Shown here piece by piece: positions 1 to 64,000 of a DNA stretch of 64,000 nucleotides; within the stretch, counting starts at the first letter, position 1, and every line of letters begins with the position of its first letter. Where the stretch lies: positions 62,001-126,000 of the forward strand of contig MU006000.1 in NCBI GenBank assembly GCA_010093745.1, read 5' to 3'. The stretch is from Piedraia hortae CBS 480.64 (lineage: Eukaryota). The notes under the pieces were generated by a model that saw nothing but the letters and a program-made list of their open reading frames with translations, was not told the origin of the DNA and searched no databases. The position numbers and the translations under genes were made by a program.

Positions 1-2
1 AG

Positions 3-680
3 CTTGTGCGTGGTGTCGACTATCTCCACGGCCACGGCATCGCCCACCGTGACATTAAGTCCGACAACCTCCTCCTCACACGGGACGGCTGCCTCAAAAT
101 CGCCGATTTCGGCACATGCGACGTGTTTAGCGGTCCCCATCCCGGCTTCCGCAGTCAAGGCATACCCGACCCCGTGCAAGACGCATGCGAGGTCCGCTTT
201 TGCGAGCCCGGTCTAGTCGGCAGCAAGCCATACATGGCACCAGAAATCGTCTCCCGAGGAGGGAAATACGACCCACGCGCAGTCGACGTCTGGAGTTGCG
301 CAATCGTCTACGTAACATTAATAACAGGCGGCACACCCTGGGAAAGTGCCGACCCCTTGGTCAAAAACTATGGAATCTATACTCGATCCTGGGAAGAATT
401 TGAACAGAAGTTCCCTCATGTCGATATGCTTGGCGAGGAGTATCCTCCATTGCCTAGCTTCGCGTCCTCGAAGCAGTTTGCCTCGTTGGGAACTCTGAGC
501 ATCAGAGGCATCATCATGGCTATGCTCAACCCTGATCCGGCTAAGCGAGTTCAGATTGATAAAGTCAAGTCGCATAAAATCATTGATGAATTCGCGTGTT
601 GTCAGCAGAAGGGTTATAGTCAGGACTTGAAGAACAGACAGAGGAAGGCTTTGCATAACCACTGTATTAAGAAGAAGTAG
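3..680 (+). CDS. Ser/Thr protein kinase, HAL4/NPR/PTK-like family (5' part outside window)
   Basis: HRDIKSDNLLL catalytic loop, DFG, GSKPYMAPE, YDPRAVDVWS. The frame is open from the window start. Confidence 0.88.
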   Translation, partial: LVRGVDYLHGHGIAHRDIKSDNLLLTRDGCLKIADFGTCDVFSGPHPGFRSQGIPDPVQDACEVRFCEPGLVGSKPYMAPEIVSRGGKYDPRAVDVWSCAIVYVTLITGGTPWESADPLVKNYGIYTRSWEEFEQKFPHVDMLGEEYPPLPSFASSKQFASLGTLSIRGIIMAMLNPDPAKRVQIDKVKSHKIIDEFACCQQKGYSQDLKNRQRKALHNHCIKKK

Positions 681-762
681 AGTAATCAACAAAGGTTTCA
701 TTGGACAAGAAGCTTTTACAGAGGATGAAATACACCAATACAATATTTCTTTCTCTTGGTAA

Positions 763-3030
763 TCACTTTTCTTCCATAATCTCATCAAGCACCAGTTCCC
801 TTAGTCTCTCCGGCGGCGGTGTAGTCTTGGACCTCATCTGGGGCTTGAACGAAATCCCATACGGGATAACATGTTTCAAGTCCATATCCGGGGTGTAATT
901 CTCATCCAAGAATACAGAGGGATACTCGTCATCTGTTTCTCGTCGCTTCGGTATCGGATCCTCTTTCTGTGAACGCAGAGGACAGGTCAGTAAAGCGACG
1001 ACTTTGGGATGGGTCGGTCTTTTTCTCGCTAGAGGAGGAGGTTGCACCTGTTCCGTGGTGGGAAAGGATATGTGCAGGGAATTTCTGTTTGGTTGGATGC
1101 GGGTTCGGGAGATGGAGGAGTATTTGGATACCTTTTTTCTGTCCGTCTTGCGGGGGGAGGTCGTTCCAGTGGAATTTCTCTCGCCATTTTCGTTACTTGG
1201 TGAGGCTGGTTGGGAGACGACGTCTGAGGCCTTTGGTCGGGGTCGAGCAAGTGGGATTAGACTTCGGGGTGAGGTTGCTCCTGAGTTGGGTCCCGAGCTT
1301 GCTTTTGTTGAGTTGACTGTCCTGACACATGGTGATTCCGATCCGGAGCTCCGGGCGGGGCCATCATCTGGTCGTGGGGGTGTTGCGAGTCTTGGTATCT
1401 TGGGTTCACCTGGGTTTAAGGTCAACGTCATCTTCCCATCAGGGGCCGCATATGTCTGGTCGTTGCTTTGCTGGGAGCCTGCCTGCTCAGCAATACGCTC
1501 CAGTGCCTTGACCTTGTCTAGTCTTGTCGATCGCCCAAAGACAGGTGTATGGCCATCGCATGTTGCACAGTTGGGTGAAGACTCCTGCAACTGGTGCTTG
1601 CCTGCTGCTGTCGACCTTCTAGGGACGCGTGCAATGTGTAGTGCTTGCTCGAACATACGCTCAACTTTCTTGTCATGACCTGGTCCCGTAGATAGTTCAC
1701 CATTTCCTGATGCCTGCTCTGACGTGAGCTTCAAAGCAGTCGACTGGTTTGGTTCGATTGGGCCTCCAACTGAAAATGTGAGGCCATTGCACAGTGGGCT
1801 TTCTTGCTCAGGCTTGAGCTTCAGCGCCTTGGAGTTGTCTGGTCCAATCGGCCCAGGTGTAAACCCATTCCATATTACATTGTTAGACACAAGGCCCAAT
1901 CCCTGGAGATAGTCTGGCCCCGTCGACTCTTCAGAGACAGGTATACTCCCACTACCTGCAGCATACTCCGGCCCCAAATCCTTTGTCAGACCCATACACG
2001 ACCGGCGTAAGCCATCCATACACTCGCCCTCGAGCCTCCTCCACGTCTTCTCCTTGGGTACTTCATCGTCCCTCCCATCGACTCCCACTGCTATCACCAA
2101 GAATGCCACCAAAGTCCCCAACACCGTCTCCCCTCTGTCCATCCCCCCAGTCGACACACAAACATGAAACATCACCTCCCCGGCCAGCAATGGATTCCTG
2201 CGAAGTAGCACCACCGCCTTCCCCGTCGCCAAATACGCATACATCAATCCCTTCCTCACCATTCCATCATACCCCCTCGCCAAGAGTTTCGCACACTCCC
2301 TCGTCGGCCCATGGTTCGAACACACCGCGTCCGCGAAGCGGGTAATCCCTCCCAAACCCTCAACAAGCAAATCAGTATGAAGATCCAAGTACTCCACCCC
2401 CACAACCCTCTCTCCCTTGTGCATCACAAACCCTGTCGACGTGCCCGATGACTCAAACTGCACAGTTCTCTGACCAAAAATTTTTGCAAAGATCTCGAGG
2501 AGGGGAATTTCCCTCAATACCGTCTCTAGCTTGGTGACATTAACTTCCTGAGCGCAGAGCATTTCTACACCCTTTGAGGGGCTCTGGAATTGGCAAGAGG
2601 AGAAGATGTTTTGCACGCTGGAGAATAAAATGTCCCGCTCCAGAGGGAAGGAGAGCCAGGGGATTACACTTTTCGGACAGAGTTCCATGCCGGTTAGGAA
2701 GATCGCTTCGCTTGCGTGGGGAGGAATGGAGAGGGTGAGGGTGTGGTTTTGGGAGATGAACTCGGTGAAGGTTTGGTGGGCTGCGGGGGGTTCGTTTGCT
2801 GAGTGTGGTTGTTGGACTGTGAGGGTTGGGATGCGTGAGGTGAGGTTTGAGAGGCCATCTTTTTGTGTGGTATGGGTAGACTTGGCTTGCGGCCTGTTCT
2901 GCTGCGCTGTGGTGAGCTCCGAGGAGCTTTCTTTTTGTGTGTTGAGAGTAAGCACAGGCTGAGGCCTGGGTTGTCGTACTACGGACCTGAGGTAAGGCAT
3001 TGTGTTGTGTGGTGGCTTAGCGTTGGACAC
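763..3030 (-). CDS. Hypothetical 755-aa protein; central region resembles a degenerate fungal REase-like domain, Ser/Pro-rich C-terminus
   Basis: Long uninterrupted ORF. The motifs VGVEY...GYDGMVRKGLMYAYLATGKAVVLL...VMFHVC recall the fungal VEYK...YM...YGYxxTGExxVFL family. Contains an internal 30-aa duplication. Confidence 0.6.
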   Translation of the reverse strand: MSNAKPPHNTMPYLRSVVRQPRPQPVLTLNTQKESSSELTTAQQNRPQAKSTHTTQKDGLSNLTSRIPTLTVQQPHSANEPPAAHQTFTEFISQNHTLTLSIPPHASEAIFLTGMELCPKSVIPWLSFPLERDILFSSVQNIFSSCQFQSPSKGVEMLCAQEVNVTKLETVLREIPLLEIFAKIFGQRTVQFESSGTSTGFVMHKGERVVGVEYLDLHTDLLVEGLGGITRFADAVCSNHGPTRECAKLLARGYDGMVRKGLMYAYLATGKAVVLLRRNPLLAGEVMFHVCVSTGGMDRGETVLGTLVAFLVIAVGVDGRDDEVPKEKTWRRLEGECMDGLRRSCMGLTKDLGPEYAAGSGSIPVSEESTGPDYLQGLGLVSNNVIWNGFTPGPIGPDNSKALKLKPEQESPLCNGLTFSVGGPIEPNQSTALKLTSEQASGNGELSTGPGHDKKVERMFEQALHIARVPRRSTAAGKHQLQESSPNCATCDGHTPVFGRSTRLDKVKALERIAEQAGSQQSNDQTYAAPDGKMTLTLNPGEPKIPRLATPPRPDDGPARSSGSESPCVRTVNSTKASSGPNSGATSPRSLIPLARPRPKASDVVSQPASPSNENGERNSTGTTSPRKTDRKKVSKYSSISRTRIQPNRNSLHISFPTTEQVQPPPLARKRPTHPKVVALLTCPLRSQKEDPIPKRRETDDEYPSVFLDENYTPDMDLKHVIPYGISFKPQMRSKTTPPPERLRELVLDEIMEEK

Positions 3031-3507
3031 AGTGGGAAAACGCTTCGCGCTGGTGCTGAGAACGGGATGGATGGGTGAACGAGAGCGAGAGGGAAAGAGA
3101 AGATTGGCACCTGAAGTGCACTTGCCGTTATGCTGACGAATTGTGCTATGGAGTCAGCAGAATCTGATGTTGGGATTGTGGAAGCTGCTAGGGAATCTTG
3201 CTCAAAGTCAGCCATAGAGTTAAAGCTAGGTTTCAGACTCATCTTTGTTCCCTGAACTTAAATCTGTGAAAGTCTGCTTGTGGATACGTTTGCATTGAAC
3301 GAACAGAAAATGCCTCCTCCCGCAATTTGCGCTGACTAGCTCAATGACTCATCAAAACTGCACATCGCTTCTACATAGCTGTCCCAGCTCTGTACATACG
3401 GTAGAAATTGGACAGGCTGACGAAAATGAAGCCGCTGAAAACTTCACGGTATATGCTTCAGGCATTAGATCAACATACAGTTATGGACCATTGTTCATTA
3501 TCTAACT

Positions 3508-6500
3508 TTAATCTAAGAGACTCTGTTCCCTTGACCAGTCAAGGTTTTTCCTGGCTGTTTCATGGTCGTCCAGCTCCAAGAGGGGAGTTGGTTCCTTGGT
3601 GTCCATGACATTGCCAACCTGATCAGCCGACGGCTCGGGCTGTCCGTTGGGTTCAGCAGGCTGGACAGTCGTCGTCTTGCACACGGGGCATATGCACGGC
3701 TCCCCGCACATCTCCCCGCATGGGTGCCCGCACGGGAGGACCCTCTCGCAGCCCTCATCACAGGAAATAATGTCGTGTGGGAAGGGGTGACAGGTGACCC
3801 GGCACAAATGCCCGCAGGCGAGAGATTCCGTGCAAATCTGCTTGCATCCTCCGGAGATGGCCTTCCAGTCGTCGGGGTCACGCATTTGCGTCACGACCTG
3901 GTGCTTATCGCACTTCACTGGCAGGTAATCGGCCAGACGACGGAATGGCGGGTTCTTGGGCTTCTCATATCTTTTTTTGGAGAGAGCCATAATGTTGATG
4001 ACCTTGGCCCACGTTTCGTAGTTGAAGAGAACCTCGCCGTCACCGAAAATGTAGAGCCCCATTTGTGCCCGAGACAGGGCCACGCACACGCGGTTGTCGA
4101 TCGACAAAAATCCAATCTTTTTATTTTCGTTACTACGTACCAGCGACAAGATGACGATATTGTTCTCCTCGCCCTGGTATGAGTCAACGGTAACTACGTT
4201 GAAAAATCGGCCCGCCAGACCCGGGCACTTGCGGAGGGCCGAGAGCAAGAACTTGCGCTGGCCGTTGTAAAAAGTCAAGATTGTAATTTTGTCGGGACCC
4301 ACATTGTTATAAATGAGGTATTCGACGAAACCCACGATCATGTCGGCCTCACGCTGGTTGTAGGCAGACATTTGGTCGTCGTGCTGCTCGGGCCAGTTGT
4401 GGCTCATGAAGAACGAGTTAACCCCCCCCATGCCGGGCACGTCCGGTCTTATACCCGGGTCACTCATCGCGGGATGGTCTATGATCAAGTCTCCGTAGAT
4501 TGGGCGTAGAATACGCCGAATCTCTGGAATCATACGACGCTGACGAGACAGAAACGAGAATTCGACGCCGTTGTTCAGCATGCGTTCGAATAGAGACAGA
4601 TTGAGCCAATACGGGCTGTCTTCGTGTGCCTGAACGTGCGTGTGCGGCCGAAGCTGTTTGTGATCTCCGACCAGGATAAGCTGTTGCACCGTCGGCATAC
4701 AGGCCACCGTCACGGGTGCCTCAAGAGTCTCTGCCGCTTCTTCAATCAACACAATTCTGGGCTGCAACGAGGCAATGAGACCACGGTACTTGCTAAGACC
4801 GGTGGTCGTCATTCCCACAATCTTTTGCTTCTTCAAAATCACCTCGTTCTCTTCAAATCGCCCGACATGTGCCTCCCTCGCCTCTTTATTGTACTGCCTG
4901 GCAAGATTGCGAAACTCATCTGTGATGATTCGCTTCATTTCCTGCTGCAGATACCTGTAAACGGCGCCTCGATGGCCTTCAGGAATCTTCCACATGTCCT
5001 TATGCTTGAGTGCTACCTTGGCCTTTTCCTTGCTATCACCCATGCCGGTGCTCTTGCGACAGGTAAAGTTGTCAGCAAGCCACAGGACTTTGCCGAAGAG
5101 GCTGTCGAGGTCCTCGTCGTCTTTGGTCAGATTCTCAGCCTCCATCTCCTTTAGCTGCTCGAATGCCAGATCCGTTTCTTCGTATTCGAACCCGTAGTCT
5201 TCCTCCTGCTGCTTATGCGGAACGGGGACCAATGAGTTGCCAAGCCACACACTAAATGGCGATTTGGCCGCATCGCTGCCTCCGCTGTTGCTCTGAACCC
5301 ATTGCGAAGCACCGGTTTCCAGTGAGTCGGCCTGTTCCTTGGTCAACAGTCCCTTTTCTTCGAGGATTCGGCAGTGCATGGGCACGTTGTCTGGCTTCAG
5401 TGGAAGTAGCAGTTCGGACAGTTCTGTCTCCAGCATATTCATCTTTTTCTTCGCAAAGAACCTCAAACCACCCTGTAGCTGCGGCCGTCCCTCCGAATCT
5501 CGCAGACTAAACATGGTGCGCTCCTTGATGGCATCTTTGTCCTTGGAACGGCCACCCAATCGAGCGAATGCGGATTCAAATTCGACAATCTTGCGGAGAA
5601 TCTGATCCACGGCATGATTGGTCTGACAGGCAATGATGATTGGGGGATCATCAGGCTGTCGGCTGGCCAGAATAGCCCTAATCGCTTGAGTCGACACGAA
5701 AGTCTTACCGGCACCGGGCGGGCCTTGAACAATGGCCAACTTCTTGGTAAGGATACGCCGCAGAGCTTCCAGCTGAGAGCCATCGAGGCTGCTCTGGAGC
5801 TCATCTGGCCAGTTTGTAATCACATTGACCTCTTTGTACTGCGGGTCATCTTCACCCAGAGCGCCTGTCAGGTCCATGATGGGATGTTCCTTGACGAAAT
5901 CGGGCTCGCCAACCTCTGGCACGGCGTCTACAAGATGCTCAGATAGGGGAAAAGGCTCCCTCATCATACTCTGCAGCGCCAACAGTGTGTGACGATCTGC
6001 TTCGAAGAAGCTGCTGCGTTCTTCGACCATCACAAACTCTTTCGCCGGATCAATCTCCAGCTCGTCATCATTGGCAATGAACAGATCAACCTCTGGCGGA
6101 TTCGATTGAACGCCGGTCAATGGCCGAGCAGCAACAGTGGCTACAATGGCCGTGGTCTTGAACATATCGTTCGCAGGAGTAAGAACAACAAGGCTGCCGG
6201 TGGTAAGCCGCTTTGACTGCTCCCAGAGAATCTGTTTACCGACCCTACGGATGCTAAACGTCACGCGAAGGGCAATACCGCGAGTTGAGCAGACAACGGC
6301 ACGAACATGAACCTTTTCGTAGATGCCAATCGTTCCCTTGAATTCGGACTCTTCGCCGGTTGGCGTCAAACGCACCTGAGAGATGGTTTCCCGCAGTGGG
6401 CGGATGCAGTCTTCACGCAGCAGTTCATACAACGCACCGAGGTATTCTTCTTTGGATTCCCAGGCACCTTGCGGCCTATTGGGAACAATCTCGACAATAT

Positions 6501-6738
6501 CGGGGTTGTTGCAATTTCCAGTATCGATATCCAGAATTTCCGAACTAGTTGGGATTTCTTTGCGGCAGAGCCACGAACCGCCCTCGACTGGCCTCACCGC
6601 ATCCTCGAAAAAGTATTTGCGGATGAGAGGATTGGGCCGCTCATTTTCAGACGGCGCCGATTGCCCTTCTACAGGCTCAGTGTCGGCCTTGGGAGCACGA
6701 CGAGAGCGAACAAAGCGCTCAACTAGATGTTCATTCAT
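3508..6738 (-). CDS. hrr1: ZNFX1/Hrr1-type SF1 RNA helicase with C-terminal NFX1-like Cys/His fingers
   Basis: QGPPGAGKT Walker A, CQTNHAVD, IEEAAE motif II, LVGDHKQLRP, TVDSYQGEE, VALSRA. C-terminal LACGHLC...CHP...LPCGHPC fingers. Confidence 0.88.
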   Translation of the reverse strand: MNEHLVERFVRSRRAPKADTEPVEGQSAPSENERPNPLIRKYFFEDAVRPVEGGSWLCRKEIPTSSEILDIDTGNCNNPDIVEIVPNRPQGAWESKEEYLGALYELLREDCIRPLRETISQVRLTPTGEESEFKGTIGIYEKVHVRAVVCSTRGIALRVTFSIRRVGKQILWEQSKRLTTGSLVVLTPANDMFKTTAIVATVAARPLTGVQSNPPEVDLFIANDDELEIDPAKEFVMVEERSSFFEADRHTLLALQSMMREPFPLSEHLVDAVPEVGEPDFVKEHPIMDLTGALGEDDPQYKEVNVITNWPDELQSSLDGSQLEALRRILTKKLAIVQGPPGAGKTFVSTQAIRAILASRQPDDPPIIIACQTNHAVDQILRKIVEFESAFARLGGRSKDKDAIKERTMFSLRDSEGRPQLQGGLRFFAKKKMNMLETELSELLLPLKPDNVPMHCRILEEKGLLTKEQADSLETGASQWVQSNSGGSDAAKSPFSVWLGNSLVPVPHKQQEEDYGFEYEETDLAFEQLKEMEAENLTKDDEDLDSLFGKVLWLADNFTCRKSTGMGDSKEKAKVALKHKDMWKIPEGHRGAVYRYLQQEMKRIITDEFRNLARQYNKEAREAHVGRFEENEVILKKQKIVGMTTTGLSKYRGLIASLQPRIVLIEEAAETLEAPVTVACMPTVQQLILVGDHKQLRPHTHVQAHEDSPYWLNLSLFERMLNNGVEFSFLSRQRRMIPEIRRILRPIYGDLIIDHPAMSDPGIRPDVPGMGGVNSFFMSHNWPEQHDDQMSAYNQREADMIVGFVEYLIYNNVGPDKITILTFYNGQRKFLLSALRKCPGLAGRFFNVVTVDSYQGEENNIVILSLVRSNENKKIGFLSIDNRVCVALSRAQMGLYIFGDGEVLFNYETWAKVINIMALSKKRYEKPKNPPFRRLADYLPVKCDKHQVVTQMRDPDDWKAISGGCKQICTESLACGHLCRVTCHPFPHDIISCDEGCERVLPCGHPCGEMCGEPCICPVCKTTTVQPAEPNGQPEPSADQVGNVMDTKEPTPLLELDDHETARKNLDWSREQSLLD

Positions 6739-7321
6739 GGCTGATGACTGTCAATAGCGACAAAGCCCCACCGAGAAAAATGGTTAGGCCAAGTCGGTCA
6801 ACCCATGTAGAGATGGACCCGTCTGTCTACAGGTGAGTTGTTTGTGGAAAGCAAAGTTGGTGTCAAGTGTCACCAAAATTTTGGTGCAGCTACCCGCGGA
6901 ACACTTCCGCCATCGCGGCCTTCTGCAGTTGTTTGCTGTCCGACGTGATGTTGCCATGGCAAGTCCATCGACAAGCCAGAACTCTTCTAGTGAGAATATA
7001 CTGAAGATTAGACCATGTAGCTGTCAATAGCCATCAGTGAAATGCCCTTCCCTGGTTGTGTGAACATGACTGTGAGTGGACGATAGATGAGGTCAATCGT
7101 GTGAGGTCGCTGCTTACAAAATGTCACACTTGACGCATTGATGTAAACGGCACAATCCGTTACATTAACCCACCAATCAGAGCCCAGATGGATACCTCAG
7201 CTACTTCATCCCGAACGTATCAGCTTGCGATCGGGCAAATGCTAATTAATAGTTCCATCAGACGGCGATATGAAGCAGTGCGATTCGCACCATAACCGGA
7301 TTGACACTTATTTGACACACG

Positions 7322-9265
7322 ATGACGGCAGTAATCTCAATGGCAAACTATGGCGAGGCAGACACCGTTGGCGAAGATGAGTTTGAGAATGAGGACGAAG
7401 AGATGGACGACGCCGAGCCTGAGGCGGACGAGGAAAATGGCGGCGATGAAGACGAAGACGAAGACGAGGATGTGGATGACGACGGCGAAGAGGAAGACGA
7501 AGACGAAGACGAAGACAACGAAAACGACGACAATGACGACAGGAGCGAAGCCAAGAGCTCCCCTCGACGGCCGCGTGCTAACGGTCAGCAGCCACCCGAT
7601 GTGCGAATGTCGCCACCGACGCCTCCAAGCAGACCAGCGGTGACAGCAGAGGCAGAGGCAACGGCAGAGACGGGGACGGGGACGGGGACGGGTGTAAGAT
7701 CAGAGGCGATGAATGCACGAATGTACGACATAGTACCGACCATGGCGGCGCCGCAGAGTACTTCGATAAACGCAGTGGCAGCGACTCCCGATATGCGCTG
7801 GGTGCTGACGGGCGGCACTGACGGCTACGTGCGCATGTACAATTGGGTCGACACGGCCAACGGCAAGGTGCCACTGACGGTGGCGCAGAAACACTCGTTT
7901 GTCGACTCCGTCATGAAGGCCGGCAGCCTGCTGACGTACTGGGAGAACGACGAGTTAACGGGGCCGCGCACGCCGGGCAAGGCAGACGAAGTCAAGTGGA
8001 CGTCGCCGGTGTATAGTCTGGCCATGCAATCGCAAGCCTTGTGGGCTCTTGCCGGCACCGAAGGCGGCGCCATCAATCTGTTCAGCTGTCGCCATGAGGC
8101 CGGAACTCGTATTACGGGCTTCAAGGAACATGCGTCGGCCGTGTCAGTGCTGACTCTGAGCAGCGATGAGCGGAGTCTGCTAAGCGGCAGTTGGGACAAG
8201 ACTGTCCATGACTGGGATCTGGACATTGCCAAGGTGAAGCGCTCGTTTCTGGGCAGCGGTGGCCAAATCAGTGCTATTCGTGTGCGGCCCTTGAGCGCCG
8301 TGCCTGTGCCTGATATTCCCGACTCTGACCAGCCCAGCACGACGTTTTCGACCAACACCCAGCCAAAGACTAACGGTCTAGTCTCCTCCGCTCCCGTAGA
8401 TGAAGATACAGCAGCCTCGGTTGACGGTAGTCTGTTCGGCGATGAACATAATTCGCTCTTCGACGAACAGCTGACGTTGACTGACGGCGATGAGCTCGAA
8501 AAGGCGCTGCAGAAGGAGCTGGAGGCAGCCGAACGAAATGAGGCCGCGGCTGCAGAGTCGGCTGCAAGCGGACAGGCAGTGGGCTTGACGGGCAACTATC
8601 CGTCATCAAACGTTCCCAACGGCATTTCTCATGCCGAGGAGCCACTAACGACTCCACCCACAGAGGAAAGCGTCCCAAAGGTTCAGAGTGGAGCACATCT
8701 TCCGCCCCAGTCAGAGTCCACCTTCCTCTCGTCTACTGTCAATGGCACCGTCAGCATCTGGGACCGCCGCGTGCAGAACGCCGTGGCCACCATCCAGCCG
8801 TCCGCAAATACGCCACGGTGGTGTTGGGATGCGTGTTGGTCCCCAGATGGAAACTTTTTCTACGTTGGTAGGAAGAACAACATCGTTGACGAATATTCTA
8901 TCCACCATCTCTCGTCTAGGAACCGAGAGCCTAGCCGGCAGTTTCGATTTCACTCGGGCTCCGGTCCCGTCTACGCTCTGCAGGCCATGCCTAACGGACG
9001 GCACTTGGTCTGCGCCAGTAAAGATATTTTGCGAATTTACAATCTCCAACATAGTAGTGCTGAAGGGAAGAACAAGTCGGCAATGCCTTTCACCATCGTT
9101 CCCGGTCATAGAGGCGGCGTCATCAGTGCCATCCATCTCGATCCCTCGTGCAGGTTCATGTTGACCGCTGGCGGCAATCGAGGCTGGGAGGGAACCGGCA
9201 CCGACGCACTTTTGGGGTATGAGATTGGTGTTCAGGATACCAATGGAGTTTGGAAGAGGCTCTGA
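7322..9265 (+). CDS. SPT8: SAGA complex WD40 subunit Spt8
   Basis: Very acidic N-terminus, YDIVPTMAAPQSTSINA, LTVAQKHSFVDSV, LLTYWEN, SPVYSLA, LSGSWDK, GGNRGWEG. The start could be 7340. Confidence 0.92.
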   Translation: MTAVISMANYGEADTVGEDEFENEDEEMDDAEPEADEENGGDEDEDEDEDVDDDGEEEDEDEDEDNENDDNDDRSEAKSSPRRPRANGQQPPDVRMSPPTPPSRPAVTAEAEATAETGTGTGTGVRSEAMNARMYDIVPTMAAPQSTSINAVAATPDMRWVLTGGTDGYVRMYNWVDTANGKVPLTVAQKHSFVDSVMKAGSLLTYWENDELTGPRTPGKADEVKWTSPVYSLAMQSQALWALAGTEGGAINLFSCRHEAGTRITGFKEHASAVSVLTLSSDERSLLSGSWDKTVHDWDLDIAKVKRSFLGSGGQISAIRVRPLSAVPVPDIPDSDQPSTTFSTNTQPKTNGLVSSAPVDEDTAASVDGSLFGDEHNSLFDEQLTLTDGDELEKALQKELEAAERNEAAAAESAASGQAVGLTGNYPSSNVPNGISHAEEPLTTPPTEESVPKVQSGAHLPPQSESTFLSSTVNGTVSIWDRRVQNAVATIQPSANTPRWCWDACWSPDGNFFYVGRKNNIVDEYSIHHLSSRNREPSRQFRFHSGSGPVYALQAMPNGRHLVCASKDILRIYNLQHSSAEGKNKSAMPFTIVPGHRGGVISAIHLDPSCRFMLTAGGNRGWEGTGTDALLGYEIGVQDTNGVWKRL

Positions 9266-9374
9266 AATGGTTCACATCGACATTGGTTAGGTGGCAGGAC
9301 TGCCCAAAGTGCTGGAAACCATGCTGATTGGTGAATCCTCGAGACATCCCGGTGGATTGGTTCACGGAACGTGC

Positions 9375-10360
9375 ACAAATTGCTTCCAGGACACTGGGGC
9401 TCGGGACTGTACAACATGTTGCGACTTTCTTCTCTCGGGCTTCGGTGTCACCGCCGCAAGACAGAGTACCTACGTGCATATTCTCTACTTGCCGATGCCA
9501 CATCGGACACTACGACACTCTGATTGATGAATGGCATTTGAGTGCCGGGCTCGCCCTTGCAGGTGGCTTTGGTTTCCCAAGAGATGCACACTAATATCTG
9601 GCTGCCCTATCAATCTCACTCCTACAACCGACGTTGTCGTGGACAAAGAGTGCTCAAGCCTCGGCTATGAAAGCGGTAATCCCCGCTGCCTCATGGGCTT
9701 CGTATTGCAATCGCTGGCTTTGGGGGGCCTTCTTCCCTCAAGTTTTTTTATTCCCTTGCATATACCCCCACCTTCCCATCTCCACCGGTTGATGAATACG
9801 GTAACATCCCCCGAGATAACATCACAAACGTCTCGTAACTTAGCACGTTGAGCAAGTGATCAATGAGATTGCAAACGGAAGCGAGGTGCTCGAGCGAGCG
9901 TTACACGGTGCAGCAGAAGCAGCACTTGGACGTTGTGTTTCTGCAGGTACTTTTACGAGGAGCTACCTATAGAGCCGAACAGTGGGCGGTTCGCCGCAGC
10001 CGTTCTCTGGCAACGGCATGCCATGCGCCCAAATGCTGAATGATGCTGCTGGAGATAAACAAACAGCTTCCCGGTTGGGGAAGAGGCGCTTACGCTTCCC
10101 CCCGGATTCAGCATCATGTGTGAACCTGGGCAAATGTTGACGCCATCGATCAAAAACAACAAAAAGCCTCTCAAGCCACCACAAAAGAGGGCCGCAGGCA
10201 TCCTTTCGGAAAGGCGGCATCGCGCTTTCTCATTCAGGGTCGTTTAGCCTCCCGCGCCCCGCCGGCTCGGTCCGTCCCTTGACGCACACATCAGTGCAGC
10301 TGTAGGCCCGATAACGCGGTTTAGGGCACGAGCGTCTGCACCGGACTGATTCTCCGTTGT
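9375..10360 (-). ncRNA. Candidate telomerase RNA (TER/TR); 5' end approximate
   Basis: Minus strand, in order: template-like CUAAACGACCCUGAA (10247-10233); pseudoknot 5' half CCUC-UUUU-GUGGUGGCUU-GA-GAGG (10190-10167); A-rich P3 partner GAAACCAAAGCCACC (9576-9562); U1-type Sm site AAUUUGUG (9381-9374) overlapping a GC-type 5' splice site GCACGU; branch point CCUAAC (9291-9286). Many hairpins and no credible ORF. Confidence 0.6.
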
Positions 10361-10922
10361 GCTCCCGGTCATCTTCGGATACCTGAAAATCTGGTTGCTG
10401 CCTTCGTCTAAGATATGTGGCGCATGTGTCAAGCATATCCAACCAACGCAGCTCTCAGTGCATCGGGGTCCGCATCTGCCGACTCGCCGTTAAGGGGGAA
10501 AAAAATTGGCAACCGAAAATCCCTGCACCGGCAGATGCTACTAGTATGATAGATTTCCAGATGGGATATCCATCCGATCCAATACTGGCCTTGCCCCGCG
10601 CCGCCGAATGGCGGAGTGGTGAATGGGAGGAGTGGCTTTTAATCTGTCTTACACTCTAGGCCACATGCCTATGCAGGTGAGATCGTTTCCAGATCTTAGC
10701 CCTCTTGGGGCCTTTCCTGAACCAATTGGTTCAGCCTTGAGGAGACTCGACTGACCGGTTACTACAATCTAGCTGGTGCGTCGGCAGCTCCCCCCCCATC
10801 CCTGTCCATTGGGTAAGCCACCAGGTTGTATGGCACATTGGTACCTGATCTTGTCTTTCTACATATAAAATCTCTTCCTCTTTTCCTCATTCCCTTGCAT
10901 TCACTTTTGAAAACATTTTTCA

Positions 10923-11546
10923 ATGGCAGAAAGAAGCTACCTTCGAGACTCTACCGGCCCTCGCGTAATTGATTCTTGTGTTGGCGGCAGCAACGCAGGA
11001 CGCCGTACACGTCCGTCCCGAACAACAACCAGTCAGCGTCATCAGAAAAATGAGAGACCATCTTTAGAATTGGACTTTGTCAACCAACCGCCCGAGGGCG
11101 TGGCTTTGGGCTATCCTGTTGGCATATCTGTCAAAGTAAGCCTTCGACTGCCGCCAACCTTTGCTGCGGATAGGCGCATGGCTGCCTCGACCATTGACAC
11201 TTCACATCTCCTGGCCGTGGCTTCTCTTGTGGCGGATAACCCGCGCAACGGCGAACGAGTACCTCTCGAAGCAAATATCCTTACGGGTCAGAAGCTATTT
11301 GATTCGGTTCACCGAGACGATCAGCAACAGATGCCAGCACTTTCCTCGCGTGTCGTCACGCTCGGCTATCTCAGTTTTCCCAGCTTGCTTATCCGGCAAT
11401 CTGGCCTCTTTCGATTCAGAATCACACTTTTCAAAATGCAAAACCACAACAACGCCGGCGGAACAAGTGTCGTTGCCGTCGACAGCGAACCCATCAAGGT
11501 GGATCGACGATGTGTACCCGTCCAGCCCAGGCGACACCTTCGGTGA
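10923..11546 (+). CDS. Small velvet-like domain protein
   Basis: LELDFVNQPP...LTGQKLFDSVH...GYLSFPSLLIRQSGLFRFRITLFKM...VDSEPIKV matches the velvet-fold pattern (L.vrQqP...F.F..L.vR..G.yRlrf.L...S..f.V). TATA-like TATAAAA near 10864 and a CT-rich leader. Confidence 0.7.
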   Translation: MAERSYLRDSTGPRVIDSCVGGSNAGRRTRPSRTTTSQRHQKNERPSLELDFVNQPPEGVALGYPVGISVKVSLRLPPTFAADRRMAASTIDTSHLLAVASLVADNPRNGERVPLEANILTGQKLFDSVHRDDQQQMPALSSRVVTLGYLSFPSLLIRQSGLFRFRITLFKMQNHNNAGGTSVVAVDSEPIKVDRRCVPVQPRRHLR

Positions 11547-12320
11547 TGATAATGCCACACCTCTTTTTTTTTTGTAACGAACATGTTGTACTCTCACAGG
11601 GTAGGGGGTGATGTTTTGAACACTTACGTAACTATGTAGTATGTAGTATTAAAGCACACATTCCACAGCCAACGTTGATTCTTTTTCTTTTTCTTTTTCT
11701 CTTCCTTCATCTTCTTCCTTTTGATCGTGGCGCTCATTCGCGGATTACATTTGACCGCTTTAAGAGCATGCGCATGCGATGCTGTTTGAGATGTGCAGTC
11801 GCGAGCGCTCGAGCCGGGGGTATGGATGAGACACGCAGGGCTGCGTGTGAAACACACCGGGGCTGGCCAATGAGGAATCCCGCTAGTCTGAGGGTCTTGG
11901 CTTTGACAGATGGCAGATATGCGTTTAGGTTTTAGATTTTGCATGGCTATATGCCAGTTTGATGAGTTTTGAGCCTTGGACGATGTTGTTAGACGATTAT
12001 GAACACCGCCATTGTCGATCGGGATTTTTATCATCCATGTACGGGCCAAATCATGGGTGTTAAACTGTCCCTGATCGTCTATCTATGCTTGATTGTCTAT
12101 CCACTGTGTCGGGAACGGTGCCGGGATGTCCAAACCGGAATAGAAGCGGGCCCGACGACGAGGACTCGAGTATCCCAACTTGGATATTCCTGTAAACTAA
12201 CACTTAACAATTTACAACGTGCGTGACGCGCAAGATTGACTCTGATTGGACAACGGCTCGGAACGATGAACAAGTCCCGAGGTGGCTCGGCCCAAAATCA
12301 CCCTAAACTCCCACATATCA

Positions 12321-14219
12321 ATGGCCCAGCCGATCGCGATTGCTCCGGCCCTTGATCCCGGCCCCGAACTACCGTCGGGCAGCCCTGCTCTGCACGCCCA
12401 AACCTGTGTCAAGTGTGCACTGCGCAAAGTCAAATGCGACAAGACCGGTCCGCCGTGTTCCACATGCCGCAAGTCGAGGCTGGATCTGGAATGCTCATAC
12501 CAGTCCGGTCCACCGTCGGTCACGAAGAAGAGGAAGCGAGCCGCCGATGTACAGCAGAAACTGGAACGCTACGAGCAGATCCTAAGGCGTCATCGACTCT
12601 TGGACAAGGAAGACGAACCTGGAGACAACCGAAACTGCCAGACTCGAGCAACTGGGAGGTTGCTGGTTGATGGCAACAGGACCAGATATGTCGACTCTGC
12701 ACTCTGGAAAAATCTGGCAGACGACAGTTTACAGCCGTCAGCAGCCGATGAGGAAGCAGAGCGGCAGAGCGGCAACTGTCTGAGCCTTCTGGGCCCCGTG
12801 TCAACTGCGTTAAGCGGGTCTCCTGCTGCTATTGTTGAGGGTCATCCCAGCTACGGCGTGGCAGTGAAGCTATGGAACATCTATAAGTCACATGTTGAGC
12901 CCATTGTGCGTCTCATCCACGTTCCTACCACGGAGCCTATGATATTGCAGTCGGCTGCTGATCCGCGGAGGGCGTCGCGCGGAACGGAGTGTCTTGCACT
13001 GGCTATCTACCATTTTGCAGCTGTGGCCATGACGGAGGCGGAATGCATGGAGCTGGTAGGCCAGTCTCGTGCCTCGTTTTGCTCTTTCCGCCATGATGTT
13101 CTTGTAGCTGCGCTGCACCGGGCATCTTTCCTTAAAACCACAGAGATATCCGTTCTTCAAGCATTTACCATGCTATTGCTATCAGTGAAAGAGAATTACG
13201 ATCCGCAGACGTTTTGGGTTTTGTCCGGGGCTGCCATCCGCATTGCTCAGCACATGGGCCTTCATCGAGACGGTGAAAAGTTGGGGCTGAGGCCTTTGGA
13301 TGTCGAGGTGCGCCGACGCATCTTCTGGCAGTTGCTACCGCTAGACATGATGTCCGCCCATTTGACCGGCCTTGGGCCTACAATGCCATTTGACTCGTGG
13401 GATGCAAAGAGAACTCGCAACGTCAACGATACAGACTTGACGCCTGAAATGACTGAACCACCCGTTGATAGGTCCGGGCCCACGGATGTCATGTTCTGTA
13501 TCTGTCGGGCGGAAGTGGGTAAATTCCATTTCAGGGCCAAAACACTGGTGCGAAACTGGGGAAGAATGGTTGAAAGCGAGAACGTCCGCGTGCTCTCAAA
13601 CGTGGAAGCCGCACTCAAGGAACTCGAGGAAGGACTGGAGACGAAAATCTTCCGTTACTGCGACGTGTTTGAGCCGCTTCACTGTCTCTGCCTGGCTATT
13701 GGGCGAACGGCGCTCATGGCAGCTCGATTAAGGCTCAGGCTCTCCAAGCTTCGGGCTGACAATCATGCAGCAAGGCCAGAGATCCGTCAAGCTCTGTTGG
13801 AGACAACGTTGCGGGTGCTCGACCACGATATTGCGGTGCACACAAACCCCACGCTCAAGCGGTACAGATGGCACCTGCAGTCTTATTTCCAGTGGGACTT
13901 GCTTGCCTGGGCTCTGACTGAATTACAAGTTGATCCCGCATTCGCAGCATTGGCCTGGCCGCGCATCGAACAGACATTTTATCATCACCCGCAATACCTC
14001 AGTCACCAAGGTGATCTACAGGCCGCTATATGCAAGCTGACGCTCAAGAGCTGGGACGTTCGGCCAATGCCAGGCCCTGAGCCCAATTTCATCCAACAAA
14101 TTCGCTCATCACTGGGTGTGAAACGCCCAGACCTGCTTCAGGAAAAACCTTTTGCCATTGATGACGACTGGATTTTCTGGGACCAGCTCGGGCCGGCGTA
14201 CTACAACTTTACTGATTAA
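12321..14219 (+). CDS. Zn(II)2Cys6 transcription factor with fungal-specific TF (middle homology) domain
   Basis: CVKCALRKVKCDKTGPPCSTCRKSRLDLEC binuclear cluster; AIRIAQHMGLHRDG...EVRRRIFWQL. First ATG is at 12321. Confidence 0.92.
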   Translation: MAQPIAIAPALDPGPELPSGSPALHAQTCVKCALRKVKCDKTGPPCSTCRKSRLDLECSYQSGPPSVTKKRKRAADVQQKLERYEQILRRHRLLDKEDEPGDNRNCQTRATGRLLVDGNRTRYVDSALWKNLADDSLQPSAADEEAERQSGNCLSLLGPVSTALSGSPAAIVEGHPSYGVAVKLWNIYKSHVEPIVRLIHVPTTEPMILQSAADPRRASRGTECLALAIYHFAAVAMTEAECMELVGQSRASFCSFRHDVLVAALHRASFLKTTEISVLQAFTMLLLSVKENYDPQTFWVLSGAAIRIAQHMGLHRDGEKLGLRPLDVEVRRRIFWQLLPLDMMSAHLTGLGPTMPFDSWDAKRTRNVNDTDLTPEMTEPPVDRSGPTDVMFCICRAEVGKFHFRAKTLVRNWGRMVESENVRVLSNVEAALKELEEGLETKIFRYCDVFEPLHCLCLAIGRTALMAARLRLRLSKLRADNHAARPEIRQALLETTLRVLDHDIAVHTNPTLKRYRWHLQSYFQWDLLAWALTELQVDPAFAALAWPRIEQTFYHHPQYLSHQGDLQAAICKLTLKSWDVRPMPGPEPNFIQQIRSSLGVKRPDLLQEKPFAIDDDWIFWDQLGPAYYNFTD

Positions 14220-14304
14220 CTGTTTCCCGTGTGCGTGACTAGATTACGCTTACATAATCAAGCTATCTGTCACGAATTTTGCTGGACCGTCAGGAAAACA
14301 AAAC

Positions 14305-15087
14305 ATGGGTAACGAAGATTGGAAGGTTGTTCCACGCCGAAGGCGAGGTCCAAAATTCTCAAACGAGAGCGAAATACTACACTTCGATTCTCTTTCGCGA
14401 GTGCCCGACAAGACCATCACGACGGAGATGCTGCACGAAGCATTCTCTCGTTCTTCAAGGACATGGAAGTCGAGCCCATGTCGAAAGAAGCTTTTCAAGA
14501 AGCTTGATCTAGTCAAACAACGTATCGGCCACACGTTGACAACAGCTATATGTCTAGGTTCAGGCAGTTTCAGCTCAATGAATGTAACAAACAACTCTCG
14601 CGCCATGATTCAGTTTGTCGCTTTTGAGGATTCAGCCAAGGGGCTGCAAGGCTTCGCACAGGATCCAACATTCACGGTGGTGGATAAGTGGTTTTTGAGA
14701 GATATAGGGATTAAAGTGCTGGAGTGCGAAACGGACGTGGTGGGCTTAGGGCCGGCGGTAGGCCATGTTGGGCCAGAATCTCTCGTATTTGACGCTTTCT
14801 TGCCTAATATTCCGCGTCTCGTGCGAGAGCTGTTTGGTGCAAGGCCGGGTGTGCTCGTCAGTGCGCAGGACACGTTTTGTAATCAGACCGATGCGGAAAT
14901 ACGCAGTGAGTTGTTGGAAATGACGGGTCATGCTACAGATAACGAGGTGGAGGCTGTGAAGAATTTGAATGCCAAGGCACAGGCTTACCTCGCCAATCGA
15001 CAAGTTGTGGGGTTTCCAGGTTTTCATGAAGATGATACGGTCTTTAGCGAGTTGAAAGTATTCTGGGAGGATGGGCCAGAAGACTAG
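14305..15087 (+). CDS. SRR1-like domain protein
   Basis: AICLGSGSF, QFVAF and FAQDPTFT..D motifs; N-terminal W..V..RRR. Confidence 0.7.
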   Translation: MGNEDWKVVPRRRRGPKFSNESEILHFDSLSRVPDKTITTEMLHEAFSRSSRTWKSSPCRKKLFKKLDLVKQRIGHTLTTAICLGSGSFSSMNVTNNSRAMIQFVAFEDSAKGLQGFAQDPTFTVVDKWFLRDIGIKVLECETDVVGLGPAVGHVGPESLVFDAFLPNIPRLVRELFGARPGVLVSAQDTFCNQTDAEIRSELLEMTGHATDNEVEAVKNLNAKAQAYLANRQVVGFPGFHEDDTVFSELKVFWEDGPED

Positions 15088-15120
15088 CTTCGAGAATAGA
15101 AAATATGATACGTTTACAGT

Positions 15121-15754
15121 CTAACCAGCCGCTCGTGTGTTGAGAATCAAGCTTACAATTAACCTATCATTATCAGCTTCATAAAGCAGCTTATATGCAG
15201 CAAACTTACCCGTACAGCCCCAAAACTTCACCAAAGATGAGAATCAGAACCATGCCAACGAAAATTCGAGATTGTTGCATGTATGATCGTACTCCGGTGT
15301 CGCCTACAACCCCAATGGCGTAGCCAGCTGCCATTCCCGTGAGGCCTACGCTGAGACCGCAAGCCAGATGCAGACAGCCCTGGAATAGTGAGTATGTTGC
15401 TGGCGGGGGCTTCATGTTTCCTGCAATGAGCACAGCCACAACGAGGGCGTATACTGCTATGATTCCTGACATAACCACGGGAATGAGGGACTGGAGGTCA
15501 GTTGGAATAATAACTCCAAATAGTTGACAGCACCTACCTTCATGATCAGATCACTTCTAAAAGTTCCCACACCGGCAATGCCGATACCTGATTTTGCAGT
15601 GCCATAGGCAGCTCCCATACCTAGATTGTCAGCGAGTAATTCGAGCTTTTCTCTGGCAGATCGTACAGCCGAATATCATGGCAAAGGCTATGCCGCCCAT
15701 GCCCAGAAAGGGAGCGAACTTAGGCGCGAGTTCTGAGCCAACATCAGTAGCCAT
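15121..15754 (-). CDS. VMA11: V-ATPase proteolipid subunit c' (4 exons)
   Basis: Spliced product [71 protein letters not shown]...[30 protein letters not shown] introns at 15621-15666, 15491-15537 and 15164-15209. Confidence 0.95.
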
Positions 15755-15874
15755 CTTGATTCTACCGAATCGTCCTCCCTGCGTCGTCTCCCTCCGCCCC
15801 TGCACCTGACGTTCGATGGCAGTTCTGGGGGCGGATCGGGCCGGGCCAGCGTCCCGAGGCCAGCTTTGGGGCAG

Positions 15875-16023
15875 CACGTGACATCACCGCGGTGGAGAGC
15901 GGGACCCGGGGGGTTGGAATCATACAGCGGGGGTTTGAAGGTAAACACGACGAACGACGACGACAGCTTCAGCAGCTGCGCCTCCATCTCCTTCGCGGGC
16001 CGGCACGTGACGTTTTGACGTCA
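15875..16023. promoter_or_regulatory. E-box (CACGTGAC x2) and CRE-like TGACGTCA sites in the divergent VMA11/ROM2 promoter
   Basis: CACGTGAC at 15875-15882 and 16004-16011; TGACGTCA at 16016-16023; all within a 338-bp head-to-head interval. Confidence 0.4.
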
Positions 16024-16092
16024 CCCACCAACACACCACCACACGCGGAGGGCCGGCCGAATGTCTGGCGGCCAATCAACGACACTTCCGCA

Positions 16093-19000
16093 ATGGCCTC
16101 GCAATACGGCTACGACAAGCCCGGCCACGCGCCAGAGTACGTGGGCGGGCGGAGTGTTGACGCCCCGCAAATGCCACCGGACCGCGCCGCCACGATGAGT
16201 TCGGCGACGATGAGCGCCCAGGCGGGACTGGCCATGCTCCGCCGCACTCCACCCGTCCGCCAGGGGCCCATGGACGGACCGTACCCTCCTCCAGGCATGC
16301 AACGGCGGCCGGTTCCCCCTCCACAGATGCCGCAACTGCCACAGCCCCTCCGCCCGGACCGGACGCCGTATGGGCAGCCGCAGCGGCTGGACTCCCGCGG
16401 AGCTCCGCTGCCCGGTCCGGGTCAGCATTTCCGCTCCTTCACCTCGCGACCATATCCTGGTCCGGGCCCAAGCCCGAGCCCGAGCCCGGCTTTAAACACC
16501 GACAACTACCGCACACAGTCGCTGGCGGCCAATCCGCGGCCCATGTACGTGCCGCCGAGCATGCCATATGGTCCTCCGCCACCGCATGTTGCTCGCGGGC
16601 CTGTTCCCGCCTACCCGAGCCATCTTGGCCGCACAACGGCCCAGGGCCGCGTTGTACCGGAGCGAACGGGCGACGAGCGGGCCATGTCCATGTCGACGTA
16701 CGCGCGCGGTTTTGACCAAGGCCAGACCACTGGCGGCCGCATGGTCCCACGGAGGCGGGAGTCGGAGAACGACTATGGCATTAACGGTTACCCACGGCAG
16801 CCCAGCGGCCTCGTCAACGACATGCGGGCGATGAGCATGGCATCCACAGTTGTTTCCCCAGGTAGCATGGCATCGCTCTCCCAGCGGCCGTCAAACGCCA
16901 GCTCAACGCGTACAGTGTCACAGTCAATTCCCGGGGCTCCAGGGTCAATGGTGGCTCAAAAACGGCCGTCGCTGGTGTACGGAGCGCTACTCTCGAACGT
17001 GGCGCAGGCGTTTCGTGAGAGAATTGCGTTGATGGACAAGGAGAAGGACGGTCTTGTGTACAAGAATGCATTTTCGGGCTACGAGGCGGTTGAGTTAATC
17101 GCATACATTATCCGCACATCGGACCGCAATCTGGCTTTGTTGCTGGGCCGTAGTCTTGATGCACAAAAGTTTTTCCATGAGGTTACATACGCGCACCGGC
17201 TGCGCGATAGTCCTAATGAGATTTACCAGTGCAAGGACACGCTGAACGAGGAGCCGCCAGAGGTGAAGGGCATTTTTACCTTGCTGACCGAGTGCTATTC
17301 CCCTACCTGTACACGCGACAACCTCTGCTACAGTATTGCCTGTCCGCGAAGACTGGAGCAGCAGCAGCGGCTGAACATGAAAGTCTCGCCTGGCCTCAAG
17401 CGAGAAACCAGCCGCGGTAGCCTCCACGACGAGGCCGAGAGCGAGCAGAAACTGTGGATCAACACAGTCAGCAAGGAAGTCTCGGACAGCGTCAGCGACC
17501 GCGAGAAGAAGCGGCAGGAGGTCATCTCGGAGATTATGTACACGGAGCGAGACTTTGTTAAGGATCTCGAGTATCTGCGGGACTTTTGGATCAAGCCGCT
17601 GCGGACGCCCGATATCAGTCCCATTCCCGAACACCGCCGCGAGAAATTCATCCGCACGGTCTTTTCAAATTGCCAGGAAGTGCATGCTGTGAATGCGCGC
17701 ATGGCTGCTGGTCTGACGAGGCGGCAGCAAGCCAGTCCCGTAGTCAAGAACATTGGCGACATCTTTCTCGAATATGTTGGTCGCTTCGGGCCGTTCATCA
17801 AGTACGGAGCGAACCAGCTGTTTGGAAAGTACGAGTTCGAGAAGGAGAAGAGCTCCAATCCAAACTTTGCGCGGTTCGTTGATGAGACTGAGAGGCTGAA
17901 GGAGTCGCGGAAGCTGGAGTTGAACGGATATCTCACAAAGCCCACGACGCGTCTGGCACGGTATCCTCTCTTGCTTGAAAACGTGCTGAAATATACGTCT
18001 GAGGACAATCCGGACATAAAAGACATTCCCGTGGCGATCAAGTGGATCCGCGAGACGCTTGCCCGCGTCAACGAGGAGTCTGGCAAGGCTGAGAATCACT
18101 ACAACCTCATGTCCCTTAACGCACAGCTCAAATGGGGCCAGATTCCTCACATGGACCTGAAGCTGACCGAGGAGGCGCGGCAGCTCATCTTCAAGAGCAA
18201 TTTGAAAAAGCAGCCAACATCGGAGCAGGCAGACATCACCGCCTATCTCTTTGATCACGCCGTGCTGCTCGTGAGGGTCAAGGTGGTGAACAAGAAGGAG
18301 GAGTTTCGCGTGTATAGAAAGCCCATCCCGCTAGAACTGCTGCAGATCAAGGAGATGGACGCCGTTTTGCCGCGCGTCAGCATTGCGAAGCGGCCATCAT
18401 CGTCGATGATTCCCGGCGTTGGTCGAAATCAGGCTGCGGCAAGAGCAGGCGGAAGCGATGCAGCAGCCGGGTGGCCCATTACCTTCAAGGGCCTCGGCAA
18501 AGGCGGATATGAACTCACACTATATTGCACCAGCCAGATCCAGCGGGAGAAGTGGGTGGAGCACATCTTGAATCAAAAGGAGCGTTTAGGCGAGAGGCAT
18601 AAGATCTTCACCATGACCAAGCTCTGCGAGGGTTTCTTCACGCCGACCCAAGGCGGGCGGATCAACTGCTGTCGCCCCATTGACGGAGGGCGGAAGCTGA
18701 TCATAGGCACTGACATGGGCATCTGGCTGACTGACCGCAAACCTCGTGATGCCAGTATCAAGCCTCGCAAGATCTTAGAGTGGAAGTTTGTGTCGCAGAT
18801 TGAGGTCTTGGAGCAGCATCAGATTTTGCTGGTCCTTGCTGATAAGGCGGTATGGACGTTTCCTCTGGAAGCCCTTGATCCAGACGAGGGCCTCTCAGCA
18901 CCGTCCAAACGCGGCCGACGCGTCTGCCACGCAAACTACCTCAATGCCGGCGTTTGCAACGGTCAAACTCTTGTTTGCTGTGTGAAGTCGTCGTCTCTAA

Positions 19001-19669
19001 GCAGCACAGTCAAAGTCTTTGAGCCCATGGACCACGCCCTCTCAAAGAGTAAAAAGAAATCAGGCTTTGCCAAGATGCTCGCCAGCGGCCAAGAGGTTCT
19101 AAAATCTTATAAAGAATTCTACATCCCCATGGAGAGCAATTCCATCCACTTTCTCCGCAGTAAGCTCTGCGTCGGAGGCGCCAAGGGGTTCGAAATCGTC
19201 TCTCTCGAAACTCTCGAGACACAATCCCTTCTCGACCAAGCAGACACCAGCCTAGACTTTGTCGCGCGCCGCGAAAACGTGAAACCAATCTACATTGAGC
19301 GCAACACGTCCGAATTCCTACTCTGCTACAACGACTTCAGCTTCTACGTCAACAAAAACGGCTGGCGAGCGCGAGGCGACTGGAAAATCCTCTGGGAAGG
19401 CTCTCCCAACGCATTTGCAACGTGGGGGGAAAAATACATTCTCGCTTTCGAACCGGAATTCATCGAAGTCCGCGGCTGTGACTCCGGCGGCCTTGTCTGT
19501 ATCTCTACCTTTCATGGCATCAGGTTTTTGCATCAGAGTACGCGTGAGGTAAGGAATATCCCTATACATCCTTTGGTTGAGCTAATGTTTTCGATAGATA
19601 CTCTTTGCGTACGAAGACGAAATGGGAGAAGACGTCATTGCGAGTCTGGATTTTTGGGGAAAGAGTTGA
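16093..19669 (+). CDS. ROM2: Rho1 guanine nucleotide exchange factor (DEP-DH-PH-CNH)
   Basis: DEP (FSGYEAVELIAYIIRTSDRNLALLLGRSLDAQKFFH), DH (EKKRQEVISEIMYTERDFV...KPTTRLARYPLLL) and CNH domains. Intron 19549-19597 gives the terminal exon ILFAYEDEMGEDVIASLDFWGKS*. Confidence 0.93.
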
Positions 19670-19991
19670 TTTTTGCTTTTTTTGTCATTGCGTGTAGCAT
19701 GTATCGCTCAATTCTCTTTCTTCTCTGGGTGGGGAGTGGGTATCTGTATCCATTTTTCAGGCTCTATTACTGGATTTTTGAGGGATATTCGTTGATCGCG
19801 GGATGGGGGTTAGGATGGTATTGACTCCGAACTCACCATTGTGGGTTAAGACTTGATCTTAACCTTTGTAGTCCCCTTCTTGGAACCACTCCTTGAAGAA
19901 AACCTTGTCCCCATTGCGCGCACATCGCCACTGTGTCTGATCACTTTGATTCAAAATAGAATCACCTGCATCGATCTTAGATAGTCATAGG

Positions 19992-20196
19992 GAAGGTTGT
20001 TAAGAAAGTAAATAGGATCAAATAGTGGGACATTCAGACACCTTCAGACAGCACGGATGGATCCGACCCGAGATTGCGCGGAACTGCTGATGTAATTCAG
20101 GTTGATCCTCCTCAAACGGCAACTTTCAATAATTTGTCTGGGATTGATGCCTGAAAGCCCCACTATCTATTCCTGTTTACTTTCTTAACAGCCCTG
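19992..20196. mobile_element. hAT-type MITE, 205 bp
   Basis: About 49-bp imperfect TIRs (GAAGGTTGTTAAGAAAGTAAATAGG... vs reverse complement CAGGGCTGTTAAGAAAGTAAACAGG...). Flanked by an 8-bp TSD, GTCATAGG (19984-19991) / GTCATAAG (20197-20204). Confidence 0.8.
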
Positions 20197-20332
20197 GTCA
20201 TAAGCCCACTCTGGCGTTTTGTGAGCGCTCATTGTCTTGCATGGCAGACATGGCCAACGCTTTGAAAAGAAAACAAATGCACCAACGAGACAGGCGCCTT
20301 GTTATCTGGTACAGGAAATGAGCAAAAAAGAG

Positions 20333-20708
20333 TGTTGGCATGAAGTCTCGTTGCTATCAGTGTACGATGCCACTGCGCGACACCTCTTACACCAGCAGCT
20401 GCACCCTAGGTTTTGTCCTCACAGAGGTTTCCCTCAGGGTCATGTCGCATGCGACATGGTGAATGCGCCCTGCTACTGTTATGAGGTGAGTCATGGAGTA
20501 AGACTGCATGCTGACAGTCTTACTGCATGTATGACCACTTGCTTATGGTCATACAATTGATGACTCTTCATACGAGGCTACGCACGGGCCTTCCAGCCCA
20601 GAATATATTCTCTGATGTTCCCTCGAAGATATACTTGTATTCACTCATAAAACACATCTCTACTTTCCATCCATCGTTCTCACTCATACATACTATCTGT
20701 CTTCGTCA
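20333..20708. mobile_element. Solo LTR (family A, copy 1), 376 bp
   Basis: TGTTGG...CGTCA termini with a perfect 5-bp TSD AAGAG (20328-20332 / 20709-20713). About 100 bp is shared with 22652-23008. Confidence 0.8.
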
Positions 20709-21944
20709 AAGAGAAAGCCCTGCGGTTTGACCAACGCTAAGGAAAACGATTTTTTTGCAAAACAGAAAAAAAAAATGCGGGTTCAATCAGTCAATATCGC
20801 GTACCCAGGCCTCTGTTAGCCTCCCAATCCCTCCCCTTCTCTCCTCTGTTTGTGACGGCTCAATGCAGACCCATTTCTTGTGTACAAACTGCTTAGGGGG
20901 CGTGGCCGGATTAATGAAACTTGGGCGTCGGCAGTCTTGGCCCACATTCGAACTCACGAACGGTGTGGTTAAATGGTTATTAGGATCTCCTGCCCAGGGG
21001 TGTTAGAAGATACATTTTACTTATCAGTGTTCGGAATATATTCTGAACATCTCGTGGTATTCATTCCGCGGACGGGTAGCATATCACGGGCTATGTTCCG
21101 CCCACACCAATCGGTGCGACCCGTGTTTCACACTCAGACGCTAATTTCCAATTATCACTGTTTCCCACGTGAAACGGTACCTCAATAGTCCTCTCTCGTC
21201 TTTGCTCTCCATACCTCTGTCTTAGCAAAAACAACCACCATCGATTCCCAGAAATCCTTTTCTATCAGCGCCTCCCAAGCAACTCCCTCCACTTCCCAAG
21301 GCTTTATCACTGTGCCTTCATCTCAACCTACCTCCGAGTCTACCTCTCAGCCTACTTCGACCATGCAGCCTCAGTTATCATTCTCGGCCTCGTCTGATTT
21401 TGCCAATTTTATCAAGGGCCCGGAGATTGCAAGGGTAGGTTTCAGATAACTATCACAAGTGCTGGTGTAACATTGTCCACAAGCAAATGGGCACAGGATT
21501 CTCCAATTTGACTAGCCACATGAAGGAGAAGCATCCTGAGTGGTCCTCGATTGCTGTCCAAAGTCGCAGCGGCACGGAGGTGTCCCTTTCCGTACTCAAG
21601 CTGAGCAAAAAAGGTGAATAATATATACCGATAGGCCAAATGGGTTGTTAACGGGTGCCATCCGCTCACATTTGTGGAGGAAGAGGAGAATTGGCTGAAT
21701 ACCAACTTAGAGCCAATTACGAGGCAGACTACGGCGAAATATGTCGAGCTGATTCGAAAAGAAACTCGTGCACGAAATCAGGGCCGTGCTGCCGGCCGGC
21801 TTTGGCTTAATTTTGATGACTGGTCAGAGCGGAGCACACATTTTGAGGCAATTTTTGCCTCTTACGACACCCAGCATGCCCAGAAGAAAATGCCTTTGCT
21901 GGCGTGCTCCGTGTTTGAGGACGAGACCACATTCGACGCCAATA

Positions 21945-22245
21945 CGTCAGAAGGATGTGGCACCCACCATGACCAGAACTGTAGATAGAAGTCGAAACTT
22001 CTCAGAGTTTTTACCTCTATAGAGGAAGTTTTCCCTGAGACGGGCCATTGTCTCGTTCATGCTTAAGGGCATGGTTCGCTGACGTTGTCCTGGCGGATGC
22101 GGTTAGACTGAGGTAGAGTGGGGAAGGTTTCGAACCTCACCTACAGAGATAGACATCTACATTCACCTTTTTGTCAAAGTTGAGTGAAAACCTTTGTCGT
22201 CGATATCCGCTCCCCTTTAGTCCTCGGAGGTTCACCCCTCCAACA
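21945..22245. mobile_element. Solo LTR (family B), 301 bp, inserted in the transposase
   Basis: CGTCAGAAGG...CCTCCAACA termini with a perfect 5-bp TSD CAATA (21940-21944 / 22246-22250). Removing it restores the frame FDAN|NHVELF. Confidence 0.8.
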
Positions 22246-22651
22246 CAATAACCACGTGGAGCTCTTCAGTCAAGCACAAACCGCGTACGAAAGGACTAAC
22301 GAAGATGTACAGTTTATGGTAGGAGATAACTGCAACACGAATATTGCGGTTGCAAAGAGAGTCGATGTTCCATTTATGGGTTGCGCCAGTCACCGGCTCA
22401 ACTTGCTGGTGTGGGACTTTCTTAAGCCATATGAAGCCATGCTCGAAAAGGTTAACACGCTGATGAAGTTCCTCAAAACCCTGAAGCAGGCCGGCAAGCT
22501 CCGGCGCTAAACAGCCCTCATGCCTGTGACGAGGAATGAGACCCGCTGAATCTCAACGTTCGAAATGCTCAAGCAGTATTTTGAGCTTGCGCCGCTTCTT
22601 GACCGCGAGGACTGAAACCTTGGTCCCAAGCTCTTGGAACCAATGGCCTAC

Positions 22652-23008
22652 TGTTGGACTCAAGCATCGCCGCTAGCGCGTATGCGGGGCACTTGCATAG
22701 CAAGTTAGCGATACCTCATACACTACCAGCTGCACCCTAGGTTTTTCCCTCAGATGTTTTCCCTCAGGGTCATGTCATATGTGACATGGTGAATGCGCCC
22801 TGCTAGTGTACGACGTGACGTCACTGGCCCACCGGTACAGAATTTTCATTCTGACGTCCCCTCATAGAGATAGTCATTTTCACACTGTCATATCGACACT
22901 AATATTGACTCAGATACATCTGCATCTGACCTGTCCCTGTATCCGCCTATCGCTTCGTTCTCTTCGGGTCGCTGCGCAATTTCACCCACGGGAGCTAAAA
23001 TCTCTACA
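22652..23008. mobile_element. Solo LTR (family A, copy 2), 357 bp, inserted in the transposase
   Basis: TGTTGG...TCTACA termini with a perfect 5-bp TSD CCTAC (22647-22651 / 23009-23013). Removing it restores the frame EPMAY|QEL. Confidence 0.85.
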
Positions 23009-23183
23009 CCTACCAGGAGCTGTGAATGCTTCTGGACAACCACCTGGACTTTTTCCACGTCGCTACCAAGCAGCTACAGAGTGAGGACCTCACTCTTGCA
23101 GACACCAACTGGATCTTTGGCAAGTTATTCAAAAGGTACTCGGAGCTGGAAAACCCGTTACGACGAAATCGTCGTAAGCGTCC

Positions 23184-23288
23184 TGTCAGAGCGAATGCCG
23201 ATCAAGTCCGAGCTCTCTGTAGTAGTTAGGTAGCGCGCCTGGAGCCATTTTCTCGTGCGACAACATAGTACCAATGCGTACCCTGACA
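23184..23288 (+). repeat. 5' LTR of the Gypsy element
   Basis: TGTCA...TGACA; aligns without gaps to 28824-28928 with 22 mismatches in 105 (hand count). Confidence 0.9.
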
Positions 23289-26200
23289 GTTTGTCGAGCC
23301 TAAAACTACACACAGTTTTGAGTTAGGTCTCAGTTAGGTTTCAGACCCTCAAACAAAGCGAACGAAACGGCAGCGCGAGGCCAAGTGTCTATGGAAGTCG
23401 AAATTGCACACCAATTCGAAACCAGTCAAGGTGGTGTTGGTGTGGCCCACAGGGCTCAAGGGCAGAGTGCGGCGCCAAACATTAGCTTTGAGCAGATGGT
23501 TGGTCAGCACGGCACAAACGGCTATGTCACCAGACAGCTCGAGCAGGAGGATGACTACGCCACTATGGAGGTTTTAAATCATGTTTGAGAAAGGAAAATG
23601 GATGCCGGCGAGCGTAAAGCATTTACTAAGAAATTTGTCCCTTGGTCGGACCAGGGCTTACACGCCAATGCCCAGGCATAGGTCTCCTTGCGCAAGCAGG
23701 TTGATGACCTTACCTCCCAGTACGACACGCTGTGGCAACGCTACAGCGACCTACAAGAGAATTTTACCAAGCTTTTCGAGTCAGTAGCGGAGATTAATGC
23801 CAGTGAGGGTACCGCACCGAATCCTCGAGTGGAAGGCCCCAAAAAGTTCAGTGGTGAAGGTGATGCTGTGGAAAAGCGTCGGGAACTCGGACAGTGGTGG
23901 TGGTGTCTGACCTACAAACTCAATGCCGAAAAAAAAGTATACAACCAAAGAACTAAGATTAAAATACGCGGTATCCCGCCTTGCTGACGGGGCATGAGCC
24001 ATGGGAAGCTCTATTGCACATGCTGTGGAGCACGATGTTCCGTTTGTTAATTGGCATCACCAAGCCTTGGCTTCGTTGTTGAAAGATATGTCACAGGTTT
24101 ACGACTCGGTAGACATGAAGAAAACAGCAAAGGCCAACCTATCCAACCTCAGGATGGGTCCAGACCAGCCTTGGCCGGAATTTTTCGCCAAAATCACGGA
24201 ATATCATTCCGAGCTCTCGTACGACACGACGGCAAAGGTGTCCCAGCTGCGCCCACGCATAAACAAGCGCCTGCAAGACGCTATCTCCTACCAAGCCAAT
24301 ACCCCACCAGACGATGATTACAAGGGTTGGGCCTGTCTCTATGCGAAACTGGACGACAGCACCCGTCGGGCAGAAAAAGCAAAAGGTCTATCCGGTTTTT
24401 TGCCCGACACCCAGGAGGTTGCCATGCCCGCCTCTGACCCTATGGAGATAAATAATCTCAATGCTGTTTTGCAGTGCACGGACGACCTACAGGTTTCGCA
24501 AGCGCAATACAATTACCGAAGAGCCAACTACCTTTCCTTTGGGTGTAGGAGCGCCGAACACAGGTGGCGACGTTGTCCCAACCGTCAAAAACCGCGTGGA
24601 AGCGATAGGGCCAGCCGCGGAGGACGTGGGGACGCTCAATGACAGTGGGGCCCGGGGCAGGGCAGGGCTGGGGAAGTTGGAATTATCATCCTCCTTTCCA
24701 GGTCCATCAGATGAGCATGTCTCCCATGCAGTTCCTCCCTTGACCAACCCCTTTTATGAGCACCCCATCCCCTCCCGCGTCCCGGCAGCTCGAGGGCATT
24801 GAAGACGTCTCAAGAAAGCATAACTTCCTCGCAAAGTCACATGGGAAAGTCAAAAAAAAAATTGCTCTGAATTAGGATTGGAACCATTACTCTTAACATC
24901 TATTGGCGCTCAACACCTATTGCTTGAACCCATAGTTCTAGGTAGAAAAAACTTAACTGTCAACTCAATGGTCGATTCAGGATGTTCCGGAATAGCCTTC
25001 ATGAGTATCACTTTTGCACAAACATCCAATCTGCAGCCGCAGAGACTCAAAGCGCCGAGACGCTTGTTGATAGCCGATAACTCCACCAGTGAAGCGGGAT
25101 ATGTTACCCACCTTGTGCAATCATGGTTCCAGATTGAAAGCCACCGCGAGTTTCTCCTTTTTCATCTCACATAGCTCGATGTTGACATCATACTAGGTCT
25201 CCCATGGGTGCATTTGCATGACCCTCGTATAGACTGGGCGAGTAACTCCGTGATATTTGACTCGTCCCACTGCTGCCTGAACTGCCTGAAGGATGGTCGG
25301 CCTTGCAAATTGGAGGGACTGTCTGAATTTGCTCACAAACGCTACCAAGCTACGATGGAGGACTGTGCGGAAGACGAGATTGGCAAACTGGACATATCGT
25401 TGCTGGACCCTGACAGCATGCTGGCGTACTGTGAATCCGACGGAGTTTACGCCCACTTTGCCACCTTGACAGAGTTATCAGAGGATTGGCTGGATCAGGA
25501 CGTCATAGCATTTCACAAATTGATCCAGGATGACATCGACAAATTCCTGGAAAAGCATTAGCGCTGCCCGTACACACCAGAAGAGCTGAAAAGGAAAATC
25601 CCTAAAAAGTACCACGGCATGCTAGAGGCTTTTTCAAAGCAAACTGCAAACAAACTGCCGCCACACCGGGCGACTGACACGAAAATTTTTTTTAAACAGG
25701 TCATGGCACCACCCTACCACAAATCGAGGCCGTTAATCACAGACGAAAATAAGGTCATCAAGGAGTGGTTGGATGATCAACTGGCCAAGGCTTTCATCAC
25801 GAGGTCGACTTCGCCTGCCGCAGCGCCGATCCTCATTGCAAGGAAACCTGGAGGCGGAGTCAGAATCTGCCATGACTACCTGAGGTTGAATGCAGCCACG
25901 ATCAAGAACCGGTTTCCCCTGCCATTGATACATGACACCTTGGCCAAGATTGGGAAAGCCAAATGGTTCACCAATCTGGACGTGATCGCGACCTTCAACA
26001 GGATTCGCATCGTGGAGAGGGAGGAATGGAAGACAGCGTTTATAACGCGATACGGCCTTTTTGAGCAGCTGGTCACCTCGTTTGGCCTGTGCAATGGCCC
26101 GTCCGTCTTCCAAAACTACATCAACCAGGCACTGCATGACATATTGGACGTGCATTGCTCTGCATACCTGGACGATGTTATCGTTTTTCGGATAATCTCG

Positions 26201-28823
26201 ATGATCATGATGAGCACGTTAATCAGGTCCTGAAAAAGCTTCTTGCGGCCGGGCTACAGATTGACGTGTACAAATGCGAGGTTCACACAACGTCAATCAG
26301 ATATACTGCTCTCATCGTGGGAAGAGACGGTATTTCCATGGACCCCGCAAAATTTCAAACAATATTGCGTGGCCAAGCCCTGATGACTGCCCCAAGAACA
26401 ACGCCAAGGAACTTCAACGCTTTTTGGGGTTTGCCAATTATTACCGGCGCTTTGTGGCAGGATACTCAAAATTAGCGAGGCCACTCACAGAGCTAACCAA
26501 GCCACAGGTAGCATGGGACTAGATTCAGGAATGTGATCAGGCGTTCCGTGCCCTCAAGCGTGCATTCACCAGCGCACCAGTCTTACAGTAATTTGATACA
26601 ACACGAACAACATTTGTCGAAACGGACGCCTCAGATTGGGCGAACGGTGGGGTACTGTCCGAGAACCATGGTACACTGCCCCCAGTGGCATTTTCCTCCT
26701 CCAAGCACTCTGCTCAAGAGTGTAATTACGATGTATACGACAAGGAGCTTTTGGCAATTGTGAAAGCCTTAGAAGAGTGGCGACCAAAACTCCAGGGTTT
26801 GGACTAGTTCAACATCGTTACCAGTCATAAAGATTTGGAGTTTTTCAATGACCGCGAAGCGACTTAAAAAAAGGCAAGCTCGATGGGTAGAGTTTTGGTC
26901 AAGCTTCAATTTTACAAATGCACATAGACCTGAAAGGCACTGTGAACAACCGGACGTGCTCAGCCGGATGCCGGATACGAGGTCCGTAGATGCTAACGAC
27001 GCCGCCTGTGTCACCGTGAGCAACAACTCCTGCCATACAGCAAACTGGCCCCAGGCATGAAGCCACTAGACACAACTTCAAATGCCATGAAAGTCGTCTT
27101 GGTAGACACGCTGAGCAGCGCCGTCAAGCCCATCGATGAGCTGATCACAGAAGCATACGCTAAGTCCCCAATTGTAGTTTGTATGATGAAAGCAATACAG
27201 GAAGGAAAGTGAAACTGGCCGAGAAGCATCCGCAGGGACTTGCAGAGGGTGTCAATTAAGAAATGCAGGATTGTGCGCGACAAGATCTATCTCGATGGCA
27301 GATTGTTCATCCCTAAGGACGACGAAACAGTACTTCGAATTCTCCACCGAAACCACATGCTAGGATTGACAGGCCATCCCGGCCAGACCAAAACTTTGGA
27401 TCTCGTCAGACGGAATTATATTTGGCCACGAATGCACCAGGACGTTGCACACTTTGTGCGAAACTGCAACACATGTCGACGATCAAAGGCGTCAAGGAGG
27501 GCTCCTTTCGGGCTCCTACAACCGCTACCAGTACTTTTGGGTAAATGGGAGGACATTTCCATCGATTATGTCACAAATTTGCCTGACTTCAAGCGGAATA
27601 AATCAAGTCTACAAGCACATCTTGGCCGTGGTAGAACGATTGGCGAAAATGCGCCATTAGATTCCCATGGAAAGCCTGGACGTTCCAGATTTGGTTGATG
27701 GATTCCTCTGGCGAGTCTGGTCCCTACATGGCACCCCATTGTCCATCTTCAGTCGTCGAGGATCTCAATTTGACTCCAGTTTTTGGGGACAGTTAAGGAA
27801 ATGACTCGGTACAACACTAACGCCTTTATCATTGCATCATCCTCAACCAGATGGGCAAACCAAAAACGCGATTGCCTATATGGAAGTCTATCTCTGATCG
27901 TATGTCAACTACCTCCAGGACGATTGGTGAGATTGGCTGCCAATGGCGGAATTCGCAGCCAACAATGCGTGCTCAGAACCCACAGGCCTGACACCTTTTT
28001 CCGCCAACCACCTTGCTCACCCAGAGTGGGAACGGAACCGCAAGGCCCGCAACCGCCACGTATGACGTTCAAACAGAGACAAGACTACTTGGCAGCGAAC
28101 GACTATGCAGAACCTGCAGCAGACGTTGGACTATCTTCAAGCGGCCTTGAGGGGGGCGCAAGAAATACAAGCCGACGCGGCAAACCGGAAACGTCTACAA
28201 TCTGATTTCAAAGAGGAAGGAAAGTTTGCATGAACACCGAGTACATTAAAACGCTTCTTCAATCCAAAAAAATTCAACGACAAGAATGAAGGACATTTCG
28301 CCATTGAAAAGGCATACGAGACGGCGTGTCGGTTGAAGGTTTCTCCAGGATATTTTTCGTCTTCCACAACTCACTGTTTACTAGGGCTTTCAACGATCCT
28401 CTGCCGGGTCAAGATCAACTCAACGAATCGCCGAAAGACGAAGGTGTCCTGGTGCATCACGATGACATGGACAAAAGTGGAGTGGAACTCGAATTCAGCC
28501 ACATAATAAAGCAGAGAGGCTGACAAAACATCAAGTGCTTGATTCAATGGAGAAATCAGGCGGCCACGTGGGAGGAAGCCAAAAATTTGAGGGGCTGTTG
28601 GGACCAACTCAAAACATTTTATCAGGAGACCCTGACCAACCGAAGCTTTTCATGTACCACGAGTACCTTCGGCTCAATGAAGCCCGGGACACTGAACGAC
28701 TCCACCCTCCAACCAATCAAATTGCAAGAATTCGAAAATCTTCAAAGCGACTTGCACCCTGAAGGAATAAAGTCTCAAGTGGTTAGTTTTCAGGTCGAAA
28801 ACAATTTATTGGATGGGGGCAAC

Positions 28824-28928
28824 TGTCACTGCTAATGCCGACAGGGTTCGTGCTTTCTGTCGTGGTTAGGTAGCGCGCCTAGAGCTATTTCCTCACGCGA
28901 AAACATAGTTCCAACGCGTACACTGGCA
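28824..28928 (+). repeat. 3' LTR of the Gypsy element
   Basis: TGTCA...TGGCA, directly after the polypurine tract. Confidence 0.9.
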
Positions 28929-30163
28929 CTCCCTTTTCGAGTCTGCCGTCACCAGGGTCCTTGACAAGGAGGAAAGCCAACTCACGATCTTGGAGAAAGA
29001 TCGCTCCGGCATTTCTCGCTTCTCCAAGTGGAAGGCCAGCGATGACGACGACGACCTATTTTGCGGTCCCACGCGCCAAAAGGAGGACAAAACCCACTCC
29101 TCGTCGGCATATGAGGATCTGAAATTCCTCCTGCCAACTTTAAATCTGGCGTAAAGGTCCTTTAGTATGGACCGCCGGATAAAAACGGATTACAGAAAAA
29201 GCATGTACAATGCGGCCTTCGAGTCCATTATGTTTTTGAGCCACAATTCGTGCTGGTGGGATGAGGGCACTGCATTAAAGATTATCAATGGAGAGTAGGT
29301 AGTAGATCAGATCATGTCCATTGCCCGATATACTGTTTGTCGTCGTATTGCAATGACTAGTATGACGTGCGATGTTCGACTGCGGCTTGAAGCGCGGGGA
29401 ATCTCTCCCAAACCGAGAATATATTTTCTTTTAGCACCAAATACTTATTGTCAAAACTCAGGGCCTACGTTATGCGGAAGGGCCCATTTTGTCCGCGGTC
29501 CGAGTCTAGTGGCACATACTCAGGCGGCATTGACTTTTCTCTACTCTTCTTCATGCGTTGTTCTCTGTCTAAATAGGGTCTACGCAGTTCTCTCGTCCAT
29601 AGTCCATTGCTTTGAGCCTCTCACCCCTGTCTCTCATCAATTCCTCGACCTCGACCCCTCGTCCTTAGCCTCGTGTCGTGATACTTATATTTCGTTATAG
29701 GTCACGTGAGATGGGGAATGTATAAGAAAAAAAAAATTCTAACACCTCTGTTCCTGCCCCATCCGGTTACTAACCCACTTTGACACTTGAGAGGTGGGGT
29801 ATATATACATACCCTGCTCGGTGGGGCAGCCGGGGATTAGCTGACACGGCTGTCTGTAAAGAGATGAATTTGGGGAAAGTGGGATGAAGACTGGTGTGGC
29901 TGCGGGCTCATTTGATCTCCGCTACAACGACGAGGGTGAGATGTTCATGGCTTGAACCTATTGTCGAACCATTGCCATTACTGCGCGTCTTAAAATTTTG
30001 CCGCTGTCGCGGATATTCATACAACATCATAGGCATCTACCGTATGCATGGCAGTAGATCCCACTGGAATGATGCAGTATCGTGCATTGTCAACTCAGGT
30101 AATTTGTAATACGGATCCGTCGGAAAGTATCTTATGAGAACTCATGATGAAGCAGCGACGACT

Positions 30164-30886
30164 CTAAAACGGCATCCCTGCCGCTCTTGTATTCTTAACC
30201 AGTCGCCTTCTCAATTCATCTTTCCCCTCTCGTTTCCTTACTATGTTTTTCCTTTTTTCAAAAATCCTCCTCGCGGTATCGACATCCTCCTTTCTTTCGG
30301 GCAAGATATCCATATCAGTGCCCAATTTGTCTTTAATTGCCTCCTTTTCTCTCTCTTTCTCAAGCAATCTCTTCTTTTCAGCCCTAAAGTCTTCTCTTAA
30401 GGCTTTGTTCACCCTCCACGGGCTCTCCCATCGTCTTTTCTGGAACGAAAGCAATTGATTCAGTCTTTCCTTATCGTCCTTTTCCCTAGCCTGATTCTCC
30501 AGATCTGCAAATGCCCCCTTGGGTTTTTCCTCTTCAGGGTGTGCAGCAGCCCTCGCTTTTCCTCCTTCAAAAGCAACATAACCGGCATTTGCTGGATCCG
30601 TCCTGATTTCTATGAACTTCCCGCAAATGGTGTGTTTAACCCGAAATCCCCATACAGGAAGAGAGAGATAAGATCCGACGCGGGATTTAACGGCATTGAA
30701 CCGCGTGCCTCGCGCGACGAGTGTGGGTTGCGAACAACCGTCGCACCATACATCAAATGGCATTTCAAAGCGCACCGTCTGTGTTCCATCAGGCCGCAGC
30801 GAGCCTGGTGGGCGGCGTCCCCTGAGGCTGTTCGCAGAAATAGTGCCCTCGAGGTCGGGAGGAACGTATCTGTTTACGTTTTGCAT
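30164..30886 (-). CDS. Saf4/Yju2 (CWC16/CCDC130-like) splicing factor
   Basis: RYVPPD, TVRFEMPFDVWCDGC, GTRFNAVK..VG.Y, IEIRTDP.N..Y. Confidence 0.88.
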   Translation of the reverse strand: MQNVNRYVPPDLEGTISANSLRGRRPPGSLRPDGTQTVRFEMPFDVWCDGCSQPTLVARGTRFNAVKSRVGSYLSLPVWGFRVKHTICGKFIEIRTDPANAGYVAFEGGKARAAAHPEEEKPKGAFADLENQAREKDDKERLNQLLSFQKRRWESPWRVNKALREDFRAEKKRLLEKEREKEAIKDKLGTDMDILPERKEDVDTARRIFEKRKNIVRKREGKDELRRRLVKNTRAAGMPF

Positions 30887-32145
30887 GGTCGTTACCTTTG
30901 GCTTGAATAGTAGACGGTTGTAGAGGTGTGCAGTCGTCTTTGGTCAGCTGCTCTTGCAACAGAGATGTCGGATGGCAGAATTCAAATGTTTAGCTCGGCG
31001 CGTCCCGCTTGGACTTGGCGATTTGATAGTATCGATTACGAGTGGAGGTGATGGTGAGTTCCGAATGGGGTGTTATGTTTCTGGTGTGGCCTTCTGGCTT
31101 TTGTAAAACGAGACGCGAGATCAGGTCGTTGGAAACTAGGGCACGTAATCGAGAAAGATCATGTAAAGATGGAGGCGAATAGTGTGGTCGAGTAATCCCT
31201 GTCAGTCATGATGCAGGGAACAATCTGGAAGAATGACGTAGGCAAACATGACTCGCTAGTGCGAACACCTCTTTTAATTCAGATTCTCCGCTCCTCTCCT
31301 TTTTTTTCTTCTTCAGCTCTCTTTGACTCTTGGCTTAGATCGAGTAAGTATTCTGTTCTTTTCAGCTTGATCTCTGAAACGTCTCTACGGAGGCTTTTCC
31401 TGATTATGCACATTTTTGGAACGTGTCTCTGCGACTGCTGAACATGCTCATGTCCAGGACACAATGTCGCTGGTATCGCACCGCCTCCGGCTGAAGTGAA
31501 CTGCCTTTCATCAGCTCCTGGCACTGGGCTGGCAGTTGGAGATGGGCAGGATGTGGCTGTCTTTTTCCACCTGCATAGAAAGATAAGCTGCGGTGCAACG
31601 TCAGTGAAGTCTATCTTTAATCTGTGACATAGCAAGATAAGAACCCTTGTCTACGTAGGTGTTTATTACTTGGCCAAGCGACTACTACAAGAGGGCGGGT
31701 GCGAGAATCACCACGTATAATAGGCTGAGGCATGAGTCCAAATGCAGAAAAGTTGCGTGTTCGGATCCTGGTTGGCTGAAACGCAGGAATGTGAGAAGGT
31801 GCGGTCCGGTCCGGGAATGACAGCTGACGAAGCTTCAGCTTTGCGCACCAATCAGATGGCGCGACTGCCGGCAGTCGGACGCCGACGAGTGGCGGAATGA
31901 ATGTTGGTTGAGACAAGGGTCGACCCGCAGGATTTAACAGTCGACTAGATTGACAAAAACATACACCAACCCCTTTGTCGTCGACAAGCCTTGCGTGAGT
32001 TCGCACTAACCCTTGGGCCCCACATCCGCTCTCAACCCATCGTTGTTCCCCGAAATTCGTCGTTCCCCCGGTTGCCCCCTCGTCGACCATGATTTGAACC
32101 CCCGTCCGTCCCTCGCTACGTTCACCCTCGTTCTTGCAACCGACG

Positions 32146-33378
32146 ATGCTCACCTTCCGCCGCGCCCTGGCCCTTGCCCTGTGCATGTTAGTGGCCTTCT
32201 TCGTCATCCGCAACGCAACTCACGCGACGGCGCACCCGGCCTACCTGCACAACTCGCCCAAGCCTACGGGCAGCTACTCGGACAACAAGAAGTTACAGGA
32301 CATGCCGCCGGAGCAGCCAAGCACGCGCGCGTCGGTCCAGACATCTTCAACGTCTACCGTTCCGCCGGCGTCGGCGACCTGGGAGGGCGATGATTCCGGC
32401 CGGCCAGTGGCTAAGAAACCGCAGCCACAAATGCCTCTAGAGGATCTCCGGGCGCTGCCGCTACGGTCGCAACTGGCCTACGCCTTTCCCTACGACGTCG
32501 AGAGCAAGTTCCCGGCGTACATTTGGCAAACTTGGAAGACGACGCCAGCGTCGGGCGAGTTTGAGGAGGGATTTCGCGTGCCGGAGGCGTCATGGAGCGA
32601 TCTTCACCCAAGCTTCGTACACGAAGTCATCACTGACGACGTCGCCGTCCATCTCATCCGCCACCTGTATGCCACCATTCCCGAGGTCATCGAGGCATAC
32701 AACGCGCTGCCGGAGCCGGTGCTCAAGGCCGACTTCTTCCGCTATCTGGTACTTCTCGCGCGCGGAGGGATCTACAGCGACATCGACACAACGGCGCTGA
32801 AGTCTGCAGTCGAGTGGGTGCCGGCAAATGTGCCGCGCACGTCTTACGGGCTCGTGGTGGGCATAGAAGCCGATCCGGACCGGCCAGACTGGCAGGAATG
32901 GTACTCCCGCCGCATCCAGTTCTGTCAGTGGACTATCCAAAGCAAACCCGGACATCCAGTACTCATTGACGTCGTTGCCCACATCACCGAGGAAACTATG
33001 CGGCGGAGGACGGCGGGTGAACTGTCCAAGGTGTCTTCGGTCATTGAATTCACCGGCCCCGCTGTGTGGACAGACTCCATTTTCAAGTTCCTCAACGATC
33101 CCGACCATTTCGACATGTCCACCAGCTCCGGAAACATCACTTGGCAGGACTTTACGGGCATGAAGGAGGCCAAGAAAGTGGGAGATGTCATTGTCCTGCC
33201 CATTACAAGCTTCTCGCCGGGCGTCGGCCAAATGGGCGCTGGCGACGACGATGATCCCATGGCATTTGTCAAGCATAGCTTCGAAGGTAAGCGAATCGCC
33301 AGTAGTCACTCTAAGGTCAATGCTAACGCTGCAGCAGGATCTTGGAAACCTGAAAGTGAAAGACACATTGGAAGCTGA
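32146..33378 (+). CDS. OCH1: Initiation-specific alpha-1,6-mannosyltransferase (GT32)
   Basis: N-terminal TM anchor, FPAYIWQTWK, LKADFFRYLVLLARGGIYSDIDT (DxD), GIEADPDRPDW, VLPITSFSPG. Intron 33287-33337. Confidence 0.95.
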   Translation: MLTFRRALALALCMLVAFFVIRNATHATAHPAYLHNSPKPTGSYSDNKKLQDMPPEQPSTRASVQTSSTSTVPPASATWEGDDSGRPVAKKPQPQMPLEDLRALPLRSQLAYAFPYDVESKFPAYIWQTWKTTPASGEFEEGFRVPEASWSDLHPSFVHEVITDDVAVHLIRHLYATIPEVIEAYNALPEPVLKADFFRYLVLLARGGIYSDIDTTALKSAVEWVPANVPRTSYGLVVGIEADPDRPDWQEWYSRRIQFCQWTIQSKPGHPVLIDVVAHITEETMRRRTAGELSKVSSVIEFTGPAVWTDSIFKFLNDPDHFDMSTSSGNITWQDFTGMKEAKKVGDVIVLPITSFSPGVGQMGAGDDDDPMAFVKHSFEGKRIASSHSKVNANAAAGSWKPESERHIGS

Positions 33379-33662
33379 ACTTTTGTTGCGGTTGAATTCG
33401 CCATCTCAAGTGCTGAATGGCGGGTTTTCTGTAGTCTTATAGTATCCATCTTTCTGTTTCCTCCAAGGCAGAGAGCATTCGAAAAACTGGGCGATCTACG
33501 CACCTATAGGGGCCGCTGCGCCCGAGTCAGGCACAAGTTCGAACAGGATGACACGGCCGTGGATAGAACGGCTTCAAAAACTCGTGTGTAAATTACAAAA
33601 TGTTCTGATCATCACCGTTTATGAAACATTACAAAGTACAAATCTCTACCTAGAAATTCGTC

Positions 33663-34742
33663 CTAAAAGTCATAATAATACCGGAATTCACTCCACCAGT
33701 AGTAAACGAAGTTAATGAGCAGTAGGATCGGGATCATTTCGACCCAAGCCGGTAGCGTTTCCCACAACTCCTTCAGACCTTGCCACGCGCCCACTTTCTG
33801 TGGCTTGGCCAGTCTGGCCGGCCTAGCAGGTGTGGCGAACTTGGAAGTTGTGGTGGGCCAAGCCGGAGCGATGGGCCTGGCGGACATTGCAGGTGTGGCA
33901 GGTCTGGCCGGCCTAGCAATAACCGAAGTAGAGGTTGGATGCGGAGGTAAAGCCTCAACCAGGAGCGTTTCAACTTCCGCGAGTTTCTTTGCTGTTTTGA
34001 CAATCTCTCCAAGCTTTACTTCTAGGCTCCCAAGCTTTTGCTCTCCTGTGGTATTCTTTTCCTCAAGCTTCCTGGTCTTCCTGCTGCTTTTCCTGCGCTC
34101 TTTCTGCAGAGCCGCTTGGCCGGCTTCTTGTGCCTCCCGCATCTTTTTCTCTAGAAATTTTACCTGCTTCTCATGTTGCTTTTGGGATATCATCTCGGGG
34201 AACATCTCCTCAAGTGTGCCTGTCTGCGTGCCTTGTGTCATCCTCAATCGAGGTTCTCGCGCGCGTAGCTTCTCCTCCAGCTGTTCGACCTTGGATTCAG
34301 CGAATTCAGCTCTCGTCCTTATATGCTCCAGCTCCTTTGAGACCTCATCTGAGGGAGTGGCGTCGGACTGGGTTTGCAATAAGTTTCGCAACTGCTTTTT
34401 AAGTGCCTTGTTTCCAGCAATCAACTCCTTCATTGACCCTTCTTGCTCGTTTGACTGGCTTTGCCGTGGACCATCGGGTCCTCGGTTCTGGAGAGCCTTT
34501 GCGTAGAACTCAATATTGATACCGGCGGCAGCATTCTGGACTTCGTCTTCCATGGTCCTGCGAATTTCTTCGATTGTGCTTTCGAGGGTATCGATCTTCT
34601 CAAAAGCCGCCGCCTCTAAAGCACGCAGCTCGTCGTTTGACTCTTCCAACCCCCTGCGCTGCTTTTTCTCACCCTGTAGGGCATGGTGCATGCCTGCTAA
34701 CTCTTTCTTGAGCAGCTCAACGATATCCGTGTTCTGTGCCAT
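33663..34742 (-). CDS. Uncharacterised coiled-coil protein with a C-terminal transmembrane anchor
   Basis: Intact 359-aa ORF with E/K/L heptads, a Pro/Ala linker and the hydrophobic tail WVEMIPILLLINFVYYWW. Confidence 0.7.
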   Translation of the reverse strand: MAQNTDIVELLKKELAGMHHALQGEKKQRRGLEESNDELRALEAAAFEKIDTLESTIEEIRRTMEDEVQNAAAGINIEFYAKALQNRGPDGPRQSQSNEQEGSMKELIAGNKALKKQLRNLLQTQSDATPSDEVSKELEHIRTRAEFAESKVEQLEEKLRAREPRLRMTQGTQTGTLEEMFPEMISQKQHEKQVKFLEKKMREAQEAGQAALQKERRKSSRKTRKLEEKNTTGEQKLGSLEVKLGEIVKTAKKLAEVETLLVEALPPHPTSTSVIARPARPATPAMSARPIAPAWPTTTSKFATPARPARLAKPQKVGAWQGLKELWETLPAWVEMIPILLLINFVYYWWSEFRYYYDF

Positions 34743-35431
34743 TCTGATTGCTGGTATATTTGAGAACTGTAATCAGTTCTGCTGGACAGTGATAGACTTA
34801 ACACTGCTTGGCTCCAGTAAGGAAGGAGCAAGAAAGTGCACTTATTTTGTGTTTATCGACTGCTCCGTGTCCAGTTCCGGTGGGAAGTTCGGATGGCTGT
34901 CGCTTCACTGGCTCAGAGGTTTACGTCGTAAGCCACGCACCTGACGGCATATGGGCACAATCTTCAATATCATGGCTTTCTTCATAGACGCATCCGGCGT
35001 GGAATACTACACCCTACCTAACCGTTTCCAAGAAATCTGCCAGAGCCATTGTCTTCCATACAAAGACTGGCAGAGGCTGGCAAAGAACAAAGAATGTCTG
35101 CCATGCCCGAGTAGAAAGGGCGGCGCAAAACGAACAGCTCTTGCAAGAACGAGTGCTGCATATGTACCTTCAACCAGGCAGTGGCCAAGTTTTGGGGATT
35201 GTTGAGAAGGCCTGTCGTGGTCTACCTAAAGCTGCATTTACCGGTTTCGTTCTAGCGTGACCACTAGTCAGGCAGGGACGGGGCCGACGGCATTCTTGAT
35301 CCGGCTTAGTGAGGAGTTGACAGGTCGGCCCGGGAATAACGTTATGACACGGACACAGCAGCAGAATAACACGTCATGACGGGACACAGGCTTGCCCTGG
35401 CAGAGGCTCCTGCACACCACAAGGTCGTAAA

Positions 35432-36553
35432 ATGCAGTCCAAATTCCTGACGACCGCGAGGGCCGCTGCTACCTCGCGCCGTATCCCGTCTCTCGTCATC
35501 AGCCGCACGTTTGCCAGCCGTCCTGCGCTGCTCAAGGATGACGGGCATGACAAGTATTCGACGGCAAGTGAGCTTGGCGCCCATGAAGACGAGGGCCGTT
35601 TCTCTCGCACTGACAAGAACATTCGCGTCGAGTATCCGAAAGAGGAAGAGCTTCCACGCTCTCAGCCAGTGCGTGGCCGTGGTGGATCGCATTCGCTGCG
35701 CACCCTGGCCAGCTTCAGTCTCGAAGGCCGCGTCGGTGTTGTGACGGGCGGCGCGCGCGGGCTGGGCTTGGTCATGAGCCAGGCCCTTGTAGCCAGCGGC
35801 GCTAACGTCGCCCTGGTCGACATGAACGAGGAATTGGCCATCCGCCAGGCTAAGCAGTTGGTCGAGACCTTCCACGCCGAGAATCCTGGCACTACCGAGT
35901 CGCCCAAGGTGACGGCCCACTACGCCGACGTCTCATCTCCAGAATCGATTGATGCTGCCGTCACCTCAATCCTCAAAGAGCACGGCAAAATTGACAATCT
36001 CGTCACGTCGGCCGGCTTCACAGAGAACTTCGATGCCACCATGTATCCCCCGGACCGCATGCGTAAGCTCTGGGCCGTGAATGTGGATGGCACCTATCTA
36101 TTTGCCGTGGCCGTGGCCAAGCATCTTATGGAGCGCAAATCGGCGGGCAGCATGGTGTTTATCGGCAGCATGAGCGGCGCTATTGTCAACGTTCCCCAGC
36201 CCCAGGCGCCTTATAACGCTTCAAAGGCCGCTGTGCGTCATTTGGCGAGCTCCATGGCCGTCGAGTGGGCTCATGCCGGTATCCGCGTCAATTGCATCTC
36301 GCCGGGCTACATGCTTACGCCTTTGTGAGTCACATCCATGTTTGTATCGTATTTCTTTGCTAACTGTGGCAGGACAAAGAAAATCCTGGATGACAACCCG
36401 GAGTTGGCTCAGAAGTGGATTAGTTTGATTCCCCAGGGCAAGATGGGCCGCCCCGAAGATCTCATGGGCGCCGTTACCTTCCTGTGCAGTGATGCCTCTT
36501 CTTACATTACCGGGGCAGATCTGCGCGTGGACGGCGGCTACACCGTGACCTAA
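35432..36553 (+). CDS. SDR oxidoreductase, D-arabinitol 2-dehydrogenase/sorbose reductase-like, with a probable mitochondrial presequence
   Basis: [23 protein letters not shown] (YxxxK), [20 protein letters not shown]. Intron 36325-36372. Arg/Ser/Thr-rich N-terminus. Confidence 0.9.
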
Positions 36554-38120
36554 TTCAGACTCGGCCTTCAACGGCTCAATTAATGATGCAGATTAACAGC
36601 CTGGCTATGAAAGGCTAAGGCTGCAGTCCGTGTTTGCTTTTTGTTCAAATAAAATGTTCTCCTCCCATAAATTGGCCTATTCCCAAGAGCGTTCATACTT
36701 ACAGGAAATAGTTGCATGAAGTATTTTACAAGTCAACGACATTGTAACACGCGTTTACAATGCTAATCTGGCAGCTGACCTGGGCAAATTTCCTGGTTTA
36801 TATACCCCTTCTCTTCTCTTCTTCCCACACTCTGATTCCGCCTTTGGCGAATATTTCGAACCTCTCCTAATCCAAACAAAGATAAAATACTTTCAGTCCA
36901 TGTGGCCACTTCTCATAAGCTTGAAAAGGACGCTATCCACTAGTCCCACCAGCGAGGAACGGCGTAGGCCAGAATCGATATCCTGGAGAAAGCCAAGAAA
37001 GACCTACAAAGTGGAAAGGATTAATCTATTTAGGAGACCATGCATTGTGAGGAAGAGTATGAGCATATATGCAGAGTGCGAACAAACCAAAAGCAAATTA
37101 GCATGAACCCTCACAAAGGAGAGTCAAGATCGCTTGTTACCCACCCAAATCTGTGACTCTTAAACAATGCCGGGATGAGTGCCAAGGCAAAGAACAGGTT
37201 ATCCACGTCGAGAACACCAAATGCACGTACTTGCAGCAAGGTTTAACCAAAGTGCGTCTCTGCGAACCATAAAAAGTGTGATAATCTCCGTCCAAAACCA
37301 AGATGTTCCCTTATCCCTCGAACCTCCCTGCTGCCTTCGGCCCGTTCCGGCCCTTCCCGACACTGACATACATCACACCTGTCACAAAAGAACTCCTCTT
37401 TAATCAGTTGAGCAACCTTCTCAGAGTGTATTAACTGGGCCTCTATATCGAAGATAATCTTTTTGGTTCGAATGATTGAATTTGATGCGCTGTGTGAGCA
37501 GTGCCAAGATTGGGGCGAAAGTAATTAGCAGAGCTGAGAGATACCTCATTCGCACGTGGATGTGCAGGTGCTTAGGAGCCGGCTGTGTTGCGAAGAATGT
37601 CTAACATGCAGAAACCAAAGGATGGGCTGCAACTCCAGGACGAATCGCTGCAAAAGGAGAGGTACTATAGCAGCGAAATTTTGTATGAGTGCGAGTGCGA
37701 GAGGTACGTAAATGCTGTACACACCCAGTCCCGAGTCCAAACTTAGGCTTGCCACGACGAGGCGGACGAGCAGACGAAAGATGACCAAGGCGATGAGCTG
37801 GCAGACCACCTCATAGTCACTCGAACGAAGTGTCAAGCTCACCAAAACCAGATGAAGATGTCATCTTTTTGACAACATTACCGCACAAACGTGCTTTCTA
37901 CCACTATTACTCGGATACACGCACCATGTGTCAACGCTTGACATGGCAGTTTCTCGTCGATTCAGAGGAACTGGTGGAAATGCACAGCGTACTAAATTGA
38001 CGGATTCAATGGACAGATATACTAGCTGTCATTACGGCCGTCGTAAAGGTTTATCCAGCAGCTACGTATCTCAGTGTGCAAGGCCCGGTCCGGTCCGAAG
38101 TCTCTTGGCAACGTGCGAAA

Positions 38121-39848
38121 CTATCCAAACGCCAGCTTTAGTTGTCCTTTATCTAACCTCTTCCGCTTTTCCTGTTTACTCGTCTGCTTTGGCTCACTTT
38201 TGGGAGCACTCGCCAAGACATTCCCTGCTGATCCACTTCCAGGAGAAGGACACCGTTGCAAATCCTGCGCGAAATGAAAATCTTCATGTTCCATTTGCAT
38301 CTCGAGTGGGATTTTCTTGTTACAGCGTTCGCATGCGTAAACCTCTAAGCCAAGGGGCGGACTTTCACCGTCACTTGCGTCAGCGTCTTGTTCGTCTCCT
38401 GTCTCAGATAGTGAACCCTCCCTTTTTCTTTTTCTTTTTCTTTTACCTTGACCTTTGACCAAAAACCCTTCAATGCCTTGGTTGGAGACGGTATCGAATC
38501 CACCGACGCTGACGCTCAGATTTGCACACGGCCATGCACGTCCACCAGCTACGATTTGTGAGAGGAGCGTCTTGGCGTGCTCGAAGAGTCCTTGCTCGTT
38601 AATGATTCCGGCGATTGGTGTCTGCTTGCTGCGCACTTGGCCTGTTTGGCGGAGATGAACGTTCAGCGTGCGCGGACGTCGATGATTATCGAGCCCTTCT
38701 TCAACCATGCGGGAGTAGATGTCTGCTGCGAAGATGCGGAGCCATTTGCACGCTATGGGGAAGCTGTTGATGCTGGGGCGAAAGGACTTGGCTGATAGCA
38801 TGCTTTTGATTTCTGTGCGTGGAGTGACCTCGCTGGTATCTCGACCGCGAAGCATTCCATGCACCCAGACGCCGACTTCCTCGCCGCATGCTTCTTTCAA
38901 ACTGTCCATCGAAACGCACAGCATTTCAGACACCTTTTCCGTTCCAAAGGTATTGGCTATGTTATCGCCCAATTTGCCGCCCAAATGCCGCATTTTGGTG
39001 AAGTTGTAGCCGTTCAGGAAACGTTGAATGGCCCGGTTGCGGATGACGGTCTGGCCATTTGGTTTGCGATAAGCTGAACCCAGCTTTGCCAGCATTTTAT
39101 TACGTGCGATGCCGGCTGAGCAGGTATAATGTAGTTCCGAGCAAATGCGTGCTCGCATGTCTCGTACGATTTCAGATGCTGTGAGGAGACAGACATCGTC
39201 CCAATCTGGATCGTCCTCCTCGCTCTCGCCCTCATCTAAATCTAATAGCGCGTCGGCTGCCCAGACCAGCGCTGTGGTAGGCGGAGCAGGTAGCGACTCC
39301 GAAGGATCATCGTAAGGAGGAGGACCTCGAAGTTCGGGATATCTCTCCAGCAACACGGAATGGACCTGCACTGAAAGATCAAGAAAGACCTCATCTATGC
39401 CGGCTTTTTCCATCCGACGAGACTCTGGCGGCAGGCATTCTTTAATAAGGGACTGAATCTTCCGACTTTCGATGCGATAAGGATCCAGGCTGACCTTCCG
39501 GGAAGCGATTTCCTTTTCGGCTCCATCTGTGTAGCTCCACGTGGTGTCGCCCTCTTTCCACGTGGCTACGTGCTGGCAGATGAGATGAGGACACTTTTCC
39601 TTGGCCTCGGCTACAGACACGTGTCTACCCAGCCCATAAGCACGCGCCGGGTAGTTGATGGCGATAAGGCCCTGCCATTGTTGCACAGCAAGCGGCTGGT
39701 CCGGGTCAAGGCCCAGACGCACCGTCTCACACTGGGCATAAAATGCGTCGAGATCTACATGGGCTATTACACGCAACGGACTGGATGCTTGGCCCAACGA
39801 AGCTAAATCTTTGTATGTGAAGCGCGACCGGAGCTCATACCCTGTCAT
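38121..39848 (-). CDS. RAD30: DNA polymerase eta (Y family)
   Basis: HVDLDAFYAQ, IAINYPAR, KVSLDPYR, AGIDEVFLD, SAGIARNKMLAKL, LGGKLG; C-terminal UBZ CERC...HEDFH. Confidence 0.93.
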   Translation of the reverse strand: MTGYELRSRFTYKDLASLGQASSPLRVIAHVDLDAFYAQCETVRLGLDPDQPLAVQQWQGLIAINYPARAYGLGRHVSVAEAKEKCPHLICQHVATWKEGDTTWSYTDGAEKEIASRKVSLDPYRIESRKIQSLIKECLPPESRRMEKAGIDEVFLDLSVQVHSVLLERYPELRGPPPYDDPSESLPAPPTTALVWAADALLDLDEGESEEDDPDWDDVCLLTASEIVRDMRARICSELHYTCSAGIARNKMLAKLGSAYRKPNGQTVIRNRAIQRFLNGYNFTKMRHLGGKLGDNIANTFGTEKVSEMLCVSMDSLKEACGEEVGVWVHGMLRGRDTSEVTPRTEIKSMLSAKSFRPSINSFPIACKWLRIFAADIYSRMVEEGLDNHRRPRTLNVHLRQTGQVRSKQTPIAGIINEQGLFEHAKTLLSQIVAGGRAWPCANLSVSVGGFDTVSNQGIEGFLVKGQGKRKRKRKREGSLSETGDEQDADASDGESPPLGLEVYACERCNKKIPLEMQMEHEDFHFAQDLQRCPSPGSGSAGNVLASAPKSEPKQTSKQEKRKRLDKGQLKLAFG

Positions 39849-40739
39849 CTCTGGTCATCGTGTGGCCTTGCTGACGCGTAAAATCACGCGCAAAGCGTTT
39901 TGCCTCGCGTCGACCCTGCGTCTCTCGTGCGCCAAGGCTGCATGTTATTGGTCGCACTACAGGTGGAGTCCCAATGTGGGGTTTCTTGGCCAGGCAAGTA
40001 GGAGAAATGCTTACGTCTTGAACGATTTGGCAGTTCGGCAGAGTCACGAGATGCTATCGTAAGCTGTCTACGGGCTTCTGATCTAGAGTTATGCATTTTC
40101 TAAAAAGAATGGACACACAAGCCACAAACCGTTCTCCAACGGTCCCGACTCTTGTTCGTTTCCTGCTACGCGTCAGCCGGTAAGAAAAACGAATGGCGCC
40201 AACTGATTCCAGGCTGAGGATGACTGTCCAGGGATTTGTTACATCTGAAGAGGTCGTTAATAAAAGGCGGAAATTATGACAGAATGACATGGGACCGAAC
40301 GGTCGGAACTTATGCGACGAACTACGCCCAAAACATCTAGAACGTACGGCCGCAGATCCTGCTGTGCCACGCGGATCAGCCCGCTGATGCAAATACCCGA
40401 ACGGTGCACGCGGACAATGCAAACATCCGAGCGATGCACAGCTTACTCACGTGGAAAACGAGATCTGGGGGACAGTGTCTTGCTTGCTCAATTTGCGCGG
40501 CACTGGGCCATAAAGGCCGCTGGGCTAATTACGGCATCCAACGAGACTTCCGCGAACCCGACTGGCAGGTGTACAATTAACACAGGTCACGTGCGCTGCA
40601 CACAAGCGCCCGCAGGCGCGCCTTTCCTATTTGGGCAGTGGCCTCGACTGTCTCCCTGTCCCTCCCAGACCAACTCATTCTTTTGCCCAGTCACAGAGGC
40701 AGGGCAGCCTTCAAGCCCGTCGCTCGCTTCACCACCATA

Positions 40740-41761
40740 ATGGACTACAACGGCTACGGACGCGCTCCGGCCGCCAAAAAGTTTCGCGTTGGCAACATCT
40801 TTGGCGACCCGTTCAGCCTGGCGACGGTCGGTATCGCGATTGTGCGTGTTATTCCATGAACCTATAGCACCTATGCTGACTAGAGGAAAAGTGCGGCTGG
40901 CTCATCGCCTTTGTCAGTTCAATTATTGCTCAAATCTCCCAACGTAACCAGTATCCAAACTACTCATGGTGGGCGCTCGCATACATGTTTTGCGTAATCA
41001 TCGGTGTCGCAACCGCCATCGGCATGAATGCTGTGTATACGTACCACGTTGCGATTGTGGGTTTCCTTGCGGCTGGCCTGGTCTTCACCACGTCCTCTGT
41101 AAATTCTCTCATTTACTGGGCGCAGGGTGCAAAGGAAGCAGCAGCTGCGGGATTCATTCTTCTTTCCATGGTTTCGGTATGTTCATCTGCAAAAGCTCTT
41201 TGGAATTAAGCTAACCATCAGATCGTTTGGATGTTTTATTACGGATCCCAGCCCACTGCAGCTCATCGTCAGACTCTTGATTCTTTCGCCTTACACAAAG
41301 ACCATGCTCCCACCAGCCGCAACAGTCGCCACATGACGCAGGCTTACGGCCGGCCCGAAACGACTCACTCGGCGGGTCCTCCGCAGATGTACAATTCATC
41401 TCAGCTGGCCGGTTTCGAGACGTCTTCACCAGTTACGGGCTATGCCGGTGGACCGGCCGGTGCGCCCGCGCGCGAAAACGGGCCGAATTTTCCCCAACCT
41501 GCCACTAGCCAGAGCAATTTGGCACCCCATTCTGGCCCCGGCACGGGCACCGTAACACCTGCGGGAGCCCCATCGACAGAGTATCCTTACCGGGCAAAGG
41601 CAATCTACAGCTACGAAGCCAACCCTGACGATGCCAACGAAATCTCATTTAGCAAGCACGAGATCCTCGACGTTAGTGACGTTAGTGGACGCTGGTGGCA
41701 AGCCAAAAAGGAGAACGGCGAAACGGGCATCGCACCCAGTAACTATCTCATTCTGCTGTGA
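40740..41761 (+). CDS. SHO1: High-osmolarity signalling protein Sho1 (4 TM + SH3), 3 exons
   Basis: [30 protein letters not shown]3 [23 protein letters not shown]...GIAPSNYL. Introns 40842-40891 and 41177-41221. Confidence 0.95.
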
Positions 41762-42056
41762 GCGTTTACTTGTTTGTCCTTTTGTGTGCCCTGAGCGGCT
41801 ATTGTCGTGACGAGTTGGCATGGCGCTGGGCGGACGGGAACGATACCAGAGGCCATTTTACTCGGTCTGGAGTTCTGGTTTCTTTTGTAGTGATGACTGC
41901 TTCTATTACAGGCATGATCTGTTTGGGTCAGAGGCCTTGTATTCGGTAAAAAAAAAACATCCCTCAATGGCTTGACTTGAACCTTCAGTCCAGCAAGAAT
42001 CCTTCAATGTCTAATTTGAGTCTGACTGTTCTGCCATTCTGCAAAAAAAATTACGT

Positions 42057-42128
42057 TGCAACCATCGGGAGTCGAACCCGAGCCTGCTGCTTGGAAGGCA
42101 GCAATCCTGACCGTTAGACCATGGTTGC
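42057..42128 (-). tRNA. tRNA-Gly(TCC)
   Basis: GCAACCA/TGGTTGC acceptor stem, anticodon arm GCTGC-CTTCCAA-GCAGC, GGTTCGACTCC T-arm, downstream T8 Pol III terminator (42043-42050). Confidence 0.96.
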
Positions 42129-42449
42129 GTGTCACCGTTTGTAATGAAGCGCGTTGTGTTTATATCCTTGGTTGATAACGCCTTGATGATAACTGCTTCC
42201 TTGCAGCATGAAACAGTCACCACAGTTCATTGGGAGATAAGAGTACTTTAAAGCATTGTGCCCGATGCTGCGCTGTGCTCAAAAGGTCCCCTCTTTATTG
42301 AATGGCTTGCCTGTGCTCCTGCACAATCCTTTTCAGCATGGCCTCGTCATCCTCGTGGAGGCTGTGCCTGCAAAAGCAACTAAGCCACATCCTGTCAACA
42401 AAAAACAGGGGCCTACAGTAAATCCCCCGCAAACTGTTCCCAAACCACC

Positions 42450-43354
42450 ATGGCCGACCGCTGCACAAAAGTTACACCACAATGCCCCGTTGAAGCGACG
42501 GTGTATGGCTACAGGCCGAACCTGGGCGGCAACGCCTTTTTCCTGGCGATATTTGCCATCTGTACAGTCGTTCAAATTGTCCTTGCGCTGAAATACCGCG
42601 CCCGACGATCGTTCAGTGTCGTCATGGCTATTGGAACGGCAGGCGAAGCGATCGGCTACGCAGGCCGAGTGATGATGCATTCCAATCCGTGGTCAGGCCC
42701 GGGGTTCAAGACGCAGATTGTTTGTTTAATCTTCTGCCCTACTTTCCTCGCCGCAGCCATCTACCTCACCCTCAAACACCTTGTCATCCACTTTGGAGCC
42801 ATCAAGTCGCGTCTGAAGCCCCAGTTGTACACGTGGATCTTCGTCTCATGCGATATCGTGTCGATCCTCACGCAGTCGGCTGGCGGAGGTGTCGCAGCCT
42901 CGGCGGAGGACAACCCAAAAACTGTCGAACTGGGTGACAATCTGATGATCGCTGGCCTCGCGTTTCAGGTGTTCACCATGTTTGTGTGCATGTGTCTTGC
43001 CGCTGAGTTTGGGTACAAGGTGTATCGTCAGCCGGTTGGTGTTGAGAAGTCGAGAGAGTTGTCGGGGAAGTTCAATTACTATGCCATTTGCTGTTCGGTT
43101 GCGTTTGTGGCAATCTTTATCCGATGTGTTTATCGGTTGCCTGAGATGGCAGGCGGATGGGGTAATTCACTCATGAGAAACGAAACGGCGTTTATGGTTC
43201 TGGATGGAATGTGAGTTGCTTTTTCAGATTGTGCGAGTGACATGCTGATGTGTTCAGGATGATTGCCATTGCGATCATACTGCTTACAATCGCTCATCCT
43301 GCGATCTTCTTCCCGGAGGCTAGTCAAAACAGCCTGCCTCGACTTGGGTCATGA
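42450..43354 (+). CDS. RTA1/RSB1-family multi-TM protein (lipid-translocating exporter-like)
   Basis: YGYRPNL, GEAIGYAGR, PTFLAAAIY, CDIVSILTQSAGGG, IRCVYRLPEMAGGW, FMVLDG. Intron 43211-43257; last exon MIAIAIILLTIAHP. Confidence 0.9.
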
Positions 43355-43768
43355 GCGGTTCATGGGACACGAATGCGTTTTAAGTACTATGTTTTTTTGA
43401 CCACAGTGATGCTCTTGACTCGCTACTGGCTTTGTCGTTGCGTGGAGGAAGGACATGCACATTGCGAAACTTCTGAGAGTCGGCCATTCCGAGGGCAAGT
43501 TGCACCTCGAGAGGAAGTATCGAGCTTATACATTACGAGTTATGAACGTATAGAGATTTCATTAGCACCCCACTCCAGCCATGCATTGCACATTCTTATA
43601 AAGCTTGCTTTACCTGGGGTATCAGTTGCAACCTGGTCGACATTTATCTAGGGATACTGTGGATGCTCTTACAAAATACCTCGAACCAACAAAGTTACTG
43701 CAATGCTGACATGCTACATCAATTGTAACGATACGTCACACCTCATTCCTTCCATACAGCGAAAACTC

Positions 43769-46715
43769 TCAAGCCCCCGACCACTGTTTATATGCACCGA
43801 ACAACTCCTCCAGTGCGATCGCAGACTCCCATCCATACCACTGTCCTATGGTACTCCGGCCAGCAGGACGGTCGCCTCCACCCGCCAACCAGAAACAGAT
43901 GGGCGCCAACAGAAGCAGCAATCCAGCCACAATCAGTCCCTGGACACGTCGGCTGGGCCTGCAGTCTCTCAATGACTAATATTAAGTCTGAAGTCCTCAG
44001 CTCGGAATTTCTGAGCTCGGGGGTCCCTGGATCCGAGGCACCTAACCCGCCCTCTATCCGAGGCCTACCCTCCGTCACAACGACCTCAAGTCTCGGCCGC
44101 GCTGCCTGAAAACACTTCTTCAAATGCGCACGCACCTCCTCCAGGCCCTTAACGGTACGCACCACCCGCTCCTGATACAGACTTCGCAACTTCTGAAGCT
44201 TAGCCTCGCTCTTGGCCCACATAGAGTTGGGCTTTTTTCGTCGTCGAGGCAAGTTCCTTCTGCAGTTCTTCGAGCTGCTTGTTCGCATGCTCAAACTTCT
44301 GTTCTTTGAGCCGAATGCTCGTCCGTTTGTTGTTTCTGTAATTGTCGGGCTCCATTTCAGTCCTCCGCTGTTTCCTACCCTGGGCCTTGAGTTCTTTGGT
44401 CAGGATTTTGACTCTTTGTTCCAGGTCAGTGCAGTTATGGACAGACCGGTCTAGCTGCGCGTGGAGCTGTCCTTCCCTCTGGCTCTGCTGTGCTTCAAGC
44501 TGCTCATCCCGCCTGCTCCGTTGCGCTGTGCTCACGGCAGCAAGCTCCGCTTCGCGCTCTTCAAGCCGGGTATATAACTCTTCAGCTTCTTGTTCGGTGA
44601 GTTTGGACTTGGCCTTTTCGGTGGCCAGCTCCTTGCTCTGCAGCTGTAGTTGCGACTCAAGACTCGACTTCTTGGGCATCTTCGTCCCAAGCTGCAGATT
44701 AGCCGCGTCTAGGTCTTCCTCGAGCTGTCGGGTTCTTCTTCTCGGGTCTTTGCTCGTCTGCTCACTTGTCGCTTTTGTGCTTGATGAATCTGCCTGTCCT
44801 GCGTTCTGCTCAGGGTCTTCAATCTTTGTCATGTAATGTTCAATCGCATGCTCAAGAGCGAAAATTTTTGTTGTCGGAAGTTTGTTGTGCCTCGGTGTCA
44901 TGAAAATGAAGTCGTTGGCTTTATATAAGCTTTTCTTAGTCGTTTTGATCTCTTCTTCGGGCTCTTGGACTTTTTGCTCGCTTGTTGAGAGCTTGAACTG
45001 CAAGCCTTCTGTGTTGGAAAGATTTGTTTTCTTAGCCGTGTCCAGCTTCTGCTCAAGCTCCTGGATCTGTTTCTTGAGATTTTTAGTCATCCGCTCGCTT
45101 GCTGAGAGCTTTGACTGCAATTGTTTTGTGCTGGAAGGATCTGTCAGTGATTTCTCAGTTGCGTTCCGATTTTGCTTAAGCTCTTGAACCGTTGTCTTGA
45201 AATTTTCAGTCGTTTGCTGGTTAGCTGAAAGTTGTGATTTTAGATCCTGTACCTTGGTAGGTTCGCTTTGCAACTTGAGATTAGCCGCTTTCAGCTTCTG
45301 CTCATGCTGTTGTACTCGTGCGTTGAGCTTTACAGTTGTCTGTCCACTTGTCGAACGTTGTGATCCTAAATCTTTTATGTTGGTAGAACCGCTTTGCAAC
45401 TTGGAGTTGGACTCTTCCAGTTTCTGCTCAAGCTGTTGCTTCTGTGCTGCGAGATCTAAAATCTTCTGCTCACTTGTTGAAAGCTGTGACTTTAGAACTT
45501 TTGTATTTGTAGCCGCCTCTAGCTTCTACTCAAGCACTTGGATTTGTGTCTTCTGACTGAGAGACAGTTCCTCGCTGGCTGCAAGTTTCCGTTTTTCCTC
45601 TCGCAGTTCAATTCGCAGTGCATGGCTCTGCACTTGGTCATTTGTTTGTGAGACCTTAGCAACCGTGGAACCACACTTTACAAATTGTTGGCGAAGATCT
45701 TGAACTTCTTGATCTGTTTGTTCGCCTCCTGAATTCTGGCGGAGCCTCTCCTCATGAGTTTTGATCGTTTGCTGTGCCACTCGCATTATTTCATTGGCTT
45801 TTTTTAGTTGCTTCTCCAGCCGCCTTGTCCTTTTAAAATGATCTCGCAAACGATTGTTTTCTTGCCGTGTTCCATCCATCTGTGCACGCAGTTGCTCGAG
45901 CTCAGTCTGCTTAGTCTGAGAGGCCTCCTGCCATTGCTGCTTTTATCAAAGACAGTGGTGGCTGCATTCAACTTGTTTTTCAATTCCTCATTCTGTTGAC
46001 AAAGGTTGTTGAACGTAATACAGGCATCTTGCATGACTTTTTCAAGCTTTGTCTCCAACTGGCTATTCGCCTGAATCACCCCATTCATTGTTGCACGGTC
46101 TTTCCCCTGCTCTTGACGCAAGCTACTGAGCTCCGCCACAGCATCCTCCTTGTCCTGGTATAGGTCTTACAATTGCTTTTCATCGACTCCACTGGTATCG
46201 GTGGCTGTGGTAGCGGCAATCAACCGTTGATTTATTGTTTCGTTCTCGCGGCGAAGACTATCGACTACTCTCTGAGCTTCATTTCTGATCTTATCGAGCT
46301 CTTGTTGCAACTGCGTCGCGGTTTCTTGCGCGTGCAACTTTTCTGCCTGCAGCTGATCGACTGTCTTAGTAGCTTCCTGCTTGACTCTGTTCAGTTCCCG
46401 CTGAAACCGGTCTTCTCGACCTTTCACAAGGTTACTCGCACTTTTCTGTTTTCTTAATAGGTTATATGCTCCGCGCAGATGGGTTAGCTCTATCACGGCC
46501 TCCTGATACGCTGTACCGTTGCTCTCTTGATACTTAGCTTCAATTTCACGAGCAAACTTTTCAGTCGATTCCAATTGGAGCTTCAAGATCTTCTCCTCCT
46601 CATGAGCCGAGTCATTGACTTGCCTGACTTCATCACCCCACTGAGAAAGCATCTCCATATTGGTCTTCTTGGCTTGTTTTGGGGTGTGCCCAGAAGAACG
46701 TTGTTTGCCATCCAA
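43769..46715 (-). pseudogene. Disrupted long coiled-coil gene with ~42-aa repeats and a C-terminal TM segment
   Basis: Consecutive ORFs join through in-frame stops (TAA 46167-46169, TAG 45526-45528) and frameshifts near 45945, 44230 and 43970. Ends in GLIVAGLLLLLAPICFWL. Confidence 0.65.
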
Positions 46716-47567
46716 TTGTGATGGACGATCTTATCCCACTCGCCGAGCATGTTGCACATGGGGTCTTGGAATCTAATAGTCCCAAATATCAGTAGCACCC
46801 CTGCTCGTGTTATGGATTCCATAAGATGCCAAAGAAATGGCTCTGGAGCCCAGCCTGATTTCGATGAACCGTCCTTGTTGTGTTTTACCGTAAAGAATCC
46901 TCGTCAATGTTGTTGATAGCTGTTGCCGCTATGAAAAATCACATCTTCCACGTCACCGAATGGGCAGAATTCCAAACAGAGGCGAATCATCTTTTCCCTC
47001 TTACTTCGCTCGGGGATCCACTGTATATTGGTTTGAGACCAGTTGCGTGAAGCACGATCGATCCTCCAATTCCGGAGCCTGAGAATATTTTCTGCGCCCA
47101 CCCGGTTGCGTACACGGTAGGGAATCATGACTGCGACCGGGATTTTTTTGTTTCCCACTTCCTCACTGTTCTTGTTCGGAGGGGTCGTCCAAGCAGTCGT
47201 CTGCTCAGCCAGGTAAGCGGTTTTGACCGCCATTCGGTCGCAACACAACTGCACCGAATCCTCCTTCTCCGATGCCCCAGCCTCCCATCCAGGTGTCGGG
47301 CATATGAAACCCTTTCCTAGCCTCCAGCTGTCTATAACGCCTCTCGTCGTCAGCCTCTTCGAGTCTAAATTCCAGACGATCGAGCTCAAGCTGTAGTGAG
47401 GGTATAACTTTCTGCACCATGCTTGCATTTATCTCGTTGTGAAGCTGTATCAGAGCCTTCAATGCTGATTTGGTCTTCCTCAACCCTGTGTCCCATCTTG
47501 CGTGCTTCAACCTATCCGCTGGTTCAATGGCATTGCAGATCCTTTGGAACTCCGTGTCACAAAGCAT
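46680..47567 (-). pseudogene. Protein kinase remnant (subdomains I-VIb)
   Basis: IGEGGFGAV (G-loop), MAVK, RLCLEFCPFGDV (hinge), APEPFLWHL and a decayed catalytic loop IVHHNWMANNVLL, spread over frames with a stop. Confidence 0.7.
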
Positions 47568-48141
47568 GTATTGCGTACACAGACTTTACATCTGCAACAC
47601 GAACTCCTCATGACCATCAAGCCCTTGCTCAATCCATAATTGTTCCAATTGCTTCTTATCATAGCGAATGTGGTCCTTGAGTTTGTTCTTCAGATACAAA
47701 ATGAACATCACCCAAGCAATCACCTGCGGACTTGGCCATGTCGAGTTGCTAGGAAAGTCAGGTCACGAGTGAATGTTGAAAGTGCTCAGACGTTGGCTAG
47801 TTACGGAAGGAGTTGCCTGGAGGCTCATCAAAGCGGCTTTGTTGGAATTGAAAGAAACAATGACAAAGACCTTGTGTGCAAGTGCAATGTGAACATCATG
47901 GGATAGGTTCGATTGCGAATGGAATAGGTCTTAATTCCCATTTGCTGTTGTAGTGTAGATGACAGTTGTTTGAGGCATTGGACTCTCCACTCTGTTCAAT
48001 TGTTGAATTGAATGCTGGACAAAGGAAGGAGTTTTCTTCCGGACCCGGCAAAATAAAGCACGCCACACAAGCAGTTGCAGTTCTCTCATATACATCTATC
48101 ATATATTTGAGGGAAGTTCTGCAGCACGTATTGCCAGGCCG

Positions 48142-49006
48142 TCAGCTTAGGCTGATCAAAGCCTCTAACATCTTCTCTCTCGTCTCATTCAATAGCTTAT
48201 TTACATCGTCCTTGGTTAGACCTTTCGTCTGTATGGGCTCCAACACCTTTGTCTCTACCTTGCCGGGTTTGAAAGTTTTCTTCTTCGTATTAAAAAGGTG
48301 AGAGTAGTTAGCCGCAACAACAGGAACTATGGGCACCTGAGCTTGAACAGCCAAGTGAAAGGCTCCCTTCTTGAAAGGGAGAAGGGTGGGGGAAGGAGAA
48401 TAGCTCCTCGTGCCCTCGGGGAAAAGGAAGACGGACTGCTTGTTGGTATGCATCTGCTCAGCAGCACCAGCGAAAGCCGCAAGAGCTTTTGTGTGAGATT
48501 TTCGTTGAATAAAAACTGCTTTTGAAAGCAACACTGCCACCATTAGAGAACTTGGGTCAGCATGACATGGTCAACTTACTAAACCAGCCCAGGAAGGGAA
48601 CGTATTTCAAACTAGACTTTGCCATCATGCTGCAGTGCTTCGGGAAAGTGTAGCCAAGCAGCAAAACATCTAATTCGCTTTGATGGTTTGCAACGAAAAC
48701 GGCCGGACGGATAGAGTGGTAGTTGCCCGGGTCCGAGACAACAAATTCTATGCCAGTGACATACCACATGGTCCATTTGAAGGCGCGGGCACCCGCCCAT
48801 TGACCCAACGCCCGCTGGCCAGAGAATGAAAGACAGATACTGGCAATGATGCCAATAACAGCCGAGGCTGTGAGGGCAAAGGCGCTGGCCAGCATGCGCC
48901 CGTAATACTCCAGCGCCGGGAGGGACAGAGCCTTGCCGCTCCAAATTAGCATCGTCACTGTGATGGCCAGAAGTGCAATGGCGATGGGAGCCCAATACCA
49001 GTCCAT
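48142..49006 (-). CDS. SLC1: 1-acyl-sn-glycerol-3-phosphate acyltransferase
   Basis: NHQSELD, AKSSLKYVPFLGWF|M, FPEGTRS, PFKKGAFHLAVQAQVPIVPVV. Intron 48534-48579. Confidence 0.93.
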
Positions 49007-49098
49007 TGCTAGGGCTGACAGCTACAGAATTCTACAATTATACATGTGGTGTACGCATGATTCAGGCCATTCGACAACGGCCGTAATGTGACGGATGA

Positions 49099-50180
49099 CT
49101 AAGCAGACGTCGGGATCTTCACATGTCCCCGCTTCCGGTCTTCGTGAGGGAATCCGTAGCGGTGGCCGGCTCCAGTCACGTTCTCGAACACAAAATCCCA
49201 CCTCCGTCCCTGGACCACGCGGATCCTTGCTGCGGCGTCCTCACGCCGTTTCCGCTCCTGAGCTGCGGCTTCGGCGGCTTCGGCAGCATCCGCCTGCCGT
49301 TGCAGTAGCTCCCGCTCTTCACGTGTCTTTCCTTGGTCCGTCCACCGTTGGTTCTGAACCAGTTGTGGAATTGGGATGCGTTTCTCTGCGGGAAGCAAAT
49401 CTTCCGAAAAGGCCTTGGCGGCATCCTCACGCGTGAACTGACGAGACTCTGATGTGGGATAGAAGATTTGCCGATTGGTGGCGCGGTGGACGGGAAGATC
49501 GTTGACGGATTCGTGGGGGGTTTGGGATTTGGAATAAGTTTGCGGCAGCATTGCAAGTACAGCCTCGGCGTAAGCTGTTGCAAGTGGTTTGTTCTGCCAA
49601 TATCGTCAGCAAGACCTCGTCAGTTTAAGCATTGGCGTAGAACGTTATGTCAGCCAAAATTGTGCAAATTGTAACCATGTTGGCGTCTTAAAGACTAATC
49701 GTTTATCGCTCATCACGGGAAATGTTGGGAAAAAGTCTAACTCACCTGAGCTTCCCACTGCTTCTCTACAGCCTTTAACCGCGCAACAGCAGCCACTCGA
49801 CGAGTATCGATGCTAAAACCAGCGGCGAGACTGACAATGTCGTGCTTGTGGTTTACCACAAGGTCGTATATCAACTCGCGGAACTCCTCGGACAGGACGG
49901 GCTCAGAACGAAAGTAAGGATTTTGCGGGTAGGGTCGGAGATCGCTACGTCGTTCTGCCGGTAGTTTGCCATCCTCTGCTTGCTGTTTTGTTCGGATAAG
50001 TTTGCCCGACTTATCGTAAGCTCCCAGGTAGTTTGTCGAGCCCGGCAGTGGATCGCGAAATGCTTTTCCGGGCCCCTTCAACCAAGTGCGCATCTCATTG
50101 CGGAGTCGACCCCGACTGGCTGGTGATGAGTGAAAGGAGCGTGTGCATGGCGATAATCGAGGGCTAGGTCTCAGAGGCAT
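49099..50180 (-). CDS. MRPS35: Mitochondrial small-subunit ribosomal protein mS45 (Mrps35/Bot1 family), 2 exons
   Basis: Presequence with RSFHSS, PLPGSTNYLGAYD, PYPQNPYFRSEPVLSEE, RVAAVARLK, PTSESRQFTREDAA, GHRYGFPHEDRKRG. Intron 49594-49745 (152 nt). Confidence 0.85.
49615..49720 (-). ncRNA. Intronic box C/D snoRNA with a guide for LSU rRNA
   Basis: Box C GUGAUGA (49716-49710), box D CUGA (49623-49620), short terminal stem, and 12-nt CGAUUAGUCUUU (49701-49690) complementary to conserved LSU rRNA AAAGACUAAUCG. Confidence 0.8.
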
Positions 50181-50592
50181 GTGGTCTTTCGGGATCTTTT
50201 GGGCGTCGCGGTCACTTTCCAAATGCGGTTGCGTGGACGGCGCGGCACGAGCCGAAATCATGTGCAGCATCACGTGCGTTGCTCTACATTCGATCACGCC
50301 TCGGCCCGGTCCAGCCACTCCGGGCATCTGCCCCGCATGCGGGCAACAATGCGATCTTCTTTGACTCTTTCACCTCTCCACAGGCTTTTTACGCTCTCGG
50401 TTTATCAACTACAACTTCACAATTCACTCTCGCTGTCCATCGTACGATTTAGCTTCATCACCTGTCTCTTCTGATTTAGCATCGGCGCGGCGAACGTCGT
50501 CCTGACAGGTACACATCGCGCCCCACCGGGCAGGCGCGTCGCGTCGCATCGTCGCGTTGAACTGTCGCATCCCGTCGCATTGAGACCCAGCC

Positions 50593-51753
50593 ATGGGCGA
50601 CGCTCCTTACCGCCCTCAGCAGCATGCGCCTTTCGCGTTGCCTTCGTCGCGACAGCCAGAGTCCACTTCCATCATCATACGCCACCTCCCGAGCACGACG
50701 AACCAGGAAAGCTTGCGCAGCCTGCTCATCTTCTCGGCCGACCTGCTCAACACTGACTTCACCACATCGCCGTATGCAGAAGACAGTGGGTTTTCCACGG
50801 CCACGGCCCAATTCGCGTCGCGCGGCGGCGCGCTCGAGGCGATAGAGAAGCTCAACGGCAAGCCAAACTCGACGCAAGAGGCCACTCTGCTGGTCGAGCT
50901 TTACGGCAATGACGTCCCACCGACGTCTGCGACCAGCTCCGGCTCGAACTCAGCTTCGCCACCGCTGCCGACAACATCTGGCCCGCCGTTCCCGCTTATG
51001 ACAGGCAACGGTCACGTGCGGGTATCGGGTAAGTCGACCATCAACGATGTGTCTGATGATGAGACGGGCGATATTCTGAAAGATCCGCGGGCGTATGCCG
51101 AGGCGGGGTCGCGGCGGCCAACTGCTCCGGCACAATTGCCCATCTCGCAGTTTGGACGGCTGTCGTTGAGCCCCGGCGAGGCGCGACCAGTGCCCATCTA
51201 TCCCTGGACGCGTCCCTCGTATCCTCCAGTCAATCCGGCGGACCAGAATCCGCCGTGCAATACCCTGTACGTCGGCAATCTGCCTCTGGACACGTGCGAG
51301 GACGAGCTCAAGGCCATCTTCTCCAAGCAGCGCGGCTATAAGAGGCTTTGTTTCCGCACCAAGCAGAACGGGCCCATGTGCTTTGTCGAGTTTGAAGACG
51401 TTTATTATGCGACGCGAGCCTTAGCTGAGCTTTACGGTTACCCGCTGCACAATAGCGCCAAAGGCGGCATCCGGCTCAGCTTCTCCAAGAACCCGCTCGG
51501 AGTCCGCTCAACGTCGCCGCCGGGGGCTGCCAATGCGGCCATGACGCCGCACCTTCTCAACCCGAACTACGGGGCGGCTGGAGGGGGCCCTAAGGGTATG
51601 TTCTCGGCCGTCAGCGGGCCACCACCGGGCCTGGGCATCACAACGGCCGGGATGCGACGGGTGACAACGGGAACTACGGGAGCGGACTTGTATCCGTCGC
51701 CAAGATCTTATTATTATCCGGGAATCTACACCGACTACCACATGGGACGATGA
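50593..51753 (+). CDS. WHI3: Whi3/Scw1-family RRM RNA-binding protein
   Basis: [18 protein letters not shown]...[22 protein letters not shown]...[16 protein letters not shown]. Confidence 0.88.
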
Positions 51754-51856
51754 GCAGAAAAGTTTGTAATTTAGCAGTGTAGCACGCCATATGACGACGA
51801 ATGAATCACGCTTAATCGTTACCTGTTGGCTGCATCATTGCATCATCGTTGCATCG

Positions 51857-52928
51857 TCATCTGTAGGTCCACAGCCCATACGGGCCTCGGGTGAACTTCC
51901 ACAACTTCACCGTGCCGTCTTCGCTACCGGTTCCGTAAAGCTTACCGTCGGGGCTAAAGGCTACAGTCCATATAGGACCGTGGTGGCCACGACCCATCTC
52001 GACCTCTTGGCCCGAGTCAAAGTCCCAGATGCGAACCCAGGTGTCTCCAGGGCTGCCCGTCACAACGCGTCGAGCTGACCCATTCAAGGCTGCACTGGCA
52101 ACTTCGCCGGCGGTTTCGATCTTCTTTGTCAGCGTTCCCGGACGTCCGCCATCAAAGAAGTAGATGCTCTTTCCAGCCGCAACCGTGATGATCTCCCCAT
52201 CTTTTTGTTCGTCTAGCCCGCCATTGAGCTCGCAAGAGCCCGGGTTGGCATCGAGGTCGTGCGAGGCGATGCAGGACTGCTGCCGCAAGTCCCACCACCG
52301 CATCCTTTTGTCGTCGGCAGCAGTGACCACAACATTGGCATCGCGTGTCCACACCAAGCCTTTGATAGCACCCCCGTGCTGGCCGGCACCAACCTCGTAG
52401 CTCTGAGATTCCTTCTCACCTGCCTTCGCGAGGTCCCATATACGCAGCTTCTTTTCCATCCCGCCCGTGGCTACCGTGTCCGGCTGCGCTTTTGGCGGAA
52501 AAGCTACGACGCGCACGATGTGGTTGTGCTCCAGACTCGCCAGTGCCGCTCCCGAGTGCGTGTCCCAGACTTTGGCAGTGAAATCGGCAGAGCCTGTTGC
52601 TGCCATGGCAGCATCTAGGGATAGTCTCGCGTTCCAAACTGCCCCTTTGTGACCAATGAAGGTGCCTATCCAATCACCAGTGATGCCATCACGCAGCATG
52701 GGGTAATTGTCTTTGCATGCTGATAGAAGGTAGTATTGCTCCTGCTGTCCTGGGGTCGAGATGCCGTCGGAGAAGGACAGATGGGTGATTGGACGAGAGT
52801 GGCCAACACAGGTGAGTGGCACTACCTTTGTCGCCTCTACCGCTTGTTAGCCGTGCCATGAAGCGGGAAAACAACCCACCAGACGCTACAGTGGTCTCAT
52901 CTTGCCGTGTGAAGGCAAAATCGGCCAT
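51857..52928 (-). CDS. WD40 protein, STRAP/unrip homologue
   Basis: KVVPLTCVGHSRPITHLSF, SACKD..PMLRDG.TGDWIGTFIGHKGAVW, GHHGPIW...GSEDGTVKLW. Intron 52837-52879 joins the ATG at 52928. Confidence 0.88.
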
Positions 52929-53168
52929 GACTTGTTTGGCAATGGAACCCGTCTCACGCCATCTTGAGTTGGTGGAGACAAAGACACGTGAAGTGCTTGG
53001 GGCATGGTGGGGCAAACGGGATCGGGCCGCAGCTTAGCGGGCCGCAGTGATTGGGATTGGGGCATCCGACGATGCTGATTGGCTCGCACGTGTCTCTCAG
53101 GAGACCCTTGCAACTGCGGCTTGTTTGACAACACCGACTCCGCCCAATGCGCCGGTCCCCTTCCTAAC

Positions 53169-54707
53169 ATGTCACCGCCACCTGTGACCGAAGACCTGGA
53201 TTACTACAAGCGGCAGTATGAGCAGCTGGAGGCTGACCTCGCAGAATTTCAGGCGTCCAGCAAGGAACTTGAAGAGCAACTGGAACGCGACGTCGAGGCG
53301 GCGGAGAAGAAGGAGCGGCGGCTAAAGCAGCAGGTGGAGACGTTGACGTTTGAGGTGGAGGAATGGAAGGGAAAATACCAGAAGAGCAAGGCCGAGGCAA
53401 ACCAAGCGCTGAATGCGCTGCAGAAGGAGGTGACGGAGTTGCGCGAAGCCAGAAGAGCCGTCGAAATGAGGCTGCGGGACACCGAGGTGGCCAACGATGA
53501 CTACGAGCGCCAGGCACGACATACCGAGAGCAGCTTGGAGGACCTCGAGAGCAAGTGCAACGTCGCTATCGAGCGCAGCGTCCTGCTGGACGGTGAGCTG
53601 AAACTGAGCGAAAGAGACCGAGAAGCGCTGCGGATCGACAACCAGCGGCTTCGGGATGAGCTGGGAGACCTCCGCGTCGAGAACGACATCACGCTGGACA
53701 AATTGCGACTGGCAAACCGGACCGTGGAACGGTTACGATCGCGCAATATCACCCAGCTGAGCGTGAACCTGCGTCCGCGGAGCCCGGCCAGCGAGATGAG
53801 CGGCTTAACGTCGCCAACGGCTTCAACACCGCCGCCCAAGTCAGACTCCATGTCCGAGGCGCCGACGCCACCGTCTCCACCGCTCTCAGACGTTGCGCCG
53901 GCTGCTGCAAAGACACCGTCGCAGCCACGTCCCGCTACTCTGACGCGCTCAGTAGTCCAGACCACGCCTCGTCCCGCAGCCTTCCATGGCCAGCGAGTAA
54001 CGCGACGCCCTCCGAATCCCTCGGCATCGCACTGCTCAACGTTTTCAGGCCCCAGCGTAGCCGAAGATGGGCTGCCGCGCTCTGACTCGCTCTACCAGAT
54101 CAAGCAGCTCCGCGGCCGCATGCAGCGCATCGAGGAGCGGCTGCAATCTGCGCGCTCCAAATTGCCAGCGTCCCGTACCCCAGTCACTTCGCCGGTAGCG
54201 GTGTCCCGGGCCGACTCGATCGTGCCCTCTTCCGTTACGGTGCGGAGCAAACCGTCGCTTAGCAGCACAAAGTCATCTGTTACGGGCTCAATCTCAGACG
54301 AGCCTGGGGCAGCATTCCCCAGACGCATTGCAAGTGGCTTGCCTCGGCCGTTGTCGACAACAGACAGACCACCAGGCTTGGAGAGGCACCTGTCAGTCTT
54401 TAGCCGCACGCAAGGGCCGCTGTCACCAACCCCGACGTCACACGTTCGTCGTCCATCCAGTCGCGTGGAGTCGCGACCGCCGGATGACGGGGTCTCGGCA
54501 AGCGCAATGCCCGGGCGGCCAAAGAGCGGCCTGGCCGGCATGTACTCTACAGTCAATTATCCGCCGCGCGGCCACCGCCCCAGCAGCAGCATGTTTGAGC
54601 GGAACAGCGTAGCCATTGACCGAAACACGCCTTCTGCCGCCCAAGGGAAGATGGGCCCGCCACCGCGACGGAAGCCACCCGGAGGAGATGTGGGCGAGAC
54701 GTTCTGA
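53169..54707 (+). CDS. nudE: Nuclear distribution protein NudE/RO11 (dynein regulator)
   Basis: YYKRQYEQLEADLAEFQASSKELEEQLERD coiled coil, LRDTEVANDDYERQAR..ESSLEDLESK, SLYQIKQL..RMQRIEERL..ARSKLP. Confidence 0.92.
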   Translation: MSPPPVTEDLDYYKRQYEQLEADLAEFQASSKELEEQLERDVEAAEKKERRLKQQVETLTFEVEEWKGKYQKSKAEANQALNALQKEVTELREARRAVEMRLRDTEVANDDYERQARHTESSLEDLESKCNVAIERSVLLDGELKLSERDREALRIDNQRLRDELGDLRVENDITLDKLRLANRTVERLRSRNITQLSVNLRPRSPASEMSGLTSPTASTPPPKSDSMSEAPTPPSPPLSDVAPAAAKTPSQPRPATLTRSVVQTTPRPAAFHGQRVTRRPPNPSASHCSTFSGPSVAEDGLPRSDSLYQIKQLRGRMQRIEERLQSARSKLPASRTPVTSPVAVSRADSIVPSSVTVRSKPSLSSTKSSVTGSISDEPGAAFPRRIASGLPRPLSTTDRPPGLERHLSVFSRTQGPLSPTPTSHVRRPSSRVESRPPDDGVSASAMPGRPKSGLAGMYSTVNYPPRGHRPSSSMFERNSVAIDRNTPSAAQGKMGPPPRRKPPGGDVGETF

Positions 54708-55090
54708 TTGACGGGCTACTTAATCGATTGAGTGCAGATGGGGCTGTTGATTGATTAATGTGGACAGCCAACTAACGATTGGCGTAAACGATGATCCGTA
54801 ACCTTTTCCAAAAATATTTCGTCTGACCCTGGTTCGGTTGACAAGCGCATCCCTCTGTCAAGGCGGCCACGGCTGCAGGAAACTCGGAGATCGTCTGCTC
54901 CACATCCCGGGAATCCGCCACGCTCAAGGTTTAAGGCTCAACGGATTTCATAGTCCTTTATCTCCCCAAACCTAAACACGGTCAGCTTGTAGCCTTTTTC
55001 CCCCATCGTCATCCAGTTGAGATCCCCCGAGTCCCCCCGCCCTCCCGCACTCCCACTCAACTCCCACCACCACCTCACCACTACCCCACT

Positions 55091-55150
55091 ATCACCATCA
55101 CAATCACAATCACCATCGCCATCGCCATCGCCATCGCCATCACCATCACC
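55091..55150. repeat. Hexamer repeat (ATCACC/ATCACA/ATCGCC) x10 upstream of ACC1
   Basis: Read directly from the sequence; ends 45 bp before the ATG. Confidence 0.85.
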
Positions 55151-55194
55151 ACTGATTCCCCATCCCCCCCCTCATACAGTCTCCGCCCTCCAAC

Positions 55195-58100
55195 ATGGCT
55201 CACGCCGCAGGAGGAGAGACCAACGGGGCCAACGGTGATGGCTCGTCGCCTAGTTATTCTGCAAAACATCAGATCGCCTCTCATTTCATAGGGGGCAACG
55301 AGCTGTCCAAAGCTCCACCGAGCAAAATAAAGGATTTCGTGGCAGATCACGATGGCCACACGGTAATCACCAACGTAGGCAGCTCCCCACACAAGTCAAA
55401 GACCTGTGACAGCTGACATGATAGGTGCTCATTGCCAACAACGGCATTGCGGCTGTCAAAGAAATCCGATCGGTGAGGAAATGGGCATACGAGACGTTTG
55501 GCGATGAGCGAGCCATTCAGTTCACCGTCATGGCGACGCCTGAGGATCTTGCGGCCAACGCGGACTACATTCGGCTGGCGGACCAATACGTGGAGGTGCC
55601 GGGCGGAACGAACAACAACAACTACGCCAATGTAGAGCTTATCGTGGACGTTGCGGAGCGGATGAACGTACATGCGGTGTGGGCAGGCTGGGGACATGCG
55701 TCGGAGAACCCGAAGCTTCCCGAGTCTCTTGCTGCCTCGCCCAAGAAGATTGTCTTCATTGGACCGCCGGGGTCGGCCATGCGGTCGCTCGGCGACAAGA
55801 TTTCGTCGACCATTGTTGCCCAGCACGCCGGCGTGCCCTGCATTCCCTGGTCCGGTACGGGTGTGGACGAGGTCGAGGTGGACAAGCAGGGCATTGTGAC
55901 GGTGGCAGACAGTGTGTATGCCAAGGGATGCGTGACTTCGGTGCGAGAAGGGCTCGAGGCAGCGCGCCGCATTGGTTTCCCCGTCATGGTCAAGGCCTCG
56001 GAAGGCGGCGGCGGCAAGGGCATCCGCAAGGTGGAGCGCGAGGAGGATTTTGAGCAGCTCTACAAGGCGGCTGCGAGCGAAATCCCTGGCTCGCCCATCT
56101 TCATCATGAAGCTCGCCGGGAGCGCCCGCCATCTCGAAGTGCAGCTGTTGGCCGATCAGTATGGAAACAACATCTCCATCTTTGGCCGCGACTGCTCGGT
56201 TCAGCGTCGTCACCAGAAGATCATCGAGGAGGCTCCCGTCACCATTGCGAACCAAAGGACGTTCCAGCGCATGGCTGATGCTGCAGTTGCGCTCGGCCGG
56301 TTGGTGGGCTACGTGTCGGCCGGGACCGTGGAATATCTTTACTCCCATTCAGACGATCGCTTCTATTTCCTGGAGCTGAACCCTCGTCTCCAGGTCGAGC
56401 ATCCAACGACGGAGATGGTTTCTGGCGTCAACATTCCAGCTGCTCAGCTCATGGTAGCCATGGGAATTCCCCTCCACCGCATCCGTGACATCCGTTTGCT
56501 CTACGGCGCTGATCCCCATACCACAAGCGAGATTGATTTCAGCTTCAGCAAGGAAGACACCTCGCTAAAGCAGCGGCGACCGCAGCCAAAGGGCCACTGC
56601 ACAGCCTGTCGCATCACATCAGAAGACCCCGGCGAAGGCTTCAAGCCCTCTTCTGGCACGATGCACGAGCTCAATTTCCGCTCTTCATCCAACGTTTGGG
56701 GCTATTTCTCGGTCGGCGCAGCCTCGTCTATCCACAACTTCTCAGACTCGCAGTTTGGACACATTTTCGCCTATGGAGAGAACAGGCAGGCGTCGAGGAA
56801 GCACATGGTCGTGGCCCTCAAAGAGCTCAGCATTCGTGGTGACTTCCGCACCACGGTCGAGTATCTGATCAAGTTGCTGGAAACGCCCGCTTTTGAAGAG
56901 AACACGATCACGACCAGCTGGCTTGATGAGCTTATCAGCAAGCGTCTGACGGCCGAACGGCCCGATCCCATGGTTGCTGTTGTTTGCGGCGCTGTGACAC
57001 AGGCGCACATCAAGAGCGAGCAGTGTCTCAACGACTATCGGACAGGGCTCGAAAAGGGTCAGGTGCCCAGCAAGGACATCCTGCGCACCGTCTTTCCCAT
57101 TGAGTTCATCTACGAAGGGTACAAGTACAAGTTCACGGCCACGCGGTCAAGCAGCGACAGCTACACTTTGTTCATCAACGGCAGTCGTGCCCTTGTCGGC
57201 ATTCGGCCCCTGTCTGACGGCGGTCTGCTTGTCTTGCTTGGTGGTCGTTCGCACAACATTTACTGGAAAGAAGAGGTTGGGGCAATCCGTCTTTCAGTTG
57301 ATGGTAAGACATGTATGCTGGAGCAGGAAAACGACCCGACCCAGCTGCGCACGCCGTCTCCCGGCAAGCTCGTCAAGTATTCGGTGGAGAACGGCGAGCA
57401 TGTGAGCAAGGGACAGCCATTTGCTGAGGTGGAGGTGATGAAAATGTACATGCCGCTATTGGCCCAGGAAGACGGCGTGGTCAATCTGATCAAGCAACCG
57501 GGTGCCACGCTGGCCGCAGGTGACATTCTCGGAATCCTCGCCTTGGATGATCCCTCCAAAGTCAAGTCTGCTCAGCCATTCTTGGGCCAGCTGCCCGAAA
57601 TGGGCCCGCCCACGGTCCTTGGCACCAAACCCCCACAGCAGTTTGCCTATTTGTTCGGCGTCCTTCAGCATATCTTGCAGGGCTACGACAACCAAGCCAT
57701 CATGGCTCAGACGTTGGGCAGTCTGATTGAAGTGCTACGTGATTCAGAGCTGCCGTATGGCCAATGGAGCGCCCAAGCATCGGCTTTGCACTCCCGCATG
57801 CCGCAGAAGCTCGATGCAGCCCTTGAACAGATTGTTGAGCGAGCCCACGCTCGTCACAGCGAGTTTCCCGCGAAGCAGTTGAGCAAGGCGGTCGAGCGGT
57901 TTATGGCAGAGAACCTGTCAGCCGGCGATGCGGAGCTGCTTCGTACCCAGCTGGCCCCTTTGCGCGAGATAGTCGAGAAGTACTCCGAAGGCCTCAGGGC
58001 GCACGAGTTCTCGGTCATGGTGGACCTCTTTGAAGAGTACTACGCCGTCGAGAGCGTCTTCTCTGCGCGCCAAAACCGCGATGAAGAAGTCATCCTTGCC

Positions 58101-61100
58101 CTGCGTGATGTCAACAAGGACAAGGTTAGCAATGTGGTCCAGACGGTCCTGTCTCACACACGGGTCAACGCAAAGAACAATCTTATTGTTGCCATCTTGC
58201 AAGCCTATCGACCCAACCAGCCTGGCATCGGCAATGTCGCCAAGTATTTCCGCCCATCTTTGCATAAGTTGGCCGAACTCGAGGGCCGCCCAACAGCAAA
58301 GGTCGCCCTCAAGGCACGAAAATTGCTCATTCAGTGTGCCATGCCATCGCTTGAAGAACGCACGACTCAAATGGAGCACATCCTGCGCTCGGCCGTGCTC
58401 GAATCGAAGTATGGCGAGAGCGGCTTTGAACACCGCGAGCCCAACTTCGAGGTGATCAAAGAGGTGGTTGATTCCAGGTACACCGTCTTCGATGTGCTGC
58501 CTCACTTCTTCGTGCACTCGGACCCTTGGGTTTCGTTGGCCGCCCTCGAGGTCTACACTCGTCGGGCTTATCGTGCTTATCAGCTGACGTCGATCGACTA
58601 CATGACAACAGGCGATGTGCCCTACGTCTTGTCTTGGGGCTTTGCCCTCCGTAAGCTTGGCGAATCTGCTTTTGGCTTGCCCATCCAATCGTCGTTCCCT
58701 TCGGCGCCTGGCACGCCAGCTGCTGGTGGATTCTCTCGCGTGCATTCGCTTGGGGACTTTAGCTATCTAACCCGCGAGGGAACAGCCGGCAACGAAACTG
58801 TTAGGAGAGGTGCGGTCGTGCCCGTGAGCTTCATCGACGAGGCAGATGAATATCTCATGAAGGCGCTCGAGTGCTTCCCTGCTGGCGGCAAGTCCGAGAC
58901 AGACGGTTTGACGCCAGCTGCGCGTTCTCCTGGCAAACGCGCTTCCGGTACCACCAAAGCGCCCACATCCGATGAGTTGACGGCCGTGTGCAATGTCGCT
59001 GTCCGTGATGCAGAGAGCCTGGACGATGGCGAGATTCTGAGTCGACTTGTGCCAATCGTAAAGGAGCATCGGGATGAGCTGCTGTCTCGTCGCGTGCGCC
59101 GCCTCACATTCATCTGTGGTCACCGTGATGGCACTTACCCGGGCTACTATACCTTCCGAGGCCCGTCTTATGCTGAGGACGCCAGCATCCGGCACATTGA
59201 GCCTGCTCTGGCTTTCCAGCTGGAACTTGGGCGTCTGGCAAAGTTCAAGATCAGGCCCGTCTTCACGGAAAACCGCAACATTCACGTGTACGAGGCGGTT
59301 GGCAAGCAGGCGGAGAACGACAAGCGATACTTCACTCGGGCCATTGTGCGGTCTGGCCGTCTTCGCGAGGACATGCCCATGGCAGAGTACATGATTAGTG
59401 AGGCAGACAGGCTGATGAATGACATTATGGACGCTCTGGAGATTATTGGCAACAACGGATCCGATATGAACCACATCTTCATCAACTTCTCGCAGATGCT
59501 GCCGATGCAGCCGGAAGAGGTTGAGCAGGCATTGGCGGGCTTTCTGGACCGGTTCGGACGGCGCGCCTGGCGACTCCGCGTTACTGGTGCGGAGATCCGG
59601 ATTGTGTGCCAGGACGTCCAGGGCCAGCCATACCCCATCCGCGTCACGATCAACAACACGTCTGGCTTCGTCATCGACGTCGACCTGTACGAGGAGCGCA
59701 AGTCCGAGAAGACTGGTGAATGGTATTTTCACAGCATCGGCGGCTCAAACAAGACGGGCTCCATGCACCTGCGGCCTGTCAATACGCCCTACGAGACAAA
59801 GGGCGCCCTGCAGCCGAAGCGGTACAAGGCTCACATAATGGGCACGCAGTACGTGTACGACTTCCCCGAGCTGTTCCGCCAAGCAGTGGAGAACAGCTGG
59901 AAGGCGACGGTAGCTCAGCATCCAAGTCTGAAGGAGAAGCAGCCGAAGCAGGGCGAGTGCATCGAGTATAGCGAGCTCGTTCTCGATGAAAAGGAGAACC
60001 TGCAAGAAGTCAGTCGAGAGCCAGGCACCAATACGATTGGCATGGTTGGGTGGATCATCACGGCAAAAACGCCAGAGTATCCGCGTGGTCGACGCTTTAT
60101 TGTCATTGCCAACGACATCACGTTCAAGATTGGCAGCTTTGGGCCGCAGGAAGACAAGTTCTTCCACAAATGCTCACAGCTCGCCCGCTCTCTTGGCATT
60201 CCACGCGTGTATCTGTCGGCCAACTCGGGTGCACGTATCGGCATGGCAGAGGAGCTGCTGCCACACTTTTCGGTGGCTTGGAAGGACCCCAAACGGCCCG
60301 AAGCCGGGTTCGAGTATCTGTATCTGACGCCGGAGATGAAGGCGCGGTTCGAAGATGCATCCGTCAAGCACGTTTTGACGCAGCCAATGACCGTAGGCAA
60401 TGAGACACGCCATGTCATCACCACCATCGTCGGAGCCGAAGACGGACTTGGCGTAGAGTGCCTTAAGGGCTCTGGTCTCATTGCAGGAGAGACATCGCGG
60501 GCGTACGACGACATCTTCACAATCACGTTGGTGACGTGTCGTTCTGTTGGCATCGGCGCTTATCTTGTGCGTCTTGGACAGCGTGCGATCCAGATTGAGG
60601 GTCAGCCCATCATCCTGACGGGTGCTCCGGCCATCAATAAGCTGCTCGGGCGGGAGGTGTACACGTCTAACCTGCAGCTCGGAGGCACGCAAATCATGTA
60701 CCGCAACGGAGTCTCACACATGAAAGCCAACGACGATTTTGAGGGAGTGTCAAAGATTGTGCAATGGATGTCGTACGTGCCGGATCGCAAAGGCAATCCG
60801 GTGCCGATATCGCCATCAACCGATACGTGGGATCGTGAGGTCAAGTTCTTCCCTCCGCCACAAAAGGCGCCGTACGACGTGAGACACCTGATTGCTGGCC
60901 AGGAGACGGATGACGGGTTCTTGTACGGCCTCTTCGACCGTGGCTCGTTTGAGGAAACTCTTGGGGGATGGGCTCGGACGGTGGTTGTTGGCCGCGCACG
61001 TCTTGGCGGGATCCCCGTCGGCGTCATCGGTGTCGAGACGCGGGCAGTAGAGAACGTGTCGCCAGCGGATCCTGCCAATCCCGATTCGATTGAGCAAGTT

Positions 61101-62066
61101 ACCAACGAGGCTGGAGGCGTGTGGTATCCCAACAGCGCGTTCAAGACGGCCCAGGCGATTCGGGACTTCAACAAGGGCGAGCAACTCCCGCTCATGATCC
61201 TCGCCAACTGGCGCGGCTTCTCGGGAGGTCAGCGAGACATGTACAACGAAGTGCTCAAGTACGGCTCGTACATTGTCGACGCACTGGTGCGGTACGAGCA
61301 GCCCGTGTTCATCTACATCCCGCCTGGCGGTGAGCTTCGCGGTGGCTCTTGGGTCGTGGTCGATCCGACGATCAACCCGCAAATGATGGAAATGTATGCC
61401 GATGAGGAGTCTCGTGGTGGTGTCTTGGAGCCTGAGGGAATTGTTGGCATCAAGTACCGCAAGGAAAGACAGTTGGAGACGATGGCTCGGCTGGATGCGG
61501 TTTACGGCGAGCTCAAGCGACGTCTGCAAGACGAGAGCTTCAGTGCGGATGAGCGGTCTGAGGTGCAGGAGGAGATGAGTCAGCGTGAGGCGTTGCTGCT
61601 ACCAGTGTACCAGCAGATTGCGCTGCAGTACTCTGACCTGCATGACCGTGCTGGGCGTATGAAGGCCAAGAACGTTATCCGTTCGCCACTGTCGTGGGCA
61701 CAGTCGCGTCGCTTCTTTTACTGGCGTTTGAGGCGGCGGTTGAATGAGGAACAAGTACTCAAGCGAATGGCATCAAGCCAGTCCGAGGAGATCCAGGATC
61801 GTTCAGAAGACCTGGCGAGGTTGGCGGTGTGGTCTGGCATTGGCAAATTTGACAGCGACGACCGGGCGGTGGCTACGTGGTACGAAGATCACCGCAAGAC
61901 CATCGCGGACAAAATTGAGGAGATGAAGTCGGAGAAGGTTGCTTACGACGTAGCTTCGTTGTTGCGGAGCGACAAGCAGGGAGGGTTGAACGGAGTGGCC
62001 CAAGTGTTACGAATGCTGCCGGTGGAGGAAAAGGAAGAAGTTCTAAAATGGTTGACCAAGCCGTGA
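55195..62066 (+). CDS. ACC1: Acetyl-CoA carboxylase
   Basis: VLIANNGIAAVKEIRS (biotin carboxylase), KASEGGGGKGIR, EVMKM biotinylation motif, CT domains NSGARIG and NWRGFSGGQRDM. Single intron 55375-55424. Confidence 0.98.
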
Positions 62067-62157
62067 TTCAATTGTACAGTAGTATATACAGGCGCGTGTG
62101 CAGTTTGTCTTGTCCGACTAGTAGTTCACCTGTCACACATCTACAAGTCGATACAGC

Positions 62158-62160
<3 letters not shown>

Positions 62161-62222
<62 letters not shown>
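62161..62222. repeat. (GT)31 microsatellite
   Basis: Perfect dinucleotide run between ACC1 and CSN1. Confidence 0.98.
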
Positions 62223-62223
<1 letters not shown>

Positions 62224-62285
62224 GTTTGTGGGTTCGTGTAGGTATTTCCGCCGCACACATTACAAAGTTTGCACAACTCACCACA

Positions 62286-63722
62286 ATGACAGACGTAGAA
62301 TCATCAGCAAAGAAAGCGCGATCTCAAATGTCACGACCGTCGGGCGCCCCGAAAGGCCTCGACCTTCCAGCGCCGACATTTGAGTTGGAGAGTTGGGCCA
62401 AGAACTACCAGAGCGAGCCTAACGAGCAGCTGCTGGACACCAGGCCGCTGCTAATCCTCCGTCTATGTCGGGTAGCTCTGCACTGTCCTCAGCTGCGTCA
62501 GCAGGCGCTGAAAATGGCGCTGGCTACAGCATTAAGCGGAAGAGACCCCCAGCTCTACCAACGCGTTACGGGTCTGGCGTCGGAGTTGGGCTGCGAGGAT
62601 ATCAGCCAGGTTGACACGGAATGGATCGCACAGACGACATCTAACAACGTGCGCGAGATCGGAAGAAAAGAATCCGAGCTGCGCGGGTACAAGAACAACC
62701 TCATCCGGGAAAGCGTCCGGATGGGCCACGCAGACGTGGCTAAGGAGATTCTCGCCACCGGAGGCCTGTCGACAGAAACTCGGGGAAGTCAGTCGGGCTA
62801 CCAGGCTGCCTACGACGTATTTGGGTGCATGCGGGAGTCGTGCTCCACGCCATCCCATTTGATTTCAATGACCATCAAGATGATGTACGCGGCGTTGCTT
62901 ATATCCGCCTTTACCCCGTCTTCAACCACCGGAACCTGGACCTATGTGCAGACGCACGCATCCAAGCTGCAGACCACCAATGCCAAGACAGATGAGCAGC
63001 ACCAGGCCATGGCAGCCGGCGGCGTGGCGCTGGGACTCTGTCACTTGGCGCAAAAGAGCTATGAGGACGCAGCGCAGGCATTTGTCCAAACGTCGACGCG
63101 GTACATTAACATGGCACCGATCCACGAAGTAGACTTTTGCCATTCAATAGCCACAGCTAACGACGTGGCCGTCTATGGCGGTCTCTGCGCACTCGCCACC
63201 TTTAGCCGAGCCAAGTTGGCGGAAATGTTGAACGGTCCCTTTAGGCCCTTCCTGGAGCTGGAACCGCATGTGAGGAAGGCGATATCCCTCTTCACCACAG
63301 CCAAATACGAGATCTGTCTGCAATTGCTCGAACGATATCGTACGGACTGGAAGCTAGACCTCTGGCTCGGTGCAGGTGATAAGGACACCGAGTCCCGCGT
63401 CGACACTCTGTTCAAACTGATACGTCAGAAATGCGTGACCGAATACTGCCGCGTGTTTGAAGACGTCTCGTTATCCTCCCTAGAAGCAAAGTTCCCTCCC
63501 CCCGAAGGTGTGACAATGGCAGGCGAAATCGAAATGGCCATATTGGACGGACGCGTCGACGCAAAACTAGACCTCGTAAACGGCAGAGTCATCCGCAAGA
63601 AACTCAACCGACGCAATAAAGCCGTCGAAGACGCCCTAACCGAAGCAGCTGAAATCGAAAGAACAATGAGACTACGACTCCACCGCGTCAACGTCGCAAT
63701 TGCAGGGCTAGAAATTGTATGA
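62286..63722 (+). CDS. CSN1: COP9 signalosome subunit 1 (PCI)
   Basis: FELESWAKNY, ESELRGYKNNLIRESVRMG, ANDVAVYGGLCALATFSR, FRPFLELEPHVR. The real ATG is at 62286. Confidence 0.88.
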   Translation: MTDVESSAKKARSQMSRPSGAPKGLDLPAPTFELESWAKNYQSEPNEQLLDTRPLLILRLCRVALHCPQLRQQALKMALATALSGRDPQLYQRVTGLASELGCEDISQVDTEWIAQTTSNNVREIGRKESELRGYKNNLIRESVRMGHADVAKEILATGGLSTETRGSQSGYQAAYDVFGCMRESCSTPSHLISMTIKMMYAALLISAFTPSSTTGTWTYVQTHASKLQTTNAKTDEQHQAMAAGGVALGLCHLAQKSYEDAAQAFVQTSTRYINMAPIHEVDFCHSIATANDVAVYGGLCALATFSRAKLAEMLNGPFRPFLELEPHVRKAISLFTTAKYEICLQLLERYRTDWKLDLWLGAGDKDTESRVDTLFKLIRQKCVTEYCRVFEDVSLSSLEAKFPPPEGVTMAGEIEMAILDGRVDAKLDLVNGRVIRKKLNRRNKAVEDALTEAAEIERTMRLRLHRVNVAIAGLEIV

Positions 63723-63750
63723 TACAGACAGCAAGAAAAAAAAAAGAATC

Positions 63751-63999
63751 TCACAGTGCGCTCTCCCTTTTGGAAGCAAAATCCTTCCACCTCCTCCATC
63801 CATCAATATCAATCAGCGCTTGCATGCATCCCCACTCCTTGACCTTCCGCTCCAACCACACGAAATTAACAGGTTTGGTGAGGAAATCATTACACCCCGC
63901 CGCGAGCGCCTCGTGACGATCAGATTGTAAATTCGACGCCGTCAAAGCTACAATCGTAACGGGCGATTTGAACAATCCATCACCTTTGGGTAAGATATC
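63751..63999 (-). CDS. SSK1: Response regulator Ssk1/Mcs4, C-terminal end (rest outside window)
   Basis: SPVTIVALTAS...DRHEALAAGCNDFLTKPVNFVWLERKVKEWGCMQALID. Confidence 0.92.
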   Translation of the reverse strand, partial: DILPKGDGLFKSPVTIVALTASNLQSDRHEALAAGCNDFLTKPVNFVWLERKVKEWGCMQALIDIDGWRRWKDFASKRESAL

Positions 64000-64000
64000 T

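What the first reader, a model, noticed from the sequence alone, without database searches (positions are those of the whole stretch)
49594..49745. Box C/D snoRNA hidden in the single oversized intron (mitoribosomal mS45 gene)
SEEN: this intron is 152 nt, while the other protein-gene introns here are 43-51 nt. It contains GUGAUGA...CUGA with a short closing stem and CGAUUAGUCUUU followed by AAGA and CGCC. KNOWN: LSU rRNA has the conserved GGGGCGAAAGACUAAUCG; methylation falls opposite the 5th nucleotide upstream of the D/D' box. INFERENCE: with AAGA as a degenerate D', the target is the A in AAAG-A-CUAAUCG, a few bases downstream of the yeast snR60 Gm908 site. The CGCC after D' could extend pairing to GGCG. 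The D-box guide (...CCAAUGCUUAAA) has no target I can assign confidently. A cytosolic-rRNA guide hosted by a mitoribosomal gene is notable.
Basis: partly seen in the sequence, partly recalled or inferred. Interest (0 to 1): 0.7.

Follow-up and report, generated by a model that had tools for sequence, protein, structure and literature searches.

The report
Known snoRNA in mitoribosomal gene intron
An intron of a fungal mitochondrial-ribosome protein gene carries a small guide RNA that should methylate one adenosine of the cell's main ribosomal RNA; this guide is already known from Neurospora and fission yeast, so the find is sound but mostly ordinary, apart from the same host intron being kept across distant fungi.

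Summary
The 152-nt GT-AG intron (49745-49594, minus strand) of the mS45/Bot1 gene is spliced out in a public contig. It holds a box C/D snoRNA orthologous to Neurospora Nc CD39 and fission-yeast snR83: same guide, same degenerate D' box AAGA, same C' box. The predicted target, the A of AAAG-A-CUAAUCG (budding-yeast number 917), is 98.6% methylated in S. pombe by mass spectrometry. In metagenomes 16 of 118 C-box-plus-guide hits carry AAGA and C', and all 16 lie in mS45 genes at this intron position, some probably basidiomycete. Two corrections: the homologous D box is probably the first CUGA (49653-49650), giving about 73 nt rather than 100; and the CGCC extension is not conserved (0 of 16). 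No D-side target was found. Expression of the small RNA and this organism's own rRNA were not seen. Verdict: new member of a known family; the conserved mitoribosomal host was not found in print in my searches.

The parts
49746..50180 (-). mS45/Bot1 host gene, coding exon 1 (145 codons; start ATG inferred)
   Evidence: Open frame; Pfam PF12298 profile 2-66, E 7.2e-19
49594..49745 (-). Phase-0 GT-AG intron, 152 nt, host of the snoRNA
   Evidence: Joint 49593-49746 in a contig of run X1; frame restored on splicing
49648..49721 (-). Predicted mature snoRNA, about 73 nt, orthologue of Nc CD39 / S. pombe snR83 (ends inferred)
   Evidence: Profile hit 49715-49662, E 2e-10; C-to-D span 67 nt; Nc CD39 is 73 nt
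49710..49716 (-). Box C, GUGAUGA
   Evidence: Sequence
49690..49701 (-). D' antisense element, 12 Watson-Crick pairs to LSU rRNA; the U at 49694 is the D'+5 position and faces the target A
   Evidence: 12 perfect pairs in 18 of 18 LSU loci tested, which were selected for holding this motif; position
49686..49689 (-). Degenerate box D', AAGA
   Evidence: Same place in Nc CD39 and in 16 of 118 scan hits against about 0.5 expected
49672..49678 (-). Degenerate box C', AUGGUUA
   Evidence: Shared with Nc CD39; core UGGUU in 16 of 16 AAGA loci
49654..49671 (-). C'-to-D spacer; no antisense element detected
   Evidence: Best duplex 9 pairs with 2 G-U, matched by 150 of 300 shuffles
49650..49653 (-). 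Probable box D (first CUGA after C')
   Evidence: Spacings inside the homologue ranges
49620..49623 (-).
   Evidence: Spacings outside the homologue ranges; a 5-pair flank stem with 2 G-U can be drawn by eye (sequence)
49605..49610 (-). Probable branch site GCUGAC (A at 49606)
   Evidence: Consensus match 12 nt before the intron's end; inferred, not mapped
49099..49593 (-). mS45/Bot1 host gene, coding exon 2 (164 codons plus stop)
   Evidence: Pfam PF12298 profile 67-162, E 2.5e-21; PDB 6yw5 mS45

Best explanation
The intron encodes the orthologue of the fungal box C/D snoRNA Nc CD39 / S. pombe snR83. Mechanism: the mS45 pre-mRNA is spliced (shown); the snoRNP proteins Snu13, Nop56, Nop58 and Nop1 assemble on boxes C/D and C'/D', and the debranched intron is trimmed to about 73 nt, from just 5' of box C to just 3' of the first CUGA (inferred from general knowledge of intronic snoRNAs and from homologue spacing). 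The 12-nt element before the AAGA D' box pairs with LSU rRNA, and Nop1 2'-O-methylates the adenosine opposite the fifth nucleotide (budding-yeast number 917; site shown in S. pombe, inferred here). The D side is a spacer without a guide in this species. The intron is long only because it must hold the snoRNA and its spacers.
For: Nc CD39: 73 nt, cloned in a cDNA library, intronic, D' guide to 26S Am897, S. pombe homologue snR83; its sequence shares guide, AAGA+C and CAUGGUUACAA with the window. S. pombe 25S Am949 in the fragment AmCUAAUCG, 98.6% methylated, assigned to snR83. 16 of 118 scan hits have AAGA one base after the searched 11-mer, a feature not in the pattern; 16 of 16 also have the C' core and a later CUGA. 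All 16 lie in mS45 genes: 13 by tblastn, 2 more by Pfam, 1 by reading; 0 of the other 102 gave a tblastn hit. Guide duplex reached by 3 of 300 shuffles. Only 1 of 5 genome matches to the guide 11-mer has the box context. First CUGA: C'-to-D 18 nt against 13-27 in 14 distinct homologues and 15 for L011 once its C' is placed correctly; D to 3' splice site 56 against 49-93 and D to branch A 43 against 33-69 in 13 of 15 measurable loci.
Against: No small-RNA data: the mature RNA was not seen. This organism's rRNA is not in its assembly, so the target is taken from other eukaryotes' LSU. No Rfam family matches. The profile hit stops at 49662, before either CUGA, so the D box is chosen on spacing only. 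The window's spacers are shorter than in homologues (5' splice site to C 30 against 40-78). The base before the first CUGA is G, whereas 14 of 15 homologues have U; the second CUGA has A there, like Nc CD39.
Confidence: 0.9

Rival explanations
1. Same snoRNA and target, but it ends at the second CUGA (49623-49620), is about 103 nt long and may carry a second guide of unknown target.
For: Perfect CUGA; a short flank stem with 2 G-U pairs can be drawn; whole-intron folding pairs 5' flank with the bases just after this CUGA (z -0.85, not significant). D-side guides do occur in relatives. L011 shows the family tolerates an insertion.
Against: C'-to-D 48 nt, D-to-branch 13 nt and D-to-3' splice site 26 nt are all outside the homologue ranges. 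Best rRNA duplex 8 pairs, matched by 231 of 300 shuffles; nothing of 8 pairs or more on own U2 or U6. The motif reads as a branch-site consensus.
Confidence: 0.2
2. A decaying or silent copy: the boxes persist, but the compacted intron no longer yields a working snoRNA.
For: Intron 152 nt against 188-209 in 11 homologues and 177 in two more; short 5' spacer; no D-side guide; no expression data.
Against: Guide, D' and C' are intact while the spacers between them differ from all homologues. No second copy with boxes in the assembly. The intron stays three times longer than the 6 neighbouring introns.
Confidence: 0.06
3. Chance motifs in a long intron, or a redundant snR60/U80-like guide for Gm908.
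For: C box plus a 12-nt rRNA complement is not rare in the window (4 of 61). The snR60 homologue Nc CD48 pairs with an overlapping rRNA stretch.
Against: Conservation of D', C' and host intron. The register puts D'+5 on A917, not G908; Nc CD48 uses its D box and a different register.
Confidence: 0.02

Closest known systems
Neurospora crassa Nc CD39 (Liu et al. 2009, PMC2780460; EU780962; named Nc_CD_39 in Canzler et al. 2018, PMC5824354)
   Same: Intronic; same D' guide, AAGA D' box, CAUGGUUACAA C' region; same predicted target (26S Am897); 73 nt, matching the short model.
   Different: Nc CD39 has a predicted D-side target (26S Am375) whose guide is not in the window's copy. Its host gene is not named in the text and files I read, so I could not check that it is mS45.
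S. pombe box C/D snR83 and 25S Am949 (Diao et al. 2014, PMC4138321; Taoka et al. 2015, PMC4605285). Not the budding-yeast H/ACA snR83.
   Same: Same modified nucleotide, shown by mass spectrometry at 98.6%; site reported absent from human, plants and budding yeast.
   Different: Its sequence and host locus were not seen (supplement out of reach); identity rests on the shared target and on Liu's Table 1.
RPL7/snR39-snR59 and NOG2/snR191 introns (Lim et al. 2021, PMC8476143)
   Same: A snoRNA-bearing intron at a conserved position across distant fungi (82% and 72% of species there).
   Different: Those hosts serve cytosolic ribosome biogenesis; this host is a mitochondrial ribosome protein. My sample is 15 distinct loci, not 263 genomes.
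snR60 / U80 / Nc CD48 (Gm908)
   Same: Pairs with an overlapping LSU stretch.
   Different: Uses the D box, targets G908, has a second guide for Am817; not this family.

Membership tests
Box C/D methylation-guide snoRNA | Box C (RUGAUGA) near the 5' end and box D (CUGA) near the 3' end | tested here: met
   GUGAUGA 49716-49710; CUGA 49653-49650 or 49623-49620. Which CUGA is used is inferred.
Box C/D methylation-guide snoRNA | Antisense element of 10 or more pairs ending at a D or D' box | tested here: met
   12 Watson-Crick pairs, 3 of 300 shuffles as good; target taken from other eukaryotes' LSU
Box C/D methylation-guide snoRNA | Boxes and guide conserved while spacers drift | tested here: met
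   Alignment of 15 loci; D' and C' were not in the search pattern
Box C/D methylation-guide snoRNA | Stable small RNA bound by Nop1/fibrillarin | not testable with these tools
   Only one contig-level run was listed
Box C/D methylation-guide snoRNA | Target nucleotide is 2'-O-methylated in this organism | not testable with these tools
   Shown in S. pombe only; own rRNA absent from the assembly
Nc CD39 / S. pombe snR83 family | D' guide to the A917-equivalent site in the same register | tested here: met
Nc CD39 / S. pombe snR83 family | Degenerate D' AAGA(C) and C' (A)UGGUUA at the same spacing | tested here: met
Nc CD39 / S. pombe snR83 family | Same host locus as the Neurospora and S. pombe members | not testable with these tools
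   Their genomes could not be fetched; host not named in what I read
Nc CD39 / S. pombe snR83 family | Nc CD39's predicted D-side guide to 26S Am375 (not a family-wide feature: D sides differ among the 15 loci) | tested here: not met
   Compare
snR60 / U80 (Gm908 guide) | D-box guide placing D+5 on G908, plus D' guide to Am817 | tested here: not met
   Register falls on A917; no Rfam match

The most novel reading that the evidence does not exclude
The snoRNA has stayed in the same intron of the mitoribosomal mS45 gene since before basidiomycetes and ascomycetes split because the link is functional: one transcript and one splicing event tie the supply of a mitochondrial ribosome protein to a fungus-specific methylation of the cytosolic ribosome, while the D side acts as a slot that different lineages fill with different guides. 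The conserved host itself is likely (about 0.85); the probability given is for the functional coupling.
Probability: 0.12. Interest if true: 0.6.

Novelty: new member of a known kind. Interest (0 to 1): 0.22.

Why it matters
For annotation: it names the guide of a methylation reported absent from humans, plants and budding yeast, in a family that Rfam does not pick up here, and corrects its probable 3' end. For evolution: it adds a candidate to the short list of snoRNA-bearing introns kept in place across distant fungi, with a mitochondrial rather than cytosolic ribosome host, which makes a simple test possible (intronless gene plus snoRNA supplied from elsewhere). The snoRNA and its target are not new.

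Tried and rejected
Rfam, whole window at gathering score and intron at E up to 10: no snoRNA family match. Own rRNA: none found in the assembly by pattern or by RF02543. Folding of three spans: no better than shuffles. D-side targets: none above chance for either CUGA against partial ascomycete-type 18S, 5.8S and 5' LSU, longer LSU of other eukaryotes, and own U2 and U6; own U1, U4, U5 and a fungal 3' LSU half were not tested. Extra pairing by the D'-C' loop: CGCC can extend the duplex here (-15.6 to -22.1 kcal/mol), but it is in 0 of 16 homologues; homologue loops are A/C-rich and pair with the adjacent G-rich rRNA no better than with its shuffles (445 of 500 as good; 68 of 561 other LSU windows as good). 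Profile search of 100 of the 102 non-AAGA loci: best 18.9 bits, as expected from the shared search motif, no further clear member. Sequencing runs: no RNA holder on record listed. Chaetomium rRNA modification paper PMC12723226: passages and two supplement searches gave nothing usable on this site. PMC10324135 passages gave no distance rule. Literature searches for Am917 and for Mitrovich's Candida set returned 0 papers. My script placed the window's branch point at the second CUGA (29 nt) and misplaced C' in L011; both were recomputed.

Full report
Observation. Removing it restores one frame of 145 plus 164 codons. The two exons hit Pfam Bot1p at profile positions 2-66 and 67-162, and exon 2 hits the mS45 chain of PDB 6yw5. 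A contig of run X1 joins 49593 to 49746; the other 6 joints listed for 40001-60000 skip 43-50 nt. That is one run, its RNA status is a guess, and 20 of 64 kb were laid.

Is it more than chance? Not on the window alone. 4 of 61 UGAUGA sites have a perfect complement of 12 nt or more to my rRNA pool within 40 nt, folding is no better than shuffles, and Rfam finds nothing here. The case rests on comparison.

Identity. Table 1 of Liu et al. 2009 (PMC2780460; I read parts 1-2 of 6 of the text, passages, and supplements 1 and 4 in full) lists Nc CD39: 73 nt, from a cDNA library, intronic, D' guide to 26S Am897, homologue of S. pombe snR83. Its sequence has the same guide, then one base, then AAGAC, a 6-7 nt loop and CAUGGUUACAA, as in the window. 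Am897 lies 9 nt after the snR60 site Gm888. Taoka et al. 2015 (PMC4605285; part 2 of 4 of the text, one supplement row and part 3 of 4 of the table) report S. pombe 25S Am949 in the fragment AmCUAAUCG at 98.6%; the row's number 917 I read as budding-yeast numbering because Gm940 carries 908 in the same column (I did not see the full header). Diao et al. 2014 (PMC4138321; passages only) assign Am949 to snR83 and say the site is absent from humans, plants and budding yeast. Canzler et al. 2018 (PMC5824354; passages only, supplements not available) note a Candida albicans snoRNA with a homologous target region. So both family and modification are known.

Homologues. 16 of 118 have AAGA one base later, against about 0.5 expected; all 16 have a C after it, the C' core UGGUU and a later CUGA. 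L054 and L067 are near-identical, leaving 15 distinct loci. 13 of 16 hit the window's exons by tblastn, L011 and L035 hit Bot1p by Pfam, and L094 was judged by reading its exon ends. 0 of the other 102 hit, although 38 of all 118 loci had only about 300 nt of flank and tblastn missed three true cases, so that zero is a floor on sensitivity. In 15 of 16 the donor follows the equivalent codon in phase 0; in L094 the snoRNA sits in the second of two abutting intron units at that position. L011's exon is nearest an Atlas cluster whose commonest phylum is Basidiomycota (score 0.91, phylum known for 16 of 59); L016, L035 and L094 resemble it, so I infer, without a tree, that the host intron predates the split of basidiomycetes and ascomycetes. 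A profile from the 15 loci hits the window once, 49715-49662, E 2e-10. In the own genome only 1 of 5 matches to the guide 11-mer has this context.

Target. The own rRNA is not in the assembly. Eukaryotic LSU fragments lying in prokaryote assemblies (52 loci, selected for the motif) give 12 Watson-Crick pairs in 18 of 18 tested; 3 of 300 shuffled guides do as well. The fifth base before AAGA is U49694, facing the A of AAAG-A-CUAAUCG. That some of these loci are ascomycete is my recalled reading of a signature next to the motif.

Which D box? Homologues end at the first CUGA after C'. Homologue ranges: C'-to-D 13-27, span 67-87 (15 loci), D to branch 33-69 and D to splice site 49-93 (13 of 15 loci measurable). 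The first fits all four, the second none. That intronic snoRNAs need some tens of bases before the branch site is recalled, not read here. Against: the profile hit stops before either CUGA, neither has the U that precedes D in 14 of 15 homologues, and the second has a short flank stem. I put the short form at about 75-80% given a real snoRNA. Neither candidate D side has a target above chance (150 and 231 of 300 shuffles).

Extra pairing. CGCC can extend the duplex in this species, but 0 of 16 homologues and Nc CD39 lack it, and homologue loops fail a composition control. Possible here, not a family feature.

Mechanism. Shown: splicing, boxes, complementarity, conservation, methylation of the site in S. 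pombe. Inferred from established box C/D biology: snoRNP assembly on the intron, debranching and trimming, Nop1 catalysis by the D'+5 rule in this organism.

Novelty. The snoRNA is a new member of a known family. The conserved mitoribosomal host was not found in print: one search returned 1 unrelated paper, one search returned 0, and Bot1/MRPS35 does not occur in the text or supplement of Lim et al. 2021 (PMC8476143; passages, a supplement search and its last part), nor Bot1 in Diao's main text. The supplements of Canzler and of Diao, which give genomic locations, were not seen and may name it. Conserved snoRNA-bearing introns are themselves known (RPL7, NOG2), and an unchecked note on this genome reports another guide in a succinyl-CoA ligase intron, so a mitochondrial host need not mean anything special.

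Verdict: real, correctly read in its essentials, probably shorter than proposed, known family. Interest 0.22.

Noticed in passing
L094 plus-strand 195-570 (gene on minus): Two abutting intron units (199 and 177 nt, AG|GT with no exon between) at the host position. The second holds the CD39 orthologue; the first holds a C/D-like paralogue with the same AAGAC and C' motifs but new guides. Its D guide pairs over 10 bases with the LSU stretch around S. pombe Um2305, with D+5 on that U. Looks like tandem duplication of a snoRNA intron with retargeting.
   Followed up: partly
L035 1445-1880: The 177-nt snoRNA intron abuts a 71-nt intron-like unit, then a 3-nt exon (GAG), then a 185-nt intron; predicted from sequence only.
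   Followed up: partly
L065, L066, L077, L109, D side of the snoRNA: A shared D guide pairs over 11-12 bases with LSU about 50 nt before the main target (tested for L066 and L077), predicting methylation at about G860 in budding-yeast numbering, a site not in the part of the S. pombe table I read.
   Followed up: partly
L016, L035, L094, D side of the snoRNA: D guide matches the guide of Neurospora CD4 for 18S Cm49 (13 perfect pairs for L016): a guide that is on a separate snoRNA in Neurospora rides on this one in probable basidiomycetes.
   Followed up: partly
L011 771-866 (minus): A small hairpin (-5.3 kcal/mol) is inserted between D' and C'.
   Followed up: no
L017, L053, L060, L088: By eye these look like other box C/D snoRNAs with the same guide but other D' boxes, with no mS45 hit; possibly other lineages' guides to this region.
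   Followed up: no
window 31313-31505 (+) and 42057-42128 (-): U2 snRNA and a tRNA gene. The U2 copy has one base missing in the branch-point-pairing region relative to the Rfam consensus.
   Followed up: no
window about 26200-26500 (+): Sequence printed reads like a retrotransposon reverse-transcriptase region (impression from the sequence, not tested).
   Followed up: no
L125-L176: 52 prokaryote assemblies' contigs in the GTDB collection carry eukaryotic LSU rDNA, evidently contamination.
   Followed up: no
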